IMG/VR virus record: IMGVR_UViG_3300012953_000012
Location: 96,001 to 160,000 of that record
DNA length: 64,000 nucleotides
Reading direction: 5' to 3' (one strand)
Source: a virus
Taxonomy: Duplodnaviria; Caudoviricetes
Both the position numbers and the translations under genes were made by a program. The notes under the pieces are model-generated. The model did not search any database. It saw only the letters and a list, made by a program, of their open reading frames with translations, and was not told where the DNA came from. Below, one piece after another: positions 1 through 64,000 of this stretch (position 1 is its first letter; the number at the start of each line of letters is the position of its first letter).

Positions 1-1902
1 GTCGCTGACCTCGCTCAACGCATCGGTGACGCCCGCAAGGCGTACTACGCCGGTACACCCTCGATGCCAGACGCCGAGTACGACGCACTGGAAGACCAGT
101 TGCGTTCGCTCGACCCCAACCACGCCCTCCTGGGTGGCGTTGGGGCCACGCCCTCGTCTGGCTGGTCGAAGGTCCAGCACAAGACTCCGATGGGGTCCTT
201 GAACAAGGCCCAGGACGAGAGCGACATGCGCCAGTGGTTCCAAGGCGTCGTGGGCGACAGCCCTGAGGTCCTGGTCGTGGACAAGTTGGACGGGATCTCG
301 ATCTCGCTCCGCTTCGACAAGGGCCAGTTGGTCCAGGCTGTGACCCGTGGCGACGGGACTACGGGTGAGGACATCACCCGCAACGTCCTGCTGATGAAAG
401 GCATCCCGAAGCCCCCTCACGCCCTCGGCCTATGGTCCGGCTACGTCCGTGGCGAGATCGTCTGCCTCAAGGACGACTTCGCTGCCCACTTCCCCGGCGA
501 GTCGAACCCCCGCAACACGGCAGCAGGGACCGCGAAGCGTCAGTCTGACCCGTCGAAGTGCAAGCACCTGACGGTCGTGGCCTTCGACTTGATCCCCGAC
601 GTTGGCGTCCTGACCCACAAGGAGCAGGAGTTGGAAGCCCTCGATGCCGCTGGCTTCGCGACCCCCGAGTGGTCAGTCGCGAAGGACGAGGCCGAGATCC
701 AGGCGGTCTACGACAACTATGTTGCTCGCGACCGAGACGCGCTGCCCTACGAGATCGACGGGCTGGTGCTGATCATCAACGACACCAACGACTGGAAACT
801 GGTCGGCCAGCGGAACCACCGCCCGGCTGGCTCCATCGCGTACAAGTTTCCCCACGAGGCTCAGACCACCACGCTGCGGAACATCCGTTGGCAGGTGGGC
901 AACACGGGTCGCGTGACCCCAGTGGCCGAGTTTGACCCTGTGGACCTCGCTGGAGCCTCCGTGCGACAGGCGAGCCTCCACAACGTAGCGAACATCGGTC
1001 GCCTGACCGATGGGGATGGGTTCAACCAGGATGCGTGCATCCTGGTGTCCCGGCGCAACGACGTGATCCCCTACGTCGAGGCCCTGGTGTCCCAGCGTCA
1101 CTACCGACCCCTGGAGACTCCCCACGAGTGCCCTGAGTGTCAGACGCTCCTGGTCATGAACGGTGAGTACCTGTGCTGCCCCAACGAGGATCAGTGCCCT
1201 GCACAGACCCTCGGTGCCATGCGCCGCTGGGTCAAGAAGGTCGGCGTGCTTCACTTCGGGGACGCGCTGCTCTCGGCAGTCGTGGAGGCTGGAATGGTTT
1301 CGACCATCCCCGATCTCTACCGGCTTCAACCGGGACCAGTCGGGGACCTGATGATGGACGGTCGCCGCGTCGGCGGTGCTGCCAAGCGAGCATTGAAATC
1401 GCTCAACAGCCTCAAGACGCTGCCCCTGGAGACCTACGTCGGATCACTCGGCATCCCGCTCTGCGGTCGCCGCATGGTCCGCAAGTTGGTCGCGGCTGGT
1501 ATGACGGACTTGAACACCCTCGCTACCGCTACGGTGCAGGAGTTGTCTGCGGTTCCCGGCTTCGGTCAGGACAAGGCCGAAGCGTTCCGTGCTGGCTTCG
1601 ACGCCCGCAAGGAGATCATCATTGGTCTTCATTTTGTGGGTGTCACCCCCGCCCCCTACGAGGCTCCTGCTGCTCCGACTGGCTCTACCATGGCCGGACA
1701 GGCGGTGTGCTTCACAGGCGTCCGTGACAAGGCCCTGGAAGCCTCCATCGTCGCCGCAGGCGGGATGATCAAGTCCTCCGTGTCCCGGAACGTGACCATC
1801 CTCGTGGCGAAGGACCCCTACAGCACGTCCGGCAAGGCCAAGAAGGCTCGCGATCTCGGCATCGAGGTCATCGGCCTGACGGAGATGCGCCACCGCGTCT
1901 GA
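1..1902 (+). CDS. ligA: NAD+-dependent DNA ligase (5' truncated by window edge)
   Basis: Frame is open from base 1 (…ARKAYYAGTPSMPDAEYD, domain Ia). It has KLDG adenylation motif, VRGEI, YEIDGLV, C4 zinc finger (CPEC..C..C), HhH repeats and C-terminal BRCT (VCFTG). The track start at 64 is internal. Confidence 0.97.
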   Translation, partial: VADLAQRIGDARKAYYAGTPSMPDAEYDALEDQLRSLDPNHALLGGVGATPSSGWSKVQHKTPMGSLNKAQDESDMRQWFQGVVGDSPEVLVVDKLDGISISLRFDKGQLVQAVTRGDGTTGEDITRNVLLMKGIPKPPHALGLWSGYVRGEIVCLKDDFAAHFPGESNPRNTAAGTAKRQSDPSKCKHLTVVAFDLIPDVGVLTHKEQELEALDAAGFATPEWSVAKDEAEIQAVYDNYVARDRDALPYEIDGLVLIINDTNDWKLVGQRNHRPAGSIAYKFPHEAQTTTLRNIRWQVGNTGRVTPVAEFDPVDLAGASVRQASLHNVANIGRLTDGDGFNQDACILVSRRNDVIPYVEALVSQRHYRPLETPHECPECQTLLVMNGEYLCCPNEDQCPAQTLGAMRRWVKKVGVLHFGDALLSAVVEAGMVSTIPDLYRLQPGPVGDLMMDGRRVGGAAKRALKSLNSLKTLPLETYVGSLGIPLCGRRMVRKLVAAGMTDLNTLATATVQELSAVPGFGQDKAEAFRAGFDARKEIIIGLHFVGVTPAPYEAPAAPTGSTMAGQAVCFTGVRDKALEASIVAAGGMIKSSVSRNVTILVAKDPYSTSGKAKKARDLGIEVIGLTEMRHRV

Positions 1903-1920
1903 GAGACCCATGTCCACACG

Positions 1921-1963
1921 GCCCCTCCCCCCGGTTCTGTCGGTGGGAGGGGCTTTCACTTTT
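1921..1963 (+). terminator. Rho-independent terminator after ligA
   Basis: GCCCCTCCC(1921-29)/GGGAGGGGC(1945-53) stem plus inner CCG/CGG, followed by TTTCACTTTT. Confidence 0.7.
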
Positions 1964-1995
1964 CACCCAGCCCCAATCCCCAACCACGGAGCCCT

Positions 1996-2202
1996 ATGTC
2001 CTTTCCATCCTACGACGAAGCCCGAGGTCCACGAGACCCCGCGAAACTGCAACACCGCCACCCGTCCCCGGCCTGGGTCGCCCCGACCCCACCCAATGTC
2101 GAACCCCTGCTTGCCGAGCCTCGGACGAGCATCGACCAACGGTCCCGGCGAACCACCGTGCGCCTCGTGCGCCACTGTTTCGGCCTCCCCTCCTGGACCT
2201 GA
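1996..2202 (+). CDS. small hypothetical protein
   Basis: GGAG ribosome-binding site just before ATG. No family recognised. Confidence 0.35.
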   Translation: MSFPSYDEARGPRDPAKLQHRHPSPAWVAPTPPNVEPLLAEPRTSIDQRSRRTTVRLVRHCFGLPSWT

Positions 2203-2266
2203 CCCCGCCCGACATTCCCCGCCCCTGTGGCACCCCAACGTGAGGGGGAGACTCACGCAGCACCAC

Positions 2267-2632
2267 ATGGAGGTGCTTATCACTCACTGTGATGGCCCAT
2301 ACATCGACCGCCTACTGGATCACTACCTCCAGGCTGGCGTGATCGAGCAAAAGTGGATTCCCCAGATCAAAGCCAAAGTCACCGCTGATGGCATCGCGTA
2401 CATCCCCTGGCGCGAAGGCATCGACTTTGACGGCCCTGAGTTTTCGATCCAGTTCACCAAGAAGGACGGGACGAAGATCAAGGTGTTCCCGGTGTCGATG
2501 ACGCCGTGGGCGCGTTGGCTGAGAGTGGGTGCAACCACCGATGGTCCCATGAAGGGACTCGTCATGTTCATGCCCGAGGCGTTCTTTGAGACGCACGGCG
2601 AAGATGGTCTACCGCTGCCGCCGGTAAACTGA
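2267..2632 (+). CDS. hypothetical protein
   Basis: The C-terminal part of track ORF 1910..2632 reads as globular protein. The upstream part crosses a terminator, so the true start is probably near 2267 (uncertain). Confidence 0.6.
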   Translation: MEVLITHCDGPYIDRLLDHYLQAGVIEQKWIPQIKAKVTADGIAYIPWREGIDFDGPEFSIQFTKKDGTKIKVFPVSMTPWARWLRVGATTDGPMKGLVMFMPEAFFETHGEDGLPLPPVN

Positions 2633-2637
2633 GAGAC

Positions 2638-2672
2638 ACGCCCCGACCTCGCCCCGAGGTCGGGGCGTTTTT
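2638..2672 (+). terminator. Rho-independent terminator
   Basis: Perfect 14-bp stem ACGCCCCGACCTCG/CGAGGTCGGGGCGT with CCC loop, followed by a T-run. Confidence 0.85.
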
Positions 2673-2677
2673 GCTCG

Positions 2678-2698
2678 TTCTGGCCCTGAGGGCCAGAA
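2678..2698. promoter_or_regulatory. perfect 21-bp palindrome, candidate operator
   Basis: TTCTGGCCCT-G-AGGGCCAGAA lies between the terminator and the TAG-N5-CTAT motif at 2709. Confidence 0.45.
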
Positions 2699-2708
2699 AT
2701 CGACAGAC

Positions 2709-2722
2709 GGTAGCCTCGCTAT
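2709..2722 (+). promoter_or_regulatory. TAG-N5-CTAT upstream motif (putative phage promoter)
   Basis: GGTAG CCTCG CTAT. The same motif recurs before many genes. Confidence 0.6.
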
Positions 2723-2795
2723 ACTCCATTAGAGGGTGACAGGCGTGACCCCATAAGGTGGCCGCTCAACCATCTGGGCAGCAGGAGCCTGTAGC

Positions 2796-3092
2796 ATGTC
2801 GGAAGAATCACCATCAGCAAAGGCTCTCCAGTGGGGCAAGGACATCCTGGTGATCCTTGTGATCCCGGCGTTGATCTGGATCGTGAAGTTGGAGACCGGC
2901 AACGCGCAGCGCGACCTGATGCTTCAGCAGTCGAGGGACGAGGTAGCCCGCCTGGAAGAGCGCATCGGAGAAATCCGAGACATCGACCAGCGTGTCCAGG
3001 AGAATGCGTTGCATCTGGCCCGCCTGGAGGGGAAACTCGACACAGCCAACGGGAGACTCGATGAGATCCGTTCCATCCTTCTGGAGAGGTAA
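2796..3092 (+). CDS. small membrane protein with coiled coil
   Basis: One hydrophobic segment (ILVILVIPALIWIV) then a heptad-rich C-terminus. AGGAG RBS. Confidence 0.75.
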   Translation: MSEESPSAKALQWGKDILVILVIPALIWIVKLETGNAQRDLMLQQSRDEVARLEERIGEIRDIDQRVQENALHLARLEGKLDTANGRLDEIRSILLER

Positions 3093-3390
3093 AGCCTGCG
3101 GCGCTGCACTCGTGATCCTGTTGATGATGGCCTTCCTGAGCCTCTACAAGTCGAACCTATGCCCGACAACCTTGACCGGGGACACGGCCTACGAGCCCGC
3201 CGCTGCCCCCGAAGTCGCCGTAGACGAACCTCCCCCAACGCCGCCCCCACCGCCGTCTGACGTAGAGACTGAGATGCAGCGTGCCCTCACCGAGCAGACA
3301 CGCATCCTGGAAGAAATCGCAAAGGACGTGGACTCGGTGAATCAGAGCCTGGACGAGATCACGGTGCTCCTTCAGGAACCTGCTCGGTAG
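3061..3390 (+). CDS. membrane-anchored Pro-rich/coiled-coil protein
   Basis: GGGAG RBS before ATG 3061. TM segment ALVILLMMAFLSL, poly-Pro linker, helical C-terminus. Confidence 0.65.
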   Translation: MRSVPSFWRGKACGAALVILLMMAFLSLYKSNLCPTTLTGDTAYEPAAAPEVAVDEPPPTPPPPPSDVETEMQRALTEQTRILEEIAKDVDSVNQSLDEITVLLQEPAR

Positions 3391-3399
3391 GGTGGCTAT
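3386..3399 (+). promoter_or_regulatory. TAG-N5-CTAT upstream motif
   Basis: GGTAG GGTGG CTAT. The TAG is also the upstream stop codon. Confidence 0.55.
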
Positions 3400-3430
3400 A
3401 GAAACCCTCTGGGCACTACTGGAGCACCCC

Positions 3431-4276
3431 ATGATGAACCTCACCGACTCTGACCGCGCGGCCATGACACGACTGGCCAACCTTCTCCCCGAAGGCTCTG
3501 CCGACCGGGACGTCCTTCTGGCGACCGCTGGCATGGACAAGGAGGCCGCCTCCGCTGGTGAGTTTGCTTCCTACATCCTCTCCAAGCAGGAGGGTGACCC
3601 CATCCCCGTGAAGGAAGTCGAAGGCTTCGTCAAGGGTCTGGGCATCCGCGTCAGCGAAGGCGGACGGTCGAAGCGGAGCGGCGCTCGTTGGCAGCGCGGC
3701 GACCGGGTCTGCATCAAGGGTGACAAGCACAAGGGTGACGGCGTTGAGGTCTACCGGGCACACGACCGAAAGGTTGGTTTCGTTGTAGACGACGGTGGTG
3801 GGCAGAAGGGTGATCCGGTCACAGTCAAGTTTGGCGGTGAAGAGATCCTTTTCCCCAACGCCCAGCGTAGTCGCGGCGTCGGTATGTACAAGGCGACCGA
3901 CTACTCCAGCATGAAGGGCTACGGCCCCATCGAGATCATCTACAAGGCCAACCCCAGCAGCAGGCCCAACCCCGACCAGAAGCAGATCGCTGCCGAGTAT
4001 GTCTCTCGCGGTGACGCTCGCGGCGAGAGGCGCAGCCTCAACTACTACTCAGGCTGGGTTTTCATCGCGGCCAAGGGTGGCAACGGCTTCTACTTCTCCA
4101 TTCTCTCTCAGCAGCGGGCCAGCCAGGACGCTTGCGCCGAGGGTTTCCCCTTCCGTTCGTTCAATCCGGCCAAGGCTGAAGTCCTCTACATCGGACGCCT
4201 CGGCAAGCGCCCTCGTGGGTGGGAGAAGGACTGGGAAGCCTTGCAGATTGCTGCGGCGGCTGCGGCTGCGAAGTAG
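3431..4276 (+). CDS. hypothetical protein with shared N-terminal tag and SH3/KOW-like segment
   Basis: GGAG RBS, start at 3431. N-terminus SDRAAMTRLANLLPEGSADR matches that of ORF 50761. GDRVCI..VGFVV..VTVKF resembles an SH3-like barrel. Confidence 0.8.
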   Translation: MMNLTDSDRAAMTRLANLLPEGSADRDVLLATAGMDKEAASAGEFASYILSKQEGDPIPVKEVEGFVKGLGIRVSEGGRSKRSGARWQRGDRVCIKGDKHKGDGVEVYRAHDRKVGFVVDDGGGQKGDPVTVKFGGEEILFPNAQRSRGVGMYKATDYSSMKGYGPIEIIYKANPSSRPNPDQKQIAAEYVSRGDARGERRSLNYYSGWVFIAAKGGNGFYFSILSQQRASQDACAEGFPFRSFNPAKAEVLYIGRLGKRPRGWEKDWEALQIAAAAAAAK

Positions 4277-4319
4277 CGGTAGTCCTGGGGTAGTGTGGCG
4301 AGAACCCCTACAGGAGACC

Positions 4320-4628
4320 ATGATCATGGCAACCGCAAAGACTCGCAAGACTCGCAAGAAGACCACCAAGAAGGCCGCTCCCGCTGAGATGGCCATCGCC
4401 CCTGACGTTTGGGCTGCGATCCAGCAGTTCCGTCAGCGGAGTGACCACTACGTCGGTGAGATTGGCCGCATGGAGGTTCGCAAGGCTGCATTCGTGTCGG
4501 AGATCGATGCGATGAACAACCAGGCGAACCAGATGCTCCGACAGGAAGGCACGCGGCTGGGAATCCCCGATGGGACTCAGTGGCGGGTCAACCCCGAGGG
4601 GAAGGTGATCCTGGGCGACGAGGGCTGA
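4320..4628 (+). CDS. hypothetical protein, basic N-terminus
   Basis: AGGAG RBS. KTRKTRKKTTKK N-terminus then a helical region. Confidence 0.75.
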   Translation: MIMATAKTRKTRKKTTKKAAPAEMAIAPDVWAAIQQFRQRSDHYVGEIGRMEVRKAAFVSEIDAMNNQANQMLRQEGTRLGIPDGTQWRVNPEGKVILGDEG

Positions 4629-4631
4629 CCC

Positions 4632-4645
4632 GGTATCTGGCCTAT
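4632..4645 (+). promoter_or_regulatory. TAG-N5-CTAT motif variant
   Basis: GGTAT CTGGC CTAT, 35 nt upstream of 4681. Confidence 0.5.
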
Positions 4646-4680
4646 CCGTTCCGCCGTTGTATGACTGACGGGAGCGTGCC

Positions 4681-6798
4681 ATGACTACAGGATGGGAGCC
4701 AGTATCGGGGTCATTCCCATGGCCCCCGGCCAACGGCACGGCCATGTCCTCCTTCCATCGCGAAGGTGCGGACATCCGTTGGGATGATCCGTCTACCTTG
4801 ATCACGGGTCCTTCCACACCCTCTACAAGGGCCACAGTGTCCATCACGGTGGTGGGCATCCCTGATGTCCTTACCGCTTCCACAGCCTCACTCACGCTCT
4901 CCGGTGCCCCTATTGCAGCAGGGGACACCATCGCGGTGGGTGGGGTTGTGCTCACGTCGGTAGCCGCAGCCCCAGGGCCGGACGAGTTCGACGGGTCCTC
5001 TGGGGACACAGCGGTCGTGGCCGCCAACATCGCCACCGCCATCAACGACGGTTCGGTCGGCACCTGGGGCATCGCCTCTGCCACGGCTGCTCTCAATGTG
5101 GTCTCCCTCACAGCGGACACGGCGGGTGAGGTCGGTGACGAGATCACGTTGTCGTCCGGCAGCGACAGGATCACGGCATCCGGGAGCACTTTCTCTGGCG
5201 GCCTGGACCCAGACACCCTGACCATCGGGGGCCAGGTGCTGTCCGCCGAGACCACCCGGACGGCGGGCGGTATGAACTTCGGCGTGGGGCCGACCAACTT
5301 CGACACCGCCGCGAGCATCGCTGCGGCTATCAACGACACCACCAACGACCTGGGGTTCATCACAGCCACCACGGATGGGGTCATCGTACTCGTCGCGGCG
5401 TTCCTGGACGGAACCATGGGTGATGGGATCACCATCGCCACGACGAACACCACGGCGTTTGAACTGAGTGATTCCCGGACGACCGGCGGGACCGGCGTTG
5501 CTTGCGAGGGCAAGTCCAACAGCGAGTGGCAGATCCTCGGAGTCAACGTCTACCGCAGCGACACCGGAGAGCGCGGCCCCTACTTCCGGGTCAACCGCAT
5601 CCCGGTCATGACCAACTTCTTCCGCGACAAGACGGACATCGTCGAGGTCACAGGTGAGGTGATCCCGTGGGACACAGGCTGGGTCTATAGGGGATCAGCG
5701 CCCAACCAGAAGGACGTCTGGCGACTCCAGACGAGAAACCGGCCCATGGTCAAGCGCACCGGGAACGCCGTCGCTGCCGACTCGCCTTTCGACGTCGAGG
5801 TCCACATCGACGGAACACGGACGCCCGTATCAGCCGTGTTCGGCCCCAACGGTCAGGTCACACTCGACACGACCCCTGTGTGGGACCCGAGCACCGAGTC
5901 CTGGGTCACGTTCACACCGCCCACACCCACGAGTGCGGTGACCATCAACTACTACTGGAAGCGCGGCGACACCCTGGTCAACACCCTGGACCGCCGCCAC
6001 AAGGTCTTCTACCGCCTCACCACGGTCGCCATTGACCCCACGGGGGAGAGCCCGACCGGCCTGGTTGAGACCCCGCTGGGATACACCGAGCCGATCTCCC
6101 CCATGAACAGTGAGAGGTTCGACTACATCTGGCGGGAAGCCGTGCGGCGGAACCGCTGGATCCTGGAGCAAGGCGGTGAGCGCGTGAAGTTGTTTCTCCG
6201 CAGGGTCACCGGGGTCAAGTGCGACTGCGTGTGGGACGAACGGCTGGAGGAGTACAGCAAGCAGCCCTCCAACACCTGCCTGGAGTGCTACGGCACCGGG
6301 TTCGTCGGAGGCTACGAAGGCCCCATCGACATCATCATCGCCCCGGACGACGCAGACCGGCGCGTGACGCAGACACCCAACGGACGCCGACTGGAGCACC
6401 AGTACGAGGTGTGGATCGGACCCAGCCCGATGCTCTCGCAGCGGGACTTCATCGTGAAGCAGAACGGTGAACGGTACGCGGTTGGCCCTGTCCGCCGGAC
6501 TCAGGTGCGTGGCCTGATCCTCCAGCAAGCGTTCGCCATCGGCTACCTGGACACGGGCGACATTCGCTACCGGGTGCCCATGGGCGAGTTGGAACGCCTT
6601 CCGTGGCCCGAGACTCGCTACAGCAACCCCGAAGACGCACCGTGCGAGAGTCCGCAAGATCCGCATCCAGTCGGCTACGACTACCAGGCAACCCCGATGA
6701 TGTCGGAAGCCGCGAAGATCCCAGACGGACGGGAGCAACGAGGCAGGACCCCCGTGTGGCAGAACATCACCTACGGTGGTGGCGGGGGTAAGAAGTAA
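4681..6798 (+). CDS. putative head-closure/neck protein with two inserted beta-rich repeats
   Basis: C-terminal RRNRWILEQGGERV..CDC..CLECYGTGFVGGY..LSQRDFIV block is typical of large-phage neck proteins. The N-terminal half has two A(A/S)IA(T/A)AIN repeats. Confidence 0.6.
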   Translation: MTTGWEPVSGSFPWPPANGTAMSSFHREGADIRWDDPSTLITGPSTPSTRATVSITVVGIPDVLTASTASLTLSGAPIAAGDTIAVGGVVLTSVAAAPGPDEFDGSSGDTAVVAANIATAINDGSVGTWGIASATAALNVVSLTADTAGEVGDEITLSSGSDRITASGSTFSGGLDPDTLTIGGQVLSAETTRTAGGMNFGVGPTNFDTAASIAAAINDTTNDLGFITATTDGVIVLVAAFLDGTMGDGITIATTNTTAFELSDSRTTGGTGVACEGKSNSEWQILGVNVYRSDTGERGPYFRVNRIPVMTNFFRDKTDIVEVTGEVIPWDTGWVYRGSAPNQKDVWRLQTRNRPMVKRTGNAVAADSPFDVEVHIDGTRTPVSAVFGPNGQVTLDTTPVWDPSTESWVTFTPPTPTSAVTINYYWKRGDTLVNTLDRRHKVFYRLTTVAIDPTGESPTGLVETPLGYTEPISPMNSERFDYIWREAVRRNRWILEQGGERVKLFLRRVTGVKCDCVWDERLEEYSKQPSNTCLECYGTGFVGGYEGPIDIIIAPDDADRRVTQTPNGRRLEHQYEVWIGPSPMLSQRDFIVKQNGERYAVGPVRRTQVRGLILQQAFAIGYLDTGDIRYRVPMGELERLPWPETRYSNPEDAPCESPQDPHPVGYDYQATPMMSEAAKIPDGREQRGRTPVWQNITYGGGGGKK

Positions 6799-6813
6799 CG
6801 GGAGGCGAGGACC

Positions 6814-7113
6814 ATGACGGAAGCAGTGCTCAAAGAGTTGGAGACCCTGAACCCGGAAGCGTTGCTCCTGGAGCCGCGTGAGGTTTATGACCCTGCTCTG
6901 GTTGGGGTCACGGATGACCCCAACGACAGTTGGCCCCGCCAGGCTCGCATCCACGTTGCTGTCTACGACGTAGACAAGTGCATCGAAGCGATCATGGGCT
7001 GGATGGACTGCGACTACGAGTCGGCTCTGGACTGGTTCGGCTTCAACACCTCGGGTGCCTGGGTGGGTGAGGGCACCCCGACGTTCACCGTCCTGGGCGA
7101 AGACGAGCACTGA
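6814..7113 (+). CDS. conserved phage hypothetical protein
   Basis: AVYDVDKCIE..WFGFNTSGAWVGEGTP pattern. GGAGG upstream. Confidence 0.75.
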   Translation: MTEAVLKELETLNPEALLLEPREVYDPALVGVTDDPNDSWPRQARIHVAVYDVDKCIEAIMGWMDCDYESALDWFGFNTSGAWVGEGTPTFTVLGEDEH

Positions 7114-7117
7114 CCTC

Positions 7118-7131
7118 GCTACCCCTTCTAT
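7118..7131 (+). promoter_or_regulatory. TAG-N5-CTAT motif variant
   Basis: GCTAC CCCTT CTAT upstream of 7157. Confidence 0.4.
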
Positions 7132-7156
7132 AGGGGGAGGGCCTGTAGGAGGCACC

Positions 7157-7981
7157 ATGAGCCAAAAACGCGCTGCTGTTCGATCTGTCCTCGCAAGGAT
7201 GCGGACGGCGAACCCTCTCGCCACCACCCTCCGGGGAATGGTCCGGGGGCTCGTCGGTGAACCCACCGTCAAGGGCTACAAGGCCACCCCCAGAGGGATC
7301 GTGGTCGATCTGTCTGCTTCCGTCCTCCTGCCACCCTCCGAAGTGCTCAAGACGGTCCAGTCAGCACCTCCGAAGGATGCCCTTGCTCTCCTGAGTGCTG
7401 ACCCCACGCTGATGCAGTCACACTTCTCCATGGACTCTGCTGTGGTTGCGCTGCCCTTCGACAAACTGCCCGACAACCAGTTCAAGGCCATGGTCAAGAA
7501 GATGGGCGGTCTGTCCCTGTACTCGGATGCCATACTGATCGCCCTGTTGGAGGGTCGGGAGCCGTCGTTCCCGGACCCTGAGAGCGGCCTCCCAGAGTTG
7601 TCGCGGGGCTTCGCAAGCCAGTACATCCAACGCCCCGGAAATCTCGGGGCTGTTCCCGAGTTTTACGTTCGACAGCCCATCAAGAACGGCGTGTTGGACG
7701 GCTTGGCATCGGACCATGTGGACGGGGCGGGGACGGTTGGCCGCATCGACATCGGCACCTTCCCCCTCTCCTCGCTCACGGTGTTCATGACGCAAGTCGG
7801 TAAACCTCCCGGCAAGGGGACAAAGTGGTTCAAGAATGGGGACGGATGGCTCACAGAACAAGGGACTGTGGACTTCCCCGATCAGCCTGTGTCGGTGTAC
7901 ATGAGCCAGCCCTTCAAAGTGAAACTCACATCGCTCCCCCGCAGTGCCATCGAGGCCCTGGTCAAGGAAGCGGCTCAATAG
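7157..7981 (+). CDS. hypothetical protein
   Basis: AGGAGG RBS before ATG 7157. The N-terminus has KRA/RTA motifs. Confidence 0.8.
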   Translation: MSQKRAAVRSVLARMRTANPLATTLRGMVRGLVGEPTVKGYKATPRGIVVDLSASVLLPPSEVLKTVQSAPPKDALALLSADPTLMQSHFSMDSAVVALPFDKLPDNQFKAMVKKMGGLSLYSDAILIALLEGREPSFPDPESGLPELSRGFASQYIQRPGNLGAVPEFYVRQPIKNGVLDGLASDHVDGAGTVGRIDIGTFPLSSLTVFMTQVGKPPGKGTKWFKNGDGWLTEQGTVDFPDQPVSVYMSQPFKVKLTSLPRSAIEALVKEAAQ

Positions 7982-7983
7982 CG

Positions 7984-7997
7984 AGTAGTTTCTCTAT
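7984..7997 (+). promoter_or_regulatory. TAG-N5-CTAT upstream motif
   Basis: AGTAG TTTCT CTAT upstream of 8023. Confidence 0.55.
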
Positions 7998-8022
7998 GGC
8001 CTTCTCCCTGTAGGAGGCCGTC

Positions 8023-8337
8023 ATGGCGAGATGCGGGCGTTGTGGGCTGTGGTCGAAGTACCCGGACAGCCATCACGAGCAGAAATACGCAGGGGTGTGC
8101 CTCTGGTATCAGCACCGTCTGATGGACGACGACGTGTTTGAGGACCGGGAGTGCAAGGACTTCTTTGAGCGTGTGCCTGGCCTGATGCCGATGGACCACT
8201 TCGACTACAAGATCAAGCGGGACAACCTCGGTGACGCCTACACCCAGGCACGCTTCAGCAAGCGCCTGGCGCTCATGGGGGCCGTGCTGTCGGTGATCTC
8301 ACTGGCCCTGTCGCTATGGAAGGTGTTCGGTGCCTAA
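8023..8337 (+). CDS. Cys-rich protein with C-terminal TM helix
   Basis: CxxC..C..C pattern and hydrophobic tail. AGGAGG RBS. Confidence 0.75.
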   Translation: MARCGRCGLWSKYPDSHHEQKYAGVCLWYQHRLMDDDVFEDRECKDFFERVPGLMPMDHFDYKIKRDNLGDAYTQARFSKRLALMGAVLSVISLALSLWKVFGA

Positions 8338-8893
8338 GGAAGTCCGCCTCAGGGGTGTTTACGGGAGACCGTTGATCAAGCGGGGCGAGCCCACCACGGT
8401 GCAGATGCCTATGCCCATGCTCAAGAAGGCCGCCGGGATCATCCTGGACTCCATCAAGAAGGAGATCATGAAGGACATGGCGAAGACGGCGGGCCTCCGA
8501 GGTCGGGGCAAGCCCGTGCCGCTCCCGGACAGCCGGAAGTTTGTGGACTCGTTTTCCTGGAGGGTCGCGGGCAAGTCCACCATCGAGTTCACTTCCACCT
8601 GGCCCACCGCCTCGGCCCACACGCTCTCCCCTGGTGAGAAGGGGAAGGCTACGGAGCCGTACCGCATGACCTGGCTCACACAACCGAAGGTCAAGACGGT
8701 GCCCTTGACCACCCAGGAGGGCCGGGTGATCTTCAGGACTGCCCCCCTCACCACCGCCAACGCATGGGTCCACCCCGGCTTCCTTCGCTATACGTTCATC
8801 GAGCGAGGTGTGGAGAAGGGGCGGGTAAGGGTGTTTGAGGAGATGGCCGAAGAGATTGTGGGTCTGCTCCTTGAACAAGGAGACCTTTTCTGA
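8330..8893 (+). CDS. putative tail-completion/neck protein
   Basis: Basic protein ending HPGFLRYTFIERGV, resembling the HPG..F motif of tail-completion proteins. Coupled to neighbours. Confidence 0.5.
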   Translation: MPKEVRLRGVYGRPLIKRGEPTTVQMPMPMLKKAAGIILDSIKKEIMKDMAKTAGLRGRGKPVPLPDSRKFVDSFSWRVAGKSTIEFTSTWPTASAHTLSPGEKGKATEPYRMTWLTQPKVKTVPLTTQEGRVIFRTAPLTTANAWVHPGFLRYTFIERGVEKGRVRVFEEMAEEIVGLLLEQGDLF

Positions 8894-9567
8894 TGTCTTT
8901 GCGAGTCGATGCGGACAAGCCAACCCCTATCCAGGATCTCGGGATCACGGTCGGTCCTGGGCCTGTCTGGATTGAACAGGAGGACCTGCAACGGTCCACA
9001 TGCCTACAGACCCTCATAAGGCTGGGGCATGTGCGGGTATCCTCCAACCCGAGGTGTCGAGTGTCCAAAGATCCCCCCAAACCGAAGGTCCACACCGTTG
9101 GGATGTCACGCCCCAGCAAGGTGCCTCGTGCCCATGTCAGCCACACGACCACCCACCACACGACCTCAGAAGTCATCAAGGAGGGGGTCACGGCAGAACA
9201 GGCACAGGAGATGGTGAACAAGGCTGCCGCTGAGGGTGCCTCGCAAGCCATCGCCGCCATGACTGCACAGTTGCAGGGCATCATCGGTCAAGCGAGCCAG
9301 CCAACGGCAGCCATCGAACAGGTGGTTCAGCAGGCTGTGTCGCAGGCGTTGGCCTCAGCCCAGATCAGCCGTTCGGGTCCCGCACCCCTCTCCGGGAGCA
9401 GTGACGACCTCGTGGTCAACGGCCCCGAAGAGCCCTTGTTCATTCCCACGGGTATTGTCAGGTCTGATACCGAGAACCTAAAGGTCCAGTCCGATTCCTC
9501 TGCTGATGCAGGTGGGTTGGACAACGCGGCATCCGCGCTCAAGGCCCTCCGCAAGAAGAAGTCGTAG
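8893..9567 (+). CDS. hypothetical protein with Ala/Gln-rich helical region, upstream of actin-like gene
   Basis: Overlapping stop/start with 8330 gene. Helical middle and basic tail. Confidence 0.75.
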   Translation: MSLRVDADKPTPIQDLGITVGPGPVWIEQEDLQRSTCLQTLIRLGHVRVSSNPRCRVSKDPPKPKVHTVGMSRPSKVPRAHVSHTTTHHTTSEVIKEGVTAEQAQEMVNKAAAEGASQAIAAMTAQLQGIIGQASQPTAAIEQVVQQAVSQALASAQISRSGPAPLSGSSDDLVVNGPEEPLFIPTGIVRSDTENLKVQSDSSADAGGLDNAASALKALRKKKS

Positions 9568-9577
9568 GAGATCCCAC

Positions 9578-10594
9578 ATGGCAACCAAGAAGCAAACTCC
9601 TCTCGGAGTCGGTCTGGACATCGGCACCATGAACATTGTCTCGGCACGGCGCAAGGACGACGGACAGGTTGAGACCAGCCGGATGCGAGATGCGTTCCTG
9701 GATCTGGACGCAGGTGCCAAGCGGATGCTCAAGTTGTCCGGGGTCAACTTCATCGACCACGGGGACGACGGGATCATCGTCGTCGGTGACGCGGCCATGG
9801 AGATGGCCAACGTCTTTGGGCGCGAAGCCCGCCGCCCCTTGTCGCAGGGCCTGATCTCGGCAGGCGAGATGGACGCGCTCGATGTCCTCGGGGTCATGAT
9901 CAAGAACGTCCTGGGCGAGCCAGCGACGAAGGACGAGGCGTGCTACTTCTCGGTTCCTGCCTCCCCGGTCGATGCTGACCGTGACGTCGTCTACCACAAG
10001 GGCGTGTTTGAACGCATCGTGAGCGAGTGTGGGTTCGACGCCTACGCGGGCAACGAGGCGATGGCCATCGTCTACGCTGAAACTGCGGCGGACGGCTTCT
10101 CCGGTCTGGGCATCTCGTTCGGGTCCGGCATGTGCAACCTCGCCCTGGCTGTGTCGGGTGTAGAGGGACTGTGTTTCTCCGTGGCGCGTGGTGGTGACTG
10201 GATCGACGCTGGAGCCGCGAAGGCAACCGGCAGCACCCAGAGCCGCATCTGTGCCCTCAAGGAGAGAGGCATCGACCTCATGGACCCCAAAAGCCGTGAC
10301 GAGGAAGCCCTCGCCCTCTACTACAAGAGCCTGATCGAGTACTGTGTGGACCAGACGGCCCGCGAGTTCATGAAGATCAAGGACCGGTTCGCGCTCCCGA
10401 AGGCCATCCCCATCGTAGTCAGCGGGGGGACCTCACTGGCTGGCAACTTCCTGCCCTTCTTTGAGCAGGTCTTTGAGAAGAAGCGGAAGAGATTCCCCAT
10501 CGAGGTCAGCGAGATCAGACACGCCTCGGACCCCCTGAACGCTGTTGCACGAGGTCTGCTGATTCAGGCTATGCAGGAGCACGAGGAAGACTGA
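9578..10594 (+). CDS. actin-fold (ASKHA) ATPase, MreB/ParM/FtsA-like
   Basis: Phosphate-1 GLDIGTMN, connect-1 NEAMA, phosphate-2 GISFGSG, GGDWID, adenosine SGGTS, connect-2 DPLNAVARG. AGGAG RBS before 9578. Confidence 0.9.
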   Translation: MATKKQTPLGVGLDIGTMNIVSARRKDDGQVETSRMRDAFLDLDAGAKRMLKLSGVNFIDHGDDGIIVVGDAAMEMANVFGREARRPLSQGLISAGEMDALDVLGVMIKNVLGEPATKDEACYFSVPASPVDADRDVVYHKGVFERIVSECGFDAYAGNEAMAIVYAETAADGFSGLGISFGSGMCNLALAVSGVEGLCFSVARGGDWIDAGAAKATGSTQSRICALKERGIDLMDPKSRDEEALALYYKSLIEYCVDQTAREFMKIKDRFALPKAIPIVVSGGTSLAGNFLPFFEQVFEKKRKRFPIEVSEIRHASDPLNAVARGLLIQAMQEHEED

Positions 10595-10956
10595 TGAACA
10601 AGCGCATCGCCAAGAAGATCGTCAAGGGCCACGAGCGGGGCTCCTCTCGCAAGAAGACCTGCACTCCCTGGGCCACCCTGGTCAAGGCGTTCCGACGCCT
10701 CGGCAAGAAGCCCCCCGAGCCCATCGCCAAGGTCAAGGAGGCCGTGGAGGAGGTCAAGCAGGAGGTCGTCGAGGCTGTCGAAGCCGTCGAGGACGCTGTG
10801 GAAGAGATCACCGAGGCGGTGGACCTGACGAAGATGAAGGTCGCCGAGTTGAAGGCGCTCGCAAAGGAGCGCGGGATCAAGGGCATCTCCAAGATGAAGA
10901 AGTCCGACCTGATCGAAGCCCACGACAGGTACGTCTACCTGCGGCGCTTGTCGTAG
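10594..10956 (+). CDS. Rho-N/HeH-like domain protein
   Basis: DLTKMKVAELKALAKERGIKGISKMKKSDLIE is a Rho termination factor N-terminal-like motif. Confidence 0.8.
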   Translation: MNKRIAKKIVKGHERGSSRKKTCTPWATLVKAFRRLGKKPPEPIAKVKEAVEEVKQEVVEAVEAVEDAVEEITEAVDLTKMKVAELKALAKERGIKGISKMKKSDLIEAHDRYVYLRRLS

Positions 10957-10995
10957 AAAAGACGAAGCCCCCGCCGAAGGGGTGGCGAGGGCTTC
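10957..10995 (-). terminator. terminator between convergent genes
   Basis: Minus strand GAAGCCCTCGCC..GGCGGGGGCTTC stem with one G-U pair, followed by GTCTTTTCT. Confidence 0.65.
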
Positions 10996-11031
10996 TGACT
11001 CCGCAGAGAGCAGAGTCGGGGAGACAGGTGC

Positions 11032-11238
11032 TTAGAAACGCACGGTGATCTTCGGCATGTTGCCAGTGGTGGCCGAGGTCGGCGCACAGCAAGCGTTGGG
11101 CCGGACAGTGTTGCCGGTGTTGGCCATCGTAACGCCGTTGATGGGCGTAGCGGTAGCACTGGACCCACTTCCCTTGACCCGCAGACGGTAGAAGGGTGGG
11201 ACGGGCTGGTACTCAGAAGTGGTGGAACGAGTGGGCAT
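11032..11238 (-). CDS. small Thr/Ser-rich hypothetical protein (68 aa)
   Basis: GGAG-TCCCC-ATG start, as in other genes here, and its own TAG-N5-CTAT motif upstream. Confidence 0.65.
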   Translation of the reverse strand: MPTRSTTSEYQPVPPFYRLRVKGSGSSATATPINGVTMANTGNTVRPNACCAPTSATTGNMPKITVRF

Positions 11239-11281
11239 GGGGACTCCAGGTTGAGATTGAGGGTTCACCTATCCCCCTGAC

Positions 11282-11295
11282 ATAGACTCCCTACC
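11282..11295 (-). promoter_or_regulatory. TAG-N5-CTAT upstream motif (minus strand)
   Basis: Minus strand GGTAG GGAGT CTAT. Confidence 0.55.
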
Positions 11296-11300
11296 GCAGA

Positions 11301-11939
11301 CTATTCCTCGCCGGGTCGGTAGTCGTCCCACAGCCAAGGGGCCTCGTCCTCCGACTCGTCGTGCATCTTCTTGATCTTCAAGTACCTTCGCAGGCCGTCC
11401 CGCTGCTCTACCGTCATCCGGCACAGGAGGTCGTAGAGGCTCTTCGCGTCCTCGGCGTCCTTCATCGCGGTGTGTGCCCCCTCCTTCGACCACCCCAGAA
11501 ACTCACGGATGCGGTCCATGCCCAGGCGTTCAAGGCCCAGCGGGACCAGGTGCTCCCAGGCCAGGGTCACGGTGTCCACCTTGTGGTAGGGGATGCGGCG
11601 TCTGACTCCAGCCCGCTTGAAGTTGGCTGAGATCATCGCCTCGTCGAACCCGACGTTGTGCCCGCAGATCACAGAGTTCCTTGTGATGTCCGCGATGCGG
11701 TCACCGACCTCGGCCATCGTGGGGGCGTCGTCCCAGCGGGAAGGGTTCGCCGCGTAGCCGTTGACCTCCAGGGCCTTCGGATGGGCGTCCTCAATGCGTT
11801 GAGGCTTGATCAACGTGTGGAATCGGGTCTCACTCCCGTCCGGCTCACAGCGGATCACAGCCACCTCAATGACCTCGGCCACCTGGGGGTCGAGCCCGGT
11901 GGTTTCGGTGTCCAGGAAACAGATTGTCTTGCCTTGCAT
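11301..11939 (-). CDS. DEDDh 3'-5' exonuclease (DnaQ-like)
   Basis: FLDTETTG (ExoI), GHNVGFD (ExoII), HTAMKDA (ExoIII). Confidence 0.93.
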   Translation of the reverse strand: MQGKTICFLDTETTGLDPQVAEVIEVAVIRCEPDGSETRFHTLIKPQRIEDAHPKALEVNGYAANPSRWDDAPTMAEVGDRIADITRNSVICGHNVGFDEAMISANFKRAGVRRRIPYHKVDTVTLAWEHLVPLGLERLGMDRIREFLGWSKEGAHTAMKDAEDAKSLYDLLCRMTVEQRDGLRRYLKIKKMHDESEDEAPWLWDDYRPGEE

Positions 11940-12067
11940 AATGGTGCTCCACTTTCACGGGCTGTACCCAAAATGTACCCTTGCGGTCCCCCCTCCTTCG
12001 CCACTTTGTCTGAGGAATCCAGGACTTTGGATCCTGGGGGGCAGACTTACTCTCCGGTCGGGTAAGG

Positions 12068-12637
12068 ATGGGGGGAGGTAGTGCTTTGACTCGCAAACTC
12101 AAACCTGTTGACATCCCGGTCCCGGAACCTTTCCGGTCAGCCATGCTATCCGTCGCGGTGACCAACGAGGACGGCGGTTTCACGACTGTCGGCACCCTCG
12201 TGCAGGAAGCCCAGGAGGCTATCCGTCGTGCCAACGAAGCACTGGCGGAAAACAGCCTGGTGGAGTTGGCTGCGAAGGACATGATGAAGGGTCACCGTCG
12301 TCGTGGCAACGCCTCTATCGAGGTGGGTGCAGACGGCTCGGTGCGGCTACGGATCTCCTACTCGACCAGGCGGGACGGCCCCAACGTCACGACCGCTCCA
12401 GGAGGGGCAGGGCTTCCGTCACTGGACGCCTTGCGGAAGGAGGCCCAGGATCTGGGGCTCGACGTCAGCCACCTGGGACGCAGGAAGTTGGAGATCATGG
12501 ACCTGATCACCAACGCCCGAGACATCATGCAGAACCACCATGGAGGGACGGAGCCCGTTGATCCCTTGCCGCGACGTCTACGGGACGAGGTGTCTACCAC
12601 CACCCCCCTCCACACAAAGAAACTCCCGCCTCGGTAG
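12068..12637 (+). CDS. hypothetical protein with C-terminal HeH/LEM-like motif
   Basis: SLDALRKEAQDLGLDVSHLGRRKLEIMDLI. Start uncertain. Confidence 0.65.
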   Translation: MGGGSALTRKLKPVDIPVPEPFRSAMLSVAVTNEDGGFTTVGTLVQEAQEAIRRANEALAENSLVELAAKDMMKGHRRRGNASIEVGADGSVRLRISYSTRRDGPNVTTAPGGAGLPSLDALRKEAQDLGLDVSHLGRRKLEIMDLITNARDIMQNHHGGTEPVDPLPRRLRDEVSTTTPLHTKKLPPR

Positions 12638-12646
12638 TGCCTCTAT
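12633..12646 (+). promoter_or_regulatory. TAG-N5-CTAT upstream motif
   Basis: GGTAG TGCCT CTAT. The TAG is also the upstream stop codon. Confidence 0.55.
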
Positions 12647-12670
12647 GGGCTCCTATCAACAGGAGGCCCT

Positions 12671-13039
12671 ATGGCAGAGAAACCACAACCCTTCGGATTC
12701 TGGACCCTCGGGCGCTCTCAGAATGGGTTGCAGGGAGGTCCTACAACCATCGAGGAACTTCCCGATGGTAGGCTCGTCAGGGTCAAGTATCCAGGAAACC
12801 CTGCCTTGCTGGAGGACGAGTTCATCTTGTTCACCGTGCGGAACAACCCCGTCGCCCGGAAGCAGTACTTTGATCTGATCCCTACAATGGATCCGGTGAG
12901 CCAAAAGCGCCTGAATGATCTGGCTGCGAAACGGCCCGACTTCTTCCGGTGGCCGAAGGTCGATGATCTCACCCTCAACGACAACATCCAACGCAAAGAG
13001 GTACGGGCCGGGATCCACCTGGAAGTCCCCAAGCCTTGA
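12671..13039 (+). CDS. hypothetical protein
   Basis: AGGAGG RBS and plausible composition. Confidence 0.75.
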   Translation: MAEKPQPFGFWTLGRSQNGLQGGPTTIEELPDGRLVRVKYPGNPALLEDEFILFTVRNNPVARKQYFDLIPTMDPVSQKRLNDLAAKRPDFFRWPKVDDLTLNDNIQRKEVRAGIHLEVPKP

Positions 13040-13063
13040 CCCCACCCTGAAAGAGAGGACAGC

Positions 13064-13312
13064 ATGATTATCGATCTGAAAAGGCTTCAGAAGAAGCAAG
13101 CCAACCGGCACTCCGGGCGGAAAGCCGCCGTGGCACCCGTCGCAGAGGCACCCGTCGTCGCACCTGAACCGGAAGCAGAACCGGAAGCAGAGGAGTTGAC
13201 CATGGCCAACACGAAGGCTGAGTTGACTGCCGGGGCCGAAGCCGCTGGCATCACTGTTGACCCTGGTTGGACCAAGGCGCAGATCCTGGCTGCGATGTAC
13301 CCTGGCGAGTGA
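13064..13312 (+). CDS. small protein with HeH/LEM-like motif
   Basis: TKAELTAGAEAAGITVDPGWTKAQILAAM after an acidic linker. Confidence 0.75.
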   Translation: MIIDLKRLQKKQANRHSGRKAAVAPVAEAPVVAPEPEAEPEAEELTMANTKAELTAGAEAAGITVDPGWTKAQILAAMYPGE

Positions 13313-13749
13313 TCCCGCCTGTGGAGGATCTGATGCCCACCATGAGAGTGGATCTCTACTCCATGGTGAACGGCTATGGATTCTGCGACCCGGTTGAGGA
13401 AGGCTCTGAGAGGGTCTACTTCCGGGTAGAGGATTTCGTGCGGCTGGAGGCAGGGGAACCCCTGCCTATCGCAGGTGAACTGGTCGAGGTGGGCGACGTG
13501 GCTACAGGGGGCCGAAGCCCACGAGCCACATCGGTCCACAGACTCGTGGCACCACAACGTGTTCAGGGATCTGTGAAGTCGTTTGACCCGGTGAAGGGTT
13601 GGGGTTTCATCGAGCGCGGCGCGGACCTGTACTTCCTCCACAGGAGTGATCTCGTGGACCCCTTCACTCCTGTGATCGGCACCACGGTCGAGTTTTACGT
13701 TGGAAGGAAGAAAGGCCGACCCCGAGCCTGCTACGTCTCACGGGTATGA
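13309..13749 (+). CDS. tandem cold-shock-domain protein
   Basis: Two CSD repeats (GYGF..VYF; GSVKSFDPVKGWGFI..YFLHRSDL). GTGA overlap with the upstream gene. Confidence 0.85.
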   Translation: MIPPVEDLMPTMRVDLYSMVNGYGFCDPVEEGSERVYFRVEDFVRLEAGEPLPIAGELVEVGDVATGGRSPRATSVHRLVAPQRVQGSVKSFDPVKGWGFIERGADLYFLHRSDLVDPFTPVIGTTVEFYVGRKKGRPRACYVSRV

Positions 13750-13768
13750 TCCGACCAAAGGAGTGGAC

Positions 13769-14356
13769 ATGGCCCACGACAAGAACCGATTCGGAGGCAT
13801 CGCGGGGAGCAACTACACCCCGATGTCGGAGACTGAACAAGAGGTCCTTCAACGGCTCGTGGCTACTCGGGACATGGACGTCTACATCAAGGGATGGGGC
13901 TACATCAAAGGCGTCGAGGGCGCGATTGCAGGGGACCTGCGGCTGGCTCTCCCTCTGGTCCTGGACTTCGACCGTCCGGCAGTGCCGATGCCGGTCTACT
14001 ACTTCGACCTGGAACTCCGCACGTCGTCGGGGATCCTGCTGTTCGCCGAGCGCCAGAGCACGGTGTACGACAGTCAGCCACTCCTGGTCAGCGCAGGCAC
14101 ACACCTCTCGATGATCTGGGAGATTGCCATCCGGCACATGGACCCCAAGATCGTGAAGGCGTACAAGCCGGGGGCCACGGGACTCACCTCGCGGTGGCAA
14201 GACCGAGACACGGGCCAGATGACCATGTTCGGCAACACCCGCATGAGGGGCGACGACAGGAAGGCTCTTGTCAACCTCAGGAAAGGCGAGGCGTTCGCAA
14301 AGGCCGACACCGTCCGCATCGCTCAGAAGGCCACGAAGACCTCCCAAAAGAAGTAG
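13769..14356 (+). CDS. hypothetical protein
   Basis: AAGGAG RBS before ATG 13769. Confidence 0.75.
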   Translation: MAHDKNRFGGIAGSNYTPMSETEQEVLQRLVATRDMDVYIKGWGYIKGVEGAIAGDLRLALPLVLDFDRPAVPMPVYYFDLELRTSSGILLFAERQSTVYDSQPLLVSAGTHLSMIWEIAIRHMDPKIVKAYKPGATGLTSRWQDRDTGQMTMFGNTRMRGDDRKALVNLRKGEAFAKADTVRIAQKATKTSQKK

Positions 14357-14423
14357 ACCCCCCACACTTACAGCGCGGAGGGTCAGACTTTCAACCCTGT
14401 AGGCACAGGGTTTCACGTCAGCG

Positions 14424-14448
14424 GGGCTATCAGCCCCGTGCGGCGAGA
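14424..14448. repeat. 25-bp inverted repeat, left arm
   Basis: GGGCTATCAGCCCCGTGCGGCGAGA is the exact reverse complement of 14786-14810. Confidence 0.9.
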
Positions 14449-14609
14449 ACGTCCTTGCGGAGTTCGGCCAGATCCTTGCCCGCCTGGCTCGCAGCCTTGC
14501 GGAGTCGGGTGCCGGGGGCTCCAGCCTTCCCGCCGTCGCATTTTTCGGCGTCGGCACGGGCGGCCTGAAGGTCAGCGATGATGCGGTCGATCTTGTCTGT
14601 CATGCTCAT
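14430..14609 (-). CDS. histone H1-like protein (Hc1 family)
   Basis: ADAEKCDGG..APGTRLRKA..ELRKDV matches the Hc1/bacterial H1-like pattern. AAGGA RBS. The frame is also open up to 14852. Confidence 0.8.
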   Translation of the reverse strand: MSMTDKIDRIIADLQAARADAEKCDGGKAGAPGTRLRKAASQAGKDLAELRKDVLAARG

Positions 14610-14785
14610 GGTGTTTTTCCTTGTAACGGGGGTTGTGTAAAGCGGGGGGTCAACACGAATGACCTCCCATTGGTACTCTTTGGTGGCTTCATCGAGGGCG
14701 ACCATCCCGGCCTCCCACTCACGACCGGCCCTGAGCGCGGTCTCCAATCCAACATACTCGTCGGGCAACTCCCCCGATTTGTGCT

Positions 14786-14810
14786 CTCGCCGCACGGGGC
14801 TGATAGCCCG
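14786..14810. repeat. 25-bp inverted repeat, right arm
   Basis: TCTCGCCGCACGGGGCTGATAGCCC. Confidence 0.9.
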
Positions 14811-14848
14811 CGTGGTGGACCACGCGACTTTGTAGTGGTCGGCTCGGA

Positions 14849-15220
14849 TCATGGCTCCTTGTCCTCTCCACGTTTGCCGAGGCGAGTCACTTGCTCGTCG
14901 TCGGGGTGGGGGTCAAGCAGATGATTGAGCCGGTATTGGTGGCAGATGTCGTTGGCGATGCTCCGCAGGTGGCGGACGATCAACTCGACCTCGTGGCTGT
15001 ACTCGGGCTGGCGCAGGGTCAACTCGGAGGCGGGGGTGCCCTTCCGCAACTCCTCCATGTCCACCGTGACGGCGTTCCAGCCGTAGACCTCTTCGCCCCA
15101 CACCACTTCAAAGTAGGCGACCGGCGTAGTGTCCAGGTCAGGCACACCAGGCTTGCCTTCCAAGGCCAGCCGGATGCGGTGCTTGTCGAGGTCAATGACC
15201 TTGTCGTTGTCGTCAGCCAT
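14849..15220 (-). CDS. hypothetical protein
   Basis: Phage-typical N-terminus DKVIDLDKHR. Coupled to the downstream frame. Confidence 0.75.
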   Translation of the reverse strand: MADDNDKVIDLDKHRIRLALEGKPGVPDLDTTPVAYFEVVWGEEVYGWNAVTVDMEELRKGTPASELTLRQPEYSHEVELIVRHLRSIANDICHQYRLNHLLDPHPDDEQVTRLGKRGEDKEP

Positions 15221-15228
15221 GCGTCACC

Positions 15229-15504
15229 CTACCCTCGCCAGCCGGTTTTGACGCCGAGGAGGGACTTGACCTCACGGAACCTGTCGCCGTCCTGGATGTA
15301 GCGGTCGATCTGCTCCAGCAGCCCAACCGTGCGTCCGAAAGTCAGCGGCTCGCTGGTCTTCTCCAGGAGCCCAGGGCGTTCCCACATGCCCACATCCGGG
15401 GCATCGACAGGGGCATCGCAGGCCCACACGCAGTAGGCATGACGCTCACCTTTGTCGTCGGTGACCTCAAAGCCGATGCAGTCGCAGGAGTACTTTCGGA
15501 GCAC
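15229..15504 (-). CDS. hypothetical protein
   Basis: GGAGG RBS. Contains CDC and CVWAC. Confidence 0.7.
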   Translation of the reverse strand: MLRKYSCDCIGFEVTDDKGERHAYCVWACDAPVDAPDVGMWERPGLLEKTSEPLTFGRTVGLLEQIDRYIQDGDRFREVKSLLGVKTGWRG

Positions 15505-15576
15505 ATGCCCTCCAGGTGGTGATGGGCTCTCTTACCGAGATGGGGCCGGGTGTGTGCCCCCACAGCCGAGAAAACC

Positions 15577-15590
15577 AATAGGCCGCCTAT
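15577..15590 (+). promoter_or_regulatory. TAG-N5-CTAT upstream motif
   Basis: AATAG GCCGC CTAT upstream of the thermonuclease gene. Confidence 0.55.
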
Positions 15591-15616
15591 CCCCCACCTC
15601 CTTCAAGGAGGCCGTT

Positions 15617-16006
15617 GTGTCCGCTGCCAAGATCCCGAGTCCGTATGTCTACCGTGCCGAGGTGATCTCGGTCTACGATGGCGACACCATCACCGTCATG
15701 CTTGATCTCGGCATGGGCATCGTCCGTAAGGCGAAGTGCAGGCTGCTGGGGATCGACACTCCAGAAATCCGCACGAAGTCCGCAGCCGAGAAGGAGGCTG
15801 GCTACACGGCACGGGACCGCGTTCGGAAGTTGATCCTGGGCAAGACCGTGGTGCTGCACTCGGTAGCGAAGCCCGACAAGTACGGACGCTTGCTGGTCAA
15901 GGTGTGGGCCGAGGACGGCTCCTGTGTCAACCAAGTGCTGCTCGACGAGGGCCTGGCCCGCGAGTACGACGGCGGAACTAAGGTGTCCTGGGCCTCATGG
16001 ACCTGA
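15617..16006 (+). CDS. thermonuclease (SNase) family nuclease
   Basis: VYDGDTI, RLLGIDTPE, DKYGRLL, NQVLLDEGLA. AAGGAGG RBS before GTG 15617. Confidence 0.92.
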   Translation: MSAAKIPSPYVYRAEVISVYDGDTITVMLDLGMGIVRKAKCRLLGIDTPEIRTKSAAEKEAGYTARDRVRKLILGKTVVLHSVAKPDKYGRLLVKVWAEDGSCVNQVLLDEGLAREYDGGTKVSWASWT

Positions 16007-16014
16007 GCCGGTTC

Positions 16015-16028
16015 GATAGTCCGGCTAT
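16015..16028 (+). promoter_or_regulatory. TAG-N5-CTAT upstream motif
   Basis: GATAG TCCGG CTAT upstream of the tube gene, embedded in an AGCCGG/CCGGCT hairpin (16006-16026). Confidence 0.6.
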
Positions 16029-16059
16029 ACTCCACCACCAGTACATCCCGGAGTGACTC

Positions 16060-16818
16060 ATGGCGAACACAGACCTCAACCCACAGGGCGGCATCCAAGG
16101 ATCGTCGCAGATCTACAACTTCGGGACGACCCCCAATACACGGTCGGTCGTCACGCAGAAGGTCCGGGTCCTTGCGCCTGCTTATGGCGGAAGTGGTCTG
16201 TTCCAGATCGGTGTGCTGTCCAACTTCGGACCCACCGAGTCTCGTACCATCGAGCCTGTGCGCGGCATCGGATTCGGTGACATCATCGCGGAACTCGTGC
16301 CGGGCAACACGGAGCCAATGACGGCTTCCGTCGAGCGCACAATGCTCTACCTCTCCAACCTGTGGCAGAGCACTGGCTACGCTTCCGGCGTGTCCGGCCC
16401 CGTCCGGTCCCTTCGTCACCACCGTTGGCCGTTCGATGTCGAGCAGCAGATCGTCTTCTCGACCATCGCTGACCGTGAGTTGACCTCCTCGGGTGATGGC
16501 ACGGGTGTTGAGACTGGCTTCGGCTCCTACGGAACGCTGAAGTACGACGGCGCTCTCGGTGGCGGTGGACCTGACGGCAACGGGAGCCAGCCAGGATCAC
16601 ACCAGATCCTGATCACCTACTACGAAGGTTGCTGGTGGGGCGACTGGAACACCTCGTTCCAGAAGGACACCGCGATGGTCATGGAGTCCGGGACCATGAC
16701 GATCACCGACGTTCACGACTTCTCCAGCGTCCAGTACGGTGAGTTCCTGGCGACAGGCAACGATCCGTCCATCGGCCAGACTGGAAGCCTGATCTACGGG
16801 TCCACCTTCGACGGGTGA
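16060..16818 (+). CDS. tail tube protein (T4 gp19-like fold)
   Basis: IGVLSNFGPTESR..VRGIGFGD..ELVPG and YEGCWW..DTAMVMESGTM. Lies before chaperones and tape measure. Confidence 0.8.
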   Translation: MANTDLNPQGGIQGSSQIYNFGTTPNTRSVVTQKVRVLAPAYGGSGLFQIGVLSNFGPTESRTIEPVRGIGFGDIIAELVPGNTEPMTASVERTMLYLSNLWQSTGYASGVSGPVRSLRHHRWPFDVEQQIVFSTIADRELTSSGDGTGVETGFGSYGTLKYDGALGGGGPDGNGSQPGSHQILITYYEGCWWGDWNTSFQKDTAMVMESGTMTITDVHDFSSVQYGEFLATGNDPSIGQTGSLIYGSTFDG

Positions 16819-16837
16819 TCCCACGAAAACGACTGAA

Positions 16838-16873
16838 AGAAGGCCGAGGAGGTTGATGCCCCCTCGGCCTTCT
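16838..16873 (+). terminator. hairpin after tube gene (terminator or mRNA stabiliser)
   Basis: 12-bp stem AGAAGGCCGAGG/CCTCGGCCTTCT with only a weak T-tail. Confidence 0.55.
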
Positions 16874-16942
16874 ACGTTATCGCCCATGTGGGATGCGTGA
16901 CGTAGCCCCAGCGCGGGTACAGTCTCCCCTCGGAGGAGACCC

Positions 16943-18121
16943 ATGCTTGACCTCAATACACTCAAAACCGCGCTCAAGCCGCTCTCGGAGATGGGGCGTG
17001 ACGAGTTCACCTTTGACGTGGATGGTATGGGCATCACGTTGCGCCCGCTCCTTCCGTTGGAGGAGGTGGCAGTGCAGCGGTACTCCGCGTCTATCCTTGA
17101 CGACATCCAGGAACGGGAAGGGTTGGACACCAACGACAACATGAGCCGCGCTGCGGCCATGGACTACTTCGACCGTTTCCGCATCGAGATCATCGCCAAC
17201 GCCATTGTCCAGGTGGGCGACCTGGACCTCCGCGACGAGAGGTACATCGCGACGGGTGAGACCCTGGAGAACGGCACGCCGGTCCAGGTGCCACGCCACA
17301 TCGCCATGCGAGGGATCGTCCAGGAGTGGTCCCGCGCCATGCTTACCGTGTGCTTCGCTCGTTACGGTGATCTCGTCCAGAAGATTGCCGACGAGGCGGA
17401 CAAGATTGCCCGGACCACGCTCCCTGACCTCGACGCAGAAATCGAACGGGTCGAGGCTCGCCTGAAGACCTTGAAGCAGGACCGTGAGACCCGTGCGAAG
17501 GGTGACCCCAGCGTCACGGCCTCCCAGATCACCAACCTGGTCAACGCCGGGAAGGCTTTGGAAGCCGAAGCAGATTCCGCACTCAGCCGGGTGGAGGACG
17601 AACTGGAACTCCAGGAGGCGGTGAAGGAACGAAAGGCCGCCCAGCGACCTCGGCAACGAAAGGCCGCACCGGCACCTACGCAGGCCGCGAAGCCTGCCCC
17701 AGCACCCACACCGCCCGCACCCGCGCCACCACAAGAACGCAAGTCGGTGATCCCTTCCGCATCGCCACCCCCCTCGTCGTTTCCGTCGTCCGGCGGGACA
17801 CATGTTCCGGGCGAGGTGATGTCCTCCTTCGGTGACGGGGATGACCCCGAAGTGCTCGCCGCAGAAGAGTTGAGGATCCTGGAGGCGCGTCGTCAGGCAG
17901 CCCTGGCCCGCCACACGGCGCACGAACAGGAGGCGCGTGATCCCTTCCGAGAGGCTGTTGAGGTCGCGTCCCCTGAGAAAGGTGTCGAAGCCTACCGACT
18001 GCCCAAAGAGGAGTTGACCCCCCGTGGCCGCGCCAGCGCACCCTCCCCGAAGAAAGGGCGAAAGGGCAAGGGCAAGGGGCCACAAAGCACGGAGAATCCA
18101 AACTTCAAGCCACCACGATGA
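16943..18121 (+). CDS. putative tail assembly chaperone with Pro-rich C-terminus
   Basis: Located between tube and tape measure. ITLRPL..EE motif. Confidence 0.55.
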   Translation: MLDLNTLKTALKPLSEMGRDEFTFDVDGMGITLRPLLPLEEVAVQRYSASILDDIQEREGLDTNDNMSRAAAMDYFDRFRIEIIANAIVQVGDLDLRDERYIATGETLENGTPVQVPRHIAMRGIVQEWSRAMLTVCFARYGDLVQKIADEADKIARTTLPDLDAEIERVEARLKTLKQDRETRAKGDPSVTASQITNLVNAGKALEAEADSALSRVEDELELQEAVKERKAAQRPRQRKAAPAPTQAAKPAPAPTPPAPAPPQERKSVIPSASPPPSSFPSSGGTHVPGEVMSSFGDGDDPEVLAAEELRILEARRQAALARHTAHEQEARDPFREAVEVASPEKGVEAYRLPKEELTPRGRASAPSPKKGRKGKGKGPQSTENPNFKPPR

Positions 18122-18130
18122 TGGTGCCAG

Positions 18131-19345
18131 ATGGACCGTGATGAGATCCTCCGTCAACAAGCCGAGGACCACCTACTCCAGGAGGCGCACCGAAGGAGAT
18201 TCCTCTACAACGACGTAGAGACCCTGCTCCTGACGGGGTGGCTCTCACAGGTTGTGCCGCTCGGTCCTGGGAGCGTGACGCTCCGCACATACGACACCAC
18301 GAGCCACACCCACCTGATCATGCGGTGTGAAGGTGACCCCTCCAACTGGAAGCGGCACCGAGTAGCCCATGCCGTCTACATGGTGAATGGTTTCTACGTT
18401 CACCAGGAGGATCCCAACGCGGCCCACCACGTCTACCAGGAATGGTTGCGGAACGTCCGGGTTGAGCACATCGAAGTCCTGCACACCTATGTGCTGGGTC
18501 TGACGAACCGCCTGGCGAGGGCGTGCCGCCTGACCAACGCCTACTGCCACGAGCCGTATTCCCGTGCCCTCTGGAAGCGTAAGCCCCGCCAACAGGCCGC
18601 TTCCCAGAACGTCGTCCAGGAGTTGTGGTGGGCGTGGAACGAGTCCCAGGACACCTTCGACTCGGACATTAGGCAGTGGCAACACACCCGCTCCATCGTC
18701 GGCTCTATGAGCAGCAAGGGCGCGAAATCATTGAAGAAGTCCGAGGACGGTTGGAAGAAAAGGCGAGAGGATCTCGCCGCACGCACCATCGAGGACGCGG
18801 TCAACTGGGTCATCAGCGGGGAGCGGGAGGAACAGAAGCCTCTCACCGTCACGGTGAACGGACAGACCTTTGAGGTGCCGAAGGTCCACGCCTCCCAGAC
18901 GGTTGATGAGATGCAGGAAGAACTCATGCGGGCCGTGCGTGGGGAGAAGGACTACCACGACCTCATGGTGGAACAGTACAAGACGTACCACCGAGCCAAG
19001 AACGAGGCCGCCCGACAGGAACGGCAGAGGGCGGTGGAGGAGGCTCGCCGTGCATCGGAAGAGCGTGAGATCACGGGACGCACAGCAATCGTCGGCTACA
19101 CACCTGAGCAGTTGGCCGAGATCAACCCGGACATCTTCGACCAGCCCACAGCGAGGCACCAGCAGCACTCGCCCGAGCGGGAGCGGTTCGACAAGTACCT
19201 CGACACCGATGTCGAGGTAGGGTGGATCGGCGCGTCAGGGAAACCGGAACGAGCCCAGAGTGACCCCCCTCAGTCGGAGACTGGCACCAAAGGCCAAAGC
19301 CTTCAAGACAAGATCAGCCGCCGCAAGCCCCGTCTGAAACCATAG
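18131..19345 (+). CDS. hypothetical protein (tail chaperone region)
   Basis: Long ORF directly before tape measure. Confidence 0.7.
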   Translation: MDRDEILRQQAEDHLLQEAHRRRFLYNDVETLLLTGWLSQVVPLGPGSVTLRTYDTTSHTHLIMRCEGDPSNWKRHRVAHAVYMVNGFYVHQEDPNAAHHVYQEWLRNVRVEHIEVLHTYVLGLTNRLARACRLTNAYCHEPYSRALWKRKPRQQAASQNVVQELWWAWNESQDTFDSDIRQWQHTRSIVGSMSSKGAKSLKKSEDGWKKRREDLAARTIEDAVNWVISGEREEQKPLTVTVNGQTFEVPKVHASQTVDEMQEELMRAVRGEKDYHDLMVEQYKTYHRAKNEAARQERQRAVEEARRASEEREITGRTAIVGYTPEQLAEINPDIFDQPTARHQQHSPERERFDKYLDTDVEVGWIGASGKPERAQSDPPQSETGTKGQSLQDKISRRKPRLKP

Positions 19346-19354
19346 TCAGCCTAT
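19341..19354 (+). promoter_or_regulatory. TAG-N5-CTAT upstream motif
   Basis: CATAG TCAGC CTAT. The TAG is also the upstream stop codon. Confidence 0.55.
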
Positions 19355-19379
19355 GTCACTCAGGGTGTAAGGAGTCCCC

Positions 19380-22300
19380 ATGTCACTACCGATCAAAATG
19401 GCTGCCGACCTGCTGCTGAACGTGAAGGACGTGGGCAAGGCACAGCGGGACATCGAGAACGCTGTGGGCGGCGCGGCGACACGAGGGTTGTCGAAGGCCA
19501 TCAAGACCTCGCAGAAGGAAATGAAGCGAGAGTACTCGACGGTCTACAGAGACATGCTGCAACTCGGCCACAAGGAACAAGCCCGGAACCTCAAAGAACA
19601 GTACAAGATGGCGAAGGAGCAGATCCTTGAAGAGGGCCGCATGGTCATGGCCCTCAACAAAAAGATCGCTGCGACAAAGGACAAAGCACAGAAGAAGTTG
19701 CTCAAAGATGAGCGTCGGGCGCTGGAAGCCAACATGAGGCGGCGGCAGACCGTAATGAGGGCCGACCTCCAGGAACAGGCGAACGCCCAGGCCAACCAGT
19801 TGAAGTTGCTGGAAGAGGGGATGGAAGCAGCAGCGGACGCCGCTGGGAAGAGACTCAGTGAGCACGCTGGGTCAGCCGCCGACAAGTTCGGGGACCTGGT
19901 GAACAAGGGCCTGACTCTCGACAGCCTCAACCCAGACGACCTCCTCAAGTCACTGGGGAGCGGGCTCAAAAATAACCAGGCCAACCTCATAGGCGGCGGC
20001 AAGGGTTTGATGGCCAGGGGCGCAAAGATGGGTGGTGGTATGGGCCGGGCCGTCGCCGGTCTCGGCAAGGCAGCCGCGATGCTTGGGGGGGCAGCCGCAG
20101 GCATCGCTGCCGCCACCGCTGGCATCGCTGCCCTCCTCGCGGTCGCCGCCGCAGCCTACGGCAAGACGAAGGCGTGGAACAAGGCCATCCTTCAGTCGAT
20201 CTCAGGGTTCGACGCCTTCAACACAGCCGCTGGTGATGTGGGCACCGCTCTCGACAACATGCGTACCGCTGTGAGTCGAGTCTCTCGGAGGTTCGCCACT
20301 GATGGGGAGGAGATCATCCAGATGCTGGGGGCCTTCAACCAGGCCGGGCTGACGGTCGGGGAGATGAAGGCTTTCTCAGGCGCGGGGCGGGAGGTCACGG
20401 CCTACACCCAGGTCTTGACCTTCGCCCAGCAGCAGACCAGAGCGTTCGGTATGGAGGCTGGGGAACTGGCAAGCCTGACGAACCGCATGTACGAGCAGTA
20501 CGGGTTCGGCCTCCGTGAGATGCGGGATGCCATGGAGTCGTTCGGCGGCGCAGCACAGATGGCAGGGATGAATAGCCGCTCCTTCGTGGCAGCCATCATG
20601 GAAGCCACGGCGAACATGGCCCTTTACAACTTCCGGCTCCAGGACACGAGCGAGTTGCTGGTTGGCTTGACCAAACTCCTCGGTGAGGACCTGGCGAAGT
20701 CCACCTTGAACATGGAAGGCACCTTCCGAAACATGGGCCTCCAGGGCCGCTACAAAGCCACCATGACAGGAGGGTCGGCCCTCGGGGATGTCATCGACGC
20801 AGGGGCGACCCGGCAGTTGGAGGGGGCTTTCAACGACATGACGCGAAAGCAACTCATGGTCCTGCGGGATGCGGGGATCGTCGGCAGGAGGCGGTTCGAT
20901 CCTACGACAGGCGAGGCTATGCCGATCACCATCGAGGACATCGACCTGGATAAACTCGGAGGGCTCACAGGCATCCAGTCCGGCACCATCATGAACGAAA
21001 TGTCGGCGGTGGGGGACGCCATGACTGGCTTTGAGGCGTTGACGGACCTCGCCGCAGGCATCGGAGGCAGCACCCTGGAGCGGGCGGACGCTCTGGACGA
21101 ACTCGACCGCCCTGGAGAGATTGCCGCGACGGTAGCACAGGCGATGGGTGTCCTTGACTTCAAGGACTTTGAGAGCATGGGCGCTGGCGGGCGTATGGCC
21201 CTGGAGGAAATGACGGGCCTTCAGGGAGAACAACTGCGGGTCATGGAGACCATCTTCAACCGGGTCGGCGCACAGATGGCCACCGATGATCCCAGCAAGT
21301 ACGGGCCAGACGGTCCTCGGGCTGCCGAGATTGCGGCAGCCATCGCCGGGGGTGACGGACTCCTCACCAGCGAAGAAAAGGACGCCCTGTCGAATGATCC
21401 TGCCAAGAAGGCAGCGGACATCGCCCAGCAGCAACTGAACGAACTCCAGACCATCGGGGATGTCCTGGGCACCAACATCAGTGGCCTGCTCAACTGGATC
21501 GGTGGTGGGGTCACCACGATGGTGGATGGGTTCCTCGGCTGGTGGGGCGGCGGGAGGTCCGCAGAAGACGCTGCCATCAGTCAGTCGGCGGTCCACGAGA
21601 AAGAACTCATCGACCAAGCGATGGAGATCCAAAAGTTGATCCGAGAGGTCGAGCGGGACGCGGACATGACCGAAGGGGACAAGGAGACCGCAATCGCACA
21701 ACTTGGGCGGCATCTGGAGACCATCGACAACCAGCGGGAGGCCGAGGCGGACTTCCAGTCCGATCTGGCCGCTGGGGCGACCTTCACGGAGGCCGGTGAA
21801 GAGCGGCTCATGTCGATGTTCGGAGGGGAGGAGGGGCTCAAGAACGCCCTGCAAACTGCTGCCCTCGGCGCGGTCAAAGAGAACGGCAGCCTGTTCGTCA
21901 CAAACGCCATTGACGAAGACTCTGTCATGGCACAGACAATGGGTCAGGAGTACGCCCAGGACATCGCCAGGGGCGACTTTGACCTGGACACGGCGCTGGG
22001 TGAACTTAGCGGCGGCGACTACCAGGCACTCGCGGAACTTCTCGGAGCACAACAGAATCAGAACGACGCACTGCTCAACGAAGCCGAGAGCCTGGAGACG
22101 AACTCCTACGAAGCCCTGGAGATGGCCCAAGGCCATCACAATGATCTCGTAGCGGAACTTGAGCACCTTGAGAAAGCACGACACAGGGACAGTGGGCGCA
22201 TCGAGGGTGTCCTGGAGGAGATCGACGAATCCAACGCGGAGATTGCGAAGTACCAACGGCTCACCCAGATGTCCGACGACTACTCAATGCTCAGGGAAGC

Positions 22301-22703
22301 CTTAGGATCGGACGGGAACTTCAGCGCGGCGATGGAGCGAATCAAGTCGAGCGGGACCACCACGTTGGCAGAGGGCAAACTTGACCGCTACACGCTCGCC
22401 CGCTTGCAGGCTTACCAGACTGGTGATTGGGACCACTATAACCGCATGGTCTCGTCAGACGCATACCTCACCGCACCGCAGGCGAATGACTTCCTCTACC
22501 AGGGCAACAGGTACGGCGGGACGATCACCCCCCTCAATAGCGCAGACGCATTCCTCGGCATGAAACCTGACGGGGTCCTTGACCGATTCGGCGGTGGCGG
22601 GGGTCGGCCAATCAACATGACCGTGAACATCACCGAGTCCAACGACCCTCAGAAGACACTCCAGATGGTCAAGCGAGCCATTCAAGCAGCGGAAAGGAGG
22701 TAG
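19380..22703 (+). CDS. tape measure protein
   Basis: 1107-aa Ala/Gly-rich helical protein after tube and chaperones. C-terminal NDF..G..ITPL..D motif typical of tape measures. Confidence 0.85.
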   Translation: MSLPIKMAADLLLNVKDVGKAQRDIENAVGGAATRGLSKAIKTSQKEMKREYSTVYRDMLQLGHKEQARNLKEQYKMAKEQILEEGRMVMALNKKIAATKDKAQKKLLKDERRALEANMRRRQTVMRADLQEQANAQANQLKLLEEGMEAAADAAGKRLSEHAGSAADKFGDLVNKGLTLDSLNPDDLLKSLGSGLKNNQANLIGGGKGLMARGAKMGGGMGRAVAGLGKAAAMLGGAAAGIAAATAGIAALLAVAAAAYGKTKAWNKAILQSISGFDAFNTAAGDVGTALDNMRTAVSRVSRRFATDGEEIIQMLGAFNQAGLTVGEMKAFSGAGREVTAYTQVLTFAQQQTRAFGMEAGELASLTNRMYEQYGFGLREMRDAMESFGGAAQMAGMNSRSFVAAIMEATANMALYNFRLQDTSELLVGLTKLLGEDLAKSTLNMEGTFRNMGLQGRYKATMTGGSALGDVIDAGATRQLEGAFNDMTRKQLMVLRDAGIVGRRRFDPTTGEAMPITIEDIDLDKLGGLTGIQSGTIMNEMSAVGDAMTGFEALTDLAAGIGGSTLERADALDELDRPGEIAATVAQAMGVLDFKDFESMGAGGRMALEEMTGLQGEQLRVMETIFNRVGAQMATDDPSKYGPDGPRAAEIAAAIAGGDGLLTSEEKDALSNDPAKKAADIAQQQLNELQTIGDVLGTNISGLLNWIGGGVTTMVDGFLGWWGGGRSAEDAAISQSAVHEKELIDQAMEIQKLIREVERDADMTEGDKETAIAQLGRHLETIDNQREAEADFQSDLAAGATFTEAGEERLMSMFGGEEGLKNALQTAALGAVKENGSLFVTNAIDEDSVMAQTMGQEYAQDIARGDFDLDTALGELSGGDYQALAELLGAQQNQNDALLNEAESLETNSYEALEMAQGHHNDLVAELEHLEKARHRDSGRIEGVLEEIDESNAEIAKYQRLTQMSDDYSMLREALGSDGNFSAAMERIKSSGTTTLAEGKLDRYTLARLQAYQTGDWDHYNRMVSSDAYLTAPQANDFLYQGNRYGGTITPLNSADAFLGMKPDGVLDRFGGGGGRPINMTVNITESNDPQKTLQMVKRAIQAAERR

Positions 22704-22706
22704 TAG

Positions 22707-23324
22707 ATGGCGCGTGGAACCCCACTATTCTCAGGGGCCTTCCCTGCCGGGGCAGAGGACGAGTTTTCAGGCCGTGGGGTCAGGCCGGTGGTCTTTGACA
22801 TCATCGCGCCGGATGGGGTCACGAGCATCCTGCCGGACAACCTGAAACTGGTCCTGCACACAAACCCTAAGAGCATGAAGGTCTCCTACGAGAAGGTCAT
22901 CGAACGCACGCAGACCAAGAGCGGGTTCGTCGAGCAGCATTGGGGTGACGGCACGTCGAGCATCGACTTCGACATGGCGACCGGTGGCTTCATGCGGCTG
23001 TACTCGGGCCTGGCGAACAACACGTCACCCGAGATGACGGAGGGGACCCGGCGCGAGACCCTGGCCTACGACTCGTATCTGGACATCCTCGCCCTGTTCC
23101 ACAACAACGGCTCGGTCTACGACATCAACGGCCAGGTCGCCCTGCAAGGCAAGATCCAGATCACGTTCGATGGGGGGATCTACCTCGGCTGGTTCAACGA
23201 CTTCACTGTGACGGAGTCGGTTCAGAACCCCTATCAGTTCACGATGACCACCACGTTTGAGGTCTCAAAGGAGATCCAGTCCTGGAGAACCGCCGTGACC
23301 ACCACCAACCCCTTTGCACTGTGA
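22707..23324 (+). CDS. baseplate tube initiator (gp48/gp54-like) 1
   Basis: NPKSMKVSY..QTKSG..WG and YLGWFNDFTVTE..PYQF tube-like motifs. Confidence 0.7.
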   Translation: MARGTPLFSGAFPAGAEDEFSGRGVRPVVFDIIAPDGVTSILPDNLKLVLHTNPKSMKVSYEKVIERTQTKSGFVEQHWGDGTSSIDFDMATGGFMRLYSGLANNTSPEMTEGTRRETLAYDSYLDILALFHNNGSVYDINGQVALQGKIQITFDGGIYLGWFNDFTVTESVQNPYQFTMTTTFEVSKEIQSWRTAVTTTNPFAL

Positions 23325-23329
23325 GGTGA

Positions 23330-24634
23330 GTGATGGCTGACGGACTTTTCCCTGCCCCCAACAACCAAAAGACCTCTGAAGCCAGCGCCGAGAGCGAGTA
23401 CATCGCGAGCCGCCTGGACGGCCTCCCTGTCGGCCCCTCCCTCTCCTACACGTTTGAGTCCCAAGCGAGCGTGCCTTACGACGGCACGAACCAGATGGCG
23501 CGGAGGTTGTCGCCATTCACCTTGCGGCTCGTGGTCCCAGAGGCGTTGGTCCCCCCCGACAGCGAGGTGGACGTGAACCTCATCGGCAGGGGGTCGAGCA
23601 CAGTCTCAGAAAACAACGCGCTGGCGAACGAACTCCGTCAGGCCATCGGTCAACGGCTGCTTTTCAACACTCAAGCAGGGGAAGGGCGGCTGACACAACT
23701 CAACTCCACCCTATCGGCGGGACGGGTGCTCCAGACAACCATGGGCACCGACAGCCGATCTGTGCTCGCAGACAACGTGACGGTGGCCGACATTCTGTAC
23801 CAGGTGGAGAAGTTGCTCCAGACACCGCCGCTCACCCTGTTCGTCAACCCCTCAGACCTGTCCATCTCCTACACCAGCATCCAGCAGTACAGCCAACGCA
23901 CCCGGTGGGGGAAGGTCTTTGAGCGGTGGGGTGAGGGGCAGCCCACGTTGTCCATCTCGGGATCAACGGGAGCCTGGTGTGCGGGGCAGGACCCCAGCGC
24001 AGCGATGGGGTTCCCAAGCCAGGGTGGGGAGAACCACGTCGCTACCGGTGTGCAGTTTGCCACGAAGCGCGACTCCGCAGCGTTCCAGCAGTTCATGTCG
24101 CTGTACCACTTCTACCGGAACAACGGCTACATCTACGACACCGTCGAGGGGTCTGAGGCCCACCTGTTCATCGGTGCCGTGGCCATCGACTACGACCAGA
24201 TGACCTACATCGGAAACATCGACTCATTCTCATACTCCTACGAGGAGACTGACTCACACCGAATCCAGTGGGAGATGGCCTTCACCGTAGGGCGCATGTA
24301 CGACCACGCTGAGTCTCCCTTCGTAGTGCTCCCGGAGTCGTCGCCAAGCGTGACCCCAGGATCGCTCTCCACCGACGAGTTGATGCGGGAGATGGCAGGT
24401 ACACCGAGCCGCACTGACATCTCAGATGCGGGCATCGGAGCACAACTGCTGGGAATCTCAGGCACGCAACAGTTCACAGGTGGGATCACGGGCGAGTCCA
24501 CCGACGAAGAAATCGAGGCTCAGTTGACCCAGCAGTTGGCCGAGGACAAGAAGAACGACCCGGACCCGGACAGCACCACACCTTTGGAGGCGTTGGGAGC
24601 CTTCTTCACCCCCAGCGGTATGTTTGAACCATGA
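23330..24634 (+). CDS. baseplate tube initiator-like protein 2
   Basis: Paralogous core (NPSDLSISY..QRTRWG..WG; NNGYIYD; YIGNIDSFSYSYE). Confidence 0.65.
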   Translation: MMADGLFPAPNNQKTSEASAESEYIASRLDGLPVGPSLSYTFESQASVPYDGTNQMARRLSPFTLRLVVPEALVPPDSEVDVNLIGRGSSTVSENNALANELRQAIGQRLLFNTQAGEGRLTQLNSTLSAGRVLQTTMGTDSRSVLADNVTVADILYQVEKLLQTPPLTLFVNPSDLSISYTSIQQYSQRTRWGKVFERWGEGQPTLSISGSTGAWCAGQDPSAAMGFPSQGGENHVATGVQFATKRDSAAFQQFMSLYHFYRNNGYIYDTVEGSEAHLFIGAVAIDYDQMTYIGNIDSFSYSYEETDSHRIQWEMAFTVGRMYDHAESPFVVLPESSPSVTPGSLSTDELMREMAGTPSRTDISDAGIGAQLLGISGTQQFTGGITGESTDEEIEAQLTQQLAEDKKNDPDPDSTTPLEALGAFFTPSGMFEP

Positions 24635-27600
24635 GCATCAAGAACCGACCGTACACCGGCACCTGGGAAATGGGCCGTCAGACCGTCGTGCGGTACACAC
24701 CGGACGCGAAGGTGCTGATCAACGGCCACACGGAGTTGGCTGTTTGCGCGACCTGCGGGGACAAGACCGACTTCAACAAGTACATCACGACCATCTCGTG
24801 TGACGTGAGCACTGACCCCATCAGCACCGCGAGCCTGACCCTGGCGGTCCCCCGGCACGAAGCGGAGGTCTTCTCGCACGACGGCAACTACGTCCTGCAC
24901 CCCGGCCTTGAGGTCGTGATCCTCATGCGCGGCTACTTCCCGGTCACGGGCTACGCCATGAAGGGACAGGAGGGGGCAGACACAAACGCATTCACATCGG
25001 ACCCCGACGCCGTTCCGGTCTACCCCTACTACCAGGTCTTCCGTGGGGTCACGACCGAAGTGACTCACGAGTACAGCGGGGGTTTCTACACGGCGTCGAT
25101 CACCTGCTCCAGCATCCTCCACTTCTGGCAGTACCTCTACGTCGCTACCAACGGCAGCGTGTTCGGGACCGCTCCCGATGGGGACAAGGCCGGGATCGAC
25201 TTGCGGGGTCACACGTTCACGGGGATGTCCCCCTACGGGATCATCTACACCTTGATGCGGATCGGGTTCGGTGCGGCCTTCGGGCAGAACTGGACCATCT
25301 CTCAGGCAACCAACCTCGCTGCTGTGGACGAGACCTCAGGCAAGAGCCTCTACAAGCACGCCGCGTTGTGGTGGGAAAAGCGGTGGGCTGAGTCCTCGAT
25401 GCGGCTTCGCATGTACGGCATGGATGGAAGCCTGTTCAACGCCATGGAGCAGTCCTACCTGGGGATGTTCGACAAGCAAGGCACGACGGTCGGCGACTTC
25501 ATTCAGGGGTTCAACGTGGAGACCCCCGAGGGCTACAACCCCAACGCCACGGCTTCGCGTGAGGCTGCGGCACGGGCGGTGGGATACCGAGGCACTGAAA
25601 CCACCGCTGCGGCTCTGGATGATGGCGGCAGCGCGTTGGACGCCATGAAGATGCAGGCGTACACGCTCGATCTGGGTCGGCTGGGGTCGGTCAACTTCTT
25701 CGACTCGGAGTACATGTCGAAGTTGGAGATTGCCAACGCCGTCAAGCAGATCTGCGGCTACGAGTTTTACCAGGATGTCGATGGGGACGTTGTTTTCAAG
25801 CCCCCTTTCTACAACCTGGACACCAGTACCGATGAGGTCTACTGCATCCGGGATCGGGACCTGATCTCGTGCTCGGAGAGCGAACGCGAACCCGAGGCCA
25901 CCTATGTCAAAGGCTCCGGGTCACTGTTCCAGAACTTTCAAGGCATCCTGTCCGGTGAGTTCGGCACCCGCGAAGGCAAGTTTGCAGACTGGCGGTTGAT
26001 CGCTCAGTACGGGTGGCGCGAGACCTCGTTTGAAAGCCACTACTACTCAGGCAGCAAGCAGATGTTCATCGGGGCGATCATTCGCCTCGACACCGCGAAC
26101 GCGGAGATGCGGTCGGCTCAGATCACGATCCCCATGCGCCCGGAGTTGCGCCCTGGCTACCCGGTGTGGATCGAACACCTGGACTGCTTCTTCTACATCA
26201 AGTCCCTTAGCCACTCATTCGCACCCGGCGCGTCGGCGCAGACGACCATCACGGGTGTGGCGAAGCGGGCGAAGTGGCTCCCTCCCGGCTTCCCGGATCG
26301 CAGCGAGGGGTCAGGTAGTCAAGCACTCCCATCGCTGGAGGACATGCGCCTGGACGCGCCTGGTGAGTACCCGCCGATGCCCTTGTATGTCTTCCCGGAA
26401 GACATCGAGGGGTACGAGGGAGGTGCGTCAGGCCCTCCTCGGGTCATGGGGTTGCCCAACGTCGTGATGGCGTTGGACACAGAAAAGATCAACCCGGCCT
26501 TGATGCCTGGCGGGGTGTACTTCACGAACGGCCAGACCTACTTCGACACGGCTCTGACCCTGGGTGTACTGCGACGTGACCCCGACTCTGAGGGGACCTC
26601 TCCGCAGTACCGACTGGCTCTGGACAACGACCCAGCCCACGACAAGATCGTCTCTGAGGCTGAAGTGGTCTCGGCATTCGACCAGTATGCCGAAGCAATC
26701 CAGACCCTCAACGTCAGTGAGCAACTGGACAGGATGGAGGCGTTGAAGACCTCCTCCGAGTTCGGTGCGTTGGTTGTGGCAGTCGAATCAAGGCTACAGA
26801 ACGCCATCCCCGACCGTATGCACCTGAACAACTGGCTGGGCCTCCAGCGCAACATGAAGAACGTCTTCGGTGCGGGCAAGGCAAAGGGCGAGTACCGCTA
26901 CTTCTCATCCTCGGCCCCCAGGGAGGAGGACCAGTCTCCCTCGACCGTGACGGTCAACGGTGAGACGGGTGAGGTCGTCAAGGAGTACCCAGGTGGCCCT
27001 GTGGACGCCAACTTCACTGGGCTGACAACCCTCTACCAGAAGGGCGACCGCATTGGCGTGAAGGCAGGGATGCCCACGCGGGGTTTCCGAGTCTACGGCT
27101 TCAACCCTCCTGGAGAGGACGAAGAAGACTCCACGGCTCTCGGGCACGTTGATGTCACTTCCCGCGAGATCAGGTTCATCACCTTCCAGAAGATCACCAT
27201 TCGGGTGCCGGTGACCAAACAGAGCATGGGGGCGAACGGGCGGTTGGCCTTGACGCTGGCTCAGGAGGCGATGGAGGTGCTGTTCCAGGAGATCCTTGTG
27301 GGTGACGCCGTCAAGGAACCACTCACCGAATCAGTCTCCAACCGGTTTGGTGCAGACACAAGCCAGAGCGAGGTGGGGTACGGGCTGATCTGGAACGCCA
27401 TCAACGACCTGGCCTCCTCCCTCGGAGTGACGAGTGCCATCATTGACGGTGTGAACCTCTGGGGGGCGACGAACGGTCCTGCCCTGGGATCACCCCTCGA
27501 CCCTCCCGGCGATCTGTCAGATTTCTCCAACTCCTTCCTGCCCTTCACCCGGTCGGTCCAGACGGCACCGGAAGGCGAGGCAAGGCAGGTTTACTACATC

Positions 27601-29037
27601 TACCCCAATATCTACGCCATGGGGTCCAACGTCGTCACCCACCCCAACGCCGGACGCGAAGCCGAACCTGCGTACTTCTCGGGTGCCCAGGCTTACGACG
27701 TCCGAAATGTGCCCCTGGTCAGAAGGACTCGCACCGTCAGGACAGACCCCACCTACGGGCGGACGAACATCGAGAAGAACCTGGACGGCCCCGTGGGGGC
27801 GTTGGACGGTGAGACCGGTCTGACCAACATGGCAGATGTCCAGGGAGTCACGGCACTTGCCCAGAGGGTCGCGGCGACCATGGCGGCCCACTTCAACGCT
27901 GTGCAGTTGTACTGGACTCAGCAAGAACCTACTGACGACGAAGGTGAGCCGATCACCGATCCGACTGCCGACGAGCGGGCAGCCTTCAGCACCTTCATCG
28001 AGGCTGTCACCGAGAACCACGACTTTGAGGTGAACAACACCAACGGATCCACCACGGTCCTAACCAACCAGTACAATGAGACCGGGGACTACAACACAGT
28101 CCTGCCGGTGTCGGACAACCGAGGCTACGAGGTCTACGGAACGCTGGCCTATGGGCGTGGCATGAACATCGAGTCCTACAAGAAACTGCTGGAGGTAGGG
28201 GGGTCCCCAACCGACACCGCCTCCATGCTTGCCGTGGAGAGATTCTTCGCAACGGTCATCGCCACTCAGGACAACAGCCTCCCCAACGCCCTGGAGGCCA
28301 TGACCCCCGAAGCACGGGCCGAGTTGGCGGCTGCGTTGGAGTTGGACGACGACGGAGAACTCGGGGATGCTTTGCAAGCCCTGGCGGAAGACTCCGACTC
28401 AGCCTCCATCTTCGTGAGGAACACGCCGGTCACTACCGCAAGCAGGGGACAGTCCACCACCTTCGCCATCAGCGCAGATGAGTTGGCTGCCCTCACCACG
28501 AGCGACACGACCATCTGTTTGTGCAAGGGGACCGAGAACTCCCATTGGATTCAGGCGTTCACAGGTGAGTTTGTGGAGTTGCGTGGGGACGAGGCCGTCA
28601 ACGAGTTCCTGATCGGAGACGCCGAAGCAGCAGCGGAGGACTACACCGTCACGAAGCAGGCGCTGGCCGGTGAGATGATGGACCTCTCCACTGGGAACAA
28701 GTTGGCTGAGACCATCCAGGGTGCGAAGAACGCGGTCAACAGCCTCGGCAACACACTCACTTCGGCAGGGCAGGAGATTGAGCGTCAGTGGACCGAAGCC
28801 ATTGACGACATCCGACGTGATGCTGAGTCCGTGGGTGATCTCATTGACCAGGCACGGGACGCGGAATCCCTGGCCGACTTCAACGAGAGTGCAGCGCCTC
28901 GGTCGGAGTCTCAGGGAACACGAGAGGACGAGCAAGCGAGAGAGGAAGCCGCTGAGGATGACCTGACCCAGTCTACGTCGTCCTACCCCCCTCTCCCTTT
29001 CTGGGACGTAGCAGATAGCGAGGAGGACGACACATGA
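24631..29037 (+). CDS. baseplate hub protein (gp27/VgrG-like) with large insertion
   Basis: SKLEIANAVKQICGYEFYQDVDGDVVFKPPFYN and ITIPMRPELRPGYPV hub motifs. Confidence 0.75.
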   Translation: MSIKNRPYTGTWEMGRQTVVRYTPDAKVLINGHTELAVCATCGDKTDFNKYITTISCDVSTDPISTASLTLAVPRHEAEVFSHDGNYVLHPGLEVVILMRGYFPVTGYAMKGQEGADTNAFTSDPDAVPVYPYYQVFRGVTTEVTHEYSGGFYTASITCSSILHFWQYLYVATNGSVFGTAPDGDKAGIDLRGHTFTGMSPYGIIYTLMRIGFGAAFGQNWTISQATNLAAVDETSGKSLYKHAALWWEKRWAESSMRLRMYGMDGSLFNAMEQSYLGMFDKQGTTVGDFIQGFNVETPEGYNPNATASREAAARAVGYRGTETTAAALDDGGSALDAMKMQAYTLDLGRLGSVNFFDSEYMSKLEIANAVKQICGYEFYQDVDGDVVFKPPFYNLDTSTDEVYCIRDRDLISCSESEREPEATYVKGSGSLFQNFQGILSGEFGTREGKFADWRLIAQYGWRETSFESHYYSGSKQMFIGAIIRLDTANAEMRSAQITIPMRPELRPGYPVWIEHLDCFFYIKSLSHSFAPGASAQTTITGVAKRAKWLPPGFPDRSEGSGSQALPSLEDMRLDAPGEYPPMPLYVFPEDIEGYEGGASGPPRVMGLPNVVMALDTEKINPALMPGGVYFTNGQTYFDTALTLGVLRRDPDSEGTSPQYRLALDNDPAHDKIVSEAEVVSAFDQYAEAIQTLNVSEQLDRMEALKTSSEFGALVVAVESRLQNAIPDRMHLNNWLGLQRNMKNVFGAGKAKGEYRYFSSSAPREEDQSPSTVTVNGETGEVVKEYPGGPVDANFTGLTTLYQKGDRIGVKAGMPTRGFRVYGFNPPGEDEEDSTALGHVDVTSREIRFITFQKITIRVPVTKQSMGANGRLALTLAQEAMEVLFQEILVGDAVKEPLTESVSNRFGADTSQSEVGYGLIWNAINDLASSLGVTSAIIDGVNLWGATNGPALGSPLDPPGDLSDFSNSFLPFTRSVQTAPEGEARQVYYIYPNIYAMGSNVVTHPNAGREAEPAYFSGAQAYDVRNVPLVRRTRTVRTDPTYGRTNIEKNLDGPVGALDGETGLTNMADVQGVTALAQRVAATMAAHFNAVQLYWTQQEPTDDEGEPITDPTADERAAFSTFIEAVTENHDFEVNNTNGSTTVLTNQYNETGDYNTVLPVSDNRGYEVYGTLAYGRGMNIESYKKLLEVGGSPTDTASMLAVERFFATVIATQDNSLPNALEAMTPEARAELAAALELDDDGELGDALQALAEDSDSASIFVRNTPVTTASRGQSTTFAISADELAALTTSDTTICLCKGTENSHWIQAFTGEFVELRGDEAVNEFLIGDAEAAAEDYTVTKQALAGEMMDLSTGNKLAETIQGAKNAVNSLGNTLTSAGQEIERQWTEAIDDIRRDAESVGDLIDQARDAESLADFNESAAPRSESQGTREDEQAREEAAEDDLTQSTSSYPPLPFWDVADSEEDDT

Positions 29038-31442
29038 CCATCCCCACAGGCGTCACACAAGGACAGATCGACCGTGAGGTGGGAGCCACCACCCTCGACA
29101 AGACCAATCTCGCTGGGGGGCACAGTTTCCCCATCCGGCACGCGAAGGTGACGCGCGTAGATGCCAAAGAGATGGTGGTGGACCTGGTTGCCTTGTCCGG
29201 GCCAGCCATCGAGATGAAGAAGATCCCCATCACCTTCCCCAACGCGGGTACGCGCCACTTCCTCGGAGCCATCCCAGAAGTCGGGGACATCTGCCTGGTG
29301 GGAAGTGCGCCCGCTGAGTCCGGGCTGTCGAAACGCTTTGTGATCCTGGGGTGGTTCGTCCCCGCCACACAGCCTGGCTACGACTGGCTCAGTGTGCGGT
29401 CACACTCCCCAGACGAACTCGGCCTGACCTCCAAGGACCAGGTGTACATGGAAGGGGTCGCTTCCGCACGGCGACACAAACTGCGGCAGATCGAGAAAGG
29501 CAACATCATCGCGTCGTCCTCGCAAGGGGCTGACCTGCTGCTCACCGAGAGTGCCACGCTGACGAACCGGCGGGGCAACGAGGTGATCCTGCGGGATCAA
29601 GACCAGGCGCTCGTGGTGCGGAGCCTTCAGCAGTTCCACGCCGGGGCGGGGTTCCGCACCTACTCAGGCATGATCCAGCGGGACGCAAACCTGTTGCCAA
29701 CCCAACTGGCGCGGGCACGCCGAGACTTTGCCTCAGATCGGCAGGTGGACGAGGAAGGAAAACCGCTACTCAGCACCCAACTCGATGCACGGGTCGGGGC
29801 CGGGTACGTCCAGACCGCAGAAGTCTTCGACACTGACTTCCTCGCCCCCGTCACTGTTGATCCCCTGGGAGTCTTGCCGCGTGGGTTGTTCCTGGACACT
29901 GGAGGGAACCTCGTCGTCGGCAAGAACTCGGCTACCTACGGAGGCAAGCCCATGTACCGGGTCTGCTCCGACCTGAAGTCCAATGGGATCACGGCTGATG
30001 GGGTGGGTGTCTTCACGGAGTACCGAATCGAGGTGGCCCACACCACGGATGGGACGCTGCCCGTCACGGAACAGACAGACGGCCTGGACGTAGACCGTCT
30101 GTTGCCGACTGCACCCGCCACGACCCCGAGCGCAGAAGGTGGGGCGGTCAACCTACAAGACCCCGCGAACCGGTCACCAAACGCCCCTATGGTGGAGTTT
30201 GTCCTCGGAACAGCGGTGGGGAACGACGCCTTTGCGGACCCCGAGAGTTACGGCATCCCCCTGGTGGCGAAGGTTGGATCCCCGTCCGGGGCACCAGAGA
30301 CCACGATCCGCCCCTACAACTCAGCCACCGACTCTCTGAGTGACCAGTTGGCTTTCCTGGTCCGCTCGCGTGATCCCGAAGACCCCACGAAGGAGTCCTT
30401 CATCGCGCTCTCCAAGGGTGGCGCGTGGCTCACCAACTTCCAGGGCGAGGGATCAGCCGTCGTCCAGGAGAACCTGCGAACGGGCAAGCGGTCGTTCCTG
30501 GGGACCGACAAGGATGGAACCTCTCAGACCGTCACGGCGCAGGGGACGATCTCTTTGTCTGCCGCCAGTGGGCGGGCCGCTGACAACGTAGGGGTCGAGA
30601 TCACATCCGAGAGCGGGGCCGTGAGCATCTTCGGTGGCGGGTCGAACACAGAAGGCGCGGCAGACGGAAGCCTGAACCCCAACGACCCGGCTAACGCCAA
30701 GACGGCCTTGAGCCTCACGAGTGCCAAAAGCACCCTCCTGTCCGCTGTAGACAATGTGGTGGTCGCGGGGAGCAACATCAAGAACACAGCGGGAACGATT
30801 GCCCTGGCCTCATCCGCAGCGGTGAACATCAACTCGGGTGACACGGTATCCACCACGACCAAGACTCTCGGTGTCACCGTTGCGGGGCTGGCAGAGTACA
30901 CCTACGGCGGACCTAAGGACGGCCTCCCCACGAACGGGGGTTCGCGGAGTGTCGCCTTCACCGCAAACCCGGCGACGGGGAGTCCTGGTGGAGCGGTGGA
31001 CTCCTACTCGGTGCTGTTTGGGGGGCGCAAAGAATCCTTCAACATGGGCAAGCACGACACAGGGATCAAGGTGGGGTCGTTCAACGTCCGAACCATGAAC
31101 CCGATCCCTGCGGGGATGATGGCTCCCGGTGCGGGAACCCTCATGTCCACGGGCCTTCCCCTGGTGGACAACAAAGTCACGACCGGACTGGCTGGCGCGG
31201 CGTTGGTCAGCAACCTCGGCACTGCGAAACTGTCTGCCACAAAAGGCACGGCCACGGTGTCTGGGATCGCTGGAGCCGCCTTGCAGTCGCTCGCTCAGAT
31301 TGGGATCACGGCCCCCTATGTCAGCGTGAAGGCTGCGGGCTTCCCTGGCGGTGTCCTCACTGACGGTTGCTTCGATAGCCTCACGGGACGACCCTTCCTC
31401 ACCTCAGGGACCGTAGGCTGTCCTGGCTTCCGGGTGGGGTAG
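29034..31442 (+). CDS. baseplate central spike (gp5/gpV-like)
   Basis: N-terminal OB-fold (AKVTRVD..VVDLV..GAIPEVGDICLVG) and Ser/Thr/Gly-rich beta-helix-like C-terminus. Confidence 0.75.
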   Translation: MTIPTGVTQGQIDREVGATTLDKTNLAGGHSFPIRHAKVTRVDAKEMVVDLVALSGPAIEMKKIPITFPNAGTRHFLGAIPEVGDICLVGSAPAESGLSKRFVILGWFVPATQPGYDWLSVRSHSPDELGLTSKDQVYMEGVASARRHKLRQIEKGNIIASSSQGADLLLTESATLTNRRGNEVILRDQDQALVVRSLQQFHAGAGFRTYSGMIQRDANLLPTQLARARRDFASDRQVDEEGKPLLSTQLDARVGAGYVQTAEVFDTDFLAPVTVDPLGVLPRGLFLDTGGNLVVGKNSATYGGKPMYRVCSDLKSNGITADGVGVFTEYRIEVAHTTDGTLPVTEQTDGLDVDRLLPTAPATTPSAEGGAVNLQDPANRSPNAPMVEFVLGTAVGNDAFADPESYGIPLVAKVGSPSGAPETTIRPYNSATDSLSDQLAFLVRSRDPEDPTKESFIALSKGGAWLTNFQGEGSAVVQENLRTGKRSFLGTDKDGTSQTVTAQGTISLSAASGRAADNVGVEITSESGAVSIFGGGSNTEGAADGSLNPNDPANAKTALSLTSAKSTLLSAVDNVVVAGSNIKNTAGTIALASSAAVNINSGDTVSTTTKTLGVTVAGLAEYTYGGPKDGLPTNGGSRSVAFTANPATGSPGGAVDSYSVLFGGRKESFNMGKHDTGIKVGSFNVRTMNPIPAGMMAPGAGTLMSTGLPLVDNKVTTGLAGAALVSNLGTAKLSATKGTATVSGIAGAALQSLAQIGITAPYVSVKAAGFPGGVLTDGCFDSLTGRPFLTSGTVGCPGFRVG

Positions 31443-32018
31443 ATGGCTGTCACCCCCCAAGCCGTAACGGCGGCCATCATCGCCGCGAGTCCTGCCTTGA
31501 AGGGGCCAGCCTGGTTCCAGACCTGTGTGGGAGTCGGGATCGGTGTGGTTGCGTGGAGCGCCATCCCAGTCAACGTGGTCATGGTCGGATCAGTCAACGG
31601 CACACTGGGGGGAGGTGTGGTGACAGGCAAGTTTGTCCTCCCGGTCGTTCCTGCCCCTGTGGTGGCTTCTGTGTCCGCTGGCGGGCTCGTCGGCCTCAAT
31701 GCCTCCCAAGTGGGCGCAGCCGTTGGCATAGGCATCGGCACGGCCTACTCAGCGACCGGTCAGTACATCGGAACGAGCGTTGGGGCCATCGGGGCGGACG
31801 TGTCGAAGGTGGTGTTCGCAAACCCCGCGACTTTAGTCCCCTCCCTGATCGGTGGTTTCGCGGCCCAGGGGCTCGTCGGCCCCGCTGCCCTTCAACTCGC
31901 CGCTGCCCTCTCTCCCGGTATTGCGACTATGTTCATGACAGGTTTTGGGACAGGCGTTGCTGCCGGTCCTACTGGCCCGTCACCGGGTACTGGTGTGAGT
32001 AGGTCCAGCATCATCTGA
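31443..32018 (+). CDS. Gly/Ala-rich baseplate-associated protein
   Basis: Directly after the spike gene. No clear PAAR motif. Confidence 0.65.
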   Translation: MAVTPQAVTAAIIAASPALKGPAWFQTCVGVGIGVVAWSAIPVNVVMVGSVNGTLGGGVVTGKFVLPVVPAPVVASVSAGGLVGLNASQVGAAVGIGIGTAYSATGQYIGTSVGAIGADVSKVVFANPATLVPSLIGGFAAQGLVGPAALQLAAALSPGIATMFMTGFGTGVAAGPTGPSPGTGVSRSSII

Positions 32019-32028
32019 GGGTCGCAAC

Positions 32029-35000
32029 GTGGGATTCAATCTAAACGGCTTTGTGCTTCGTCCAGCGCGTGTGGCGTCCGGCAACGATCCAGACACCAAC
32101 GAGGCTGTCACAGGCGTAGACCGTGACCACATCCTTGCCAACGACCGCAGCACGCCTGTTGCCAATGAGACGACCCTGGAAAGCCTCGGCTACGACGCAC
32201 GCCCCACAGGGGCAGCCGTCCTTGTGGAACCCTATGCCGACATGTACCGGGCAGCGGTGCTTGAACGGCCTCAAGACAAGCAATCCACCGAGCAGTACTG
32301 CTTGTTCGCGGCGACCACAGGATCATTGAGCACCATCGAAGACACCGCGATGGCTATCGTAGGGGGCACCGCCACGGCTGACCCCATCGCAGGATCACTC
32401 GACGTGGACGGTGGGGCCTACACAGACGGCACCTTGAACTTCTACATTCGGGACGGCGGTCAGCGAGACATCAGTGAGGTGGTCTCCATCACGATCCTCA
32501 AAGGGCCGGTTGGTGGTGGCGCACTTCCGACACCCGTGGTGTGCGAGGGAACCACTGACGCATCGACCGGGAAGTTCACTCTCGACGCTGCTGCCGAAAC
32601 CGCTCTGAGTGGTGGCTACTCCGAGGACCGGGGAGACAAGGTGGCTGCGACAGCCTATGTCCTCGCCAGTCCGTCCTTCTGGTGGTCCAGGAATGATGAC
32701 GACCTGACCCGGTTCGGTTGGGACGGGAAGACCTCACGATGGTTGCCGTTGAAGGGTGGTGCAGCACAGTCCCTGGGCGCGGTGCTTCCTGATGAAGGCT
32801 ACAAACTCGTCCCTCCCCCCACCCGGTTCCAGGTTGACGACACACTGCCCGGTGCGGCGACTGCCCCGGACGCCTACGCTCTGGTCCGCTGTGGCCTCTA
32901 CGCGGACGCTGACAGTACGCCTCTGAGCATCCTGGTGGTGTCAGACACAGCCGCCCAGGACGGCACCTGGCAATCTGGAGGCTCCCCCGACTGGGATGGC
33001 TACAACGCCGTCGTGGGGGTCACCAACGGTGTGCTGCTCCTCAACCCCGCCTTTGCGGGTGCCCAGGCAGGACGCACACTCTGGTACAACGCCGAATCCT
33101 TCCAGTCGGATGCGGACGGTGATCTGGGGGTGGTGGCTGACCTCCCCACAGGATCAAACCAAGGCTTCCCGGCTCTCTCGCCTGTGCCCGGACCTACGGA
33201 CAGACCCTTCCTCCGCATCGGATCACGGCGCTACATGACGCCTATCCCTGTAGATCAGGACGAAGCAGACCCGGTTGCTGGGTTGACGGGCCTCCCCTCA
33301 CCCGGCTCCGTGCCCTCAGGTTCGTTTTACTGGAGCAAGGCCACCGGCAAGATTGTCCTCTCAGCCATCGACATCGCGAAGTGCATTCCCGGCTCCTCGG
33401 TGGGGGATGGGGACCCCGCCGATTACGAGATTCCGTTCCTGGGCGCACGGCTCTACTACGACGGAGTGGCCCTCAGCACACAGCCCCTTCCACTCAGGGA
33501 AGCCGTTCCGGCCCTCAATGCCGCAGGCAACTCGCTGGACGGGTCCGATCCTGTGGAGGACCACACGGTGCCCACGGACGGCGCGGTTTACGTCCCCCGC
33601 GCAGTCTGTATGCCCCCTCCTGGGGTGAGCGGTGTGCGGTGGGAGCCGGACGGCACCGGAGACACACCGGTCGTCCCTGGCCCCAGCGCCGTCGCGGTCA
33701 ACGAGGAGCCGCAGACCCGACCCAACGGAACGGGTCTGGTTCGCAGGATCACGGGCAGCGCGAGAAGGACCCTCTACGGGGATTCCTTCTTCTTCGCAGA
33801 GGAGTACGCCTACGAGAACACCGACGTCAAGGAGTACAACGACGACCTCAATGACTTCAAGTTCAAGGTGCGGAAGAACGAGGTTGAGATCTCCCGGATG
33901 GTCGCCCCCACGCAGCCTGCGGGGGGGTGGACGAACACCTCTCGCATCCAGTTGCGGCGCAGGAAGGTGAAGGGGCAGCCTCTCTACTTCCGTCAGGCTG
34001 AGGTGATCCCGTCCGTCCATGCCGATGAGGCCAGAATCTATTCCCGCCTCGCCGAGCCGTACTATGTCGCCGGTACAGAGACGCTGCGCTTCGTTATCGA
34101 CGGAGTAGTCCTCACCTGGCTGGGATCATCACTGAATGCGACCGGCACGGTTGCCGACTACACAGCGCAGGACGTGGCGGATTCCTTGAACGCCGTTCAG
34201 GCTGGCATCGCAAGCACCCTGCGTGGTCGCGTCTACCTTCGGGCTGCCAGCCTCACGACAGGAAGCGTGGAGATCGGCTGGAACACGGACCCCGGCGACG
34301 GGAGCACCGACTACAAGGACCTGTCGGGCCACGCTGCGCTGGGGTTTCTCCCCGGCTGGCGCGTGGACATGGCGGATCCCGACGACCGTTTCCGCTGGCT
34401 TCCCGACAATGGGGCCTACCTCGGGGTCTTCCGCAGCCCTGTGAACATGGACCGGACGGCATCTACGCCGGACATCCGGGCCGTGGGCAGGGTCGAAGAC
34501 ACTCCAATGATCACAAGCATCAACGCGAACCCGTTCGTTGCTGTGTCCCCACCCCCGCTTCTGGACGTACCTGGCTACACGGACGTCTCTCACTTTGAAG
34601 TCGTCGTGGGCCTCCTGACCATCCCGATGGAGAACTACCAGACAAGCCTGGAGGTGGGGGTCGTCTACGACTGGGTCAACGACCGCTTCATCTGGTGCGG
34701 AGAGGGGAAGACCAACGGCAAGCAGGTGCCGTACCCCACGTCCATGCTCCAACTCGACAACGTGAGTGTGTTCCCGCAGACCGTCAGCCCTCTCGCCATG
34801 GACGCTGGGACCTACGGGCTGAACCTTCGCCGGGCGACTGACGTAGCCGGGCGGACCTTGCCCGCCGACTTCCCCGTGCCGGAAGACCTCACGGGGTCAG
34901 ACACCACTATAGATTTCTTGATGCCTGGCGACGGCGGCCCCGGCCAGGCTCTGCTCGTGACCCCAGAGGGGGCCGAGGTTGCCTCTGGAGGCAAGGGCGA

Positions 35001-38000
35001 GACCGCAAGCGGAGTGGACGTCTTCCTCGACCCGAACGTCGCGGACCAGACTGACCTCTACAACGCAGTGGAGGTCGGCTACTTGCTCCACATCCTGAGC
35101 GGTGACAACGAGGGCATCTACACCATCACGCTCAAGGATGACACGACGGGGAACGCGATGTTCAGGGTGGTTCCACCCTTCCCGGCGACCGACACCAGCA
35201 CTCAATGGCGCATCTACGAAGCGAAGCCGCGCTCTGCTGTGGACATGACCCTGCTCGCGGACGTTCAGCAGGTCACCACGAGCCACTTCCCGGAGAACCC
35301 CTTCAAGGTCCGCACGTTGACTTCGGTGGGGCAGGTGGAGGTCACCCCGCTTGTGGCCAATGTCGCTGATGCCCTTGCTTCCGGTCGCACGGTGTCCGTG
35401 CGTCTGGGGCTTGCCCCCGTTGCCGCCAACGAACGAACGGTGGCCTACCTGAAACAAGGCTCCAACCTGGGGGCCATCGCGGCGTCCGGGCTGCTGTGCC
35501 CTGACCCCACTGACCCTCACCTGACGCTCTCGGGGCCGGACTCCTACTTCCAGATCCGCATCGGAGCGAAGGTCTACTCAACGGCAGCGGGGAACATGAC
35601 CCTGAATGTGGGGACGGCTAACGACGACGAAGTGGACGTGAACACCACCACAGGAGAAGTCCTGATTGGGGTCAACGTGGTCTCCGACCTGGCCGGAAGC
35701 ACGGTCTACTACGACCAGTTGTTCCTGGCCTCCACGGACGTACCCGCAGGCACTTGCGAGATCGCCCCGCTCGACGGAGCCGTGAACCTCAGCAACCAGG
35801 ACCTGTCGGATTTCGCTACGGGGACGGCCTACTTTGTCGAGCAGATGGTCACCGACAACGACCTTGACGCCAAGATCAACCCCCTGAACGGAAGCCTGCT
35901 GTTCATGCAGCCTCTCCGCGCCATGCAGATCGTTGAGGTCAACTACTTCCAGGCAGACACCAACGGAGACAAGAAACTCGATGACAGCGGGAACCCCATC
36001 GAGATCACCGAGTTCCTGCCGCTCATGGTGACCCTGGAGACCTGCGCCTACGTCAACGATACCGAGTGGACCTACAACCCCACAGGCCGCACGCTCTCCA
36101 CCACCGTGGAGCCGATGATGTGGGTGGGATCAAACCTGATGAACTACGCCGGGGTCAAAAACGCCACGGCGGCGGACGGTGTGCTCACCATCACGGCACA
36201 GGAGGCAGACCTCCTGGAGACTGATGCGGCCACGGTAGTCAGGATCAACTACGGCGTGCTTGAAGCCTTCGGCGGCGAGACCTCCTACACGGTGTCGAAA
36301 CCCCCTGTTTTCTGCAAGCCTTTCTGGATTGAGGCTGACTCCGACACCTTCACACTGGAGACAGACCGCACAGACGACTTCCAGCCGGGCCTCCTGATGC
36401 TCCTGGGGCCGGTGCCCCTTTACATCAACACCAGCGCCTACAACGCCACCACAGACACCACCACAGTCACCGTCTTCCCCACCCCTGAAAACGAGGTCGG
36501 CAGCCGCTCCCCTGGAGGAGATGCGTCGTTGACCCTCTCGGACTTCGTGGTGAGCACCTCTCGGGGAGGCGACACCGGCTTCATGCCTCTGCTGGACACA
36601 GACCCCACTACAGGCACCCCGCTGCTGGAGAGCGACAAAGGGCAGACCACCGTGTCCTTCTACGGCGACTGTCGCTACTACATGAAGACGGACCACCTGC
36701 TGGAGATCGGCGGCTACCCCTACCTCATCGTCAACTCCGAGATGTCGGACGACGGCTACTACACCAACGTGTTGCTGGCCTCCCCGCTCTACAAGCAGCA
36801 CGACAACTCCGAAGAAATCCGAGTGTCCGTCCGGCGCGTCTACCTCGGGCCGCCGGTTGACTTCACCGGGATCAGTCCCTTCTTGTCCACGGAGGAGTAC
36901 GACCTGTTCCTCATGGGAAGCCTCGACAGTGCTGGGAGCCTTCTGCCGGGCAAGGTGCTCGTCGAGGGCCTCGACTACACGGTTGAGCCCAACACGGGCG
37001 ACGTGACCTTCCAGGCACCTTCGCAGGGCGCTCTCCAACCGGGTGAGTACCTGCACTTCCGCTACACACGGCTCATCTCCGTGGGTCCGGGCGTCGTGGA
37101 AGGAGCCGTTGTCTACCCGGTCTACCGGGCGAAGTACCTCTACATGACCACACCCTCGGTCGAGAACCGGCTCCTGGGGGCGGTGTTGAAGGGTCAGTAC
37201 ACCTACCGCAGCCAGGACTCATTCTTCTTCGCGGTGCAGGCATTGGAGGAGTACCTCGGCGAGGTGTCCGTCATCTCGGCCTCGCAGGGTGTGATCCCAT
37301 TCTCCGGCGGGCCGACCTTCTTCAATGACCCCGGCAGTGACCCCAACAAACAGGGCTCTTTGGGGCTGCGCGGCGGAACGGTGGACGCCCAGGACCAGGA
37401 TCGGGCAGCACGGGTCTTCATCGAGTTTTTCAACGGAGTGATCCTGGCCTTTGAGCAGGTCCTTGAGGCCATCGACGGCAGGATCATCGGTGACCGGGAC
37501 GGCAAGTTTCGCTTCTTCATCGGGCACGACAAGCGGTACGCACCCCCCGGCTACGAGGACGCCATCACCGGCAACCTCAACCAACGGGAGTTGTGGCGCA
37601 CCATCATCGACGCCTGGGCACCCTCGGCGTTTGCGGCGGACGACGGCTACTACCGCACGAAGGACTACCTCTACTTGCCGACCACAGCGACAGTCGCAGA
37701 ACCCACGACTCGTCCAGGTGAGACCAGCGGGATCACGATGGACCCGGTTGGATTCTCCGTCTTCACGGAACGTCAGCGCAGGCTGATCAAGAACGACATG
37801 GACGACCGCATCCTGAAAGGGATGGGCCGCCCGAAGGTCGAGTTCATCGTCCCCCTCATGTTCCCGCTCGTGCGGTTCAAGGGCAACTTCGATGACATGT
37901 GGGAGGATCACCGATTCTCGCGGCTGTTCCCGACAGAGACTGAGCACTTCTCACGGCTGTTCCCTGGAGTCAACTACGACCCGGACGCCGGATATGCAGG

Positions 38001-41000
38001 CTTCTTCACCCCCGGACGGGACATCGAGATGCCCGGACCAGAGCCGGGCGAGACCAGTGTCCAGACGGTGCGGACCTTCGGCCAGCCGAACGGAAGCATC
38101 GCGAACCCGGCTCTCGGGGAGATCCCCAACATCATCGACGTGAGTGTCAAGGACAGGCTTCCACGGGGCCGTGTCTGGGCCTACTACCCCAACGGCTTCT
38201 CCGGTATGGGGTTGACCACCACCAGTGCTTGCTTCGTCCTCACCGTCGTGACGATGGACCAGTTCCCCATCGACCCCGCAACAGGGTTCCCTGACTACGC
38301 CAAGTTGATCGACGGGGCGTCCGGCGATGTCTACTCCATCGTGTCAGGCAATCCTGATCTGGCCACGCCTGCCTTTGAGGTTGGTCAGCGGGTCAACTAC
38401 GGCAAGCCGGACGGGACGGTCTACTCACTGAGCGACGTGGACGGAAACGGTATCTTCATCAAGGAGGTGCTCGCAGGGTGTGTGATCACACTGGCGACCA
38501 GCGACGGGTTGCCCAGCCCCACGTTCACTTCGGTGACTGGCGGCAGCATCTACACCGACAAGGACACCCTGACCCGACTCGGGGATGTGATCTCACCCGA
38601 CGATGGCTACTCCGACACGGTGTTCGTAGGCAACGGCGTGGGCGTGGAAATCGCAGATGAGGAGAACCCTACGACCGACGAGTTGGCCCTGCTTGCGTTG
38701 TCGATGCCCGAGTACAGGCAGTTTTTCGACATCTCCATGAGGCGCAAGTCCGGGGACCTCATCGACATCACGTTCCCCGGACCCGATGACAACTTCTTCC
38801 TGAACCTCCAGGCCCTGTTTGGACAGAACGCGCCTGACCCGCTCACCTGTGTCGAGGGGTCGGTCAGGTTCATCAACACGGAGTCGGAGCCGCTTCAACT
38901 GCCTTGCCTGCTGGGCGAGGACAAGGACGACTCGGGTGACCAGCAGATCCCGTTCCTGAGGGGCACCCCGAACGAGGTCAGTGTGCTGCGGGAGATTGCC
39001 CCGCTCCTGGAACGGCTCTACGCGGACACTCCCATCCCCCTTCCTTACGCCCCCGCCTACTACAACGACGCCCTCGGGCTGGGCACCGTGGCTGCTGTTG
39101 AGCAGCAGAACTTCAGGGCTGTGTACCCAGACGAGGTCTACATCGGTGATGGCGCGGTCTACGAAGAGGCGACGTACATCGGCTACCCACAGAACCCGGC
39201 CACGCTCTACACAGCCAACCGGTTGGACGAGGCTGCTGAGGAAGGAGCACCAGCGGCAGGGAAGGGCCTCGGTGATCTCAGGCGCTTTGATCTGCTGTTT
39301 TCTCAGGTCAACCAGGCTGTCATTGACCCCAACTGGAAGGGCATGACAGGAATCCTCGATGTAGGGGATGTGGTCTACGATGCTTCCGGGTCAAACACTC
39401 GGGCATCCGTCGAGATCCCACGCTTCGTGTCCCCCTGCGAAAAGGGGCTGGCCCACAACTACACGCTGTTGGGCTGGGCGGCCTACATCTCCGAGAAGGA
39501 CATCAACCCCGGTGAAGGTTTTGAGGTCTCGGCGGCTGTCAACCCGGCACCGAACATCTTCACCTCGGAACTTCTGTTCAACAGCGTCACGGACATGCCG
39601 GACCTGAGCCTGCTTGACCCCCTGATGAACGGCATTCCACTGCCTCTGGTGAACAACAACGCCTTCGTGATCCGCATCTACGACCCGGACCCGGCAGCAA
39701 CCGAAGCCTTCATCGGAGCCATCACCTTGATCACAGGGGCCGGGCCTACGATCAGGTCCTACTTCTACAACCATGCAACCGCCACAGTCACTGCACCTCA
39801 GGTGGTCGTGTCCCCCGTCTATGGCCCTACTGGAATCGAGATCCAGTACGACATGACCACCACCGCGACCCCAACCGACCCTCTGGAGACCGTCCTGGGG
39901 CTGGTTCCGGGTCAACGCTACGACTTCCGGTTGGACATCGACACCTACGGCTCCCTCTCCACCGCCAATGTTTCCTCGGTGGTGTTTGTTGGTGCTCTCT
40001 ACGGTTCCGACTCCTGTGCGGTGCTCCGCGACCGGCTGACCTTCACGGAGCAGTTGGACTTCACGATGGCGAAGCCTCGGGATTACACCACCGCCGCAGC
40101 CGCTCCAGCCGTAGCCTACGAGGTCGGCGCACAGTTGAATGTGGCCGAGTTCCGGGCCAACGGGGTCAGCGGGTTGACAGTCAACGGCATGGGCGAGATC
40201 AACGGAGGTAGCCCGCTCACGTTCCTCGACCGCTACAACACGACGCCAGCATTTTACGTCGGCACCTTTGATGGCACGGATGGACGGCTCCGAGCCATGT
40301 CCTGGGAAGGGCACGGCAACCAGCCAATCCCGGCTGAGGTCACAGGGGTCCGGCTCTCCTCTGCACCGTCCTCGGACGGGGACCAGACCGGGGTGATCCT
40401 GGAAGGCACCTTCCGGTTTTGGGATGGGGACTCCAGCCTCACGCCTACGACTACGGGGGTCGGCTCCTACGTCCGGGAGGGGAACCGCAACTACCTCACC
40501 ACCGTGAGCGAGGACTCTGGGGTGACCACGAATGTCCTCGCTGGGGACATCTGTGTGGTGACCCAGAACCCCTCTGAGAACGGGGCGGTCAAGACGGGAT
40601 CATACCTCGTGCGGCACGCTGTTCCGCTCGGCACAGACATCTGTGAGGCCGCCAGCAGCAACTTCGGTGACGCTCGACTTCTTGCTGCGAGACAGGGGCC
40701 GCTCGTCACTGATCCGGTGCCTGCGGTTCAAGCACCATCCAACCAACCCCGCGTAGACATTGGCACTGGTGTGGCCTCCGTCCCTCGTGCGGGCCAGGGA
40801 TGCCTGGACTTGGCTTTCCCCACGGTCCAGACGATCACCGACATCCTTCAACGGAAGATCACCCTCACCAACGTGGTTCCGGTCATCGGGGCAGCGACCG
40901 GATGCGGCTGGGCTGACCCGGCAACGGTCGGGTCCTACCGGCTCTACCTGATCCTCAAGGACCAGTACGCCACCTACAGCGACGACGCAGACGGTGGAGG

Positions 41001-43503
41001 TAATCCAGGCTGGGTGATAGATTCTGATGCCGTGTGGTCGGTCGAAGTGAGCAGCATCGACGTTGCCTACGACTCGGAAGAGAAGACCATCACCTTTGTG
41101 GCTTCCGCTGGGACCGTGCGGAGAGCCGATACCACCAGCCGCACCTGGTCCCAGTTAGTTGCGGCAGCAACGCCCGGCACCCGTGTCTCAGGGATGACCA
41201 CATTCGCCCTGAAGCAGATGGGGTCACACCTCCCCGCAAACAACCTGGTCGGCGGTGATTTCCTCGATGACGGAGGCATCGCCCAACCACTGCTGGGCGG
41301 GTTCCGCCGGATGTACATCGGCAACCGCAACGGGAACATGATCCAGCCCTACTTCGATGCTGGGTACGGGGATTCGCTCAAGGCGTTGTGGACGACGGGG
41401 GTCAACATGAGCCACGCGCTGGGGGCGGGAACCCCCGTCGCAGGTGATGTGGTGACGAACCTCCCCCGACCAGCCGACAACACAGACTTCTATGAGGACC
41501 CCAACACGCCGGTCTACGGTCGGATCTATGACTTCACCGGAGCCGCGATGGACCCCGTCGCAGGAGTGGTGCCCTCCCTGACGCTCTACGAGTGGCCAAA
41601 GGCCGTCTGGCAACTGCTCCACTTCGGCTCGCTTCCGGCGGGGCTCGACATCTACAGCGACACGGGGGTGGTGCTTACTGGGTCTCAGGTCCTGGACTGC
41701 CTGCTGCCCCAGGACCGCTTCACTTTCGGGAATGACATCGATCCGTCCGTGGCTGATCCCGGCTACTACGCCCTCTCAGGGGTGTTCATCGAGCCGTCGT
41801 TCCCACGCCCGGTGACCAACATCAACTCGACGGAGGCTAAGGTCACCTCAGCCTCCTACAACGGCTTGACTGTGGGCCAGATCGGAGCACGGGACTACAC
41901 GGACTTTGGTGGTGCGACCGAATACGAGCCTGTCCTCGCAGCCGTCCGACGAATCCGGCGGTTCCACGAGATCCAGGTAGACATCATCAACCTCATCGAA
42001 CCCTTGCGCTACGTCTACGAGATCCGGCGCGGGCTCGTGAACACCTACGACCAGGCAGCCCGCAGCCTGGAGGCACAGACCGGGTTGCTGATCACAGCCA
42101 CGAACCTCGGCTCGTTCGATGAACGGGACGTGAACATCAACCCCGGTGATGTGGTTCGCATCCTCAATGACGACGGTGATCTGGTGGACACCGCAGAAAT
42201 CCAGCGGGTCGATAGCGCCGACACCTTGATCCTACGGCGGCCTGGTCTGACAAACGCCGCGTTCCTGGCCGCCCCCGGAGACTTCAGTTTCGAGGTCTAC
42301 CTGGAGCAAGCCATCGTCCCCCACGAGCAAAGCAACGAGCAGTTGCTTGACCTGCTGACTCAGGAGGTCGTGTACACCCGGCGCGTGGACTACATCGACC
42401 CCACACCGGGCGCTGAGGACGGTGGTGAGGTCACGGTCGTCAACGAGATGAAGGACACCGGGGTCACCGACTGGGAGGCCGAGGGTGTCCAGGCAGGTGA
42501 CTACATCGTCATCGACCCTGCGGGTGATCTCTACAAGGACCAGGAGTCAGGCCAACGCCCCTCGGGGGACATGTCCGTCGAGAGCCGTCCTGCTCCGGGT
42601 CCGTACCTCCCCGGTGGCCCGGCGCGACTGGACGACAACCGAGGCTTCTACAAGGTCGATGAGGTCGGGCAGAACTCCGCAGGTGAGGCTCGCGACACGC
42701 TTATGGTCAGCGGTGTCTCTCGGTTCACAGACGGAGAGGTATTCGGGGATGGCGGCTTCGATGCAGAGTACGTCGTCATGCCGACCATCCACGGCTCCTG
42801 GCTCACGGGATCAGGCGACGGTCCCGAGGGTCAGCAGGACCTTCGGGTCACGGCTGGTCCGGTGGGGGACTCCTACACTGACCGACCCACGGACGACATC
42901 CCAGGAAACGATGGCTACAAGAGCATCACGCCCTTCGCCTACAGGATCATCCGACCGAACACCATCTTCTCGCAGGACACTGTGGAGTTGATCCTGTTCA
43001 CACGGGAACGGATGCTCTCCTGGATTGACGAGATCAACTCGCTCTGGAACAAGAGCGGCACCTACTACATCTTCCAGAAGGACGACCAGATCGAGGATGT
43101 CGGCTCGGACACGGATGCTGCTGCTGGCGCGGGCCTCCTGTCGAACCTGGTGGTGGACAGCCTCAAGGGCCTGACTGACGACACCCCCTTCGCCAACATG
43201 TCCGACTGCCTCTCAGTATTGGACCGGCGCTTCTGGATTCTCGACACCATGCTCGACAACGACGGCTACACCCAGTTCGCCACAGGAGGGTACTCCCAAC
43301 GGCCCGTGGAGCCCGACCTCATTGACGGAGCATTGAACACGGGCGACCTGTTCCGTGACCAACGGTACGGATGGATCACCTTCCGTGCGAACCGTGAGGA
43401 CGGCTCTATCCGCACTGCCACCCGTGAGGAGAACACACTGACGAAGCGATTGAAGAAACAACGCCAAGCCCTCATGCGACAGAAGGGTTTGGACAAGGCG
43501 TAG
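32029..43503 (+). CDS. giant (3824 aa) virion structural protein, baseplate/tail associated
   Basis: Uninterrupted 11.5-kb ORF, acidic and beta-rich, within the baseplate operon. Confidence 0.8.
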   Translation: MGFNLNGFVLRPARVASGNDPDTNEAVTGVDRDHILANDRSTPVANETTLESLGYDARPTGAAVLVEPYADMYRAAVLERPQDKQSTEQYCLFAATTGSLSTIEDTAMAIVGGTATADPIAGSLDVDGGAYTDGTLNFYIRDGGQRDISEVVSITILKGPVGGGALPTPVVCEGTTDASTGKFTLDAAAETALSGGYSEDRGDKVAATAYVLASPSFWWSRNDDDLTRFGWDGKTSRWLPLKGGAAQSLGAVLPDEGYKLVPPPTRFQVDDTLPGAATAPDAYALVRCGLYADADSTPLSILVVSDTAAQDGTWQSGGSPDWDGYNAVVGVTNGVLLLNPAFAGAQAGRTLWYNAESFQSDADGDLGVVADLPTGSNQGFPALSPVPGPTDRPFLRIGSRRYMTPIPVDQDEADPVAGLTGLPSPGSVPSGSFYWSKATGKIVLSAIDIAKCIPGSSVGDGDPADYEIPFLGARLYYDGVALSTQPLPLREAVPALNAAGNSLDGSDPVEDHTVPTDGAVYVPRAVCMPPPGVSGVRWEPDGTGDTPVVPGPSAVAVNEEPQTRPNGTGLVRRITGSARRTLYGDSFFFAEEYAYENTDVKEYNDDLNDFKFKVRKNEVEISRMVAPTQPAGGWTNTSRIQLRRRKVKGQPLYFRQAEVIPSVHADEARIYSRLAEPYYVAGTETLRFVIDGVVLTWLGSSLNATGTVADYTAQDVADSLNAVQAGIASTLRGRVYLRAASLTTGSVEIGWNTDPGDGSTDYKDLSGHAALGFLPGWRVDMADPDDRFRWLPDNGAYLGVFRSPVNMDRTASTPDIRAVGRVEDTPMITSINANPFVAVSPPPLLDVPGYTDVSHFEVVVGLLTIPMENYQTSLEVGVVYDWVNDRFIWCGEGKTNGKQVPYPTSMLQLDNVSVFPQTVSPLAMDAGTYGLNLRRATDVAGRTLPADFPVPEDLTGSDTTIDFLMPGDGGPGQALLVTPEGAEVASGGKGETASGVDVFLDPNVADQTDLYNAVEVGYLLHILSGDNEGIYTITLKDDTTGNAMFRVVPPFPATDTSTQWRIYEAKPRSAVDMTLLADVQQVTTSHFPENPFKVRTLTSVGQVEVTPLVANVADALASGRTVSVRLGLAPVAANERTVAYLKQGSNLGAIAASGLLCPDPTDPHLTLSGPDSYFQIRIGAKVYSTAAGNMTLNVGTANDDEVDVNTTTGEVLIGVNVVSDLAGSTVYYDQLFLASTDVPAGTCEIAPLDGAVNLSNQDLSDFATGTAYFVEQMVTDNDLDAKINPLNGSLLFMQPLRAMQIVEVNYFQADTNGDKKLDDSGNPIEITEFLPLMVTLETCAYVNDTEWTYNPTGRTLSTTVEPMMWVGSNLMNYAGVKNATAADGVLTITAQEADLLETDAATVVRINYGVLEAFGGETSYTVSKPPVFCKPFWIEADSDTFTLETDRTDDFQPGLLMLLGPVPLYINTSAYNATTDTTTVTVFPTPENEVGSRSPGGDASLTLSDFVVSTSRGGDTGFMPLLDTDPTTGTPLLESDKGQTTVSFYGDCRYYMKTDHLLEIGGYPYLIVNSEMSDDGYYTNVLLASPLYKQHDNSEEIRVSVRRVYLGPPVDFTGISPFLSTEEYDLFLMGSLDSAGSLLPGKVLVEGLDYTVEPNTGDVTFQAPSQGALQPGEYLHFRYTRLISVGPGVVEGAVVYPVYRAKYLYMTTPSVENRLLGAVLKGQYTYRSQDSFFFAVQALEEYLGEVSVISASQGVIPFSGGPTFFNDPGSDPNKQGSLGLRGGTVDAQDQDRAARVFIEFFNGVILAFEQVLEAIDGRIIGDRDGKFRFFIGHDKRYAPPGYEDAITGNLNQRELWRTIIDAWAPSAFAADDGYYRTKDYLYLPTTATVAEPTTRPGETSGITMDPVGFSVFTERQRRLIKNDMDDRILKGMGRPKVEFIVPLMFPLVRFKGNFDDMWEDHRFSRLFPTETEHFSRLFPGVNYDPDAGYAGFFTPGRDIEMPGPEPGETSVQTVRTFGQPNGSIANPALGEIPNIIDVSVKDRLPRGRVWAYYPNGFSGMGLTTTSACFVLTVVTMDQFPIDPATGFPDYAKLIDGASGDVYSIVSGNPDLATPAFEVGQRVNYGKPDGTVYSLSDVDGNGIFIKEVLAGCVITLATSDGLPSPTFTSVTGGSIYTDKDTLTRLGDVISPDDGYSDTVFVGNGVGVEIADEENPTTDELALLALSMPEYRQFFDISMRRKSGDLIDITFPGPDDNFFLNLQALFGQNAPDPLTCVEGSVRFINTESEPLQLPCLLGEDKDDSGDQQIPFLRGTPNEVSVLREIAPLLERLYADTPIPLPYAPAYYNDALGLGTVAAVEQQNFRAVYPDEVYIGDGAVYEEATYIGYPQNPATLYTANRLDEAAEEGAPAAGKGLGDLRRFDLLFSQVNQAVIDPNWKGMTGILDVGDVVYDASGSNTRASVEIPRFVSPCEKGLAHNYTLLGWAAYISEKDINPGEGFEVSAAVNPAPNIFTSELLFNSVTDMPDLSLLDPLMNGIPLPLVNNNAFVIRIYDPDPAATEAFIGAITLITGAGPTIRSYFYNHATATVTAPQVVVSPVYGPTGIEIQYDMTTTATPTDPLETVLGLVPGQRYDFRLDIDTYGSLSTANVSSVVFVGALYGSDSCAVLRDRLTFTEQLDFTMAKPRDYTTAAAAPAVAYEVGAQLNVAEFRANGVSGLTVNGMGEINGGSPLTFLDRYNTTPAFYVGTFDGTDGRLRAMSWEGHGNQPIPAEVTGVRLSSAPSSDGDQTGVILEGTFRFWDGDSSLTPTTTGVGSYVREGNRNYLTTVSEDSGVTTNVLAGDICVVTQNPSENGAVKTGSYLVRHAVPLGTDICEAASSNFGDARLLAARQGPLVTDPVPAVQAPSNQPRVDIGTGVASVPRAGQGCLDLAFPTVQTITDILQRKITLTNVVPVIGAATGCGWADPATVGSYRLYLILKDQYATYSDDADGGGNPGWVIDSDAVWSVEVSSIDVAYDSEEKTITFVASAGTVRRADTTSRTWSQLVAAATPGTRVSGMTTFALKQMGSHLPANNLVGGDFLDDGGIAQPLLGGFRRMYIGNRNGNMIQPYFDAGYGDSLKALWTTGVNMSHALGAGTPVAGDVVTNLPRPADNTDFYEDPNTPVYGRIYDFTGAAMDPVAGVVPSLTLYEWPKAVWQLLHFGSLPAGLDIYSDTGVVLTGSQVLDCLLPQDRFTFGNDIDPSVADPGYYALSGVFIEPSFPRPVTNINSTEAKVTSASYNGLTVGQIGARDYTDFGGATEYEPVLAAVRRIRRFHEIQVDIINLIEPLRYVYEIRRGLVNTYDQAARSLEAQTGLLITATNLGSFDERDVNINPGDVVRILNDDGDLVDTAEIQRVDSADTLILRRPGLTNAAFLAAPGDFSFEVYLEQAIVPHEQSNEQLLDLLTQEVVYTRRVDYIDPTPGAEDGGEVTVVNEMKDTGVTDWEAEGVQAGDYIVIDPAGDLYKDQESGQRPSGDMSVESRPAPGPYLPGGPARLDDNRGFYKVDEVGQNSAGEARDTLMVSGVSRFTDGEVFGDGGFDAEYVVMPTIHGSWLTGSGDGPEGQQDLRVTAGPVGDSYTDRPTDDIPGNDGYKSITPFAYRIIRPNTIFSQDTVELILFTRERMLSWIDEINSLWNKSGTYYIFQKDDQIEDVGSDTDAAAGAGLLSNLVVDSLKGLTDDTPFANMSDCLSVLDRRFWILDTMLDNDGYTQFATGGYSQRPVEPDLIDGALNTGDLFRDQRYGWITFRANREDGSIRTATREENTLTKRLKKQRQALMRQKGLDKA

Positions 43504-43543
43504 CCGGTAGTGTGGCTCTACGCCTTGTCCAAAGGGAGACCCC

Positions 43544-43777
43544 ATGGAAGACATCGACGAAATCAAGCGGATGCTGAAAGAGAGGGGGATTCCCTTCAAC
43601 GGCGGGTGGGGCGAGACCACCGAACGCACCAACATCGAGTCGCCCATGGTCAAGAAGCAGAAGGTGGCTCTACGCCGCCTGGAAGGCATCCTCCAGACTC
43701 AGTTGGAGCAGGACCAGGCGAAGGTCGCGGCGCTCCACGTCCAACTCCAACGCCTGAAGCACGGCGGAGGGTCGTAG
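43544..43777 (+). CDS. small coiled-coil protein
   Basis: GGGAG RBS and heptad-rich sequence. Confidence 0.7.
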   Translation: MEDIDEIKRMLKERGIPFNGGWGETTERTNIESPMVKKQKVALRRLEGILQTQLEQDQAKVAALHVQLQRLKHGGGS

Positions 43778-43780
43778 GGA

Positions 43781-46372
43781 ATGGCCGAGACACCCAAAGA
43801 CTGGATCACGGTACAGCCCAACCTTGACCCCATCATGGTGATCCCGAACGCGATCATCAAGACCATCGACTCGGTGCTGGCGTTCCTGGTCACTCTGCTG
43901 AACATCGCCAACATCATCTTGAACGTGGTCAAGGTGTTCCTGCTCGGGTTGCTCGACCCCATCCGGGCCATCATCGAAGCCATCATCGAGGAGGTCCGGG
44001 CGTTCATCCATGACCTGCGGCAGTTGGGTTTCTACCTCACTGGGGACTGGAACCTCGTCACCGTCAAACCTCTCCGCGCCCCGGAGTTGCTTGGCGGCTA
44101 CGAGTCCTACGAACGCCGGATGCTCAAGCGATTGCTGAACCGCAAAGACCCCGGACGCCCTGACTTCACTTCCCGGTCGGCGGTGATCGGGTTGTTCACC
44201 TACCTGTCCACGGGGGACATCTTCGCGCTGATCGAGTTGATCAACCGCATCAAGGCATTCTTCGGTGCCATGACCTCACCGAGCCAGGCTCCGCTTGTCG
44301 CCCCGACCGTCCCCGAGGCCGAGTTCAAGTCCTCGACCTCCATCCTGCAAAAGCCCCTCTCCCAGTTGACCGGCCCACCAGACCAGGTGACCCTGTCCTG
44401 GAGTATGCCGGGCACGGGATCCCTGTTTTCAGCGGCTCCAGGAGGCTTCCTGGTTCATATCTCCACCGTTGCCAACGGCTTCGGTCTGCGGACCTTCAAG
44501 AACGAGCAGACGGGTGACGCCGCGAACGTGGAGGCTCCCACTTTCCAGCCTTCGGTGGGCATCGACGGGACCAACGGAACGGAGTTGCGTTTGTTTGGGG
44601 GCGTCTGCGACCTCTCCACAGGGGCGTCCGACTACTCAGATGTCGAGGCTGACTCACCTCAGGCGAACAAGTTGCTCCTGTCGTTGGACCAGAACACGCC
44701 GATGGTCCCACCGTCCGAACTTGTGGGGTCAGGCACAGTGCCTATGGGGGCGGCCACATACTTCGTCAAGGTCTCGGGATTCAGCAAGGCGTTCCCCGGC
44801 CAATCGTATTCAGCCTCCTTCTCCTACGACGATCTGCCTCAGAACCCCGCTATCAAGGCGGACGGTCGCGGTGGGGTCGAGGTCACTGGCGAGGACTGCT
44901 ACAACTTCTACGCCCGAGCCAGGCCCGTCACTCCCGAGTACGCTGAGGCCCTGGGGCTGGACGGCAACGCGAAGTCACCGGCACTTGTGACCCCGACCAG
45001 CCTGAAGTTGAACAACTACGCCAACGAGATGATCACCTCCAACGGGAAGGCGCTGTTCAAGCCTCGGCCAGGACCTTCAGGAAAGACGCCAACGCTGTCG
45101 TCCGGGGAGATAGGACCGGCCTCAGCCCCGTGCGTCTTCAGTATGCCCACCGCTGCCGCGATGGACCTGGTCACGGCGACAACCGTGGCGCTGGAGATCC
45201 TGCTCCTCGTTCGCGTGGACCTCGTGGAGGGTGTGCGGCCTGATGATTGGGTTGAGGGGGACAAGTACGGAGGGGCGAACACCTACGCGATAGACCAAGG
45301 GACCGGTCTGGAGCCCCTCAAGGATCTCCTGGCCAACCTCAAGATCGATGACATCTCCCTCTTCTACAAGCAGAAGGATGCGAAGAAGTGGCGGCGTCAG
45401 GTCCGTAGGAAGTGCAAGGCAGCCGCAGCCAGAATGTTCCTGGAAGCCCCCTCGGAAGCGATGGCAGTTGCCCTCGCAGACGAAGTGAGGTTGCTCCTGG
45501 AGTTCAAGTGGTCCGACATTGACTCCGACTGGCCCGACAAGACCATCATTGAAACGATAGCCAACCAGGACCCGACCTGGGGGGTGGCCGCCTACCCCAA
45601 CGGGATCGGGCTTCCGAATACCCTGCGGAGGCTCAGGAGGGGGCCGTCAAGCGGAGAGGCAGACTTGTGGTTGGATCGTTCGACCCTCTTCCCCCCGAAA
45701 CCACTGCCGAGCGGGGCGGACATCAGCGCACAGTTGGCCCTCAAGGGCTACGGAGGGGCCTGGACGACCGGCTTCGGCTGGTCAGACTACTGCCCCGTCC
45801 TGTTCAGTGCCCCGGACGGCACGGCAGCGAATATGTACACCCTCCGCATCAAGTTTGTCCGGCGTTTGCTCATGGACTACGAGAGCGGGAGCCTGCTCGA
45901 CGCAGCGAGCATGGTCTTGAAGGTGGCAGCGGCGGCCAACTCTCGCTCCCCTACGGAGTCTGAGTGGATTACCAAACGGTTCCTCGACGAGGCCCTGGCT
46001 CCCCTCGACAAGTTGCTGGTGGACATCGAGAAGTTCCTGCTGGCCATCCTGGACGGGCTGCAAGGCATGATCGACAAGATCATCGCCTACATCGAAGCCA
46101 TCCAGGCCCGCATCTACCAGATCCAGCAACTCATCCAGATGATCCGGGCGCTGTTGAACTCACTGACGATGTTCGACCTGCCGTCCATGTCGGGTCTGCT
46201 CCTGGTGGAGAACGGCACGGATGGGATCACGAAAGGCTTGATCACCGCAGGGAACAAGCCTTCAGACTCGGCTCTCTCCTACGGCGGTGGGGTGCTTGTC
46301 ATGGCAGGCGGGGTCCCGGCGATTCTGCTTGAGATCCTGGAGTTGATCCTGGGCGGCGGGGGGAGCGAGTAG
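43781..46372 (+). CDS. hypothetical structural protein (863 aa)
   Basis: Amphipathic helical N- and C-termini flank a beta-rich core. In the baseplate operon. Confidence 0.75.
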   Translation: MAETPKDWITVQPNLDPIMVIPNAIIKTIDSVLAFLVTLLNIANIILNVVKVFLLGLLDPIRAIIEAIIEEVRAFIHDLRQLGFYLTGDWNLVTVKPLRAPELLGGYESYERRMLKRLLNRKDPGRPDFTSRSAVIGLFTYLSTGDIFALIELINRIKAFFGAMTSPSQAPLVAPTVPEAEFKSSTSILQKPLSQLTGPPDQVTLSWSMPGTGSLFSAAPGGFLVHISTVANGFGLRTFKNEQTGDAANVEAPTFQPSVGIDGTNGTELRLFGGVCDLSTGASDYSDVEADSPQANKLLLSLDQNTPMVPPSELVGSGTVPMGAATYFVKVSGFSKAFPGQSYSASFSYDDLPQNPAIKADGRGGVEVTGEDCYNFYARARPVTPEYAEALGLDGNAKSPALVTPTSLKLNNYANEMITSNGKALFKPRPGPSGKTPTLSSGEIGPASAPCVFSMPTAAAMDLVTATTVALEILLLVRVDLVEGVRPDDWVEGDKYGGANTYAIDQGTGLEPLKDLLANLKIDDISLFYKQKDAKKWRRQVRRKCKAAAARMFLEAPSEAMAVALADEVRLLLEFKWSDIDSDWPDKTIIETIANQDPTWGVAAYPNGIGLPNTLRRLRRGPSSGEADLWLDRSTLFPPKPLPSGADISAQLALKGYGGAWTTGFGWSDYCPVLFSAPDGTAANMYTLRIKFVRRLLMDYESGSLLDAASMVLKVAAAANSRSPTESEWITKRFLDEALAPLDKLLVDIEKFLLAILDGLQGMIDKIIAYIEAIQARIYQIQQLIQMIRALLNSLTMFDLPSMSGLLLVENGTDGITKGLITAGNKPSDSALSYGGGVLVMAGGVPAILLEILELILGGGGSE

Positions 46373-47173
46373 ATGCCTTCATTCTCTTACCAAGGTGCGT
46401 TCCGTGAGGGTCAGTGGCGAGCCTTCCGAACCTTTGCGTTGCGCGAGCGGCGGGACTTCTCGTCCAGGTCCATGGTCATCTCCACCGAGATGGAGCGCAT
46501 CGGGAAGATTGATCTCCTCTACGCCCGTGACCTGACCACAGGTGCGGTGACACAGGAGCGCATCGGGGTCGTGATCGAGAACCCTACCTCCAGCATCGGG
46601 AAACTCCTGACGGCTTACTGCACACTGGGAGGCAATCCCCTGGACATCAGCCTGTTTCTCTACCCCAATGATTCCGATCTTCCGGGGGATGGGTTCGCGT
46701 ACCCGAAGGGGTTCACCTACTCACTCCAAGGCCAGGAGCAGGACGCAGACAGCAACATCGAAAAGTACCAGCCCTCCCGTATCGGCGGTACGCGGGACAC
46801 CCCCAGCGAGGTCACAAGCGTGACCCTGGGCCTTGTGCGTGACCCCATCATCCAGGAGATGTACCAGAAGCGTATCCTCCTGGAGGAACGCATCCTCAAA
46901 CTGGCCGACCTCTACGACCAACTGGAGAAGGAGCAGACCTTGATGCTCCGCGCACAGGGTGTTGGGACTATCGGACAACAGGCGTGGTCCTCGGAGAAGT
47001 ACGACAAGAACCACAGCATCCCGTGTGTGGTGTTCCTGCTCGACCGGACGTTCCGCACGGCAGCACCTGACGGACGGGTTGAGGCCGTGTCCAATGTCAA
47101 CCTGACCAACCTGGGACCGCTGCCGCAGTTGCTGGGCGATGTCCTTCCGGGGGATGGGAACAACGCTCTGTGA
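46373..47173 (+). CDS. hypothetical protein
   Basis: Abuts the upstream stop codon. No family recognised. Confidence 0.75.
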   Translation: MPSFSYQGAFREGQWRAFRTFALRERRDFSSRSMVISTEMERIGKIDLLYARDLTTGAVTQERIGVVIENPTSSIGKLLTAYCTLGGNPLDISLFLYPNDSDLPGDGFAYPKGFTYSLQGQEQDADSNIEKYQPSRIGGTRDTPSEVTSVTLGLVRDPIIQEMYQKRILLEERILKLADLYDQLEKEQTLMLRAQGVGTIGQQAWSSEKYDKNHSIPCVVFLLDRTFRTAAPDGRVEAVSNVNLTNLGPLPQLLGDVLPGDGNNAL

Positions 47174-47176
47174 TCC

Positions 47177-47190
47177 GTTAGAGCGCCTAT
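47177..47190 (+). promoter_or_regulatory. TAG-N5-CTAT upstream motif
   Basis: GTTAG AGCGC CTAT upstream of 47216. Confidence 0.55.
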
Positions 47191-47215
47191 CGGGTCCTTC
47201 CTGGCAGGAGACCCC

Positions 47216-48196
47216 ATGCGCCCTGACCCTACGAACGTCGCCAACCGCTTCGCCAAGAAGTGGAAGAAACTGCCCCCTGGATGGACCGACGAGTCCGTCA
47301 AGAAGTTTTGGAAGACGCTCGGCAAGGGCACTCCCGAGCACAAGGTGTGGAACTGCATCGAGAAGATGGACGGACACATCCCCAACACGGGAGCCTTCTG
47401 CGGCGGCCTGGCCGACTGGCAGATGCCTGGGTGGCGAGAGAAAAACAAGAAGGAGTCCCCCGAGGCTCGCTCCGATGCGAAGTCCTACTGGAAGGGCAAG
47501 ATCAAGAAGAAGATGAAGGGGAAGAAGGCATCGGAGAAGTACGACTGGGAGGTCAGCGGCTACCCTATCGAGGAAGATCGTGGGGCGGTCGCCAAGTTCC
47601 GAGGAACAGAGCAGGAGTTTGTTCGGTGGTACAACTCCGAAAGGTTCGATGACCTGTGGGACGACATCCAGATTGAAACCTACGACATCCGCTCCAAGAG
47701 GAGGCTTGACGACTGGGCTGTGGAAAGAGGCCGTCTGGAAAAACTGGCTTCGGCTCAACGGGTGGCGCTCCGGTACGCAGCCCGGCACTCTCCTCCCTCG
47801 ATCATGGGATCAGCCAACATGCTGAAGCGCCAGGGTCTGACCCCGGTGGACGTGTGGTTCGGCGAAGTGAAGCCCCATCGACGCCCCATGCTGGAGTTGG
47901 GTGACATGGTGCAGACCCGAGGCGGTGATCTCATGTACTTCGCTGGCGTAGCCTCCGATGGTGGGGCCATCCTCGGCAAGAACGAGCGCGAAGCCGAGCG
48001 CCTTCACAAGCAGGTGATCGAGGACCGCAAGCACCACTCGTCACGCGCCGCGTTTGGCAGCCCTCTCATGCTCCAGCCTGACTACGGCCACGGTGATGCA
48101 GCGGTGCCGGACGGTCGCGTGCCTCCATGCCAGCAGGGATACCACCCATGCCAGCACGGACTCCCCTGCGAATGTGGCGGCGGGTGCGGCAAGTAG
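47216..48196 (+). CDS. modular hypothetical protein (possible polyprotein)
   Basis: Small domains joined by KKAS and KLASAQRVALRY linkers. Cys/His-rich tail. Confidence 0.8.
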   Translation: MRPDPTNVANRFAKKWKKLPPGWTDESVKKFWKTLGKGTPEHKVWNCIEKMDGHIPNTGAFCGGLADWQMPGWREKNKKESPEARSDAKSYWKGKIKKKMKGKKASEKYDWEVSGYPIEEDRGAVAKFRGTEQEFVRWYNSERFDDLWDDIQIETYDIRSKRRLDDWAVERGRLEKLASAQRVALRYAARHSPPSIMGSANMLKRQGLTPVDVWFGEVKPHRRPMLELGDMVQTRGGDLMYFAGVASDGGAILGKNEREAERLHKQVIEDRKHHSSRAAFGSPLMLQPDYGHGDAAVPDGRVPPCQQGYHPCQHGLPCECGGGCGK

Positions 48197-48256
48197 CAAA
48201 CACACCCTCCCCGTTGGGTATGACGTAGACAGGTCAACACTAACGGGAGCAGACCA

Positions 48257-48421
48257 GTGTACGAGAGCCGTGACCAGCGCCAAGAAGTCCAGGACTGGGT
48301 GGACGCCCAGTCCGAATGTCCCAGCCGAAAGGAAACCCAGCGACGGTTCCCTGAGATCCCCATCAAGCACGTCCGGGCCGCGATCCAGTCGCGCAAGGAC
48401 CGTGATGGGAGGGGACAATGA
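48257..48421 (+). CDS. small hypothetical protein (54 aa, not in ORF track)
   Basis: GGGAG RBS, GTG start, ATGA overlap with 48418. Confidence 0.6.
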   Translation: MYESRDQRQEVQDWVDAQSECPSRKETQRRFPEIPIKHVRAAIQSRKDRDGRGQ

Positions 48422-48999
48422 CCCGCGAAGGCAGGGAGGAGGCGACCCTCCTTCTGTTCGGGGTGGTGTTCCTGATGCTCTGGCAGTGTGACGAGCCTTC
48501 GGCGCGTGCGCTCCCTCCACTGGAGATCCCGGACACGGCGGTGGCAGCACCTGAGCCTGACCCTCCCGAGGACTTCGCACGGCACTGTGACGTCAAGCCG
48601 CCGGTCGGCTTCAACCGCATGGTCGAGAAGGCTGCCCAGGAGTCCGAGATCAACCCCCGACTCCTGGCGCTGACCGTGTACCGCGAGAGCCGGTGCAAGG
48701 TGGACGCAGTCGGGGCGGTCGGGGAGATCGGTCTGGGGCAGGTGTACCCGGCCATCTGGACCAAGGTACTGACCGACGAGGGGATCATCGGCTCGGTAGA
48801 TGACCTCTACGATCCTGAGGTCAACCTGCGTGCGGTCGGCTTCATCCTGGGCGAAGCCTTGCGTTACGCGAAGGGAGACCCCACCGATGCACTCCGAAGA
48901 TACAACGGCACCGGCCCCGCAGCAGAGCGGTACGCCCACGAGCAAACCCACCTCTACCAAGCCATGTGGGGAGAATCCCTCTGGTTCCGAGACAGGTAG
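48418..48999 (+). CDS. lytic transglycosylase (SLT family) with N-terminal membrane anchor
   Basis: YRES catalytic Glu, GEIGLGQV, LYDPEVNL, ALRRYNG. Confidence 0.9.
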   Translation: MTREGREEATLLLFGVVFLMLWQCDEPSARALPPLEIPDTAVAAPEPDPPEDFARHCDVKPPVGFNRMVEKAAQESEINPRLLALTVYRESRCKVDAVGAVGEIGLGQVYPAIWTKVLTDEGIIGSVDDLYDPEVNLRAVGFILGEALRYAKGDPTDALRRYNGTGPAAERYAHEQTHLYQAMWGESLWFRDR

Positions 49000-49005
49000 C
49001 CTGAC

Positions 49006-49199
49006 CCTGTGTGGCCCCAGCCTACGACCCCAGCCTATCTGCGACTGGGGAGGCTGCTCCCAGCGGGCGACACAGGCCCGGCTGTGGCAACGGCTGTGGC
49101 TGCCCGTCTGTGATACCTGTGCCGTGAGATAGCCTCACCGACCCGCCTGCCCCCGCCGTCTTTCACTCTTCTTGTTCAGCGGCCAGGACAGGCGGGTCG
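49006..49199 (-). ncRNA. candidate structured non-coding RNA
   Basis: Intergenic. 20-bp bulged stem with G-U pairs favouring the minus strand (49199-49139), plus a nested ~70-nt hairpin (49006-49076). Confidence 0.4.
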
Positions 49200-49203
49200 T
49201 TTT

Positions 49204-49217
49204 GGTACTTCGTCTAT
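49204..49217 (+). promoter_or_regulatory. TAG-N5-CTAT motif variant
   Basis: GGTAC TTCGT CTAT upstream of 49257. Confidence 0.5.
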
Positions 49218-49256
49218 GGGGCACGGGTATGGTGGGGCTTCCCCGTGGAGCCGACC

Positions 49257-49451
49257 ATGCCTCTCTTTGAATACCGCTGCCAGAAGTGCGGACACGAGTT
49301 TGAACGGCTCGTCAAACACTCCGAACGCGACACACCCCAGAAATGCGTCAACCCGAAATGCGAGTCCACGGACACGAGGAAACTCGTCTCCCGGACTTCC
49401 TTCTCTCTCAAAGGAGGAGGCTGGGCAGCAGACGGCTACGCGAACGACTGA
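49257..49451 (+). CDS. FmdB-family zinc-ribbon protein
   Basis: MPLFEYRCQKCGHEFE..C..C..KLVS..F.LKGGGWAADGY. Confidence 0.9.
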   Translation: MPLFEYRCQKCGHEFERLVKHSERDTPQKCVNPKCESTDTRKLVSRTSFSLKGGGWAADGYAND

Positions 49452-49458
49452 GTGACCC

Positions 49459-50712
49459 ATGCCATACCGCCTACTGACTGCCCTACTGACCGTGACCCTT
49501 GCTGGGTGTCCCAGCCCAACGCCCCCGGAGCCAACGACGTGCCAGGCTGATCCCGCGTGGATCACCAACCCGTCGATGCCCGGAGAGGTGCCTGAGGCTG
49601 AGTCCTTCTGCGACTTCTACCAGTTCAGTTGGCAGTGGATGATCGCCCAGGCCAGCCCTGACCAGAGCGGAGAGCCGGTGTTCATGCAGAACCGGGTCTA
49701 CTCCCCGACCGGAGGCAACGACCAGTGTGCCGATGCGCCCATCACAGGCGTCCTGGGGGCCATGGAGCAGTTGATCCCACGTCAGGGCAAGCCCACCAAC
49801 TTTGAGGACGCCCAGGCGGACGGCAACGCCCTCTACGACCAGAACGGCAACGTCCTCTACTACAACGCCTTCTACTCCCAGGAGTTGTGCAGCGCGACCT
49901 CAGCCGGGTTCGTGCCGGGCACGCTGGAAGCAAAGGTGTCGTGGATGATCCTCCAGGAAGGGACGCACCACACCTACTACACGGTCAGCGCCTCGCTACC
50001 GGGTCACGAGGAGCAACTCACCCTCGGCCTGGTCGGGCTTCACCTGGCCATCTGGACACCCCACCACCCGGAAATGATCTGGGCCACCTGGGAGCACAAG
50101 ACCAACGCACCGCTGTGCAACGGGAGCAGCGCCGCGAGCGGTTGGTCCCTGGCCTCGGACGAGGCGGCGGCGTGTCTACAGGCCAATGCGACCGTAGGAC
50201 CTGGACCGTCGCCTCGGTGCGCGTCGTTCAACTTCAACACGGCCCACCCTCACTCCAGTGAGGTCCCTGTCACGGGTGATCCCATCAACGTCTGTCGGCA
50301 GTACGCCTACGGCAACCAGGACGGCACCGCAGTCAACGGGAACGACAACGTGGCGAACCTGGCGGCGATCACAGAACTCAACACTGCGCTCGTCGGCGAC
50401 GAAGGGCTCCTGACCCAACTGCCCTCGGACAACCCGATGCAGGTCTGGTCCAACTACGAGATGGTGGGAGCCATCTGGACGAAGGACGGTGCGGACTCTG
50501 GACCGCCTCCCGTGCCGAGCACTCAGACGCAAGGCCCCGGTGATGCCAACAGCCCCCAGCGCGGCTCGTTGGAACTGACCAACATGACCCTGGAAACCTT
50601 CCAGCAGGGCGACACCAGTGCGGTGCCTAACTGCTTCGGGTGCCACAACTACGACTCGTCGAAGCCTCTGGACGTCTCACACATCCAGTCGAAGTTGCTG
50701 CCGTCAGAGTGA
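49459..50712 (+). CDS. lipoprotein with C-terminal CxxCH heme-binding motif (putative c-type cytochrome)
   Basis: Lipobox LAGC at residues 14-17. CFGCH at 50632-50646, preceded by LTNMTLETF. Confidence 0.75.
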   Translation: MPYRLLTALLTVTLAGCPSPTPPEPTTCQADPAWITNPSMPGEVPEAESFCDFYQFSWQWMIAQASPDQSGEPVFMQNRVYSPTGGNDQCADAPITGVLGAMEQLIPRQGKPTNFEDAQADGNALYDQNGNVLYYNAFYSQELCSATSAGFVPGTLEAKVSWMILQEGTHHTYYTVSASLPGHEEQLTLGLVGLHLAIWTPHHPEMIWATWEHKTNAPLCNGSSAASGWSLASDEAAACLQANATVGPGPSPRCASFNFNTAHPHSSEVPVTGDPINVCRQYAYGNQDGTAVNGNDNVANLAAITELNTALVGDEGLLTQLPSDNPMQVWSNYEMVGAIWTKDGADSGPPPVPSTQTQGPGDANSPQRGSLELTNMTLETFQQGDTSAVPNCFGCHNYDSSKPLDVSHIQSKLLPSE

Positions 50713-50716
50713 GACC

Positions 50717-50730
50717 GGTAGTCCGTCTAT
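50717..50730 (+). promoter_or_regulatory. TAG-N5-CTAT upstream motif
   Basis: GGTAG TCCGT CTAT upstream of 50761. Confidence 0.6.
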
Positions 50731-50760
50731 CGAAAACCACCAGCAACGAAGGAGGTCAAC

Positions 50761-51261
50761 ATGGCCCGCAAACTGATGGCTTCTGACCGGAAGTCCCTGA
50801 TCCGTCTGGCGTCCTCACTCCCCGTAGGTAGTGAGGATCGGAGAACCATCCTCTCCGCGCTCAAGAAAGCCCGGACCTTCAACCCGTACCGCACGGGTCA
50901 CAAGTACGGCATCGACTTGAAGACCGTGGACAACAAGACCGTGAAGCGGTACGGCTCTGATGGTAATGCCACTTCGGGACTCAGCGGGCTGTTTTACGCC
51001 ACCGGAACCGTCACTGACTCCAGCCGCCCCGGAGAGCACCCCTTCATGGCGGTGTTCCGCATCGACCAATCACCACGGTCGGGGACAATGATCTTTGATG
51101 TGGAGCGGGTGTATGGCAGAAGTGCCGAGGCCGCGATGAACGCCGAGATCGCCTCGTATGTCTTTTTTCAGAACTCCAGGGCTGCTTCCAAGTTGGTGGA
51201 CATGCTGGGCCGCATCCAGTACGTTCCCGCACCCGGAACCGAGCGTGACTTCATGGATTGA
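50761..51261 (+). CDS. hypothetical protein with shared N-terminal tag
   Basis: AGGAGG RBS. SDRKSLIRLASSLPVGSEDR matches the ORF 3431 N-terminus. Confidence 0.8.
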   Translation: MARKLMASDRKSLIRLASSLPVGSEDRRTILSALKKARTFNPYRTGHKYGIDLKTVDNKTVKRYGSDGNATSGLSGLFYATGTVTDSSRPGEHPFMAVFRIDQSPRSGTMIFDVERVYGRSAEAAMNAEIASYVFFQNSRAASKLVDMLGRIQYVPAPGTERDFMD

Positions 51262-51361
51262 GGCCGTACTTGAGCAGGCGGTAGATCTTGAGGACGAGGT
51301 AACCGTAGACGGCGGTGCAGATGAACACGCCCGCAGCCATGCCGAGAATGAAGTGGGTCAC
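51251..51361 (-). CDS. small membrane protein (36 aa, not in ORF track)
   Basis: MTHFILGMAAGVFICTAVYGYLVLKIYRLLKYGLNP. GTGA overlap with the upstream gene. Confidence 0.55.
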   Translation of the reverse strand: MTHFILGMAAGVFICTAVYGYLVLKIYRLLKYGLNP

Positions 51362-51597
51362 GGATCACCCTGCTTCATCGAGGGGGCTTGCCCATCCTCC
51401 AAAGCAGGAACAGGCAGACGCCGAGGACGAAGGTGATCTGGTACACCAGCGGGAGCAGCATCGGACGCGCTCTCCTTGCGAAGGCGTTCGACCTCAGCGA
51501 GCAGCCTCTTGAGATCCTGCTGCGCGGTCAGGATGTGCCACTTGTAGAAACTGTCCGCCATGCGGCTTCGGATGGCTTCCAGTTCGTCGTCGGTCAT
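51358..51597 (-). CDS. hypothetical protein
   Basis: Phage-typical MTDDELEAIR..DLKRLLAEVERLR. Confidence 0.7.
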   Translation of the reverse strand: MTDDELEAIRSRMADSFYKWHILTAQQDLKRLLAEVERLRKESASDAAPAGVPDHLRPRRLPVPALEDGQAPSMKQGDP

Positions 51598-51820
51598 TGG
51601 TCTCTCTCGCCAAAAGCGCACGGGCCTTGTGGTACGCCTCCTCGGAGCAGGAGGCGCGGACGTGAGCATGGTACGCATCCGCATGATCTTCCGTGGCGTA
51701 CCACGGAGTCAATGGGTCTCCGTTGTCGGGGTTGGCGTCAACGGGGCGAGGGGGGACAAGGCGTCCCTCCTTGCGTGGCAGCAACTTGCCGCCGGATCGG
51801 ATGAAGTAGTACCAGCGCAT
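51494..51820 (-). CDS. hypothetical protein
   Basis: Follows 51830 gene. The C-terminus overlaps the next gene by about 100 nt. Confidence 0.5.
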   Translation of the reverse strand: MRWYYFIRSGGKLLPRKEGRLVPPRPVDANPDNGDPLTPWYATEDHADAYHAHVRASCSEEAYHKARALLARETNDRRRTGSHPKPHGGQFLQVAHPDRAAGSQEAAR

Positions 51821-51829
51821 GACCCTATG

Positions 51830-52138
51830 CTACCCGGCGTCGTCCATGATGGAGGCGTACTCCTCGGGGGTCAGGGTGACCTCCGCACCGGATTCGTCCA
51901 GGGCCTCGACGACCCAGTGGTTGGAGACTGTCCAGGCCAGTGACCCCATGTCCACGCCGTCGTGCGTCAGGGTCTTTTCCTCCGGGGGTGGTCCCAGGAT
52001 CACCCGTCCGTTGCACTCGGCCCAGGGGAACTTCTCGCCTCCCTCGGCCAGGTACGCTGTGATGGTCTGATCTTCACGTCGGATGTTGATCTGCAAGTCC
52101 GCCGGAAGTCCGGTCGGTGTGGTGATTGCTCCGCTCAT
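51830..52138 (-). CDS. hypothetical protein
   Basis: ATGA overlap with the 52135 gene stop. Confidence 0.7.
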   Translation of the reverse strand: MSGAITTPTGLPADLQINIRREDQTITAYLAEGGEKFPWAECNGRVILGPPPEEKTLTHDGVDMGSLAWTVSNHWVVEALDESGAEVTLTPEEYASIMDDAG

Positions 52139-53448
52139 GCTGACTCCTTTGAAGTCTCGGCTGGGGTTCCCAGCACATAGGTGTGGCTGTCGGGGACCGA
52201 GCCTCGGCTTCCCTTCTTGTAGGGCTTCACCCATCGCCGTTTCAGAGCGAGTTGTTCGGTGATCGTTTGCTTTTCGGTTCGGTGATGGGCCTCAGCCCGG
52301 CGCAGAGCCGCGACAATAGGCACTAAGGTAGTGATCTCAGGGTCGTCTTCGGAGAGGCTTGCCAGACGCTTGCGGGCTTTGTTGGCCTCTTCCTGGGCCT
52401 CGTCGTGTGCTTGCGTGGCTTCCCGGATGCGGTGGGCGATGGTGTCTCGTCGAGGCCACCAGTGGCCTCGGACCCAATGCTCACGTTGGGAGGTCCCCGT
52501 ACCAGTGCTGGTGGAGGGTTCGTTGCCTCGGATGCGGACGGAACGCCCAACCCACGAAACGATGTCGGTGGGCAGCGTGGTCAACTGCTTCCGCAACTTA
52601 CGCCCCCGACTCTTGTTTGGATTCTTCATGCGGCCCAGAGCGGTCGTGATCTCCTTGCGGCGGAGGTTGGCCTCGACCACAGCCTCGTCCAGAGTGACCT
52701 CCGCGTCCTGGCAGTCCATATAGAGCAGAGCGTTGAAGAGCACGCGCATCACATGGAGGACGCCCGCGATGGCCGTCCCTCCGTCGTTCCTGGGCATCTG
52801 GGTGGACAGTCCGAGGCTGCGTCCAAAATCAGTCATCTCAGTCAGCGAGGCATCGCGCTCGGGATCATTCAGCATGGCAAGGAGGTAGGTCTCCAGGTCC
52901 GTATTCCTCATCTCCGCGAGATCGAAGGTGAACCACATGGACGCATCGTCGCCGGGGCCGTGGGAGCGTTCATTCTCCATGCCCCAGATATAGACGTTGA
53001 TCATCCCTTCGGGGCAGGTGACCTCACCTTCCACGTCCTGGATGCACTCGCCTGGGGGGACGTAGCGCACGAACACGCCTCCGACCTTGTGCCAGAGGGT
53101 CTTTTCGCCACCCCAGATCTGGGCCTCGCAGTCCGGCAACGCCATGTAGAGACAGCGGTAGGGCAACTTGAGTTCGTTGAACCCAATGTCCTTCAACGAG
53201 GTGCGGGCCAATGCGTCCTGCATCTCGTTGGGGACCACAAAGGTCTGACGGCCTTGTGTGCGGTACTCCGCAAGGAACAGGGTGAGGGTGTAGAGGGCAC
53301 GGTGGAACCCCACGCCGGGCATATCGAAAAGAGGCATCACCGACTGTTGGTCAGTGCCATCTACGAGGGCCTGGACGATCTGCTCGTGGAAGGGGTCACG
53401 GGGAACCTCTCGGGGGAGCATCCGAATCTGGTCAAACACGTTGATCAT
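52135..53448 (-). CDS. conserved phage hypothetical protein with HWVRGHW..RRWVKPY motif
   Basis: LPYRCLYM and a C-terminal His/Trp motif split by a coiled-coil insertion. Confidence 0.85.
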   Translation of the reverse strand: MINVFDQIRMLPREVPRDPFHEQIVQALVDGTDQQSVMPLFDMPGVGFHRALYTLTLFLAEYRTQGRQTFVVPNEMQDALARTSLKDIGFNELKLPYRCLYMALPDCEAQIWGGEKTLWHKVGGVFVRYVPPGECIQDVEGEVTCPEGMINVYIWGMENERSHGPGDDASMWFTFDLAEMRNTDLETYLLAMLNDPERDASLTEMTDFGRSLGLSTQMPRNDGGTAIAGVLHVMRVLFNALLYMDCQDAEVTLDEAVVEANLRRKEITTALGRMKNPNKSRGRKLRKQLTTLPTDIVSWVGRSVRIRGNEPSTSTGTGTSQREHWVRGHWWPRRDTIAHRIREATQAHDEAQEEANKARKRLASLSEDDPEITTLVPIVAALRRAEAHHRTEKQTITEQLALKRRWVKPYKKGSRGSVPDSHTYVLGTPAETSKESA

Positions 53449-53529
53449 GGTCAGTCCTACTTGATGGGGGGCGAGATCACCCCCCTACAGACAAGACGCC
53501 AGCCGAGAGCCTTCGCGGACAGACTCGGA

Positions 53530-53700
53530 TTAGGACTTTTCTCGGAGGTCCTGGGCCATCTTCAACAGGCGGCCTTCCGGCATCGCGTCACCCTTCTCGT
53601 CCATGACGTAGGACAAGGCCACCAGGATCATGGCGAGATGTTCTTCCGGGTCCTTGTGGGTGGTGCAGATCGTGTCGCAGAGAAACTTCCAGTTATCCAT
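53530..53700 (-). CDS. small hypothetical protein
   Basis: In the coupled operon. GGAG RBS. Confidence 0.6.
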   Translation of the reverse strand: MDNWKFLCDTICTTHKDPEEHLAMILVALSYVMDEKGDAMPEGRLLKMAQDLREKS

Positions 53701-54136
53701 GGTGGCTCCAGACGTAGGGGACGGGGCAGGCGTTGAGGTCCTGCTGAGGTTTGGGGGATTGCGAAAGGGTGTCGATGACCTCGGGAGGCCACCCTGCTCG
53801 GCCACAAGGCTCGGTCAGCAGGGGATCGAACCAGGCGCACTCCTGACACGCGGTGCTGGGCCACACGTTGTCTTCACGCCCCACTCCCAGGAGGGCGAGA
53901 CGCTCCTCCTTCTGCTCGGTGGTCTGACGGGCAGTGTACGCCAGGTCTACCTCGCCGCCGTAGCCTTCCAGCAACACACGAAGGTCGGCGGCGTCCTCGT
54001 CGGTCATGACAAGGTGGACAGCGGTGGTGCCTCCGTCATGTTCGACAACGGGGTTGTGCTTCGGTTGGACCGTGAAGGGGCTACCTCTCTGCACCCACAA
54101 ACGGAATAACCTTGCCCTCGTACCACCGTCCGACAT
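53693..54136 (-). CDS. hypothetical Cys-containing protein
   Basis: CQECAWF..PCG..C. Start uncertain (possibly 54094). Confidence 0.65.
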   Translation of the reverse strand: MSDGGTRARLFRLWVQRGSPFTVQPKHNPVVEHDGGTTAVHLVMTDEDAADLRVLLEGYGGEVDLAYTARQTTEQKEERLALLGVGREDNVWPSTACQECAWFDPLLTEPCGRAGWPPEVIDTLSQSPKPQQDLNACPVPYVWSHHG

Positions 54137-54425
54137 CCTGGGCCTCCTGCTTAGAGAGCACTCTACCCCCGTTGCAAACCCTCACAGCAGGTCGTCCCTG
54201 GTAGGGGGGACAAGCATCGTCGTACCGCTTGACGCTGACACGCTTTCCGCTCGGTGCCATCCATACGGCTCCGGTGCTGGTAGACCCATGCGGCATGGCG
54301 GTTCCAACGGCGCGACGGACGGCGTCGGAGTCGGCTGCGCTGGTGAGGATGACGAGGTGGTCGTTGCCCCTGCGAAGGGATTCGTGGGTGAGGCGACAAG
54401 CGCACTCGGTTGCGATTCTGTTCAT
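54081..54425 (-). CDS. hypothetical protein
   Basis: ATGA overlap with the 54422 gene stop. Confidence 0.6.
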   Translation of the reverse strand: MNRIATECACRLTHESLRRGNDHLVILTSAADSDAVRRAVGTAMPHGSTSTGAVWMAPSGKRVSVKRYDDACPPYQGRPAVRVCNGGRVLSKQEAQDVGRWYEGKVIPFVGAER

Positions 54426-55444
54426 GTTGTCCGCTCCTTCGGTCCCGCTGCGAGGGTCCATCCGAACCTCCGATCTGCGATTCCGTTGTAGGGGGACACG
54501 CTGATGCAAACCTCGGCGTGTCCGGTGATGGACTCCATGGCATCGCTGCACATGGAGTGGATGGCTGTGGTGATGGGGTTGAACCCATCGGAAAGGTCGT
54601 CCGCCCCCCAGAGGGTGACGGTCCACATGGTGATCGTGGCCGCATCGTCGTGTGGCTTGCCTGCCACAGCGTTGATGTTGTGCGCCCGCAGGTAGTCGAT
54701 GACGCCCTTCTGGACGACTCCTGTGAGGCTCACGCGGCCTTGTGTGGTCGAGAGAGCCTTGTAGGAGTACAACCGCCGTTGGTCGTCCGAGAGGTCCGCC
54801 AGGGTGGCCGTAGGGATCTGTGTGGCCTTGCGAAGCATGGGGAGAGACCCTGCCTCGTAGCCTTTCACGCCTGTCGGGATTGCAGGCAGCCCCTTCTTCG
54901 CGATCTCGATGGCGTACTCCACGTCCATGCCTTCCTTGGTTGCGTCGGCTTCGACCCGGTCCATGATCTGGGCACAAGTGTCGGTGTGAGCGGAGACCTG
55001 GAGCCGCATTTCTTCGGCGACCTCCATGGAGGCGATCTCCAACTGCATCCCCAGGACCACAGGGTCCAGTGTGTCGGTCAGTACAGGGACCGCCGGGTGC
55101 CCTTCTTCAGGCAACAGCCCGGAACGCAACTCGGGAACGTCCCCGTCCAGGGACGCCCGTTCCGCGATGGCTGCCTCCATGAGAGGGTTCAGCATGGTCA
55201 TGCCGTTGTCATGCGTCAGGGTGAGCGGGGCACCGTGCGCCTCCCGTGCTGCCTTCTCCATGCGGGTGGATGCGGCGACGAGAGCGTCCCCGTGGCCTGC
55301 CTGGAGAGCGAGTTCAGCCAACTTGGTCAGGGCCTCCTCGGGTGCCAGCCGACCTTCCTGGAGAGCCAGCAAGACCGGTGCGGCCCCTGGTGTATCTTCC
55401 AGGAGGCGTTGAACCTGAGCAACGATGTCGAGCACGTCCCTCAC
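54422..55444 (-). CDS. hypothetical protein
   Basis: GTGA overlap with the 55441 gene. Confidence 0.8.
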   Translation of the reverse strand: MRDVLDIVAQVQRLLEDTPGAAPVLLALQEGRLAPEEALTKLAELALQAGHGDALVAASTRMEKAAREAHGAPLTLTHDNGMTMLNPLMEAAIAERASLDGDVPELRSGLLPEEGHPAVPVLTDTLDPVVLGMQLEIASMEVAEEMRLQVSAHTDTCAQIMDRVEADATKEGMDVEYAIEIAKKGLPAIPTGVKGYEAGSLPMLRKATQIPTATLADLSDDQRRLYSYKALSTTQGRVSLTGVVQKGVIDYLRAHNINAVAGKPHDDAATITMWTVTLWGADDLSDGFNPITTAIHSMCSDAMESITGHAEVCISVSPYNGIADRRFGWTLAAGPKERTT

Positions 55445-55623
55445 CCTTTCACCTGCGCCTGTGCCGCTGGGGGACGTGGGGGTGCGAACACCACGCGGAT
55501 CGTGCCACACTTGTTGTTGCGTCTGACGCGGGTTTCGTACTGGTCTGGGACCGTTACACCACGCGCTCTGAGTGCTTGCCTTAGCAGACTGTCGATCTCG
55601 TCCTGTTCAAGTACGAGTTCCAT
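55441..55623 (-). CDS. small hypothetical protein
   Basis: AGGAG RBS and coupled to the next gene. Confidence 0.7.
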   Translation of the reverse strand: MELVLEQDEIDSLLRQALRARGVTVPDQYETRVRRNNKCGTIRVVFAPPRPPAAQAQVKG

Positions 55624-55664
55624 GAGGGTTCTCCTGTGTGCCCCGGAAGTGGGGCATTGTGGGA

Positions 55665-56588
55665 CTATTTCTTCTTACTTGACCCGAATGTGATCTTACC
55701 CCCCACACCGATGACCCGTTCTTTTGGGGCTTCAGGTGCGGCCCACGGGTCAGGTTCCGGTGGGGGAGGTGGTCCGCCTCCGACCATGACCCCACCGGAA
55801 GGCATGTTCGTGTTGAAGGAGGGTCGTGGAGGCGTGGGAGCCTTGCGCTCGGGCCTGGTCGGGTGGGCGGCAGGCTTCTCAGGGATCATGTCGGCGGCGC
55901 GGGCACGCTTGATGGCGATGTCTCGTGCGTGCTTGCAGGGAACCTCTCGGGACGCACAAGTGCATTCCCACTGACCGTCATGGTGAAGGGTGACCTCATA
56001 GATGACCCGCTTGCCCTTCGCGTCTTTTGAGTCTCCCTGGACACGCCAACGCCCGATGATCTCGTCGGGGGTTTCCTCTGGGACATCAGGGATTTCCTGG
56101 GACCCATCCACATGAGTAGGCTGCGGAGATGGATCTGGGGTCACTGTTGTGGGGTCTACGGGGTCATTGTCGGGGATCGGGTCCTCAGGTGGTTCCGGCT
56201 CTGGTTCCGGCTCCTTCTGAAAGCCCGAAGGGGCCACCATGCCCATCATCTCGGCTGCTGCTCGTCCAACGTCGGCGTCCGTGACGGGCTCCCAGTCCCC
56301 ACGCTGGTCGCTGATCTCAATCGCCAACGCCTGTCGGAGCATGTCTGGGAAGTCGGGGAGGCCGAGGACCGTCGCCGTGTTCTCCGGGGCGAAGTCCGGG
56401 TTGTGAAGAAGGCGGTCCTCCTGGGTCAGGATCCGCTTGTTCCACTTGGTGCCTGCGCCCTTGCTGTTGCGACAGCCCACGTTCATGCACACGCCGCAAA
56501 ACATCTGCTTGAACTGCTCAGGTGCGAGCAACTTGCGGTGCTCACCGTCGTAGCAGCCGTCGAACAAGTCTGGGAGGGATTTACTCAT
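55665..56588 (-). CDS. SWIM zinc-finger protein
   Basis: YEVTL..WECTCASREVPCKHA SWIM motif, Pro-rich linkers, N-terminal CxxC. ATGA overlap with the SET gene. Confidence 0.8.
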   Translation of the reverse strand: MSKSLPDLFDGCYDGEHRKLLAPEQFKQMFCGVCMNVGCRNSKGAGTKWNKRILTQEDRLLHNPDFAPENTATVLGLPDFPDMLRQALAIEISDQRGDWEPVTDADVGRAAAEMMGMVAPSGFQKEPEPEPEPPEDPIPDNDPVDPTTVTPDPSPQPTHVDGSQEIPDVPEETPDEIIGRWRVQGDSKDAKGKRVIYEVTLHHDGQWECTCASREVPCKHARDIAIKRARAADMIPEKPAAHPTRPERKAPTPPRPSFNTNMPSGGVMVGGGPPPPPEPDPWAAPEAPKERVIGVGGKITFGSSKKK

Positions 56589-57157
56589 GACTCCTTCTTC
56601 TTGCGGAACCAGATCTGGTCGGGGCTGGTGTAGGTGAGAGTCAACTCCGTGCCGGGGGTGACGTCCTTCGTCGCGAAGAAATCCATGTAGCGTCGGTCGG
56701 TGTCCGGTTCGATGTAGGGTTGGCACCTCATGTTGGCCTCTTTCCTGGGGGCGTGGTTGTAGAGCATCCCGTTGCCCAGCACCAACGCTCGGATCTCGTC
56801 CTTGCGCCACGGATGGACCATGTGCTTGAGTAGCACCCCGCCCCGCCCCACATAGGGATGCAGCATGGTGCCTTGCAGCGTTCGCTCCAGAGGCATGTCA
56901 GGGGTGTCCAGGATGTAGGCGGCACAGCGTTCGACAAGCATCCCTTCCTGGAGAGGTGAGCGGCTGAAGACCCCCAACCCCTTCCCTGGAATGTGTTGGA
57001 TGTACAAGCCTCCGCCGTAGTGGACCAGGCGGGCCTCTCGGGCCTCTCGGAGCGGGGATCCACAAAACTCGCAAAGAGGGTTGTGGTCGGCACCCCTTCT
57101 CTCAACGATCTCGTTGACGACCCCGCAGTGGGCGCATGGGATCTGGCTGACGTCCAT
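56585..57157 (-). CDS. SET-domain protein-lysine methyltransferase with N-terminal zinc ribbon
   Basis: GKGLGVFS, GMLYNH, FFATKDVTPGTELTLTY SET motifs. CAHC..CEFC at the N-terminus. AGGAG RBS before 57157. Confidence 0.9.
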   Translation of the reverse strand: MDVSQIPCAHCGVVNEIVERRGADHNPLCEFCGSPLREAREARLVHYGGGLYIQHIPGKGLGVFSRSPLQEGMLVERCAAYILDTPDMPLERTLQGTMLHPYVGRGGVLLKHMVHPWRKDEIRALVLGNGMLYNHAPRKEANMRCQPYIEPDTDRRYMDFFATKDVTPGTELTLTYTSPDQIWFRKKKES

Positions 57158-57165
57158 CTCTACTC

Positions 57166-57663
57166 CTACGCTACGTTGAAGCCGCCACCCCGCACTACAA
57201 CGACATGGCGGCCTTCCCGCCATGCAAACACTACCCGCTGGAAGACCTCGACAGCCTCCGTAGGAACGCCGTCAGACAGGGGCGGCTCGTAGCACTCAGG
57301 CGGCCCGTGCTTGAGTCTACGGCCCTTTCCCTTACTCCCCCCAGGTCGGCAGAGCGGTTCGTCCCAGGTCAGGCACGCCTTCCCGATCTTGCACACGCCT
57401 TCATCGGAGGCCACGCGCCTGGCGCTGGCTCGGGGGTCTCGCCCCAACTCCCGCACCAGAGGTAGAAAACGCCCGTGTAGGGCGTGTGATAGGGACTCGG
57501 CGGTGATCTCCTTGACCCCCGCTTCCCAGGTGGTCCCCCGGAGCGATTCAAGTACCCCCCAGTGGTCCGCGTCCTCGGGGACCTCCTCCACCAGGAGCAG
57601 CACCTTTTCGGCCTCCCGTCCGGGAAGGGGGGAGGGGTCGGTGAGGTCAAGGATTCTCACCAC
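57166..57663 (-). CDS. hypothetical protein
   Basis: In the coupled operon. Cys residues in the C-terminal half. Confidence 0.75.
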   Translation of the reverse strand: MVRILDLTDPSPLPGREAEKVLLLVEEVPEDADHWGVLESLRGTTWEAGVKEITAESLSHALHGRFLPLVRELGRDPRASARRVASDEGVCKIGKACLTWDEPLCRPGGSKGKGRRLKHGPPECYEPPLSDGVPTEAVEVFQRVVFAWREGRHVVVVRGGGFNVA

Positions 57664-58252
57664 TCCCCCCTACTTGTTTGAAGAAGCGACTGGCTCCCCC
57701 GGTGTCTCCGAACCGATGGCCGTCTCCGTCCATGGGGAACATGCCGGTCTTCCCGGCTTCGCGCTTTGCGGATCGGCTCGACCCCGCGCTGTGCATCCCT
57801 CCAGCAAGCGAATCAGCATCCAATCGAGCAACGGGGCAATCCGGCTCGCAGATCCAGTTGGCGACAGTCTCCTTGCCTTCTGCGTCCCCATGCTCCACTT
57901 TGTTTTGAAGTCCTTCTGCTGTTCCGTAGACTCCGTGTTTCCCGAAGGCTCCTGTGCTTCCCGGCTTCATGCCCCCAGTAATAGCCTTCACCCTCTTGAC
58001 CCCACCACACCGACAACCTTCAAGGTGCTGGAGGATCACGTTGGCGGGCCATCTTCCTTTCGAGGTCGTAGCGACATAGGCGGGTCGCTCCTTTCGCCCA
58101 AACCCGCTCCAAACCTCCAGTCGGTTGATGGGTATCCGATCCGACCCGACCCGAGAGGCGTCGATGTTGATCCCCCCCGTCCCATGACGGAGGGTGTTGG
58201 CTGCGACGGTCCCTTCGGACAAGGGCTTCCGTAGGACGTGGATCATCCTCAT
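57647..58252 (-). CDS. stand-alone middle (putative specificity) segment of beta-class DNA methyltransferase, copy B
   Basis: RKPLSEGTVAANTL.HGTGG.NID, GRWPANV, WIC..DCPV, GASRFF. No DPPY or FxGxG motif. Confidence 0.85.
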   Translation of the reverse strand: MRMIHVLRKPLSEGTVAANTLRHGTGGINIDASRVGSDRIPINRLEVWSGFGRKERPAYVATTSKGRWPANVILQHLEGCRCGGVKRVKAITGGMKPGSTGAFGKHGVYGTAEGLQNKVEHGDAEGKETVANWICEPDCPVARLDADSLAGGMHSAGSSRSAKREAGKTGMFPMDGDGHRFGDTGGASRFFKQVGGSGENP

Positions 58253-58253
58253 T
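58233..58253. repeat. 21-bp direct repeat at start of MTase middle segment B
   Basis: AGGACGTGGATCATCCTCATT is identical to 59508-59528. Confidence 0.85.
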
Positions 58254-58857
58254 GTCGCCCCTTCACCCAGCACGCTCGACAGCGGGCCTCGTACATCCCC
58301 GTCGAGCCGACCTGCACCTGCTCCCCGGAGTCTTGATCAGGCAACCGGAACGAACGAGTGGCAGGCTTGCCACACACCTCGTCCCACTTCCACTGACCCC
58401 CCACGGTTCGTGTTCTTGTGGTCCCGTGTACGCATACGGCAGTCAGTTTGGTCACCTTGTCGGCCACCGCGAGAAGTCGTGCCATCGGCCCGAACGGCTG
58501 ACCATCAGAGTCGAGATCAAGCCCCGCGACGATGACCCGGCGACCTCTGTTTGCTTCTGACTCCAGCACGTCCACGATCTCGTCGTCAAGGAACTGCACC
58601 TCGTCCACTCCGATGACCTTCCCTGTCATGTAGAAGGGCTGTGTTCGGAGAAGGCGTTTGACGTGATCCACGTCCTTGACGGCGACCGCTTCCAGTGTGC
58701 CCCCAACGTGGGTCGCCAGCGAATCCTTGGAGTAGCGGTCGTCAATCGCGGGCTTCATCACAAGGGTGAACTGGTCCGCGATCTGGCACCGACGCAGACG
58801 CCGGATCAACTCCTCTGACTTGCCGCTGTACATGCAGCCTGTGATGGCCTCAAGCAT
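58249..58857 (-). CDS. tdk: thymidine kinase
   Basis: GCMYSGKSEEL P-loop, KPAIDDRY, VIGVDEVQF, GLDLD..PFG, YEARCRAC. Confidence 0.95.
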   Translation of the reverse strand: MLEAITGCMYSGKSEELIRRLRRCQIADQFTLVMKPAIDDRYSKDSLATHVGGTLEAVAVKDVDHVKRLLRTQPFYMTGKVIGVDEVQFLDDEIVDVLESEANRGRRVIVAGLDLDSDGQPFGPMARLLAVADKVTKLTAVCVHGTTRTRTVGGQWKWDEVCGKPATRSFRLPDQDSGEQVQVGSTGMYEARCRACWVKGRQ

Positions 58858-59527
58858 CCTCCTTCCCTCCGATCTGTTTGTAGAAGCGTGAGGCTCCTCC
58901 TGTGTCTCCAAAACCGGGGTCTCCCCGCACCTCATCTGCGGACAATGCCTGACCCAGTCCGTTGCCCCCGCCGTAGATCGTAGAGGTGGTGGAGATGTTG
59001 GCGGTGCGCCCGCCTGTGCTCTTGGTCACACCGCTCTGCTCATCCAATCGTGCGACAGGACAGCCGGATTCACAGATCCAGTTGGCTACCGTCTCCTTGC
59101 CGTCCTTGTCCGTGTGATTGAAGTAGGGGCGGTTCTGCTTCTCGGCAAAGCCGCCGTGCGCTGTAATGGGGGCGGCATGTCGGTGGGGTTTCGTCCCTCC
59201 AGTGATCCCCTTCACCTTCTTGACCCCAGCACGCCTACACCCGTCGAGGTGCTGGAGGACCACGTTCGCGGGCCACCTGCCGAGTTTCTGTGCGTCCGAA
59301 GGCACATAGGACGATCCCGCTGCGTACATGCCAGGGCCGTCACCGATGCCTGTCCTGTCAGCCATCAGGTTGTCCTTCCCTCGACGCACGACGCCTGTGA
59401 CAACGTGCGAGCCGTCACTGGAGATGCGGGATGCGTCGATATTCAACCCGCCCGTGCCGTGCTTCAAGGTGTTCGCGGCCACGGTGCCTTCGGAGAGAGG
59501 CTTACGGAGGACGTGGATCATCCTCAT
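58850..59527 (-). CDS. stand-alone middle (putative specificity) segment of beta-class DNA methyltransferase, copy A
   Basis: Same four conserved blocks as copy B with different intervening loops. ATGA overlap with the catalytic-half gene. Confidence 0.85.
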   Translation of the reverse strand: MRMIHVLRKPLSEGTVAANTLKHGTGGLNIDASRISSDGSHVVTGVVRRGKDNLMADRTGIGDGPGMYAAGSSYVPSDAQKLGRWPANVVLQHLDGCRRAGVKKVKGITGGTKPHRHAAPITAHGGFAEKQNRPYFNHTDKDGKETVANWICESGCPVARLDEQSGVTKSTGGRTANISTTSTIYGGGNGLGQALSADEVRGDPGFGDTGGASRFYKQIGGKEDA

Positions 59528-59528
59528 T
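59508..59528. repeat. 21-bp direct repeat at start of MTase middle segment A
   Basis: Identical to 58233-58253. Confidence 0.85.
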
Positions 59529-60126
59529 CCGGCTTCCTCCCCACACAAACCGGTTCCCACGAAGGTTTCAAAGCGGTTCCCCACCCATCCCAGCGTTGAG
59601 CCTTTTCAACAAGAGGGACGTGGTGCCTCTCCCCGCTCTCTTTCATGAAAGATCCCGGTCCCGCACCAAAACCTTGGCCTCTGTCCAGCGCACCCCTTTT
59701 CCCTTCAGTCTTTTGGGTTTTGTAGCGACCGTGATTCGGGCTTGTGGGATCAGGCCCCCCGTGGGGAACCCCACGCGCCGCCTTGTCCAGAGCCTTGCCG
59801 ATGTTCATGCTCTTGGGGAAGCCTGAGCCGTAGTTCCACGACTCGATCCGAAGGTCGGTGAACCCGGCCTCGGCCATAGCCGCAGCCATCCGATGATAGG
59901 TGCGAGTACCGGAGAACGCCTTGATGACCCCACCGGGTCGGAGCACTCGGTACACTTCGTCCCAGAGGTCGGCTGAGAAGGCGATGCCTGCGCCCTCGGC
60001 ATCCCACGTCTTGCCCATGAACGAGATGTGGTACGGAGGGTCGCAGATGAACGCTCCAACGAAGCCTTCCTCGTATTCACCGAGGACTTCCACACAGTCA
60101 CCGTGTCGTAGAGTCAGCCACTGCAT
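59524..60126 (-). CDS. N-terminal (catalytic, DPPY) part of beta-class N6A/N4C DNA methyltransferase
   Basis: HGDC, DPPY, RVLRPGG, YGSGFPKS, WGTALKPSWEP, then a stop at GRKPE. No SAM-binding FxGxG motif. Confidence 0.9.
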   Translation of the reverse strand: MQWLTLRHGDCVEVLGEYEEGFVGAFICDPPYHISFMGKTWDAEGAGIAFSADLWDEVYRVLRPGGVIKAFSGTRTYHRMAAAMAEAGFTDLRIESWNYGSGFPKSMNIGKALDKAARGVPHGGPDPTSPNHGRYKTQKTEGKRGALDRGQGFGAGPGSFMKESGERHHVPLVEKAQRWDGWGTALKPSWEPVCVGRKPE

Positions 60127-60134
60127 CGTGCCCC

Positions 60135-60959
60135 CTACAGTCCGAACAGGTCGTCGAGAGAAATGGTCTCGGGCTCGGCTTCGCGTGCCTCGGTGATCTC
60201 AGTGAGGTCGGAAGACACTTCGGCAGCGTTCCATCCAGCATCACGGGTGTTCCAGTACCGGACCCGGCCCTCGGCGATGGTCAGGTACTCCTTCTCCCGT
60301 TCGATGCCGATGAAGTCGTGCCCTGTCTGGACACAGGCGATGCCCGTAGTCCCGCTGCCCATGAACGGGTCCACCACAGGACCTACGTCCTTCGGCACAT
60401 CGTGGAGCAGCCGTGCCATGACGGCGTAGGGCTTCACGGTGGGGTGGACGTTGCGGCGCTTCTTCACCCGGTTCAGGCCGATGTCCTGACCTCCAGGTGC
60501 CTCGACATCCTCGCCTTCCTCGGTCGATGCGATGGCCCCCTGTGCGCCCCCGGACATGCCGAAGACCTTGAGGGGTAGGTGGTCCAGTCCGGCCTCACGT
60601 TCCTTGCGGGCGGCTTTGGCGACGTAGTGCATCTGGTCGGTCGTGCTGTCGGCCACCATGATGCAGTCGCGGACCTCAAAGCCAGTGTCCTCAGCGAAGC
60701 AGGCTCCGGTGTGTCCCGTGGGTTCAGCGGGGTCGTTGGCGAGCATCAGGTGTCCGCCCGGCTTCAAAGCCCGATGGGCCTCGGTGATCTCGTCGAGGGA
60801 GTCCAGAGAAGACTCCAGCACGATGCCGTGAACGCTCTCGTCCTCGTGCTGGGACCAGTCGTAGCCTTTGGTGGCGTAGACGAACACACCCTCGACCCCC
60901 TGGGGGTCACCGGGCGTGATCATGTCACGCAGGTAGTCAATCAGTTCGGGGTTCATCAC
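60135..60959 (-). CDS. SAM-binding part of beta-class DNA methyltransferase with degenerate catalytic motif
   Basis: YVAKA..ERE, HPTVKP, DPFMGSGTT, FIGIERE. Retains RALKPGG and GFEVRD but has no DPPY. Confidence 0.9.
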   Translation of the reverse strand: MMNPELIDYLRDMITPGDPQGVEGVFVYATKGYDWSQHEDESVHGIVLESSLDSLDEITEAHRALKPGGHLMLANDPAEPTGHTGACFAEDTGFEVRDCIMVADSTTDQMHYVAKAARKEREAGLDHLPLKVFGMSGGAQGAIASTEEGEDVEAPGGQDIGLNRVKKRRNVHPTVKPYAVMARLLHDVPKDVGPVVDPFMGSGTTGIACVQTGHDFIGIEREKEYLTIAEGRVRYWNTRDAGWNAAEVSSDLTEITEAREAEPETISLDDLFGL

Positions 60960-61092
60960 GGGCAGGTCCTCGGGTCACGGAGTGGGCAATAAGCACGACG
61001 GAGAGTGCCCACACGCAGGCCAATGTACCCACAACCTCCGCGACCCTACGGGTGCGTCGGAAGCGTCGGGGGCGCTTGGTTTTCATGGTCAT
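60937..61092 (-). CDS. small membrane protein (51 aa, not in ORF track)
   Basis: Arg-rich N-terminus then hydrophobic VVGTLACVWALSVVLIA. Overlaps the MTase start. Confidence 0.45.
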   Translation of the reverse strand: MTMKTKRPRRFRRTRRVAEVVGTLACVWALSVVLIAHSVTRGPARDEPRTD

Positions 61093-61106
61093 AGAAGGGA
61101 GTACCC

Positions 61107-61120
61107 GTTGGTCTGTCTAT
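61107..61120 (+). promoter_or_regulatory. TAG-N5-CTAT motif variant
   Basis: GTTGG TCTGT CTAT upstream of 61158. Confidence 0.35.
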
Positions 61121-61157
61121 GGTGACCCCCCATCGTAGACGACGAAGGAACACCCCG

Positions 61158-62609
61158 ATGCCCCGCTACCCAGCACCACAGGTCCAGTACAAGAAGGACG
61201 AACGAGCACGAGCGAAGCACATCGCGGCGGCTCGACGCGACTTCCGAGCCCTGTTGAAGGCGGTGGCACCGGACGCGGCGAAGATCAAGGCGCTCCACAA
61301 GCGAGATCAAAACAAGCAGAAGCGTGCGTTGGTCAAGAGCCTCAAGGGGCGGGGCGACGTGCGTGCATTTCTCGACAAGTACATGGGCACCGAGTCGGCG
61401 AGTCCGAAGGCGTACTCGTGGCGAAACACGGGGCAGTATCTGGTCCGGGACGCGGCGCTTGGGATCAAGAGCCTCCGGGATGTCCTGCCTGCACTGGACA
61501 AGGTGACGAGCAACGGCTTCCAGGCATTGACCGTCGAGGAGTTTCAAGCACCCCTGCGGTCTACGATCCCAGCCCTGCTGCGGGAGTACCTGCCCCAGAC
61601 GGTCGAGGTCAACGTAGACGAGAACGGGACCATCCAGCGGGTCACGGACAGGTTCAACAACGAGTACAAGACCCTGGCAGTCAAGATCGCCCACCAGAAG
61701 GCGCTCCTGAAGAAGTACAACGCCATCGCCAAGCGGGTGAAGCGGGACCTCAAGTCCTCGGACGAGATCACCCGGCTCTCGGCGCTGATCACATCGATCC
61801 TCATGGAGACCGGCATCCGACCCGGCAAGCGAGGCAACGGCGTGGTCAAGACCATCGGCGACAAGGAAGAGTTCATCGAAACCTTCGGAGCCGTGACCCT
61901 GGGGCCTGGGCACGTCAACTTCGTCCGGGACAACTTCGTGGAGTTGAGTTTCCTGGGCAAGATGACCGGCCAGAACACGGCCACGCTGTCCGACCGGGTG
62001 ATCATCAAGGCGCTCCAGGACTATGTGAACAACGCCCTCAAGTCGGGGAGCAAGTACGTCTTCGTGGCCGACGATGGCTACGAGTACACATACAACGACC
62101 TGTACAAGTACTTCCAGAAGCACTTCAAGGGGATTGACCCCACGGACTGGCGCAAACTCAAAGCCTCCGAGACCGTGTTCGATGCCATCCAGGAAGAACA
62201 GGAAGCCCTGTACAGCAGGATTCTGGCCTTCGCAGACAGCGAGGGTGATGATCTCATGGACCGGGTGACCGAAGAGATCGCAGCGACGTTGGACCGAGCC
62301 ATCGCCAAAGCCCAGGTCGCCCTGTCTCACGACAAGGCCACGACGACGAAGAAGCAGTACATCAACCCAGAGGTACTGCTTCGGTTCCTGAGCACCGCGA
62401 CGATGGGAGGCGCGACGTTCCGCGATGCCATCCTCGCAGGGAAGCCGACGTTGGCGTTTGACCCGCAACGGTTCATCGAGGTCGCCAGCGCAGCAGCCGT
62501 AGGCAAGAGAGCCAGCCGCCGTCTGCTCCTCGCCGGGGGTGCGGCCATGACCTTGGAAGAGATGCTGGACGTGCTGGCGGACTCACTGATGATTGAAGGG
62601 GAGAGGTAG
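61158..62609 (+). CDS. type IB DNA topoisomerase
   Basis: Catalytic pentad in order: GIRPG (R), FLGK (K), DWRK (R), LSH (H), QYINP (Y). AAGGA RBS supports start 61158. Confidence 0.85.
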   Translation: MPRYPAPQVQYKKDERARAKHIAAARRDFRALLKAVAPDAAKIKALHKRDQNKQKRALVKSLKGRGDVRAFLDKYMGTESASPKAYSWRNTGQYLVRDAALGIKSLRDVLPALDKVTSNGFQALTVEEFQAPLRSTIPALLREYLPQTVEVNVDENGTIQRVTDRFNNEYKTLAVKIAHQKALLKKYNAIAKRVKRDLKSSDEITRLSALITSILMETGIRPGKRGNGVVKTIGDKEEFIETFGAVTLGPGHVNFVRDNFVELSFLGKMTGQNTATLSDRVIIKALQDYVNNALKSGSKYVFVADDGYEYTYNDLYKYFQKHFKGIDPTDWRKLKASETVFDAIQEEQEALYSRILAFADSEGDDLMDRVTEEIAATLDRAIAKAQVALSHDKATTTKKQYINPEVLLRFLSTATMGGATFRDAILAGKPTLAFDPQRFIEVASAAAVGKRASRRLLLAGGAAMTLEEMLDVLADSLMIEGER

Positions 62610-62612
62610 ACG

Positions 62613-62882
62613 ATGGAAGTGAACCCGAAAGACCCGAAGACCTACATCCCTGTCCTGGTCGTCCTGGCGGGAACGCTCGGCGCGGGGTCGATGCTGGGAC
62701 TGACCATCGAACCGGAAGAGACTACGGCCCTACGGGTCGAGAACGCCATGCTCACAGAGCGCACGTCGAACCTGGAGGCGCAGACCGAGACCCTGGAAGC
62801 GCGGGTAGCATCCCTTGAACGGATCGTCGAAGGGTGCCGGGCGGTCGTGGATGCGTGCCGCACGGCGACCACAGGCCCATAG
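62613..62882 (+). CDS. membrane protein with coiled coil
   Basis: TM segment IPVLVVLAGTLGAG then heptads. Confidence 0.75.
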   Translation: MEVNPKDPKTYIPVLVVLAGTLGAGSMLGLTIEPEETTALRVENAMLTERTSNLEAQTETLEARVASLERIVEGCRAVVDACRTATTGP

Positions 62883-62898
62883 AGGGGAGACAAGACCC

Positions 62899-63228
62899 AT
62901 GATGAAGCACCTTTCCGACCTCATGACCGTGGTCCAGATCGCAGTGGTCTGGACCTTCGTCTTCTGCGCCGCAACCATCGTGGCCACCGGCCACGCACAG
63001 ACGCCAGGTCCGAAGATGGACCCTCAGTCGGCAGACGAAGCCATCGAGAACCTGGAAGAACTTATGGGTCAGTACGAGCAGGGTCAGTACGCGAACCAAC
63101 CATCGGGACTGGCAGCAGCACAAGCCAGGATCACGGAGTTGGAGATGGCCCTGGGACTGTTGAGCAAGCAACACGAAAGCCTACAGGCAGAGCACGTTGC
63201 ACTACAGGAACGGTGCGCCCAGCGGTGA
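62899..63228 (+). CDS. membrane/secreted protein with coiled coil
   Basis: GGGGAG RBS, hydrophobic N-terminus, helical C-terminus. Confidence 0.7.
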   Translation: MMKHLSDLMTVVQIAVVWTFVFCAATIVATGHAQTPGPKMDPQSADEAIENLEELMGQYEQGQYANQPSGLAAAQARITELEMALGLLSKQHESLQAEHVALQERCAQR

Positions 63229-63271
63229 CCCTACCGCCGCCACCATGACCCGTCCCGAAGGGGGGAGAGAG

Positions 63272-63595
63272 TCAAGCGTCTCCCTGGGATTGCTCGGCAG
63301 TCATAGCCAGAATGACCTCGTCCAACTCTCCTGCGATGTCTTTCAACTGTTGCCGTAGGGCGAGGGCTTCCAGCAGGGAGTGAGAAGTCACGTCGTGGAA
63401 GACCCTACGAGGAAGCACAGCCAGGATGGACCCCGTGCTCTCGGCAAGTGAGACCGCCATCTCATGAACCTCTTCCAGGTCCACGTCTGACACACCGCCC
63501 TCGGTCCAGAGGATCACGAGGTCGTAGGGACCCGCACGCACCGTGGTCCACGGCATGTTCACAGGAGTGCTGGGAGGAGGGGTTCGCCGGGTCAT
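63272..63595 (-). CDS. hypothetical protein
   Basis: The C-terminal part of track ORF 63272..63844 reads as protein from about 63595. Start uncertain. Confidence 0.6.
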   Translation of the reverse strand: MTRRTPPPSTPVNMPWTTVRAGPYDLVILWTEGGVSDVDLEEVHEMAVSLAESTGSILAVLPRRVFHDVTSHSLLEALALRQQLKDIAGELDEVILAMTAEQSQGDA

Positions 63596-64000
63596 GGGAG
63601 GGACTGTACCCCCCGCCTCGCCCCAGCCGTAGTATGGGCTCACAGGCATCCCTGTTGGGCGTGGGGTTGTGTGCGGGTTCCTTGGGGCATGATCGGGCCG
63701 GGTGGGGGGACGATGGACGTAAGATCCAGGTCGTGATCCTGCGTGAGAGCCGGAAAACCAGGGATCAAGACAAACAGGCATAGAAATCAGGAACCGAAAT
63801 GGGTTCGTAGTGATCCTGGCCGGGCCGGGCTGTAGCGATTCCAAACCTGGCCGCAGTGAAATCGGGAGTGATCTCTGTTCCGTGATCTCTGACCCCTAAG
63901 CCCGGACGACTGGCTTCTGCTGCTTTGAGTGAGTGGGTGCTTGAGATGGCGTGACACCTACGACAGTGATCCCACGTTGTTGTAGATCGGCAGAGCCCCG

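Follow-up and report, generated by a model that had tools for sequence, protein, structure and literature searches.

Very large phages raise the question of whether some of them set up an actin cytoskeleton of their own in the infected cell, and if so, with which partner the actin works and what its filaments serve. Such an actin is encoded in the window, the 64,000-nucleotide stretch of DNA analysed here, which belongs to a 205,564-bp virus record with a CheckV completeness of 46%; the phage genome is about 0.45 Mb, that of a tailed phage of the huge class. The original prediction had read 9578–10956 as the actin gene. The actin ORF at 9578–10594 is real, but its stop codon lies at 10592–10594, so the end at 10956 was wrong, and the interval consists of two plus-strand genes in separate frames, 9578–10594 and 10594–10956. 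Relatives of the actin were located on 53 IMG/VR contigs (48–96% identity, contigs up to 381 kb), and the features of the locus are as follows.

4681–6798, plus strand: 705-aa protein; the conserved module begins with this gene (homologue in 44/53 loci; AF2 model)
6814–7113, plus strand: 99-aa ORF of the same run (ORF list; gene call of the ENA record)
7157–7981, plus strand: 274-aa ORF of the same run (gene call of the ENA record, locus offset 423)
8023–8337, plus strand: 104-aa ORF, close relatives only (homologue in 8/53 loci; GC3 0.83)
8330–8893, plus strand: conserved 187-aa protein, immediately 5' of the partner gene (homologue in 38/53 loci)
8893–9567, plus strand: candidate adaptor, the conserved actin partner, 224 aa (alignment of 29 orthologues; HMMs in 47/48 loci)
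9578–10594, plus strand: Volactin-family actin-like ATPase, 338 aa (PF25216, AF2 model, D4GU28 likeness, 53 IMG/VR loci)
10594–10956, plus strand: 120-aa basic protein with a C-terminal Rho_N/SAP/HeH motif, the last gene of the operon (Pfam)
10964–10995, no strand assigned: G+C-rich hairpin of 12 pairs (terminator-like scan, scored on the minus strand)
11301–11939, minus strand: RNase_T exonuclease, the next confident gene after the hairpin (Pfam, GC3)

The tightly packed run proposed for this region is borne out by the junctions. TGATG overlaps join 8330–8893 to 8893–9567 at 8893 and the actin gene to 10594–10956 at 10594, the adjoining genes sharing one base in each case. The gap between the end of the partner gene at 9567 and the start of the actin gene at 9578 is 10 nt, and an AGGAG site precedes the ATG of the actin gene. 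With the overlaps, this short gap and the recurrence of the pair in 47/48 loci, the actin gene and the adjacent candidate adaptor gene have the arrangement of co-transcribed genes. The actin gene belongs to a conserved, putatively translationally coupled unit that follows a gene whose product has a neck-like domain. At the other end, the hairpin at 10964–10995 is situated between converging plus- and minus-strand genes and is probably a two-way terminator; a 78-aa ORF ahead of the RNase_T gene is probably also encoded on the minus strand. Two plus-strand frames, 11658–12065 and 13894–14568, were rejected as genes for their low GC3, the real gene at the former being the minus-strand RNase_T.

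The family of the actin is clear. The protein matches Pfam Volactin (PF25216) with an E-value of 2.6e-77 and a score of 260.9 bits, the curated cut-off being 35; residues 11–331 cover profile positions 3–321 of 321, and the match was repeated on the genome with 260.7 bits. No other Pfam family was hit by hmmscan at E up to 1, MreB/Mbl (PF06723) included, and PHROGs gave no match. All five actin-fold motifs are intact in the 338-aa ORF, as had been claimed: phosphate-1 (GLDIGT), connect-1 (NEAMA), phosphate-2 (ISFGSGM), adenosine (VVSGGTS), and connect-2 (DPLNAVARG). Across 86 relatives, residues D14, G16, T17, E160, G182, G184, G283, and G284 show little or no variation, and alignment with MamK places Glu160 opposite the Glu of the SEP sequence in the MamK connect-1 motif. 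In the phosphate-2 loop, Ser replaces the usual Asp throughout the family (iSfGaGmvN vs VDIGAGTTD in MamK), which may qualify ATP hydrolysis by this predicted ATPase, though the substitution is family-wide. The same loop holds an inserted intein with an HNH domain in some relatives.

The AF2 model of the actin (pLDDT 95.6) places it beside a known filament former. Its best match among the Swiss-Prot models of AFDB is volactin of H. volcanii (D4GU28), with an E-value of 1.3e-37, TM-scores of 0.93/0.91, and an rmsd of 1.5 Å over 334 residues at 38% identity; the second is salactin, with a TM-score of 0.71. The closest solved chains are the filaments of MamK (Z 28.9) and BeeR (Z 27.3), followed by MreB (about Z 26). 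A PDB search with the single actin sequence returned no meaningful match, whereas the alignment profile retrieved MamK (2.4e-14), BeeR (2.3e-10), MreB (3e-7), and FtsA (1e-6), ParM being absent from its matches to solved structures; the actin-fold protein EutJ, which forms no filaments, came next at about 8e-3, the others lying below 1e-3. By fold, the nucleotide-binding domains of Hsp70 score nearly as high as MamK (DnaK, Z 24.6), and for this reason the filament-forming character of the phage actin is argued from its sequence kinship to volactin. Gene 9578–10594, by sequence and model, is thus a clear phage-encoded member of the Volactin family, and the predicted actin-fold ATPase of a filament-forming lineage stands.

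The nearness of Hsp70 also lends some credit to a different role, that of an actin-fold ATPase that does not polymerise and instead assists the assembly of neck or tail parts as a chaperone, like the Hsp70-like proteins of some viruses. A search of the viral structure library puts viral Hsp70-like proteins near the top of its matches, the phosphate-2 loop departs from the usual form, and the operon is shared with a neck-like gene. However, the protein has 38% identity and a TM-score of 0.93 to a demonstrated filament former and is a bare actin core of 338 aa without a substrate-binding domain. Neither Hsp70 nor the sugar kinases, the two groupings that would have spoken against a filament former, were reached by the profile searches, and we regard the chaperone role as highly improbable.

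The partner of the actin was sought on both sides of the gene. The original prediction proposed a ParM-style pairing with the downstream nucleic-acid-binding protein. The product of 10594–10956 does match Pfam Rho_N (8.8e-12) and SAP (7.4e-6), but among the 53 loci the gene is found only in four close relatives besides the window (L001, L002, L003, and L006). Given this restriction, it is not the conserved adaptor, and from its distribution it appears to be a recent, clade-specific addition; the proposed pairing is not supported. The genes 3' of the actin in this phage differ from those of most relatives; in 19 other loci the actin is followed by a protein family of approximately 400 aa, which is without PDB relatives and has no homologue in the 205-kb record by tblastn or HMM. 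The 392-aa and 404-aa ORFs of the window were rejected as members, with no hhalign match to this family.

The upstream side is constant. HMMs of its N-domain and C-motif located the partner gene ahead of the actin gene, in the same orientation, in 47 of the 48 loci that have 800 nt of flank or more. An alignment of 29 positional orthologues resolves an N-terminal domain of about 70 aa, a variable middle rich in Pro, Ala, and Gln, the C-terminal motifs EEPLFIPTGIV and LDNAASALKALRKKKS, and a polybasic tail that ends the protein; the conserved C-terminal consensus reads LDDAAxALKAxRKKK. None of the 29 members has a Pfam match, including to DNA-binding families, and no PHROG or Atlas relative was retrieved. 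It is thus this upstream gene, 8893–9567, rather than the Rho_N gene, that appears from the alignments to be the conserved partner and the candidate adaptor.

These two neighbours bear on the possibility that the filaments push or hold phage DNA, in the manner of ParMRC or AlpAC, through a DNA-binding adaptor that recognises a site on the phage genome, a role that would fall to the Rho_N protein or to the upstream partner through its basic tail. An actin with a small co-transcribed partner resembles ParM/ParR and AlpC/AlpA (PMC4446434), the downstream gene carries a Rho_N/SAP/HeH nucleic-acid-binding motif, and the upstream partner ends in a polybasic stretch. Furthermore, the Planctomycetota locus L056 contains a second volactin, a long paralogue whose N-terminus weakly matches a ParB-type HTH (Pfam E 2.9e-6). 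Against this, the Rho_N gene occurs in only 4/53 related loci, the module adjoins a neck-like gene and not replication genes, and no ParM, ParR, or ribbon-helix-helix family was matched. No centromere-like or iteron-like repeat array exists in 4000–12500 in and around the operon, where only short two- or three-copy matches inside coding sequence were observed. DNA positioning of this kind is therefore considered unlikely.

Volactins also occur in Planctomycetota, and the genes ahead of them share one element with the phage partner. In loci found with one planctomycete volactin as query, 20 of 28 have an upstream gene ending in a partner-like motif, compared with 2 of 678 other ORFs. The corresponding figures for the phage loci are 36 of 48 upstream genes and 1 of 1913 other ORFs, this C-terminal motif being short and defined after the phage set was seen. 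The Planctomycetota upstream gene is otherwise unrelated to the phage partner, and when the two families were compared by hhalign the C-terminal motif was the only match, with an E-value of 0.0019 and a probability of only 14%. Because genes that are otherwise unrelated end in the same kind of motif, a shared actin-binding peptide is proposed; the common motif points to such a putative peptide in both groups. The clade of long paralogues represented in L056 was found across the Planctomycetota loci.

By its appearance in sequence, the amphipathic helix and basic tail of the partner could instead bind membrane or DNA. A membrane anchor of this sort would suit an actin that remodels the host, altering its shape or envelope growth for very large virions or disturbing the MreB or volactin of the host, without phage cargo. 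In H. volcanii, volactin has a part in transitions of cell shape and the filament tips touch the membrane (PMC10869688), and bacteria such as Planctomycetota have cellular volactins. Nevertheless, membrane targeting is here read from the appearance of the sequence, and the genes that stay linked to the actin are a phage-only partner and a neck-like gene rather than early genes of host takeover; we hold host remodelling to be improbable, slightly more so than DNA positioning.

The context of the pair is provided mainly by 4681–6798, which in the loci counted above has a same-strand homologue ahead of the actin gene. Its 705-aa product has no Pfam match and one weak PHROG without assigned function. 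In the AF2 model (pLDDT 75.6), residues 64–177 form a decoration domain of the sheath/nozzle/flagellin type (VIA, 8kee_C, Z 12.1 over residues 65–173), and residues 481–635 contain a Cys-rich core resembling phage stopper and neck proteins, namely the phage 812 neck (VIA, 8q01_S, Z 7.9), a stopper (VIA, 8qgr, Z 6.8), the Pam3 neck (Z 7.0), and the phiKZ neck (Z 6.8). The neck-like identity is thus modestly supported, by model matches with middling Z-scores of 6–8. The upstream neck and tail-completion genes named in the original prediction are accordingly retained in part, as this neck-like C-terminal domain; Pfam and PHROGs gave no useful matches upstream. The homologues of 8330–8893 keep the same order and strand, and its product matches no Pfam or PHROGs family. 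The product of 7157–7981, which lies within a longer frame 7055–7981 (GC3 0.73), has no Pfam or PHROG match and no homologue in the 53 loci. From 1910 to 46372, most other plus-strand ORFs tested have no match in Pfam or PHROGs, the exceptions being RNase_T, SNase, and a sub-threshold match to Hc1. Since the other genes of the operon are without assigned functions, the label 'late/structural' is not secure for it.

Taken with this context, a volactin-type phage actin that forms dynamic filaments, is paired with the product of 8893–9567, and takes part in late virion or DNA organisation is the reading we favour, with reasonable though guarded confidence. Because a volactin-family actin is encoded together with a dedicated partner gene, phages carrying both are likely to equip the infected cell with an actin cytoskeleton. 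The actin would bind ATP and assemble into dynamic filaments in the infected cell, acting as a pair with the 8893–9567 product. The C-terminal peptide of the partner (A-x3-L-K-x-hydrophobic-R, followed by the basic tail) would dock on the actin, and its N-terminal domain would bind another component, be it cargo or an anchor. The pair is predicted to be co-transcribed and translationally coupled with the gene having the neck-like domain, and on account of this coupling the filaments are probably made late and may take part in ordering virion assembly or in positioning capsids or DNA. A more far-reaching version is offered tentatively, as possible rather than probable: in a widespread lineage of phages of 0.4–0.5 Mb, a late actin cytomotive apparatus would stand beside the PhuZ tubulin spindle as its actin-based equivalent, a phage-only adaptor would couple it to capsids, necks, or DNA, and the adaptor peptide would be an ancient volactin-binding motif that also occurs in the partners of the cellular volactins of Planctomycetota.

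Among known systems, the closest is volactin itself. VolA (HVO_2015, D4GU28) shares with the phage actin the PF25216 family, the fold, a bare actin core of approximately 340 aa, and the phosphate-2 Ser, and in H. volcanii it forms dynamic filaments in vivo (PMC10869688). However, VolA is haloarchaeal, whereas the phage actin has fixed neighbours, a partner restricted to phages and a gene encoding a neck-like domain. The rod-to-disk shape change of the host as such cannot be the role of a phage actin, and filaments are demonstrated for VolA only, the phage actin being known here from sequence and model. MamK, BeeR, and MreB, all filament formers, are the nearest solved structures and, as a group, the sole strong profile matches, but the identity is only 16–19%, the phage actin falls outside their Pfam families, and their tasks, namely magnetosome alignment, tubule building, and cell-wall synthesis, are cellular ones rather than phage ones.

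Two further systems resemble the pair in organisation. ParMRC likewise combines an actin-like ATPase and a small partner in a single operon, and ParR is reported to bind the ParM filament through a C-terminal peptide. The order is reversed, with the phage partner upstream, and neither a ParM/ParR match nor centromere repeats were found. In the CGP3 prophage of C. glutamicum, a phage actin, AlpC, is co-transcribed with a small actin-binding adaptor, AlpA (PMC4446434). AlpA, part of an early gene pair, binds the DNA of its own promoter, whereas the phage partner here is without a DNA-binding family match or a repeat site; CGP3 is a small temperate element, in contrast to a phage of about 0.45 Mb with a neck-like gene as context, and no relationship of AlpC to the volactin family appeared in the searches. 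In the case of PhuZ, the tubulin spindle of nucleus-forming jumbo phages and the functional comparison raised in the original prediction, the likeness is a cytoskeletal polymer encoded by very large phages, and the difference is a tubulin fold instead of an actin fold. A search of this record and of five related ones that are 42–72% complete, all six being fragments, returned no match to the tubulin family.

The actin is not confined to this phage. Two huge phages in GenBank, of 485 and 595 kb, hold relatives, and metagenomes contain 2685 clusters of them at 90% identity; for three distant relatives, the contigs are short and tell little of gene context. No relevant paper combining 'volactin' and 'phage' was found in the literature, and the jumbo-phage reviews consulted mention no phage actin of the volactin kind.

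To our knowledge, the well-studied phage cytoskeletons comprise only the PhuZ tubulin spindle and the prophage actin AlpC. If the favoured reading is true, volactin and its partner, present on dozens of huge-phage contigs and in thousands of metagenomic clusters, would represent a second, actin-based way to organise a very large infection. Simultaneously, the volactin family, recently named and studied in one haloarchaeon only, would become testable in simple two-protein systems, and the motif common to the phage and planctomycete partners would provide a concrete peptide–actin interaction to test.

The interval 9578-10956, which the original prediction read as one actin gene, does contain an actin-fold gene, but it holds two genes in two frames. 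The actin begins at an ATG at 9578, seven bases past an AGGAG sharing bases with the stop codon of the gene before it, and its 338-aa frame stops at 10592-10594. The final base of this stop also begins the ATG of a 120-aa gene (10594-10956), which lies in a different frame. This second gene encodes the Rho-N/HeH protein that had been correctly placed beside the actin, with Pfam matches to Rho_N (8.8e-12), SAP (7.4e-6) and HeH (0.0019), all located at residues 77-111. The tightly packed run described earlier is likewise borne out, with TGATG overlaps at junctions 8893 and 10594, and GC3 values of 0.72-0.93 back six of its plus-strand genes.

Genes and features around the actin operon
4681-6798, plus, 705-aa protein
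8023-8337, plus, gene backed by GC3
8330-8893, plus, 187-aa protein
8893-9567, plus, 224-aa conserved partner
9578-10594, plus, actin of the volactin family
10594-10956, plus, 120-aa Rho_N protein
10964-10995, G+C-rich hairpin of 12 pairs, 3' of the last gene of the plus-strand unit
11032-11268, minus, short ORF with weak coding signal
11301-11939, minus, RNase_T-type exonuclease gene (Pfam 1.4e-19, GC3 0.85)
14430-14852, minus, protein whose tail is histone-H1-like (Hc1, E 1e-4, slightly under the curated cut-off)
15452-16006, plus, staphylococcal-nuclease-like protein

Since the hairpin and then minus-strand ORFs follow 10956, the actin and Rho_N genes are the final two genes of the plus-strand unit. 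The exonuclease, the Hc1-tailed protein and the nuclease-like protein form a group of enzymes and binding proteins for nucleic acids that separates the actin operon from the next run of plus-strand genes. Further along the window, one uninterrupted frame of 3824 aa (32029-43503, plus) has no Pfam match, and the frames of 1107, 1468 and 802 aa ahead of it have no Pfam or PHROG match.

The actin matches Pfam PF25216 (Volactin) from end to end with 260.9 bits (cut-off 35), and no other Pfam family matches at E up to 1. The five actin-fold motifs (GLDIGT, NEAMA, ISFGSGM, VVSGGTS and DPLNAVARG) are kept when 86 diverse relatives are aligned. In the profile alignment, VDIGAGTTD of MamK aligns with iSfGaGmvN of the volactin family; hence, the usual phosphate-2 Asp is Ser across the whole family, and Glu160 of the actin aligns with the Glu of the MamK SEP. 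The AlphaFold2 model built from the 86-relative alignment has a mean pLDDT of 95.6, and its top match among Swiss-Prot models, by far, is Haloferax volcanii volactin D4GU28 (E 1.3e-37, TM 0.93/0.91, 38% identity, rmsd 1.5 Å across 334 residues), followed by salactin (TM 0.71). Among solved structures, the nearest is the MamK filament (Z 28.9, 294 residues, 3.0 Å), then the BeeR filament (Z 27.3), MreB (Z about 26), and actin, FtsA and crenactin (Z 24.5-25). The profile matches against solved structures are MamK (2.4e-14), BeeR (2.3e-10), MreB (3e-7), FtsA (1e-6) and, more weakly, EutJ (about 8e-3). A non-polymerising assembly chaperone is very unlikely: Hsp70 domains are near in fold score (Z 24.6), but the actin did not group with sugar kinases or Hsp70, the outcome that the original prediction had named as refuting it. 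Volactin forms long filaments in vivo, which grow and collapse and whose tips contact the membrane (PMC10869688). Remodelling of the host's shape by the phage actin is a quite unlikely reading.

The genes upstream of the actin have no useful family match, and the neck and tail-completion genes predicted there are sustained in part, by the modelled structure of the 705-aa protein (pLDDT 75.6), which gives two local matches. Residues 64-177 resemble the outer decoration domain seen in tail sheaths, in podovirus nozzles and in flagellins (8kee_C, Z 12.1, 91 residues, 2.0 Å). Residues 481-635, the portion conserved in all homologues and containing four invariant Cys, resemble stopper or neck proteins from a number of phages, including the phage 812 neck (Z 7.9), the Pam3 neck (Z 7.0), the 812 stopper (Z 6.8), the phiKZ neck (Z 6.8), the T1 stopper (Z 6.3) and XkdH (Z 6.0). 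These matches are middling in Z yet agree on one kind of protein, making a neck context for the actin operon plausible.

Across 53 IMG/VR loci with actin relatives, a one-strand order recurs, consisting of the 705-aa protein (homologue in 44 of 53), the 187-aa protein (38 of 53), the partner and the actin. The partner diverges fast, with 20-30% identity where the actins share 60-70%; its relatives keep an N-terminal domain (about 70 residues), the motif (E/D)xP(L/V)(F/Y)IPxG(I/L)V, and a C-terminus of LD(D/E)AAxALKAxRK with a basic tail. HMMs of both partner ends, built from 29 loci, match the remaining loci too. Exactly one same-strand upstream ORF matches both HMMs in 47 of the 48 loci with at least 800 nt of flank, and in the 48th the N-terminal domain alone is present. 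In three loci (L022, L025 and L031), an additional gene of about 260 aa lies between partner and actin and ends DASCDSFL...RFWE.DL, by which it is possibly a mobile endonuclease.

The Rho_N protein motif is restricted to the window and four loci (L001, L002, L003 and L006), and was not found in L004 and L005, though the actin there is 86% identical. In 19 other loci (e.g., L008:7012-8259), a different conserved family of about 400 aa follows the actin; it has no homologue in the 205-kb record and no Pfam or PDB relative. This distribution is evidence that the Rho_N gene is a clade-specific extra. A ParMRC- or AlpAC-like DNA-positioning system is accordingly disfavoured, as its DNA-binding-type neighbour, the Rho_N gene, lacks conservation, a repeat array was looked for and not found, and the operon context is not replication; such a system is unlikely.

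A distant actin relative whose N-terminus weakly matches a ParB-type HTH is located on a bacterial contig, adjoining a second, short volactin. A search of genome assemblies with the latter as query gave 31 loci, almost all of them in Planctomycetota MAGs. The three-gene operons of Planctomycetota (L056:5555-10676 and L060-L090) comprise a coiled-coil-like partner with a SALDRLKAMR-type ending, a short volactin (about 336 aa) and a long volactin paralogue, which in L056 carries the weak HTH match. A further relative (P0055) is fused to Wzz/BY-kinase domains. The upstream gene of the 31 loci (240-550 aa) is unrelated to the phage partner and ends like SALDRLKAMRGGG...KK or DALAKLKKLRGS. A single pattern, A-x3-L-[KR]-x-[LMIA]-[RKQ] within the last 45 residues, was composed after the phage set was seen, the Planctomycetota set being the independent test. 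It occurs in the upstream ORF of 20 of 28 Planctomycetota loci and in 2 of 678 other ORFs of 80 aa or more; the phage counts are 36 of 48 and 1 of 1913. When the two partner families are compared profile to profile, the sole match pairs these motifs at the C-termini (E 0.0019, probability 14%). The IMG/VR actins are separated from the planctomycete actins by a 99%-supported branch in a tree built from 210 volactin domains; therefore, the motif is kept over a deep family split. We infer that the shared peptide may be the actin-binding end of volactin partners. Possibly, the amphipathic, basic tail binds membrane or DNA instead.

The parent record in IMG/VR has 205,564 bp, of which the window covers 96001-160000, and is 46% complete (CheckV), implying a genome of about 0.45 Mb. 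Two GenBank records labelled 'uncultured phage', with lengths of 485 and 595 kb, carry actin relatives (59% and 31% identity), and the 53 IMG/VR contigs, the largest 381 kb, carry them at 48-96% identity. Large protein collections hold 2685 related clusters at 90% identity (E up to 1e-5), all without a name, and 1064 representatives at 50% identity (E up to 0.001). Some relatives (e.g., P0006) reach about 700 aa through an HNH-domain intein inserted in the phosphate-2 loop, at about residue 188-194. Five larger related records have one actin copy each, except for two in a 297-kb record, IMGVR_UViG_3300025141_000016, where two complete partner-actin modules (L005 and L007) encode actins that share 86% and 80% identity with that of the window. 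These modules are on opposite strands, separated by about 160 kb, and reflect a true duplication or else an assembly that is a chimera of two related phages. IMG/VR lists the actin-bearing 381-kb record (L024, IMGVR_UViG_3300014204_013734) as a provirus and the other records as linear. The window also encodes a full-length DNA ligase of the NAD-dependent, bacterial type that includes a BRCT domain (64-1902, plus), consistent with a bacterial, not archaeal, host.

PhuZ is an established phage cytoskeletal polymer, and no tubulin-family gene was found in the 205-kb record and five related records, a negative of little weight as all six are fragmentary. AlpC/AlpA is another such polymer (PMC4446434), and the volactin family is already known; the literature searched, jumbo-phage reviews included, describes no huge phage in which an actin of the volactin type is fixed with a partner of its own. 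The reading that we consider fairly probable is that the actin would form an ATP-driven filament, that the partner would act as a two-ended adaptor, and that both would be produced alongside the virion neck genes and organise late infection. To what was known, the present analysis adds evidence for the Rho_N gene as a clade-specific extra and a motif common to the volactin operons of phages and planctomycetes.

Follow-up and report, generated by a model that had tools for sequence, protein, structure and literature searches.

A minus-strand gene at 56585..57157 of the window, that is, of the whole stretch of 64,000 nucleotides analysed here, encodes a 190-aa protein (ZnR-SET) in which a zinc ribbon precedes a SET domain. 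The Pfam SET match, the fold, the motifs, and the dN/dS values designate it as a putative SAM-dependent protein-lysine methyltransferase; judging from its sequence features, it is probably an active enzyme encoded by a phage. The explanation that we regard as somewhat better than evenly probable is that ZnR-SET is an active lysine methyltransferase, carried as a clade-specific accessory gene beside the gene for a 165-aa protein (up165) and acting on a variable, likely host-side protein.

The window corresponds to bases 96001-160000 of a 205,564-bp IMG/VR virus record with a GC content of 62% and a CheckV completeness of 46%. This virus contig resembles a tailed phage and carries genes of bacterial type: an NAD-dependent ligase and split N6/N4 DNA methylases. 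Its large proteins are mostly without a Pfam or PHROGs match, the NAD-dependent ligase being the exception. Searches by megablast and tblastn against 50,697 GenBank phage records gave nothing for the region, the SET gene, or the Hc1-like gene.

An AGGAG Shine-Dalgarno sequence lies 6 nt 5' of the SET ATG at 57157, just past the stop of the upstream gene. The SET catalytic domain comprises residues 48-186 (56600..57016, minus strand) and includes a variable 35-residue insert (about 84-118). The protein matched Pfam SET (PF00856) with 33.1-33.5 bits and an E-value of 7.9e-8, where the cut-off is 22.4, and the same family was matched by 11 of the 11 ZnR-SET family members. The best PDB sequence match was the chlorella-virus enzyme vSET (E 1.3e-4), followed by Set7 of S. 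pombe. N134-H135 of ZnR-SET is aligned to the NH motif of vSET, and Y176 to its catalytic residue Y105. G60-L-G62 (GxG), N134-H135, E171-L172 and Y176 (ELxxxY), and W183-F184 are kept in at least 95% of 21 orthologues.

The AlphaFold2 model of ZnR-SET, for which 11 homologues were used as input, had a pLDDT of 75.7; the low values at residues 100-107 are within the insert. A Foldseek search of the PDB with this model gave 275 matches at E<=1e-3, and the best 50 of the 275 were all SET-domain proteins. The top-ranked folds were those of the minimal SET enzymes PFL0690c (4rz0), vSET (3kma), and Set7 (5h6z), with a Foldseek probability of 1.0 and target-normalised TM values of 0.69-0.76. In the viral structure library BFVD, the best match (A0A6J5L8Y2) comes from an uncultured Caudovirales phage and is annotated as a "SET domain containing protein".

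The N-terminal zinc ribbon (residues 1-40; 57038..57157, minus strand) has the arrangement C8-x2-C11-x17-C29-x2-C32, and each of these four cysteines is kept in at least 95% of the 21 orthologues. No specific Pfam family was matched above threshold by the ribbon: generic zinc-ribbon, GATA, and Lar matches were all sub-threshold. A GATA-type finger shares the CX2CX17CX2C spacing, but its matches had E-values of 0.02-0.1; therefore, the ribbon is called generic here. Taken with the Pfam score above cut-off, the SET fold, and the conservation of motifs and cysteines, this bears out the original prediction of a clear SET domain with an N-terminal zinc ribbon. A capsid-targeting tag is absent from the SET protein, the sole copy in the window being located at 47741-47776.

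Directly upstream of the SET gene is the conserved gene for the Cys-rich up165 (57166..57663, minus strand). Further upstream in the same gene string, split DNA-methyltransferase modules and a thymidine kinase occupy 57647..60959 on the minus strand, as recognised from Pfam TK and fragments of N6_N4_Mtase. On the downstream side, the gene for a SWIM-like zinc-finger protein of 307 aa (55665..56588, minus strand) is followed by d362 (54422..55510, minus strand), which encodes a conserved protein with 45-71% identity in 15+ loci and closes the block. PHROGs, NCBIfam, and PADLOC gave no match for SET, up165, the SWIM-like protein, or d362. In addition, neither up165 nor d362 has a Pfam family or a PDB profile match; the ESM Atlas gave nothing usable for up165 and no match for d362.

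The SWIM-like protein scored 15.0 bits against Pfam SWIM (PF04434), below the cut-off of 19.6. Residues C209, C211, C218, and H220, which form the CxC...CxH motif, are invariant in 21 sequences. In the AlphaFold2 model of this protein, the SWIM region alone was confident (pLDDT 85-89), with three strands and a helix, and Foldseek with the model gave no significant match. The label "SWIM-like" thus seems a fair one. The TGA stop of the SET gene overlaps the ATG of the SWIM-like gene (ATGA). Coupling of SET to a SWIM-finger gene, as had been proposed, is seen in the overlap and in the invariant motif, whereas the SWIM match itself is below the Pfam cut-off and the junction varies among relatives.

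The ZnR-SET family is rare and was found here in phage and metagenome contigs only. Ten homologues were present among 5.8 billion clustered proteins. Among 1.84 billion proteins, nine cluster representatives were obtained at E<=1e-30 and 1127 at the looser E<=1e-3, many of the latter being short SET proteins. No full-length relative was present in 185,579 prokaryote species (one genome each), where the best matches were bare SET domains with identities of at most 36%. Among the control genomes, Methanosarcina alone had a SET match. Full-length relatives were found at more than 20 loci in metagenome and viral contigs. In nearly all of these loci, the order was DNA-methylase modules, up165, SET, SWIM, and d362. 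The gap from the up165 stop to SET was 10-30 nt in 17+ loci, and the identity of up165 was 66-91%. DNA-methylase modules or the thymidine kinase are present between SET and SWIM in some loci and absent in others; in other words, the ATGA overlap is one state of a variable junction. The start of SWIM nearly abuts SET in L078, L079, and L096. Two complete blocks (L077 and L093) are on one 552,571-bp contig. In record G001, the SET gene sits apart from the block.

A search with up165 revealed, at 34-38% identity and in records of 72-619 kb, a sister clade with a different arrangement: DnaG-type primase zinc finger, up165, DNA polymerase A (PolA), a 160-195-aa gene, SWIM, and d362. SET is absent from this block, and six of the seven records are without any SET. 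The 195-aa gene preceding SWIM was considered as a hidden SET and rejected, with an hhalign probability of 0.3%. The SET-less block indicates that up165, SWIM, and d362 are older and linked to replication, SET being a later insertion retained by the clade. The replication link of the block is a putative one, read from the gene neighbourhood. PolA and primase are located about 85 kb from the SET block in the genome of the window.

These arrangements bear on the possibility that SET modifies a conserved protein of the block or the replisome (up165, the SWIM-like protein, d362, or a replication protein), or itself, and thereby regulates phage DNA replication. The position of SET fixed directly 3' of up165, its translational coupling to SWIM in the window with near-abutting starts in the three loci named above, and the primase and PolA adjoining the block in the sister clade would fit such a role. 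So would the Lys-rich C-termini of SET (RKKKES) and of the SWIM-like protein (GSSKKK), as well as the automethylation of NUE, a chlamydial SET protein (PMC2904774). However, up165, SWIM, and d362 are all present without SET in the sister clade. No invariant Lys is found in up165 or d362, and the single invariant Lys of the SWIM-like protein lies in the SWIM motif, where it is kept in SET-less phages too. Furthermore, a methyltransferase or thymidine kinase gene is often placed between SET and SWIM, hence the coupling is not conserved, and SET evolves far faster than its putative partners. On balance, a block or replisome target seems unlikely.

The divergence of the block was analysed in 14 loci in which up165, SWIM, and SET are all present (91 pairs). 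The mean pairwise identity was 72% for up165, 64% for SWIM, and 50% for SET, and SET had the lowest conservation of the three in 90 of the 91 pairs. The gap between SET and its flanks was widest among close relatives: for L082 and L085, the identities of up165, SWIM, and SET were 95%, 91%, and 60%, and for L076 and the window they were 91%, 81%, and 52%, respectively. The dS values for L082/L085, calculated by the simple NG86 method and saturated, were 0.20 for up165, 0.35 for SWIM, and 1.76 for SET, and the dN/dS values of the three genes were alike (0.15-0.20). This means that the SET alleles look older than their flanks. The trees of SET and of the flanks agree at the clade level, so the history of SET is mostly vertical. 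Within clades, the SET of L082 groups with those of L092 and L094, whereas the flanks of L082 group with those of L085. Inside the SET protein, the mean identity was 34% for the insert (84-118), 42% for the zinc ribbon, and 58% for the C-terminal half of the SET domain, which is the least variable part. The allele pattern suggests either that old alleles have been exchanged through recombination or that a hypervariable regime acts locally; simple decay would look different.

Pairwise dN/dS values of SET ranged from 0.12 to 0.33, which indicates that the protein is maintained by selection, and the reading frame is unbroken in every locus. Since the alleles are divergent and yet under purifying selection, we infer a variable and most likely host-side target. 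A host target is favoured because the SET alleles differ between phages with near-identical neighbours, at a junction where DNA-methylase specificity modules are shuffled. A variable host protein is given nearly an even chance of being the target, ahead of a conserved phage protein, which is the less likely choice and of which the Hc1-like protein accounts for the smaller part; the rest of the probability falls to other roles, catalytic or not. The same divergence could also stem from low constraint combined with recombination.

Rapid change of this kind might also be taken as a sign that SET is no protein methyltransferase: it could be a remnant that is decaying or has lost catalysis, or else a SAM-binding adaptor that serves as a SAM sink or as a helper of a split DNA methyltransferase. 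SET is indeed the fastest-evolving gene of its block and sits among SAM-dependent DNA-methylase modules. In addition, the ribbon of two family members weakly matches the restriction-alleviation protein Lar (E 0.0076), but these matches are below any threshold and are typical cross-matches of zinc ribbons. Against such a role, the catalytic and SAM-binding motifs are conserved across the orthologues to the extent given above, dN/dS is low, and the frame is intact in every locus. We know of no SET domain that acts on DNA. A remnant or adaptor is the least probable of the readings weighed here.

The second gene of interest, an Hc1-family gene, is located at 14430..14609 on the minus strand and encodes 59 aa. 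It matched Pfam Hc1 (PF07432) with 24.9 bits, narrowly above the cut-off of 23.5, and its relatives reach 35 bits. Within the window, its reading frame continues that of a conserved ORF lying upstream, so that the two form one frame of 140 codons. In relatives, Hc1 is parted from this ORF by a stop (L053) or by a change of frame (L058 and L059); therefore, the 59-aa Hc1 is a stand-alone gene, and the Hc1-like gene predicted at this site is a real one. The protein spans just the 57-position N-domain of the Pfam family and has six Lys residues, without a Lys-rich tail. K23 and K38 are invariant, and the sequence is 93-98% conserved among close relatives. Hc1-like genes of jumbo phages have been noted previously (PMC12619734).

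The original prediction had joined the two genes as writer and substrate and had looked to their co-occurrence across related phages as a check. The 205-kb record has one copy of each, 42 kb apart and in different gene blocks, and the distance is 45-49 kb in the other genomes with both. The two are found together in G000, G065, G002/G003, and G001, which belong to the same clade, and in G089/G091 of an unrelated lineage. SET is present without Hc1 in G004, G086, G095, and G061, and Hc1 without SET in G067 (98% complete), G057 (89%), G058, G068, and G075-77. Two of these records, G058 and G061 (92% complete), belong to the sister clade, and the SET of the latter is a different one. G052 was rejected as a further case of Hc1 without SET: this record misses the part of the genome in which its near-identical twin G001 has SET. 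In the genome of the window, Hc1 is adjoined by the gene dn218. The ortholog of dn218 is present in the ZnR-SET-positive G004 (181 kb), where no Hc1-like ORF was found next to it or elsewhere; Hc1 has been lost from the syntenic site. Among 49 viral records with a SET relative, Hc1 was present in five. Four of the 49 have a completeness of at least 90%, and all four lack Hc1. SET was absent from all eight further records selected for Hc1, most of which are small fragments, one being 162 kb and 89% complete.

As a neutral control, 45 viral records with a length of 60 kb or more were picked solely for thymidine kinase. Hc1 was present in five and absent from three of the SET-positive records, and present in seven and absent from 30 of the SET-negative ones. 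The raw Fisher test gave an odds ratio of 7.1 (p=0.022). The five records with both genes represent three lineages at most, and the association had p values of 0.06-0.18 once relatives were collapsed. Furthermore, both genes favour larger records (median of 155 kb against 103-109 kb), so record size confounds the association. Neither gene requires the other, each occurring alone in near-complete genomes as well, and the pairing is not supported. A facultative relation of enzyme and substrate is conceivable, but the genomic data do not favour it.

Methylation of the phage's own Hc1-like protein by SET, which would tune the compaction of phage or host DNA, was weighed on these data. The joint presence in two lineages, the raw association in the control, and the two invariant Lys residues of Hc1 are in its favour. 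Methylation of Hc1 by a chlamydial SET protein had been presented as established, but the precedent is contested. The cpnSET protein of C. pneumoniae is reported to bind and methylate Hc1, as cited in PMC3980110; this positive report is described in PMC2904774 as based on truncated fragments. With NUE of C. trachomatis, no methylation of full-length Hc1 was seen (PMC2904774). The distance between the genes in every genome examined, the separate inheritance including the loss of Hc1 in G004, the disappearance of significance among collapsed relatives, and the lack of a Lys-rich tail also stand against the pair. Moreover, the strong conservation of Hc1 among close relatives contrasts with the fast-diverging SET alleles. 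A writer/substrate pair is thus improbable. Another suggested substrate, the Lys-rich protein encoded at 4320-4628 on the plus strand, was rejected as a conserved one: its Lys-rich N-tail is present only in the phage of the window. In the orthologues, among them the one from SET-positive G003, the tail is acidic or rich in Thr/Pro, and the gene is also found in SET-less relatives.

For ZnR-SET as a lysine methyltransferase with a variable, likely host-side target, the following course may be proposed. SET would have been inserted beside up165, where DNA-methylase modules and thymidine kinase also seem to come and go. It would probably be transcribed with early or middle genes, and not from a late promoter. 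A late-promoter-like motif has 11 matches in the window (1 expected) and none on the minus strand at 51-62 kb, and a scan of the SET gene string for sigma-70 promoters and terminators gave results at chance level. The protein would be made in early or mid-infection and would transfer the methyl group from SAM to one or more lysines of a protein target. The zinc ribbon would probably either anchor the enzyme to a nucleic acid or a partner, or just stabilise the small domain. Our best guess for the target is a protein associated with DNA or RNA. Most of the SET proteins have a basic pI of 8-9, which gives no clear pointer to a basic substrate. The original prediction had also offered a broader alternative, in which SET modifies nucleoid or translation proteins of the host, and this may apply. 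It is possible, though doubtful, that ZnR-SET is a host-takeover or counter-defence enzyme which methylates a variable host protein of the nucleoid, transcription, translation, or defence, with ancient, exchangeable alleles that would track the hosts.

Lysine methylation of proteins by bacteriophages has, to our knowledge, hardly been studied, and a literature search turned up no publication on a SET enzyme from a phage. As defined by its sequence, ZnR-SET is a new, small, phage-restricted SET subfamily with intact catalytic residues. Its fixed genomic address and unusual allele diversity make it a tractable candidate for the function of a SET domain in a histone-free cell. The reading of SET and Hc1 in one genome as a "phage chromatin code" is left unsupported. 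If true, the host-takeover reading would be the first case of lysine methylation of proteins as a bacteriophage weapon, and the ZnR-SET alleles would track host differences in the manner of the neighbouring swappable DNA-methylase specificity modules.

Comparison with vSET (A612L of Paramecium bursaria chlorella virus 1; PDB 1n3j and 3kma) shows that both proteins are virus-encoded minimal SET domains without pre-SET or post-SET Cys clusters. Their alignment covers the NH motif, the catalytic Tyr, and an aromatic segment at the C-terminus. However, vSET has 119 aa and no zinc ribbon, whereas ZnR-SET has 190 aa with the 40-residue N-terminal ribbon and the 35-residue insert; ZnR-SET thus falls outside the bare SET form of about 120 aa that is typical of vSET-like minimal viral enzymes. 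The vSET protein, from a virus of a eukaryotic alga, is dimeric and methylates K27 of histone H3. The host of the ZnR-SET phage differs in being a bacterium, in which no histones are expected.

As in the record of the window, chlamydial genomes combine a gene for a SET protein (cpnSET or NUE) with one for an Hc1-family protein. Chlamydial Hc1 has about 125 aa with a Lys-rich tail. The phage Hc1 is unlike it, consisting of the N-domain only, and no co-inheritance of SET and Hc1 was found. NUE is an effector delivered by type III secretion, and it methylates the histones of the host (PMC2904774).

Among SET enzymes whose chromatin target is not a histone, Go1-SET of Methanosarcina mazei offers the best precedent. 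This enzyme, which reportedly methylates the chromatin protein MC1-alpha, is a prokaryotic minimal SET acting on a small basic nucleoid protein. In contrast to ZnR-SET, which is viral and has the ribbon, Go1-SET is cellular and lacks it. The SET proteins of uncultured Caudovirales and the 120-145-aa SET proteins of metagenomes are phage-encoded minimal SET domains like ZnR-SET, but they are bare. The architecture of ZnR-SET and its fixed site after up165 are confined to a small clade and distinguish it from these bare phage SET proteins.

The loci of the sister clade (L198-L204), whose members retain up165 (the gene upstream of SET), the SWIM-like gene and d362 (the last gene of the block) without SET between them, place these three genes in the neighborhood of replication genes. 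A family-A DNA polymerase gene is flanked there by the up165, SWIM and d362 orthologues, which are preceded by a DnaG-type primase zinc finger (for example, L201:5207-12087). This arrangement suggests that the up165, SWIM and d362 proteins are replication accessory factors. The SWIM protein carries at its C-terminus (window 55665-55850, minus strand), after a Pro-rich linker, a strongly conserved motif, NT..P.GG(V/I)MVGG ... DPWA.P..K.RVI.VGGK(V/I)TFGS.KKK, which is retained in the sister clade as well. This motif could be a docking peptide for the replisome or for another partner.

The junctions flanking SET are a hot spot (window 57647-60959, minus strand; loci L076-L098): the copy number and the order of the inserted DNA methyltransferase (MTase) specificity modules and thymidine kinase (TK) gene differ among the phages. 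The metagenome contig Ga0080013_1000001 (552,571 bp) contains two complete, diverged copies of the block, L077 and L093, at 77-98 kb and 353-373 kb. The gene order in both copies is MTase modules-up165-SET-MTase-TK-SWIM-d362. The pair represents either a large internal duplication in a huge phage or two related phages co-assembled into one contig. The viral record G080 (497,513 bp, 100% complete) has TK in common with the window phage, at 42% identity; SET and Hc1 are both absent from this record.

Upstream of the Hc1-like gene there is a conserved ORF (14610-14852), and the two are in frame with no intervening stop (window 14430-14852, minus strand). Since this junction is in frame and stop-free, a 140-amino-acid fusion of the ORF and the Hc1-like gene may also be made in the window phage and from the loci L054 and L055. 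The two are split by a stop in L053 and by a frame change in L058 and L059.

Two short motifs were also located. The peptide tag K-x-A-S-x-x-R-V-A-x-R-Y occurs once in the window, at 47741-47776 on the plus strand. With up to one mismatch allowed, CGGTAG-N5-CTAT has 11 sites in the window against 1 expected, 10 of them on the plus strand (examples are 2708, 3385, 11282 on the minus strand, 12632 and 50716). None of the 11 lies ahead of the SET gene string or Hc1.

It should be mentioned that the 102-residue core protein encoded at window 4320-4628 (plus strand) has the N-terminus MATAKTRKTRKKTTKKAAPA. This feature is unique to the window phage, the tails of the orthologues being acidic or Thr/Pro-rich, and it resembles a histone tail.

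What the first reader, a model, noticed from the sequence alone, without database searches (positions are those of the whole stretch)
57647..60959. DNA methyltransferase split into SAM-binding, catalytic and two alternative specificity genes
Seen: a beta-class amino-MTase normally runs DPPY..ALKP.EP..RKP-[GTVAAN..GRWPAN..ASRFF]-Y.AKA..HPTVKP..DPFxGSGTT in one chain. Here it is cut into separate ORFs in shuffled order. 60959-60135 has the SAM-binding motif but no DPPY. 60126-59524 has DPPY but no FxGxG and stops at GRKPE. The missing middle segment is encoded twice as stand-alone genes (59527-58850 and 58252-57647), and both restart with MIHVLRKP, duplicating the junction strand. The two copies share four conserved blocks, with mostly synonymous differences at the 5' end, but differ completely in three loops. 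Each starts in an ATGA overlap with the gene before it, which argues against pseudogene debris. Established: in beta-class MTases the region between the catalytic and SAM motifs is the target-recognition region, and these enzymes act as dimers using it in trans. Two-chain MTases (M.AquI) and multispecific phage C5 MTases are known. Inference: a heteromeric MTase with exchangeable specificity subunits, similar in logic to type I HsdS, giving the phage several anti-restriction methylation patterns from one catalytic core.
Basis: partly seen in the sequence, partly recalled or inferred. Interest (0 to 1): 0.88.

Follow-up and report, generated by a model that had tools for sequence, protein, structure and literature searches.

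The report
Modular multi-gene phage DNA methyltransferase
An uncultured marine jumbo phage builds its DNA methyltransferase from separately encoded parts: a catalytic half, a cofactor-binding scaffold and several interchangeable DNA-reading subunits. These parts form large, unannotated protein families, and this could let one enzyme core protect phage DNA at several sequence motifs.

Summary

**The parts.** The minus-strand row is:
- C, 60959-60135
- N, 60126-59524
- T-A, 59527-58850
- thymidine kinase
- T-B, 58252-57647

N carries DPPY and ends at the strand ...WEPVxVGRKP. Each T starts with a copy of that strand and carries three variable loops. C is more than the missing SAM half. It is a DPPY-less copy of the catalytic half (N') fused to the SAM-binding half.

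**Evidence that the parts are real and work together.**
- N, T and C are each large metagenomic families with fixed termini, and dN/dS is 0.08-0.35.
- Natural fusions link all three: many T-C, one T-T-T-C, several N-T-C and one C-N.
- The 205-kb genome fragment holds 1 C, 2 N and 3 T. Relatives hold up to four T genes in one locus.
- T loops reassort like cassettes.
- AlphaFold places the first strand of T with confidence only when C is attached.

**Verdict.** The best reading is a heteromeric beta-class amino-methyltransferase with plug-in specificity subunits. Activity and distinct target motifs are untested. I found no description of it in the searched literature or in deposited phage genomes. 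Other first-stage notes flagged the same genes in this genome only, not on other DNA.

The parts
60135..60959 (-). C: constant scaffold, 274 aa and acidic (pI 4.6). It is an inactivated copy of the catalytic half (N'), with VHGIVLESSL in place of ..DPPY and no beta7 or TRD. N' runs directly into HYVAKA, HPTVKP (motif X), DPFMGSGTT (motif I) and GIERE (motif II).
   Evidence: PF01555 positions 148-220, 72 bits; none of the best 120 homologues, nor C itself, has DPPY at the aligned site; H44, H70, G84-A85-C86, HPT.K and DPF.GSGTT are at least 90% conserved; C HMM E 5e-141; dN/dS 0.08.
59524..60126 (-). N1: catalytic half, 200 aa. It carries LRHGDC..CDPPY, LRPGG and GFPKS, then a variable insert, and ends at strand beta7, ..ALKPSWEPVCVGRKPE. 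It has no SAM motif. It starts 8 nt after the stop of C.
   Evidence: PF01555 positions 4-89; 2469 homologues; nearly all of the best 120 carry DPPY and end within a few residues of RKP; none has FxGxG; N HMM E 2.5e-86.
58850..59527 (-). T-A: stand-alone target-recognition subunit, 225 aa and basic (pI 9.5). It starts with a copy of strand beta7 (MRMIHVLRKP), then has conserved blocks (GTVAAN..GTGGLNID, GRWPAN..LQHLDGC, W.C..GCPV..LD.QSG, GGASRFYKQ.GG) separated by loops V1-V3. Its start overlaps the stop of N1 as ATGA.
   Evidence: 1453 homologues; best 120 about 200-225 aa with the same termini; no Pfam; invariant H93, C97, C152, C156; T HMM E 2e-86.
58249..58857 (-). Thymidine kinase gene lying between T-A and T-B and translationally coupled on both sides (8-nt overlap with T-A, ATGA overlap with T-B). 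It is not a methyltransferase part but belongs to the same gene row.
   Evidence: (PF00265, E 3e-42); the same TK|T coupling is seen in L006 and L014.
57647..58252 (-). T-B: second stand-alone target-recognition subunit, 201 aa (pI 9.6). It has the same framework as T-A with different V1-V3 loops. Its start overlaps the stop of TK as ATGA.
   Evidence: T HMM E 1e-73; conserved DNA blocks of 102, 95 and 71 nt at 77-81% identity to T-A.

Best explanation
The locus encodes a modular, multi-polypeptide beta-class DNA amino-methyltransferase. The DPPY motif points to N6-adenine as the most likely target. It has three kinds of parts.

- **N** is the catalytic half-domain (strands beta4 to beta7, with DPPY).
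- **C** is the constant scaffold. Its C-terminal part is the SAM-binding half (motifs X, I and II). Its N-terminal part, N', is a dead copy of the catalytic half that has lost DPPY and strand beta7.
- **T** is a basic target-recognition module, probably zinc-stabilised, that begins with its own copy of strand beta7.

Proposed assembly (inferred):
1. T plugs into C by donating its first strand to the incomplete sheet of N'.
2. N pairs with the SAM-binding half of C to form the single active site.

This resembles the asymmetric 'division of labour' dimer of beta-class enzymes, with the redundant parts stripped away.

T is a separate gene, and one genome carries several T paralogues whose loops are reassorted. 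Different T subunits could therefore take turns on the one C, probably with the N encoded beside them, and give the phage several methylation specificities against host restriction.

Shown here: homology, fixed gene boundaries, selection, gene fusions, copy-number variation and loop reassortment. Inferred: the docking geometry, enzymatic activity and distinct motifs.
For: 1. **Collinear mapping.** N, T and the C-terminal part of C map in order onto one-chain relatives (uncultured megaphage P0001 and mycobacteriophage methylases).
2. **Fixed termini.**
   - Nearly all of the best 120 T homologues (1453 hits) start M[RK]xxHxLRKP and end GGASRF[YF]KQxGG.
   - Nearly all of the best 120 N homologues (2469 hits) carry DPPY and end at ..WEPVxVGRKP; none has FxGxG.
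   - None of the best 120 C homologues, nor C itself, has DPPY at the aligned site, and none has a TRD between N' and HYVAKA; the SAM motifs are at least 90% conserved.
3. **Natural fusions.**
   - All 35 T-containing C homologues longer than 320 aa are T-C fusions.
   - P0365 is T-T-T-C.
   - P0456, P0397 and P0497 are N-T-C single chains that keep N' and both beta7 copies.
   - P0441 is C-N, the same gene order as in the window.
   - P0456 is a real gene next to dnaB in a related phage.
4. **Conserved neighbourhoods and coupling.** N|T or N|T-C overlaps recur in the window and in L006, L013, L014, L017, L018 and a 103-kb contig.
5. **Copy number.** This genome has 1 C, 2 N and 3 T in 205 kb. 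L014 has 4 T in one locus. The dnaB-dnaG site holds 1 T here and 2 in L007.
6. **Loop reassortment.** V1, V2 and V3 form 95 distinct triples among 97 proteins, with four-gamete quartets for every pair of loops. L007 T1 combines the V1 loop of T-A with the V3 loop of T-B.
7. **Selection.** dN/dS is 0.08 for C and 0.20-0.35 for N and T. Between the window and L006, C is 96% identical but N only 73% and T-A 66%. C is the constant part.
8. **Structure prediction.**
   - T alone gives mean pLDDT 52.7, with residues 1-10 at 33 and no strand.
   - The T-C fusion P0198 gives mean pLDDT 82 and pTM 0.79, with residues 2-8 forming a strand at pLDDT about 97.
   - In that model the SAM half superposes on CcrM, RsrI and M.BceJIV (rmsd 1.5-3.5 A), but no alignment carries N' along in the canonical position. 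This suggests that site may be free for N, though the coordinates could not be inspected.
9. **Charge.** T is basic (pI 9.4-9.6) and C acidic (pI 4.6).
10. **Precedent.** Beta-class enzymes work as dimers in which one subunit recognises DNA and the other catalyses (PMC7544214).
Against: - No biochemical or methylome evidence exists. Complex formation, activity and distinct motifs for T-A, T-B and the third T are all inferred.
- The docking model rests on one AlphaFold model whose coordinates I could not inspect. N could not be co-folded with C.
- In T-T-T-C fusions only one of three donor strands could occupy N' at a time, which the simple model does not explain.
- V3 type 1 occurs in 35 of 97 T proteins, so V3 may not be a specificity loop.
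- Loop variation could reflect pressure other than DNA specificity.
- N also varies (a variable insert, two paralogues), so specificity may lie in N|T pairs rather than in T alone.
- The N match to PF01555 is just under the curated cut-off (26.5 against 26.7 bits).
Confidence: 0.7

Rival explanations
1. The parts do form one methyltransferase, but the T paralogues are not alternative specificities. They would act together or redundantly, for example as general DNA-binding clamps. Their loops would vary because hosts sense or inhibit them (immune evasion), or because the loops are weakly constrained surface linkers.
For: - The loops are glycine- and serine-rich and modelled with low confidence.
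- V3 type 1 is shared by 35 of 97 proteins.
- V2 can be deleted altogether in some T genes (L006 T-B', L007 T1, L014 fourth T).
- T-T-T-C fusions carry several T modules on one chain at once.
Against: - Loops occur as discrete types kept at 60% identity or more across otherwise diverged frameworks, and they recombine as units. That is cassette behaviour, not drift.
- In one-chain relatives this segment sits where beta-class enzymes carry the TRD (PMC7544214).
- Tandem TRDs on one chain are exactly how multispecific phage C5 enzymes encode several specificities (references).
Confidence: 0.15
2. The modules have been taken over for a function other than DNA methylation. T could be a free DNA-binding regulator or restriction decoy, C a SAM-binding or SAM-sequestering protein, and N an inactive relic.
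For: - C lacks the catalytic motif across the whole family.
- T genes sit in replication gene rows (dnaB|T|dnaG) away from N and C.
- T has no Pfam or NCBIfam family.
Against: - DPPY is kept in nearly all of the best 120 N homologues, and the SAM motifs in the C family are at least 90% conserved.
- Single-chain N-T-C and C-N fusions exist.
- N|T translational coupling is conserved.
- Inteins are inserted in C of relatives, which is typical of important enzymes.
Confidence: 0.08
3. The stops are sequencing or assembly errors or recent pseudogenisation, or a single chain is restored by programmed frameshifting at the N|T junction.
For: T-A lies in the -1 frame relative to N, overlapping by 4 nt. 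One-chain relatives exist.
Against: - The same boundaries recur in independent assemblies from different samples and in more than 100 clusters per family.
- dN/dS is well below 1.
- Each gene has its own start with a purine-rich Shine-Dalgarno-like run upstream.
- The junction GGAAGCCGGAATGAGG has no slippery heptamer.
- C lies upstream of N, so no read-through could restore the normal order.
- T-B and the third T are not adjacent to any N.
Confidence: 0.02

Closest known systems
One-chain beta-class amino-methyltransferases with a large central TRD (Pfam N6_N4_Mtase; for example mycobacteriophage DNA methylases and the 516-aa enzyme of uncultured megaphage LR745208.1; solved relatives CcrM, M.RsrI, M.BceJIV)
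   Same: - Same motifs in the same order when N, T and the C-terminal part of C are laid end to end: GDC..DPPY, LKPGG, GFPKS..EP....RKP, GTVA.N..GTG.LNID, GRWP.N, a cysteine pair, GGASRFF, Y.AKA, HPTVKP, DPF.GSGTT.
- The SAM half of the model superposes on CcrM, RsrI and BceJIV.
   Different: - Here the chain is divided into separate genes.
- The junction strand is duplicated.
- The SAM half is fused to a dead second copy of the catalytic half.
- The TRD is multi-copy.
- No solved structure contains the T segment.
Type I restriction-modification methyltransferases (HsdM2 HsdS1), with exchangeable and recombining HsdS specificity subunits
   Same: - Specificity lies on a separate polypeptide that docks onto a constant catalytic core.
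- Variable recognition segments sit between conserved blocks and reassort by recombination.
- Genes are translationally coupled (compare the hsdM/hsdS overlap, PMC3510504 abstract).
   Different: - T shows no match to HsdS families (no Pfam hit).
- The catalytic fold is beta-class, not gamma-class, and is itself split.
- No HsdR partner was seen among the genes called around the locus.
- T is about 200 aa with three short loops rather than two TRDs of about 150 aa joined by coiled coils.
Multispecific C5-cytosine methyltransferases of Bacillus phages (SPR, phi3T, rho11s, H2)
   Same: - A phage enzyme that gains several specificities by carrying several TRDs on one catalytic core. References: Wilke 1988, Guenthert and Reiners 1987, Lange 1991, as listed in PMC8936443.
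- The relative P0365 (T-T-T-C) has three T modules in tandem on one chain.
   Different: - Those are C5 enzymes (PC motif) in a single polypeptide.
- Here the chemistry is amino-methylation (DPPY), and in this genome the TRDs are separate genes dispersed over more than 90 kb.
Natural two-chain methyltransferases M.AquI and M.EcoHK31I
   Same: An active methyltransferase fold is reconstituted from separately translated polypeptides (PMC3404938).
   Different: - Both are C5 enzymes made of two pieces with a single specificity.
- They have no exchangeable TRD subunits and no dead half-domain.
Asymmetric beta-class dimers: M.EcoP15I Mod2, CcrM2, MettL3-MettL14, MTA1-MTA9
   Same: - Labour is divided between a DNA-recognising protomer and a catalytic protomer.
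- Some are heterodimers (PMC7544214); that MettL14 and MTA9 are the catalytically inactive partners is from my own knowledge, not from that text.
- N' plus T would play the recognising role, and N plus the SAM half the catalytic role.
   Different: - In those enzymes both protomers are complete folds on their own chains.
- Here the proposed recognising protomer has no SAM half, the catalytic protomer has no TRD, and one polypeptide (C) would span both.
- This mapping is inferred, not shown.

Membership tests
Beta-class DNA amino-methyltransferase (Pfam PF01555 N6_N4_Mtase) | Catalytic motif IV (D/N/S)PP(Y/F/W) | tested here: met
   CDPPY is present in N1 and SDPPY in N2. The motif is kept in nearly all of the best 120 N homologues. 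It is absent from C.
Beta-class DNA amino-methyltransferase (Pfam PF01555 N6_N4_Mtase) | SAM-binding motif I FxGxG with motif X upstream and an acidic motif II downstream | tested here: met
   C carries HPTVKP, DPFMGSGTT and GIERE. PF01555 positions 148-220 match at 72 bits against a cut-off of 26.7. These motifs are at least 90% conserved across 121 sequences.
Beta-class DNA amino-methyltransferase (Pfam PF01555 N6_N4_Mtase) | Motif order IV..VIII - TRD - X - I on one polypeptide folding into one seven-stranded domain | tested here: not met
   The motifs lie on three polypeptides, and the gene order is C, N, T. The order is restored only by laying the parts on a one-chain relative. This is a split derivative of the family, not a standard member.
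Beta-class DNA amino-methyltransferase (Pfam PF01555 N6_N4_Mtase) | DNA methyltransferase activity | not testable with these tools
   Needs co-expression and methylome reading.
Type I R-M specificity subunit (HsdS) | Homology to HsdS (Methylase_S): two TRDs separated by conserved helical regions, partnered with gamma-class HsdM and with HsdR | tested here: not met
   T-A and T-B have no Pfam or NCBIfam family. Their PHROG match is to 'DNA methyltransferase' phrog_3008. The partners are beta-class fragments. The resemblance is analogy only.
Multispecific phage C5-methyltransferases | C5 chemistry (PC motif IV, ENV motif VI) with tandem TRDs in the variable region of one chain | tested here: not met
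   The motifs are those of amino-methyltransferases (DPPY), and no C5 family was hit. Tandem T modules on one chain do occur in relatives (P0365). The resemblance is analogy only.
Stand-alone T (TRD) protein family defined here | About 200-225 aa; starts M[RK]xxHxLRKP..GTVA.N; has GRWPAN; invariant H..C...C...C; ends GGASRF[YF]KQxGG; no DPPY or FxGxG | tested here: met
   T-A and T-B match the T HMM over positions 1-209 of 210 (E 2e-86 and 1e-73). Termini and invariant residues are as.
DPPY-less C family defined here | VHG...E in place of ..DPPY; beta6 runs into HYVAKA within 17-20 residues (no beta7, no TRD); intact motifs X, I and II | tested here: met
   (C HMM positions 2-276, E 5e-141).

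The most novel reading that the evidence does not exclude
This is a plug-in methyltransferase. A constant scaffold (C) presents an incomplete dead half-domain as a socket. Interchangeable recognition subunits (T) dock into it by donor-strand complementation with their first beta-strand. A separately encoded catalytic half (N) completes the only active site on the SAM half of the scaffold. It would be a stripped-down, asymmetric version of the beta-class 'division of labour' dimer. Three loop cassettes per T reassort by recombination at conserved blocks. A phage population could therefore generate methylation specificities combinatorially, and each phage could methylate as many motifs as it has T genes.
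Probability: 0.35. Interest if true: 0.9.

Novelty: new variant of a known kind. Interest (0 to 1): 0.8.

Why it matters
**For methyltransferase biology.**
- Separate, swappable specificity subunits are known for type I enzymes, and tandem TRDs for phage C5 enzymes. To my knowledge, and in the literature searched here, neither has been described for beta-class amino-methyltransferases.
- A methyltransferase fold split between its catalytic and SAM halves, with a dead half-domain acting as a docking socket, has likewise not been described.
- If the model holds, it would be a natural experiment on the 'division of labour' principle of beta-class enzymes.

**For annotation.** It would assign a function to thousands of metagenomic proteins that currently have no family. 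T has no Pfam or NCBIfam model.

**For phage ecology.** It would explain how large marine phages might evade many restriction systems with one enzyme core.

**For engineering.** It would offer a modular scaffold for building methyltransferases with chosen specificity.

**Testability.** The number of methylated motifs on these phage genomes in long-read metagenomes should follow the number of T genes.

Tried and rejected
1. **Near-identical DNA in deposited phages.** None found. A single-protein scan of IMG/VR with T-A confirmed no locus.
2. **Solved structures for the T segment.** None by sequence profile; only chance hits at E above 1.
3. **Folding T alone.** Low confidence (pLDDT 52.7), so it was not used for fold searches.
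4. **Sequencing error, pseudogene debris or frameshift fusion.** Rejected because boundaries are conserved across assemblies and families, selection is purifying, the junction has no slippery site, and the gene order is C-N-T.
5. **C as simply the missing C-terminal third of a normal enzyme.** Rejected. Its first 110 residues or so are homologous to the catalytic half: C HMM positions 54-106 hit the N-halves of one-chain enzymes, and the N HMM hits N' weakly. They are conserved.
6. **N' plus the SAM half as an ordinary, merely inactive, complete fold.**
   - Not supported by the model. VIA-align superposes only the SAM half on beta-class structures, and Foldseek alignments spanning both halves have rmsd of about 20 A.
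   - This rests on one predicted model.
7. **Close relatives of C in deposited phage genomes.**
   - None; all hits are below 60% identity, to ordinary active methylases.
   - The mycobacteriophage homologues of T are one-chain enzymes.
8. **Literature searches.** Searches for split or multi-subunit beta-class or jumbo-phage methyltransferases found no description.

Full report
**Setting.** The window is bases 96001-160000 of a 205,564-base IMG/VR virus record. CheckV rates it 46% complete, and G+C is about 62%. It is therefore a fragment of a jumbo phage. The finding lies in a minus-strand row of replication and nucleotide-metabolism genes. A divergently transcribed gene at 61119-62609 matches the eukaryotic-type topoisomerase I catalytic core (PF01028).

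**Observation.** The four ORFs are as described.
- C (60959-60135, 274 aa) has HPTVKP, DPFMGSGTT and GIERE, but VHGIVLESSL where DPPY is expected. Pfam N6_N4_Mtase matches only profile positions 148-220 (72 bits).
- N (60126-59524, 200 aa) has LRHGDC..CDPPY and ends ..ALKPSWEPVCVGRKPE. Pfam matches positions 4-89 at 26.5 bits, against a cut-off of 26.7.
- T-A (59527-58850, 225 aa) and T-B (58252-57647, 201 aa) both begin MRMIHVLRKPLSEGTVAAN and end GGASRF[YF]KQxGG. They are 51% identical (E 2e-59), with conserved blocks and three loops that do not align.
- Neither T has a Pfam or NCBIfam family.
- A thymidine kinase gene (PF00265) lies between T-A and T-B.

The junctions are tight:
- C stop to N start: 8 nt.
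- N|T-A and TK|T-B: ATGA overlaps.
- T-A|TK: an 8-nt overlap.
- The two T starts share 21 identical bases.

Over codons 1-36 of T-A versus T-B, pS is 0.62 and pN 0.10.

**Mapping on a one-chain enzyme.** The best phage-database hit of T-A is a 516-aa protein of uncultured megaphage LR745208.1, P0001. HMMs built from the metagenomic families place N (positions 4-185), T (4-201) and C (172-240) along it in that order. N and T overlap on the same seven codons, the strand ..EPIVMARKP. The junction strand is therefore duplicated in the split system. In class I methyltransferase terms this strand is beta7, an assignment I make from established knowledge of the fold (see PMC7544214). Mycobacteriophage homologues are also one-chain.

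**The pieces are families, not debris.**
- T-A finds 1453 proteins at E ≤ 0.001. The best 120 are about 200-225 aa, cover the whole query and carry no Pfam domain. Nearly all start M[RK]xxHxLRKP and end GGASRF[YF]KQxGG.
- N finds 2469 proteins. Nearly all of the best 120 carry DPPY near residue 30 and end within a few residues of ..WEPVxVGRKP. None has FxGxG.
- C finds 6511 proteins. None of the best 120 (identity down to 43%), nor C itself, has DPPY at the aligned site. Most read VHG...E there. All run from strand beta6 into HYVAKA within 17-20 residues, so they have no beta7 and no TRD.
- Positions conserved at 90% or more in C include H44, H70, G84-A85-C86, GFE.RD, HPT.K, DPF.GSGTT and GIE.

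C is therefore more than the missing C-terminal third. Its first 110 residues or so are a conserved, inactivated copy of the catalytic half, which I call N'. The homology shows in two ways: the C HMM (positions 54-106) hits the N-halves of one-chain enzymes, and the N HMM hits N' weakly.

**Selection.** Against orthologues in two independent marine assemblies (L006, L014), dN/dS is 0.08-0.09 for C, about 0.20 for N, and 0.20-0.35 for T-A and T-B. The neighbouring TK gene gives 0.25. Between the window and L006, C is 96% identical (dS 0.29), but N is 73% and T-A 66% (dS above 1). C is thus the constant part, while N and T diverge faster or are exchanged.

**Gene fusions tie the parts together.**
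- Among the best 120 C homologues, 35 of the 36 longer than 320 aa carry a T module directly in front of C, starting with the same first strand.
- The search of 1.84 billion cluster representatives adds further architectures:
  - P0365 (899 aa) is T-T-T-C.
  - P0399, P0372, P0404 and P0413 have two or three T modules before C.
  - P0456 (636 aa), P0397 (563 aa) and P0497 are single chains N-T-C. They contain DPPY, both copies of the junction strand, N' and the SAM motifs.
  - P0441 (461 aa) is C-N, the same gene order as in the window.
- P0456 is a called gene that translates exactly. It lies directly after dnaB in a related phage contig.
- Some relatives have inteins (Hint, LAGLIDADG) between N' and the SAM half of C.

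Because N-T-C chains keep N' and both strands, these features are parts of the working unit and not side effects of gene fission.

**Copy number and neighbourhoods.**
- The 205-kb fragment holds one C and two N. N2 is a 195-206 aa ORF, depending on the start chosen, about 29 kb downstream of the locus. A first-stage note reads its two neighbouring genes as holB and holA; I did not check them. N2 also ends ..GRKP.
- The fragment holds three T. The third lies between dnaB and dnaG, 31 kb upstream of the window.
- An HMM map of fetched loci gives these arrangements:

| Locus | Arrangement |
|---|---|
| L006 | C, N, T, TK, T |
| L014/L015 | C, N, T, x, SET, T, TK, T, T |
| L007 | dnaB, T, T, dnaG |
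| L016 | dnaB, T, dnaG |
| L013 | T, N, T inside a ribonucleotide reductase cluster |
| L017 | T, TK, N-like, N-like, T-C, T, N |
| L018 | N, T, TK, T-C, N, T, C, T |
| L020 | several T, then T-C |

- N is followed by T or T-C, with overlapping stop and start, in seven independent contexts.

**Loop reassortment.** I extracted the three loops of 97 T proteins and clustered them at 60% identity.
- This gave 43 V1 types, 41 V2 types and 31 V3 types, in 95 distinct triples.
- Nearly every loop type with four or more members has a different partner combination in each member.
- Four-gamete quartets exist for all three pairs of loops.
- L007 T1 carries the V1 loop of the window's T-A and the V3 loop of T-B.
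- L014 T1 carries the V2 loop of T-B.
- Conserved blocks of 102, 95 and 71 nt (77-81% identity) between T-A and T-B could serve as crossover sites.
- V2 is absent from some T genes, and V3 type 1 is common (35 of 97). The loops may therefore not be equal in function.

**Structure.**
- T-A folded alone, with 66 aligned sequences, is poor: mean pLDDT 52.7, with residues 1-10 at 33 and not forming a strand.
- The natural T-C fusion P0198, folded with 109 aligned sequences, is good: mean pLDDT 82 and pTM 0.79. Residues 2-8 form a strand at pLDDT about 97, and the conserved T blocks reach 88-93.
- The first strand of T is thus placed with confidence only when C is present. I infer that it completes the sheet of N', which lacks beta7, but I could not read the coordinates.
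- In the fold searches, residues 290-405 superpose on the SAM halves of CcrM, M.RsrI and M.BceJIV (73-92 residues, rmsd 1.5-3.5 A, 25-40% identity).
- Residues 160-290 (N') match generic class I methyltransferases.
- No beta-class structure aligns across both halves. Foldseek alignments that span both have rmsd of about 20 A.
- In the model, therefore, N' does not occupy the canonical place beside the SAM half.
- T has invariant H93, C97, C152 and C156, which I read as a zinc site.
- T is basic (pI 9.4-9.6), C acidic (pI 4.6) and N near neutral.

**Most likely mechanism.** Three observations need explaining:
- DPPY is maintained in N, which has no SAM site.
- The SAM motifs are maintained in C, which has no DPPY.
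- All parts occur fused in relatives.

The simplest working unit is N + T + C with one active site. [quoted passage not shown] I propose that this system is such a dimer with the redundant parts removed:
- N plus the SAM half of C forms the catalytic unit.
- N' plus T forms the recognising unit. T is held by its donated first strand.

Several T paralogues would then share one C and give several specificities. This follows the logic of type I HsdS subunits and of the tandem TRDs of multispecific Bacillus-phage C5 enzymes (references listed). In this genome the modules are separate genes; in relatives they lie in tandem on one chain. Each docking step in this account is inference.

**What is known.**
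- The only natural multi-chain methyltransferases named in the literature I could search are the C5 enzymes M.AquI and M.EcoHK31I (PMC3404938).
- A comparative review of jumbo phages describes split RNA polymerase and DNA polymerase III but no split methyltransferase (PMC7824862).
- Deposited phage genomes hold no close relative of C.
- PHROGs lists T only as a partial match to a 'DNA methyltransferase' family. In that family (phrog_3008) T matches positions 2-83 and C matches positions 143-213.
- Other first-stage notes on this same genome flagged the second N and the third T. I confirmed both independently.

**Verdict.** The feature is real and conserved, and it extends far beyond this genome. 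I read it as a new architectural variant of a known kind of enzyme, with 0.7 confidence for a heteromeric methyltransferase with exchangeable T subunits. My confidence in the specific docking model is lower, about 0.35. Activity and motif differences remain to be shown.

Noticed in passing
window 56585-57223 (-) and 57166-57663 (-): A SET-domain protein (PF00856, E 8e-8) with an N-terminal cysteine-rich segment follows a conserved 165-aa protein that has no family in Pfam or PHROGs. The pair moves as a block relative to the T genes in relatives: after T-B here and in L006, but between the first and second T in L014.
   Followed up: partly
window 61119-62609 (+): A 496-aa protein matches the eukaryotic-type DNA topoisomerase I catalytic core (PF01028, E 3.5e-13). 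It is transcribed divergently from C. The same neighbour is found in L006 and L014.
   Followed up: partly
proteins P0424, P0375, P0487 (relatives of C): Inteins (Hint and LAGLIDADG domains, inserts of about 400 aa) lie between N' and the SAM half of C-family proteins. The dnaB of L020 also carries an intein.
   Followed up: partly
L013 3271-7582: In a 337-kb contig, an N|T pair and a further T in two pieces sit between fragmented ribonucleotide reductase genes (large subunit as 275 + 143 aa, small subunit as 108 + 185 aa). A 164-aa protein covering only about the first half of C (P0207) is on the same contig, which suggests that C may be split further in that lineage.
   Followed up: no
L017 3609-5004 and L018 1948-2765: Some N-like genes lack the DPPY-bearing start. 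The first 34 or so HMM positions lie in a separate short frame upstream, or the site is degenerate (TPPT, SLELMG). These could be inactive N paralogues, frameshifts or small inserts.
   Followed up: no
C protein, window 60135-60959 (-), residues H44, H70, C86: The dead half-domain N' has its own residues conserved at 90% or more (VHG, GGH, TGHxGAC) that are absent from active N-halves. They could form a metal site or a contact surface for T. No function has been assigned.
   Followed up: no
L004 1216-2193 (own genome, G000:C1 about 203.9-204.8 kb): A separate 325-aa methyltransferase has the opposite motif order (DPFAGG.. before SCPPYW). It is therefore an independent, unsplit enzyme in the same phage.
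   Followed up: no
protein P0020 (T of L007/L008): NCBI labels one copy as a hypothetical protein of a Planctomycetaceae MAG. This is a possible hint to the host or a binning artefact. The contigs come from marine metagenomes, including Tara.
   Followed up: no
L006 12060-12762 and L014 11634-12648: An AcrVA2-like protein (PF26125) lies about 5 kb downstream of the locus in relatives. The window was not checked for it.
   Followed up: no
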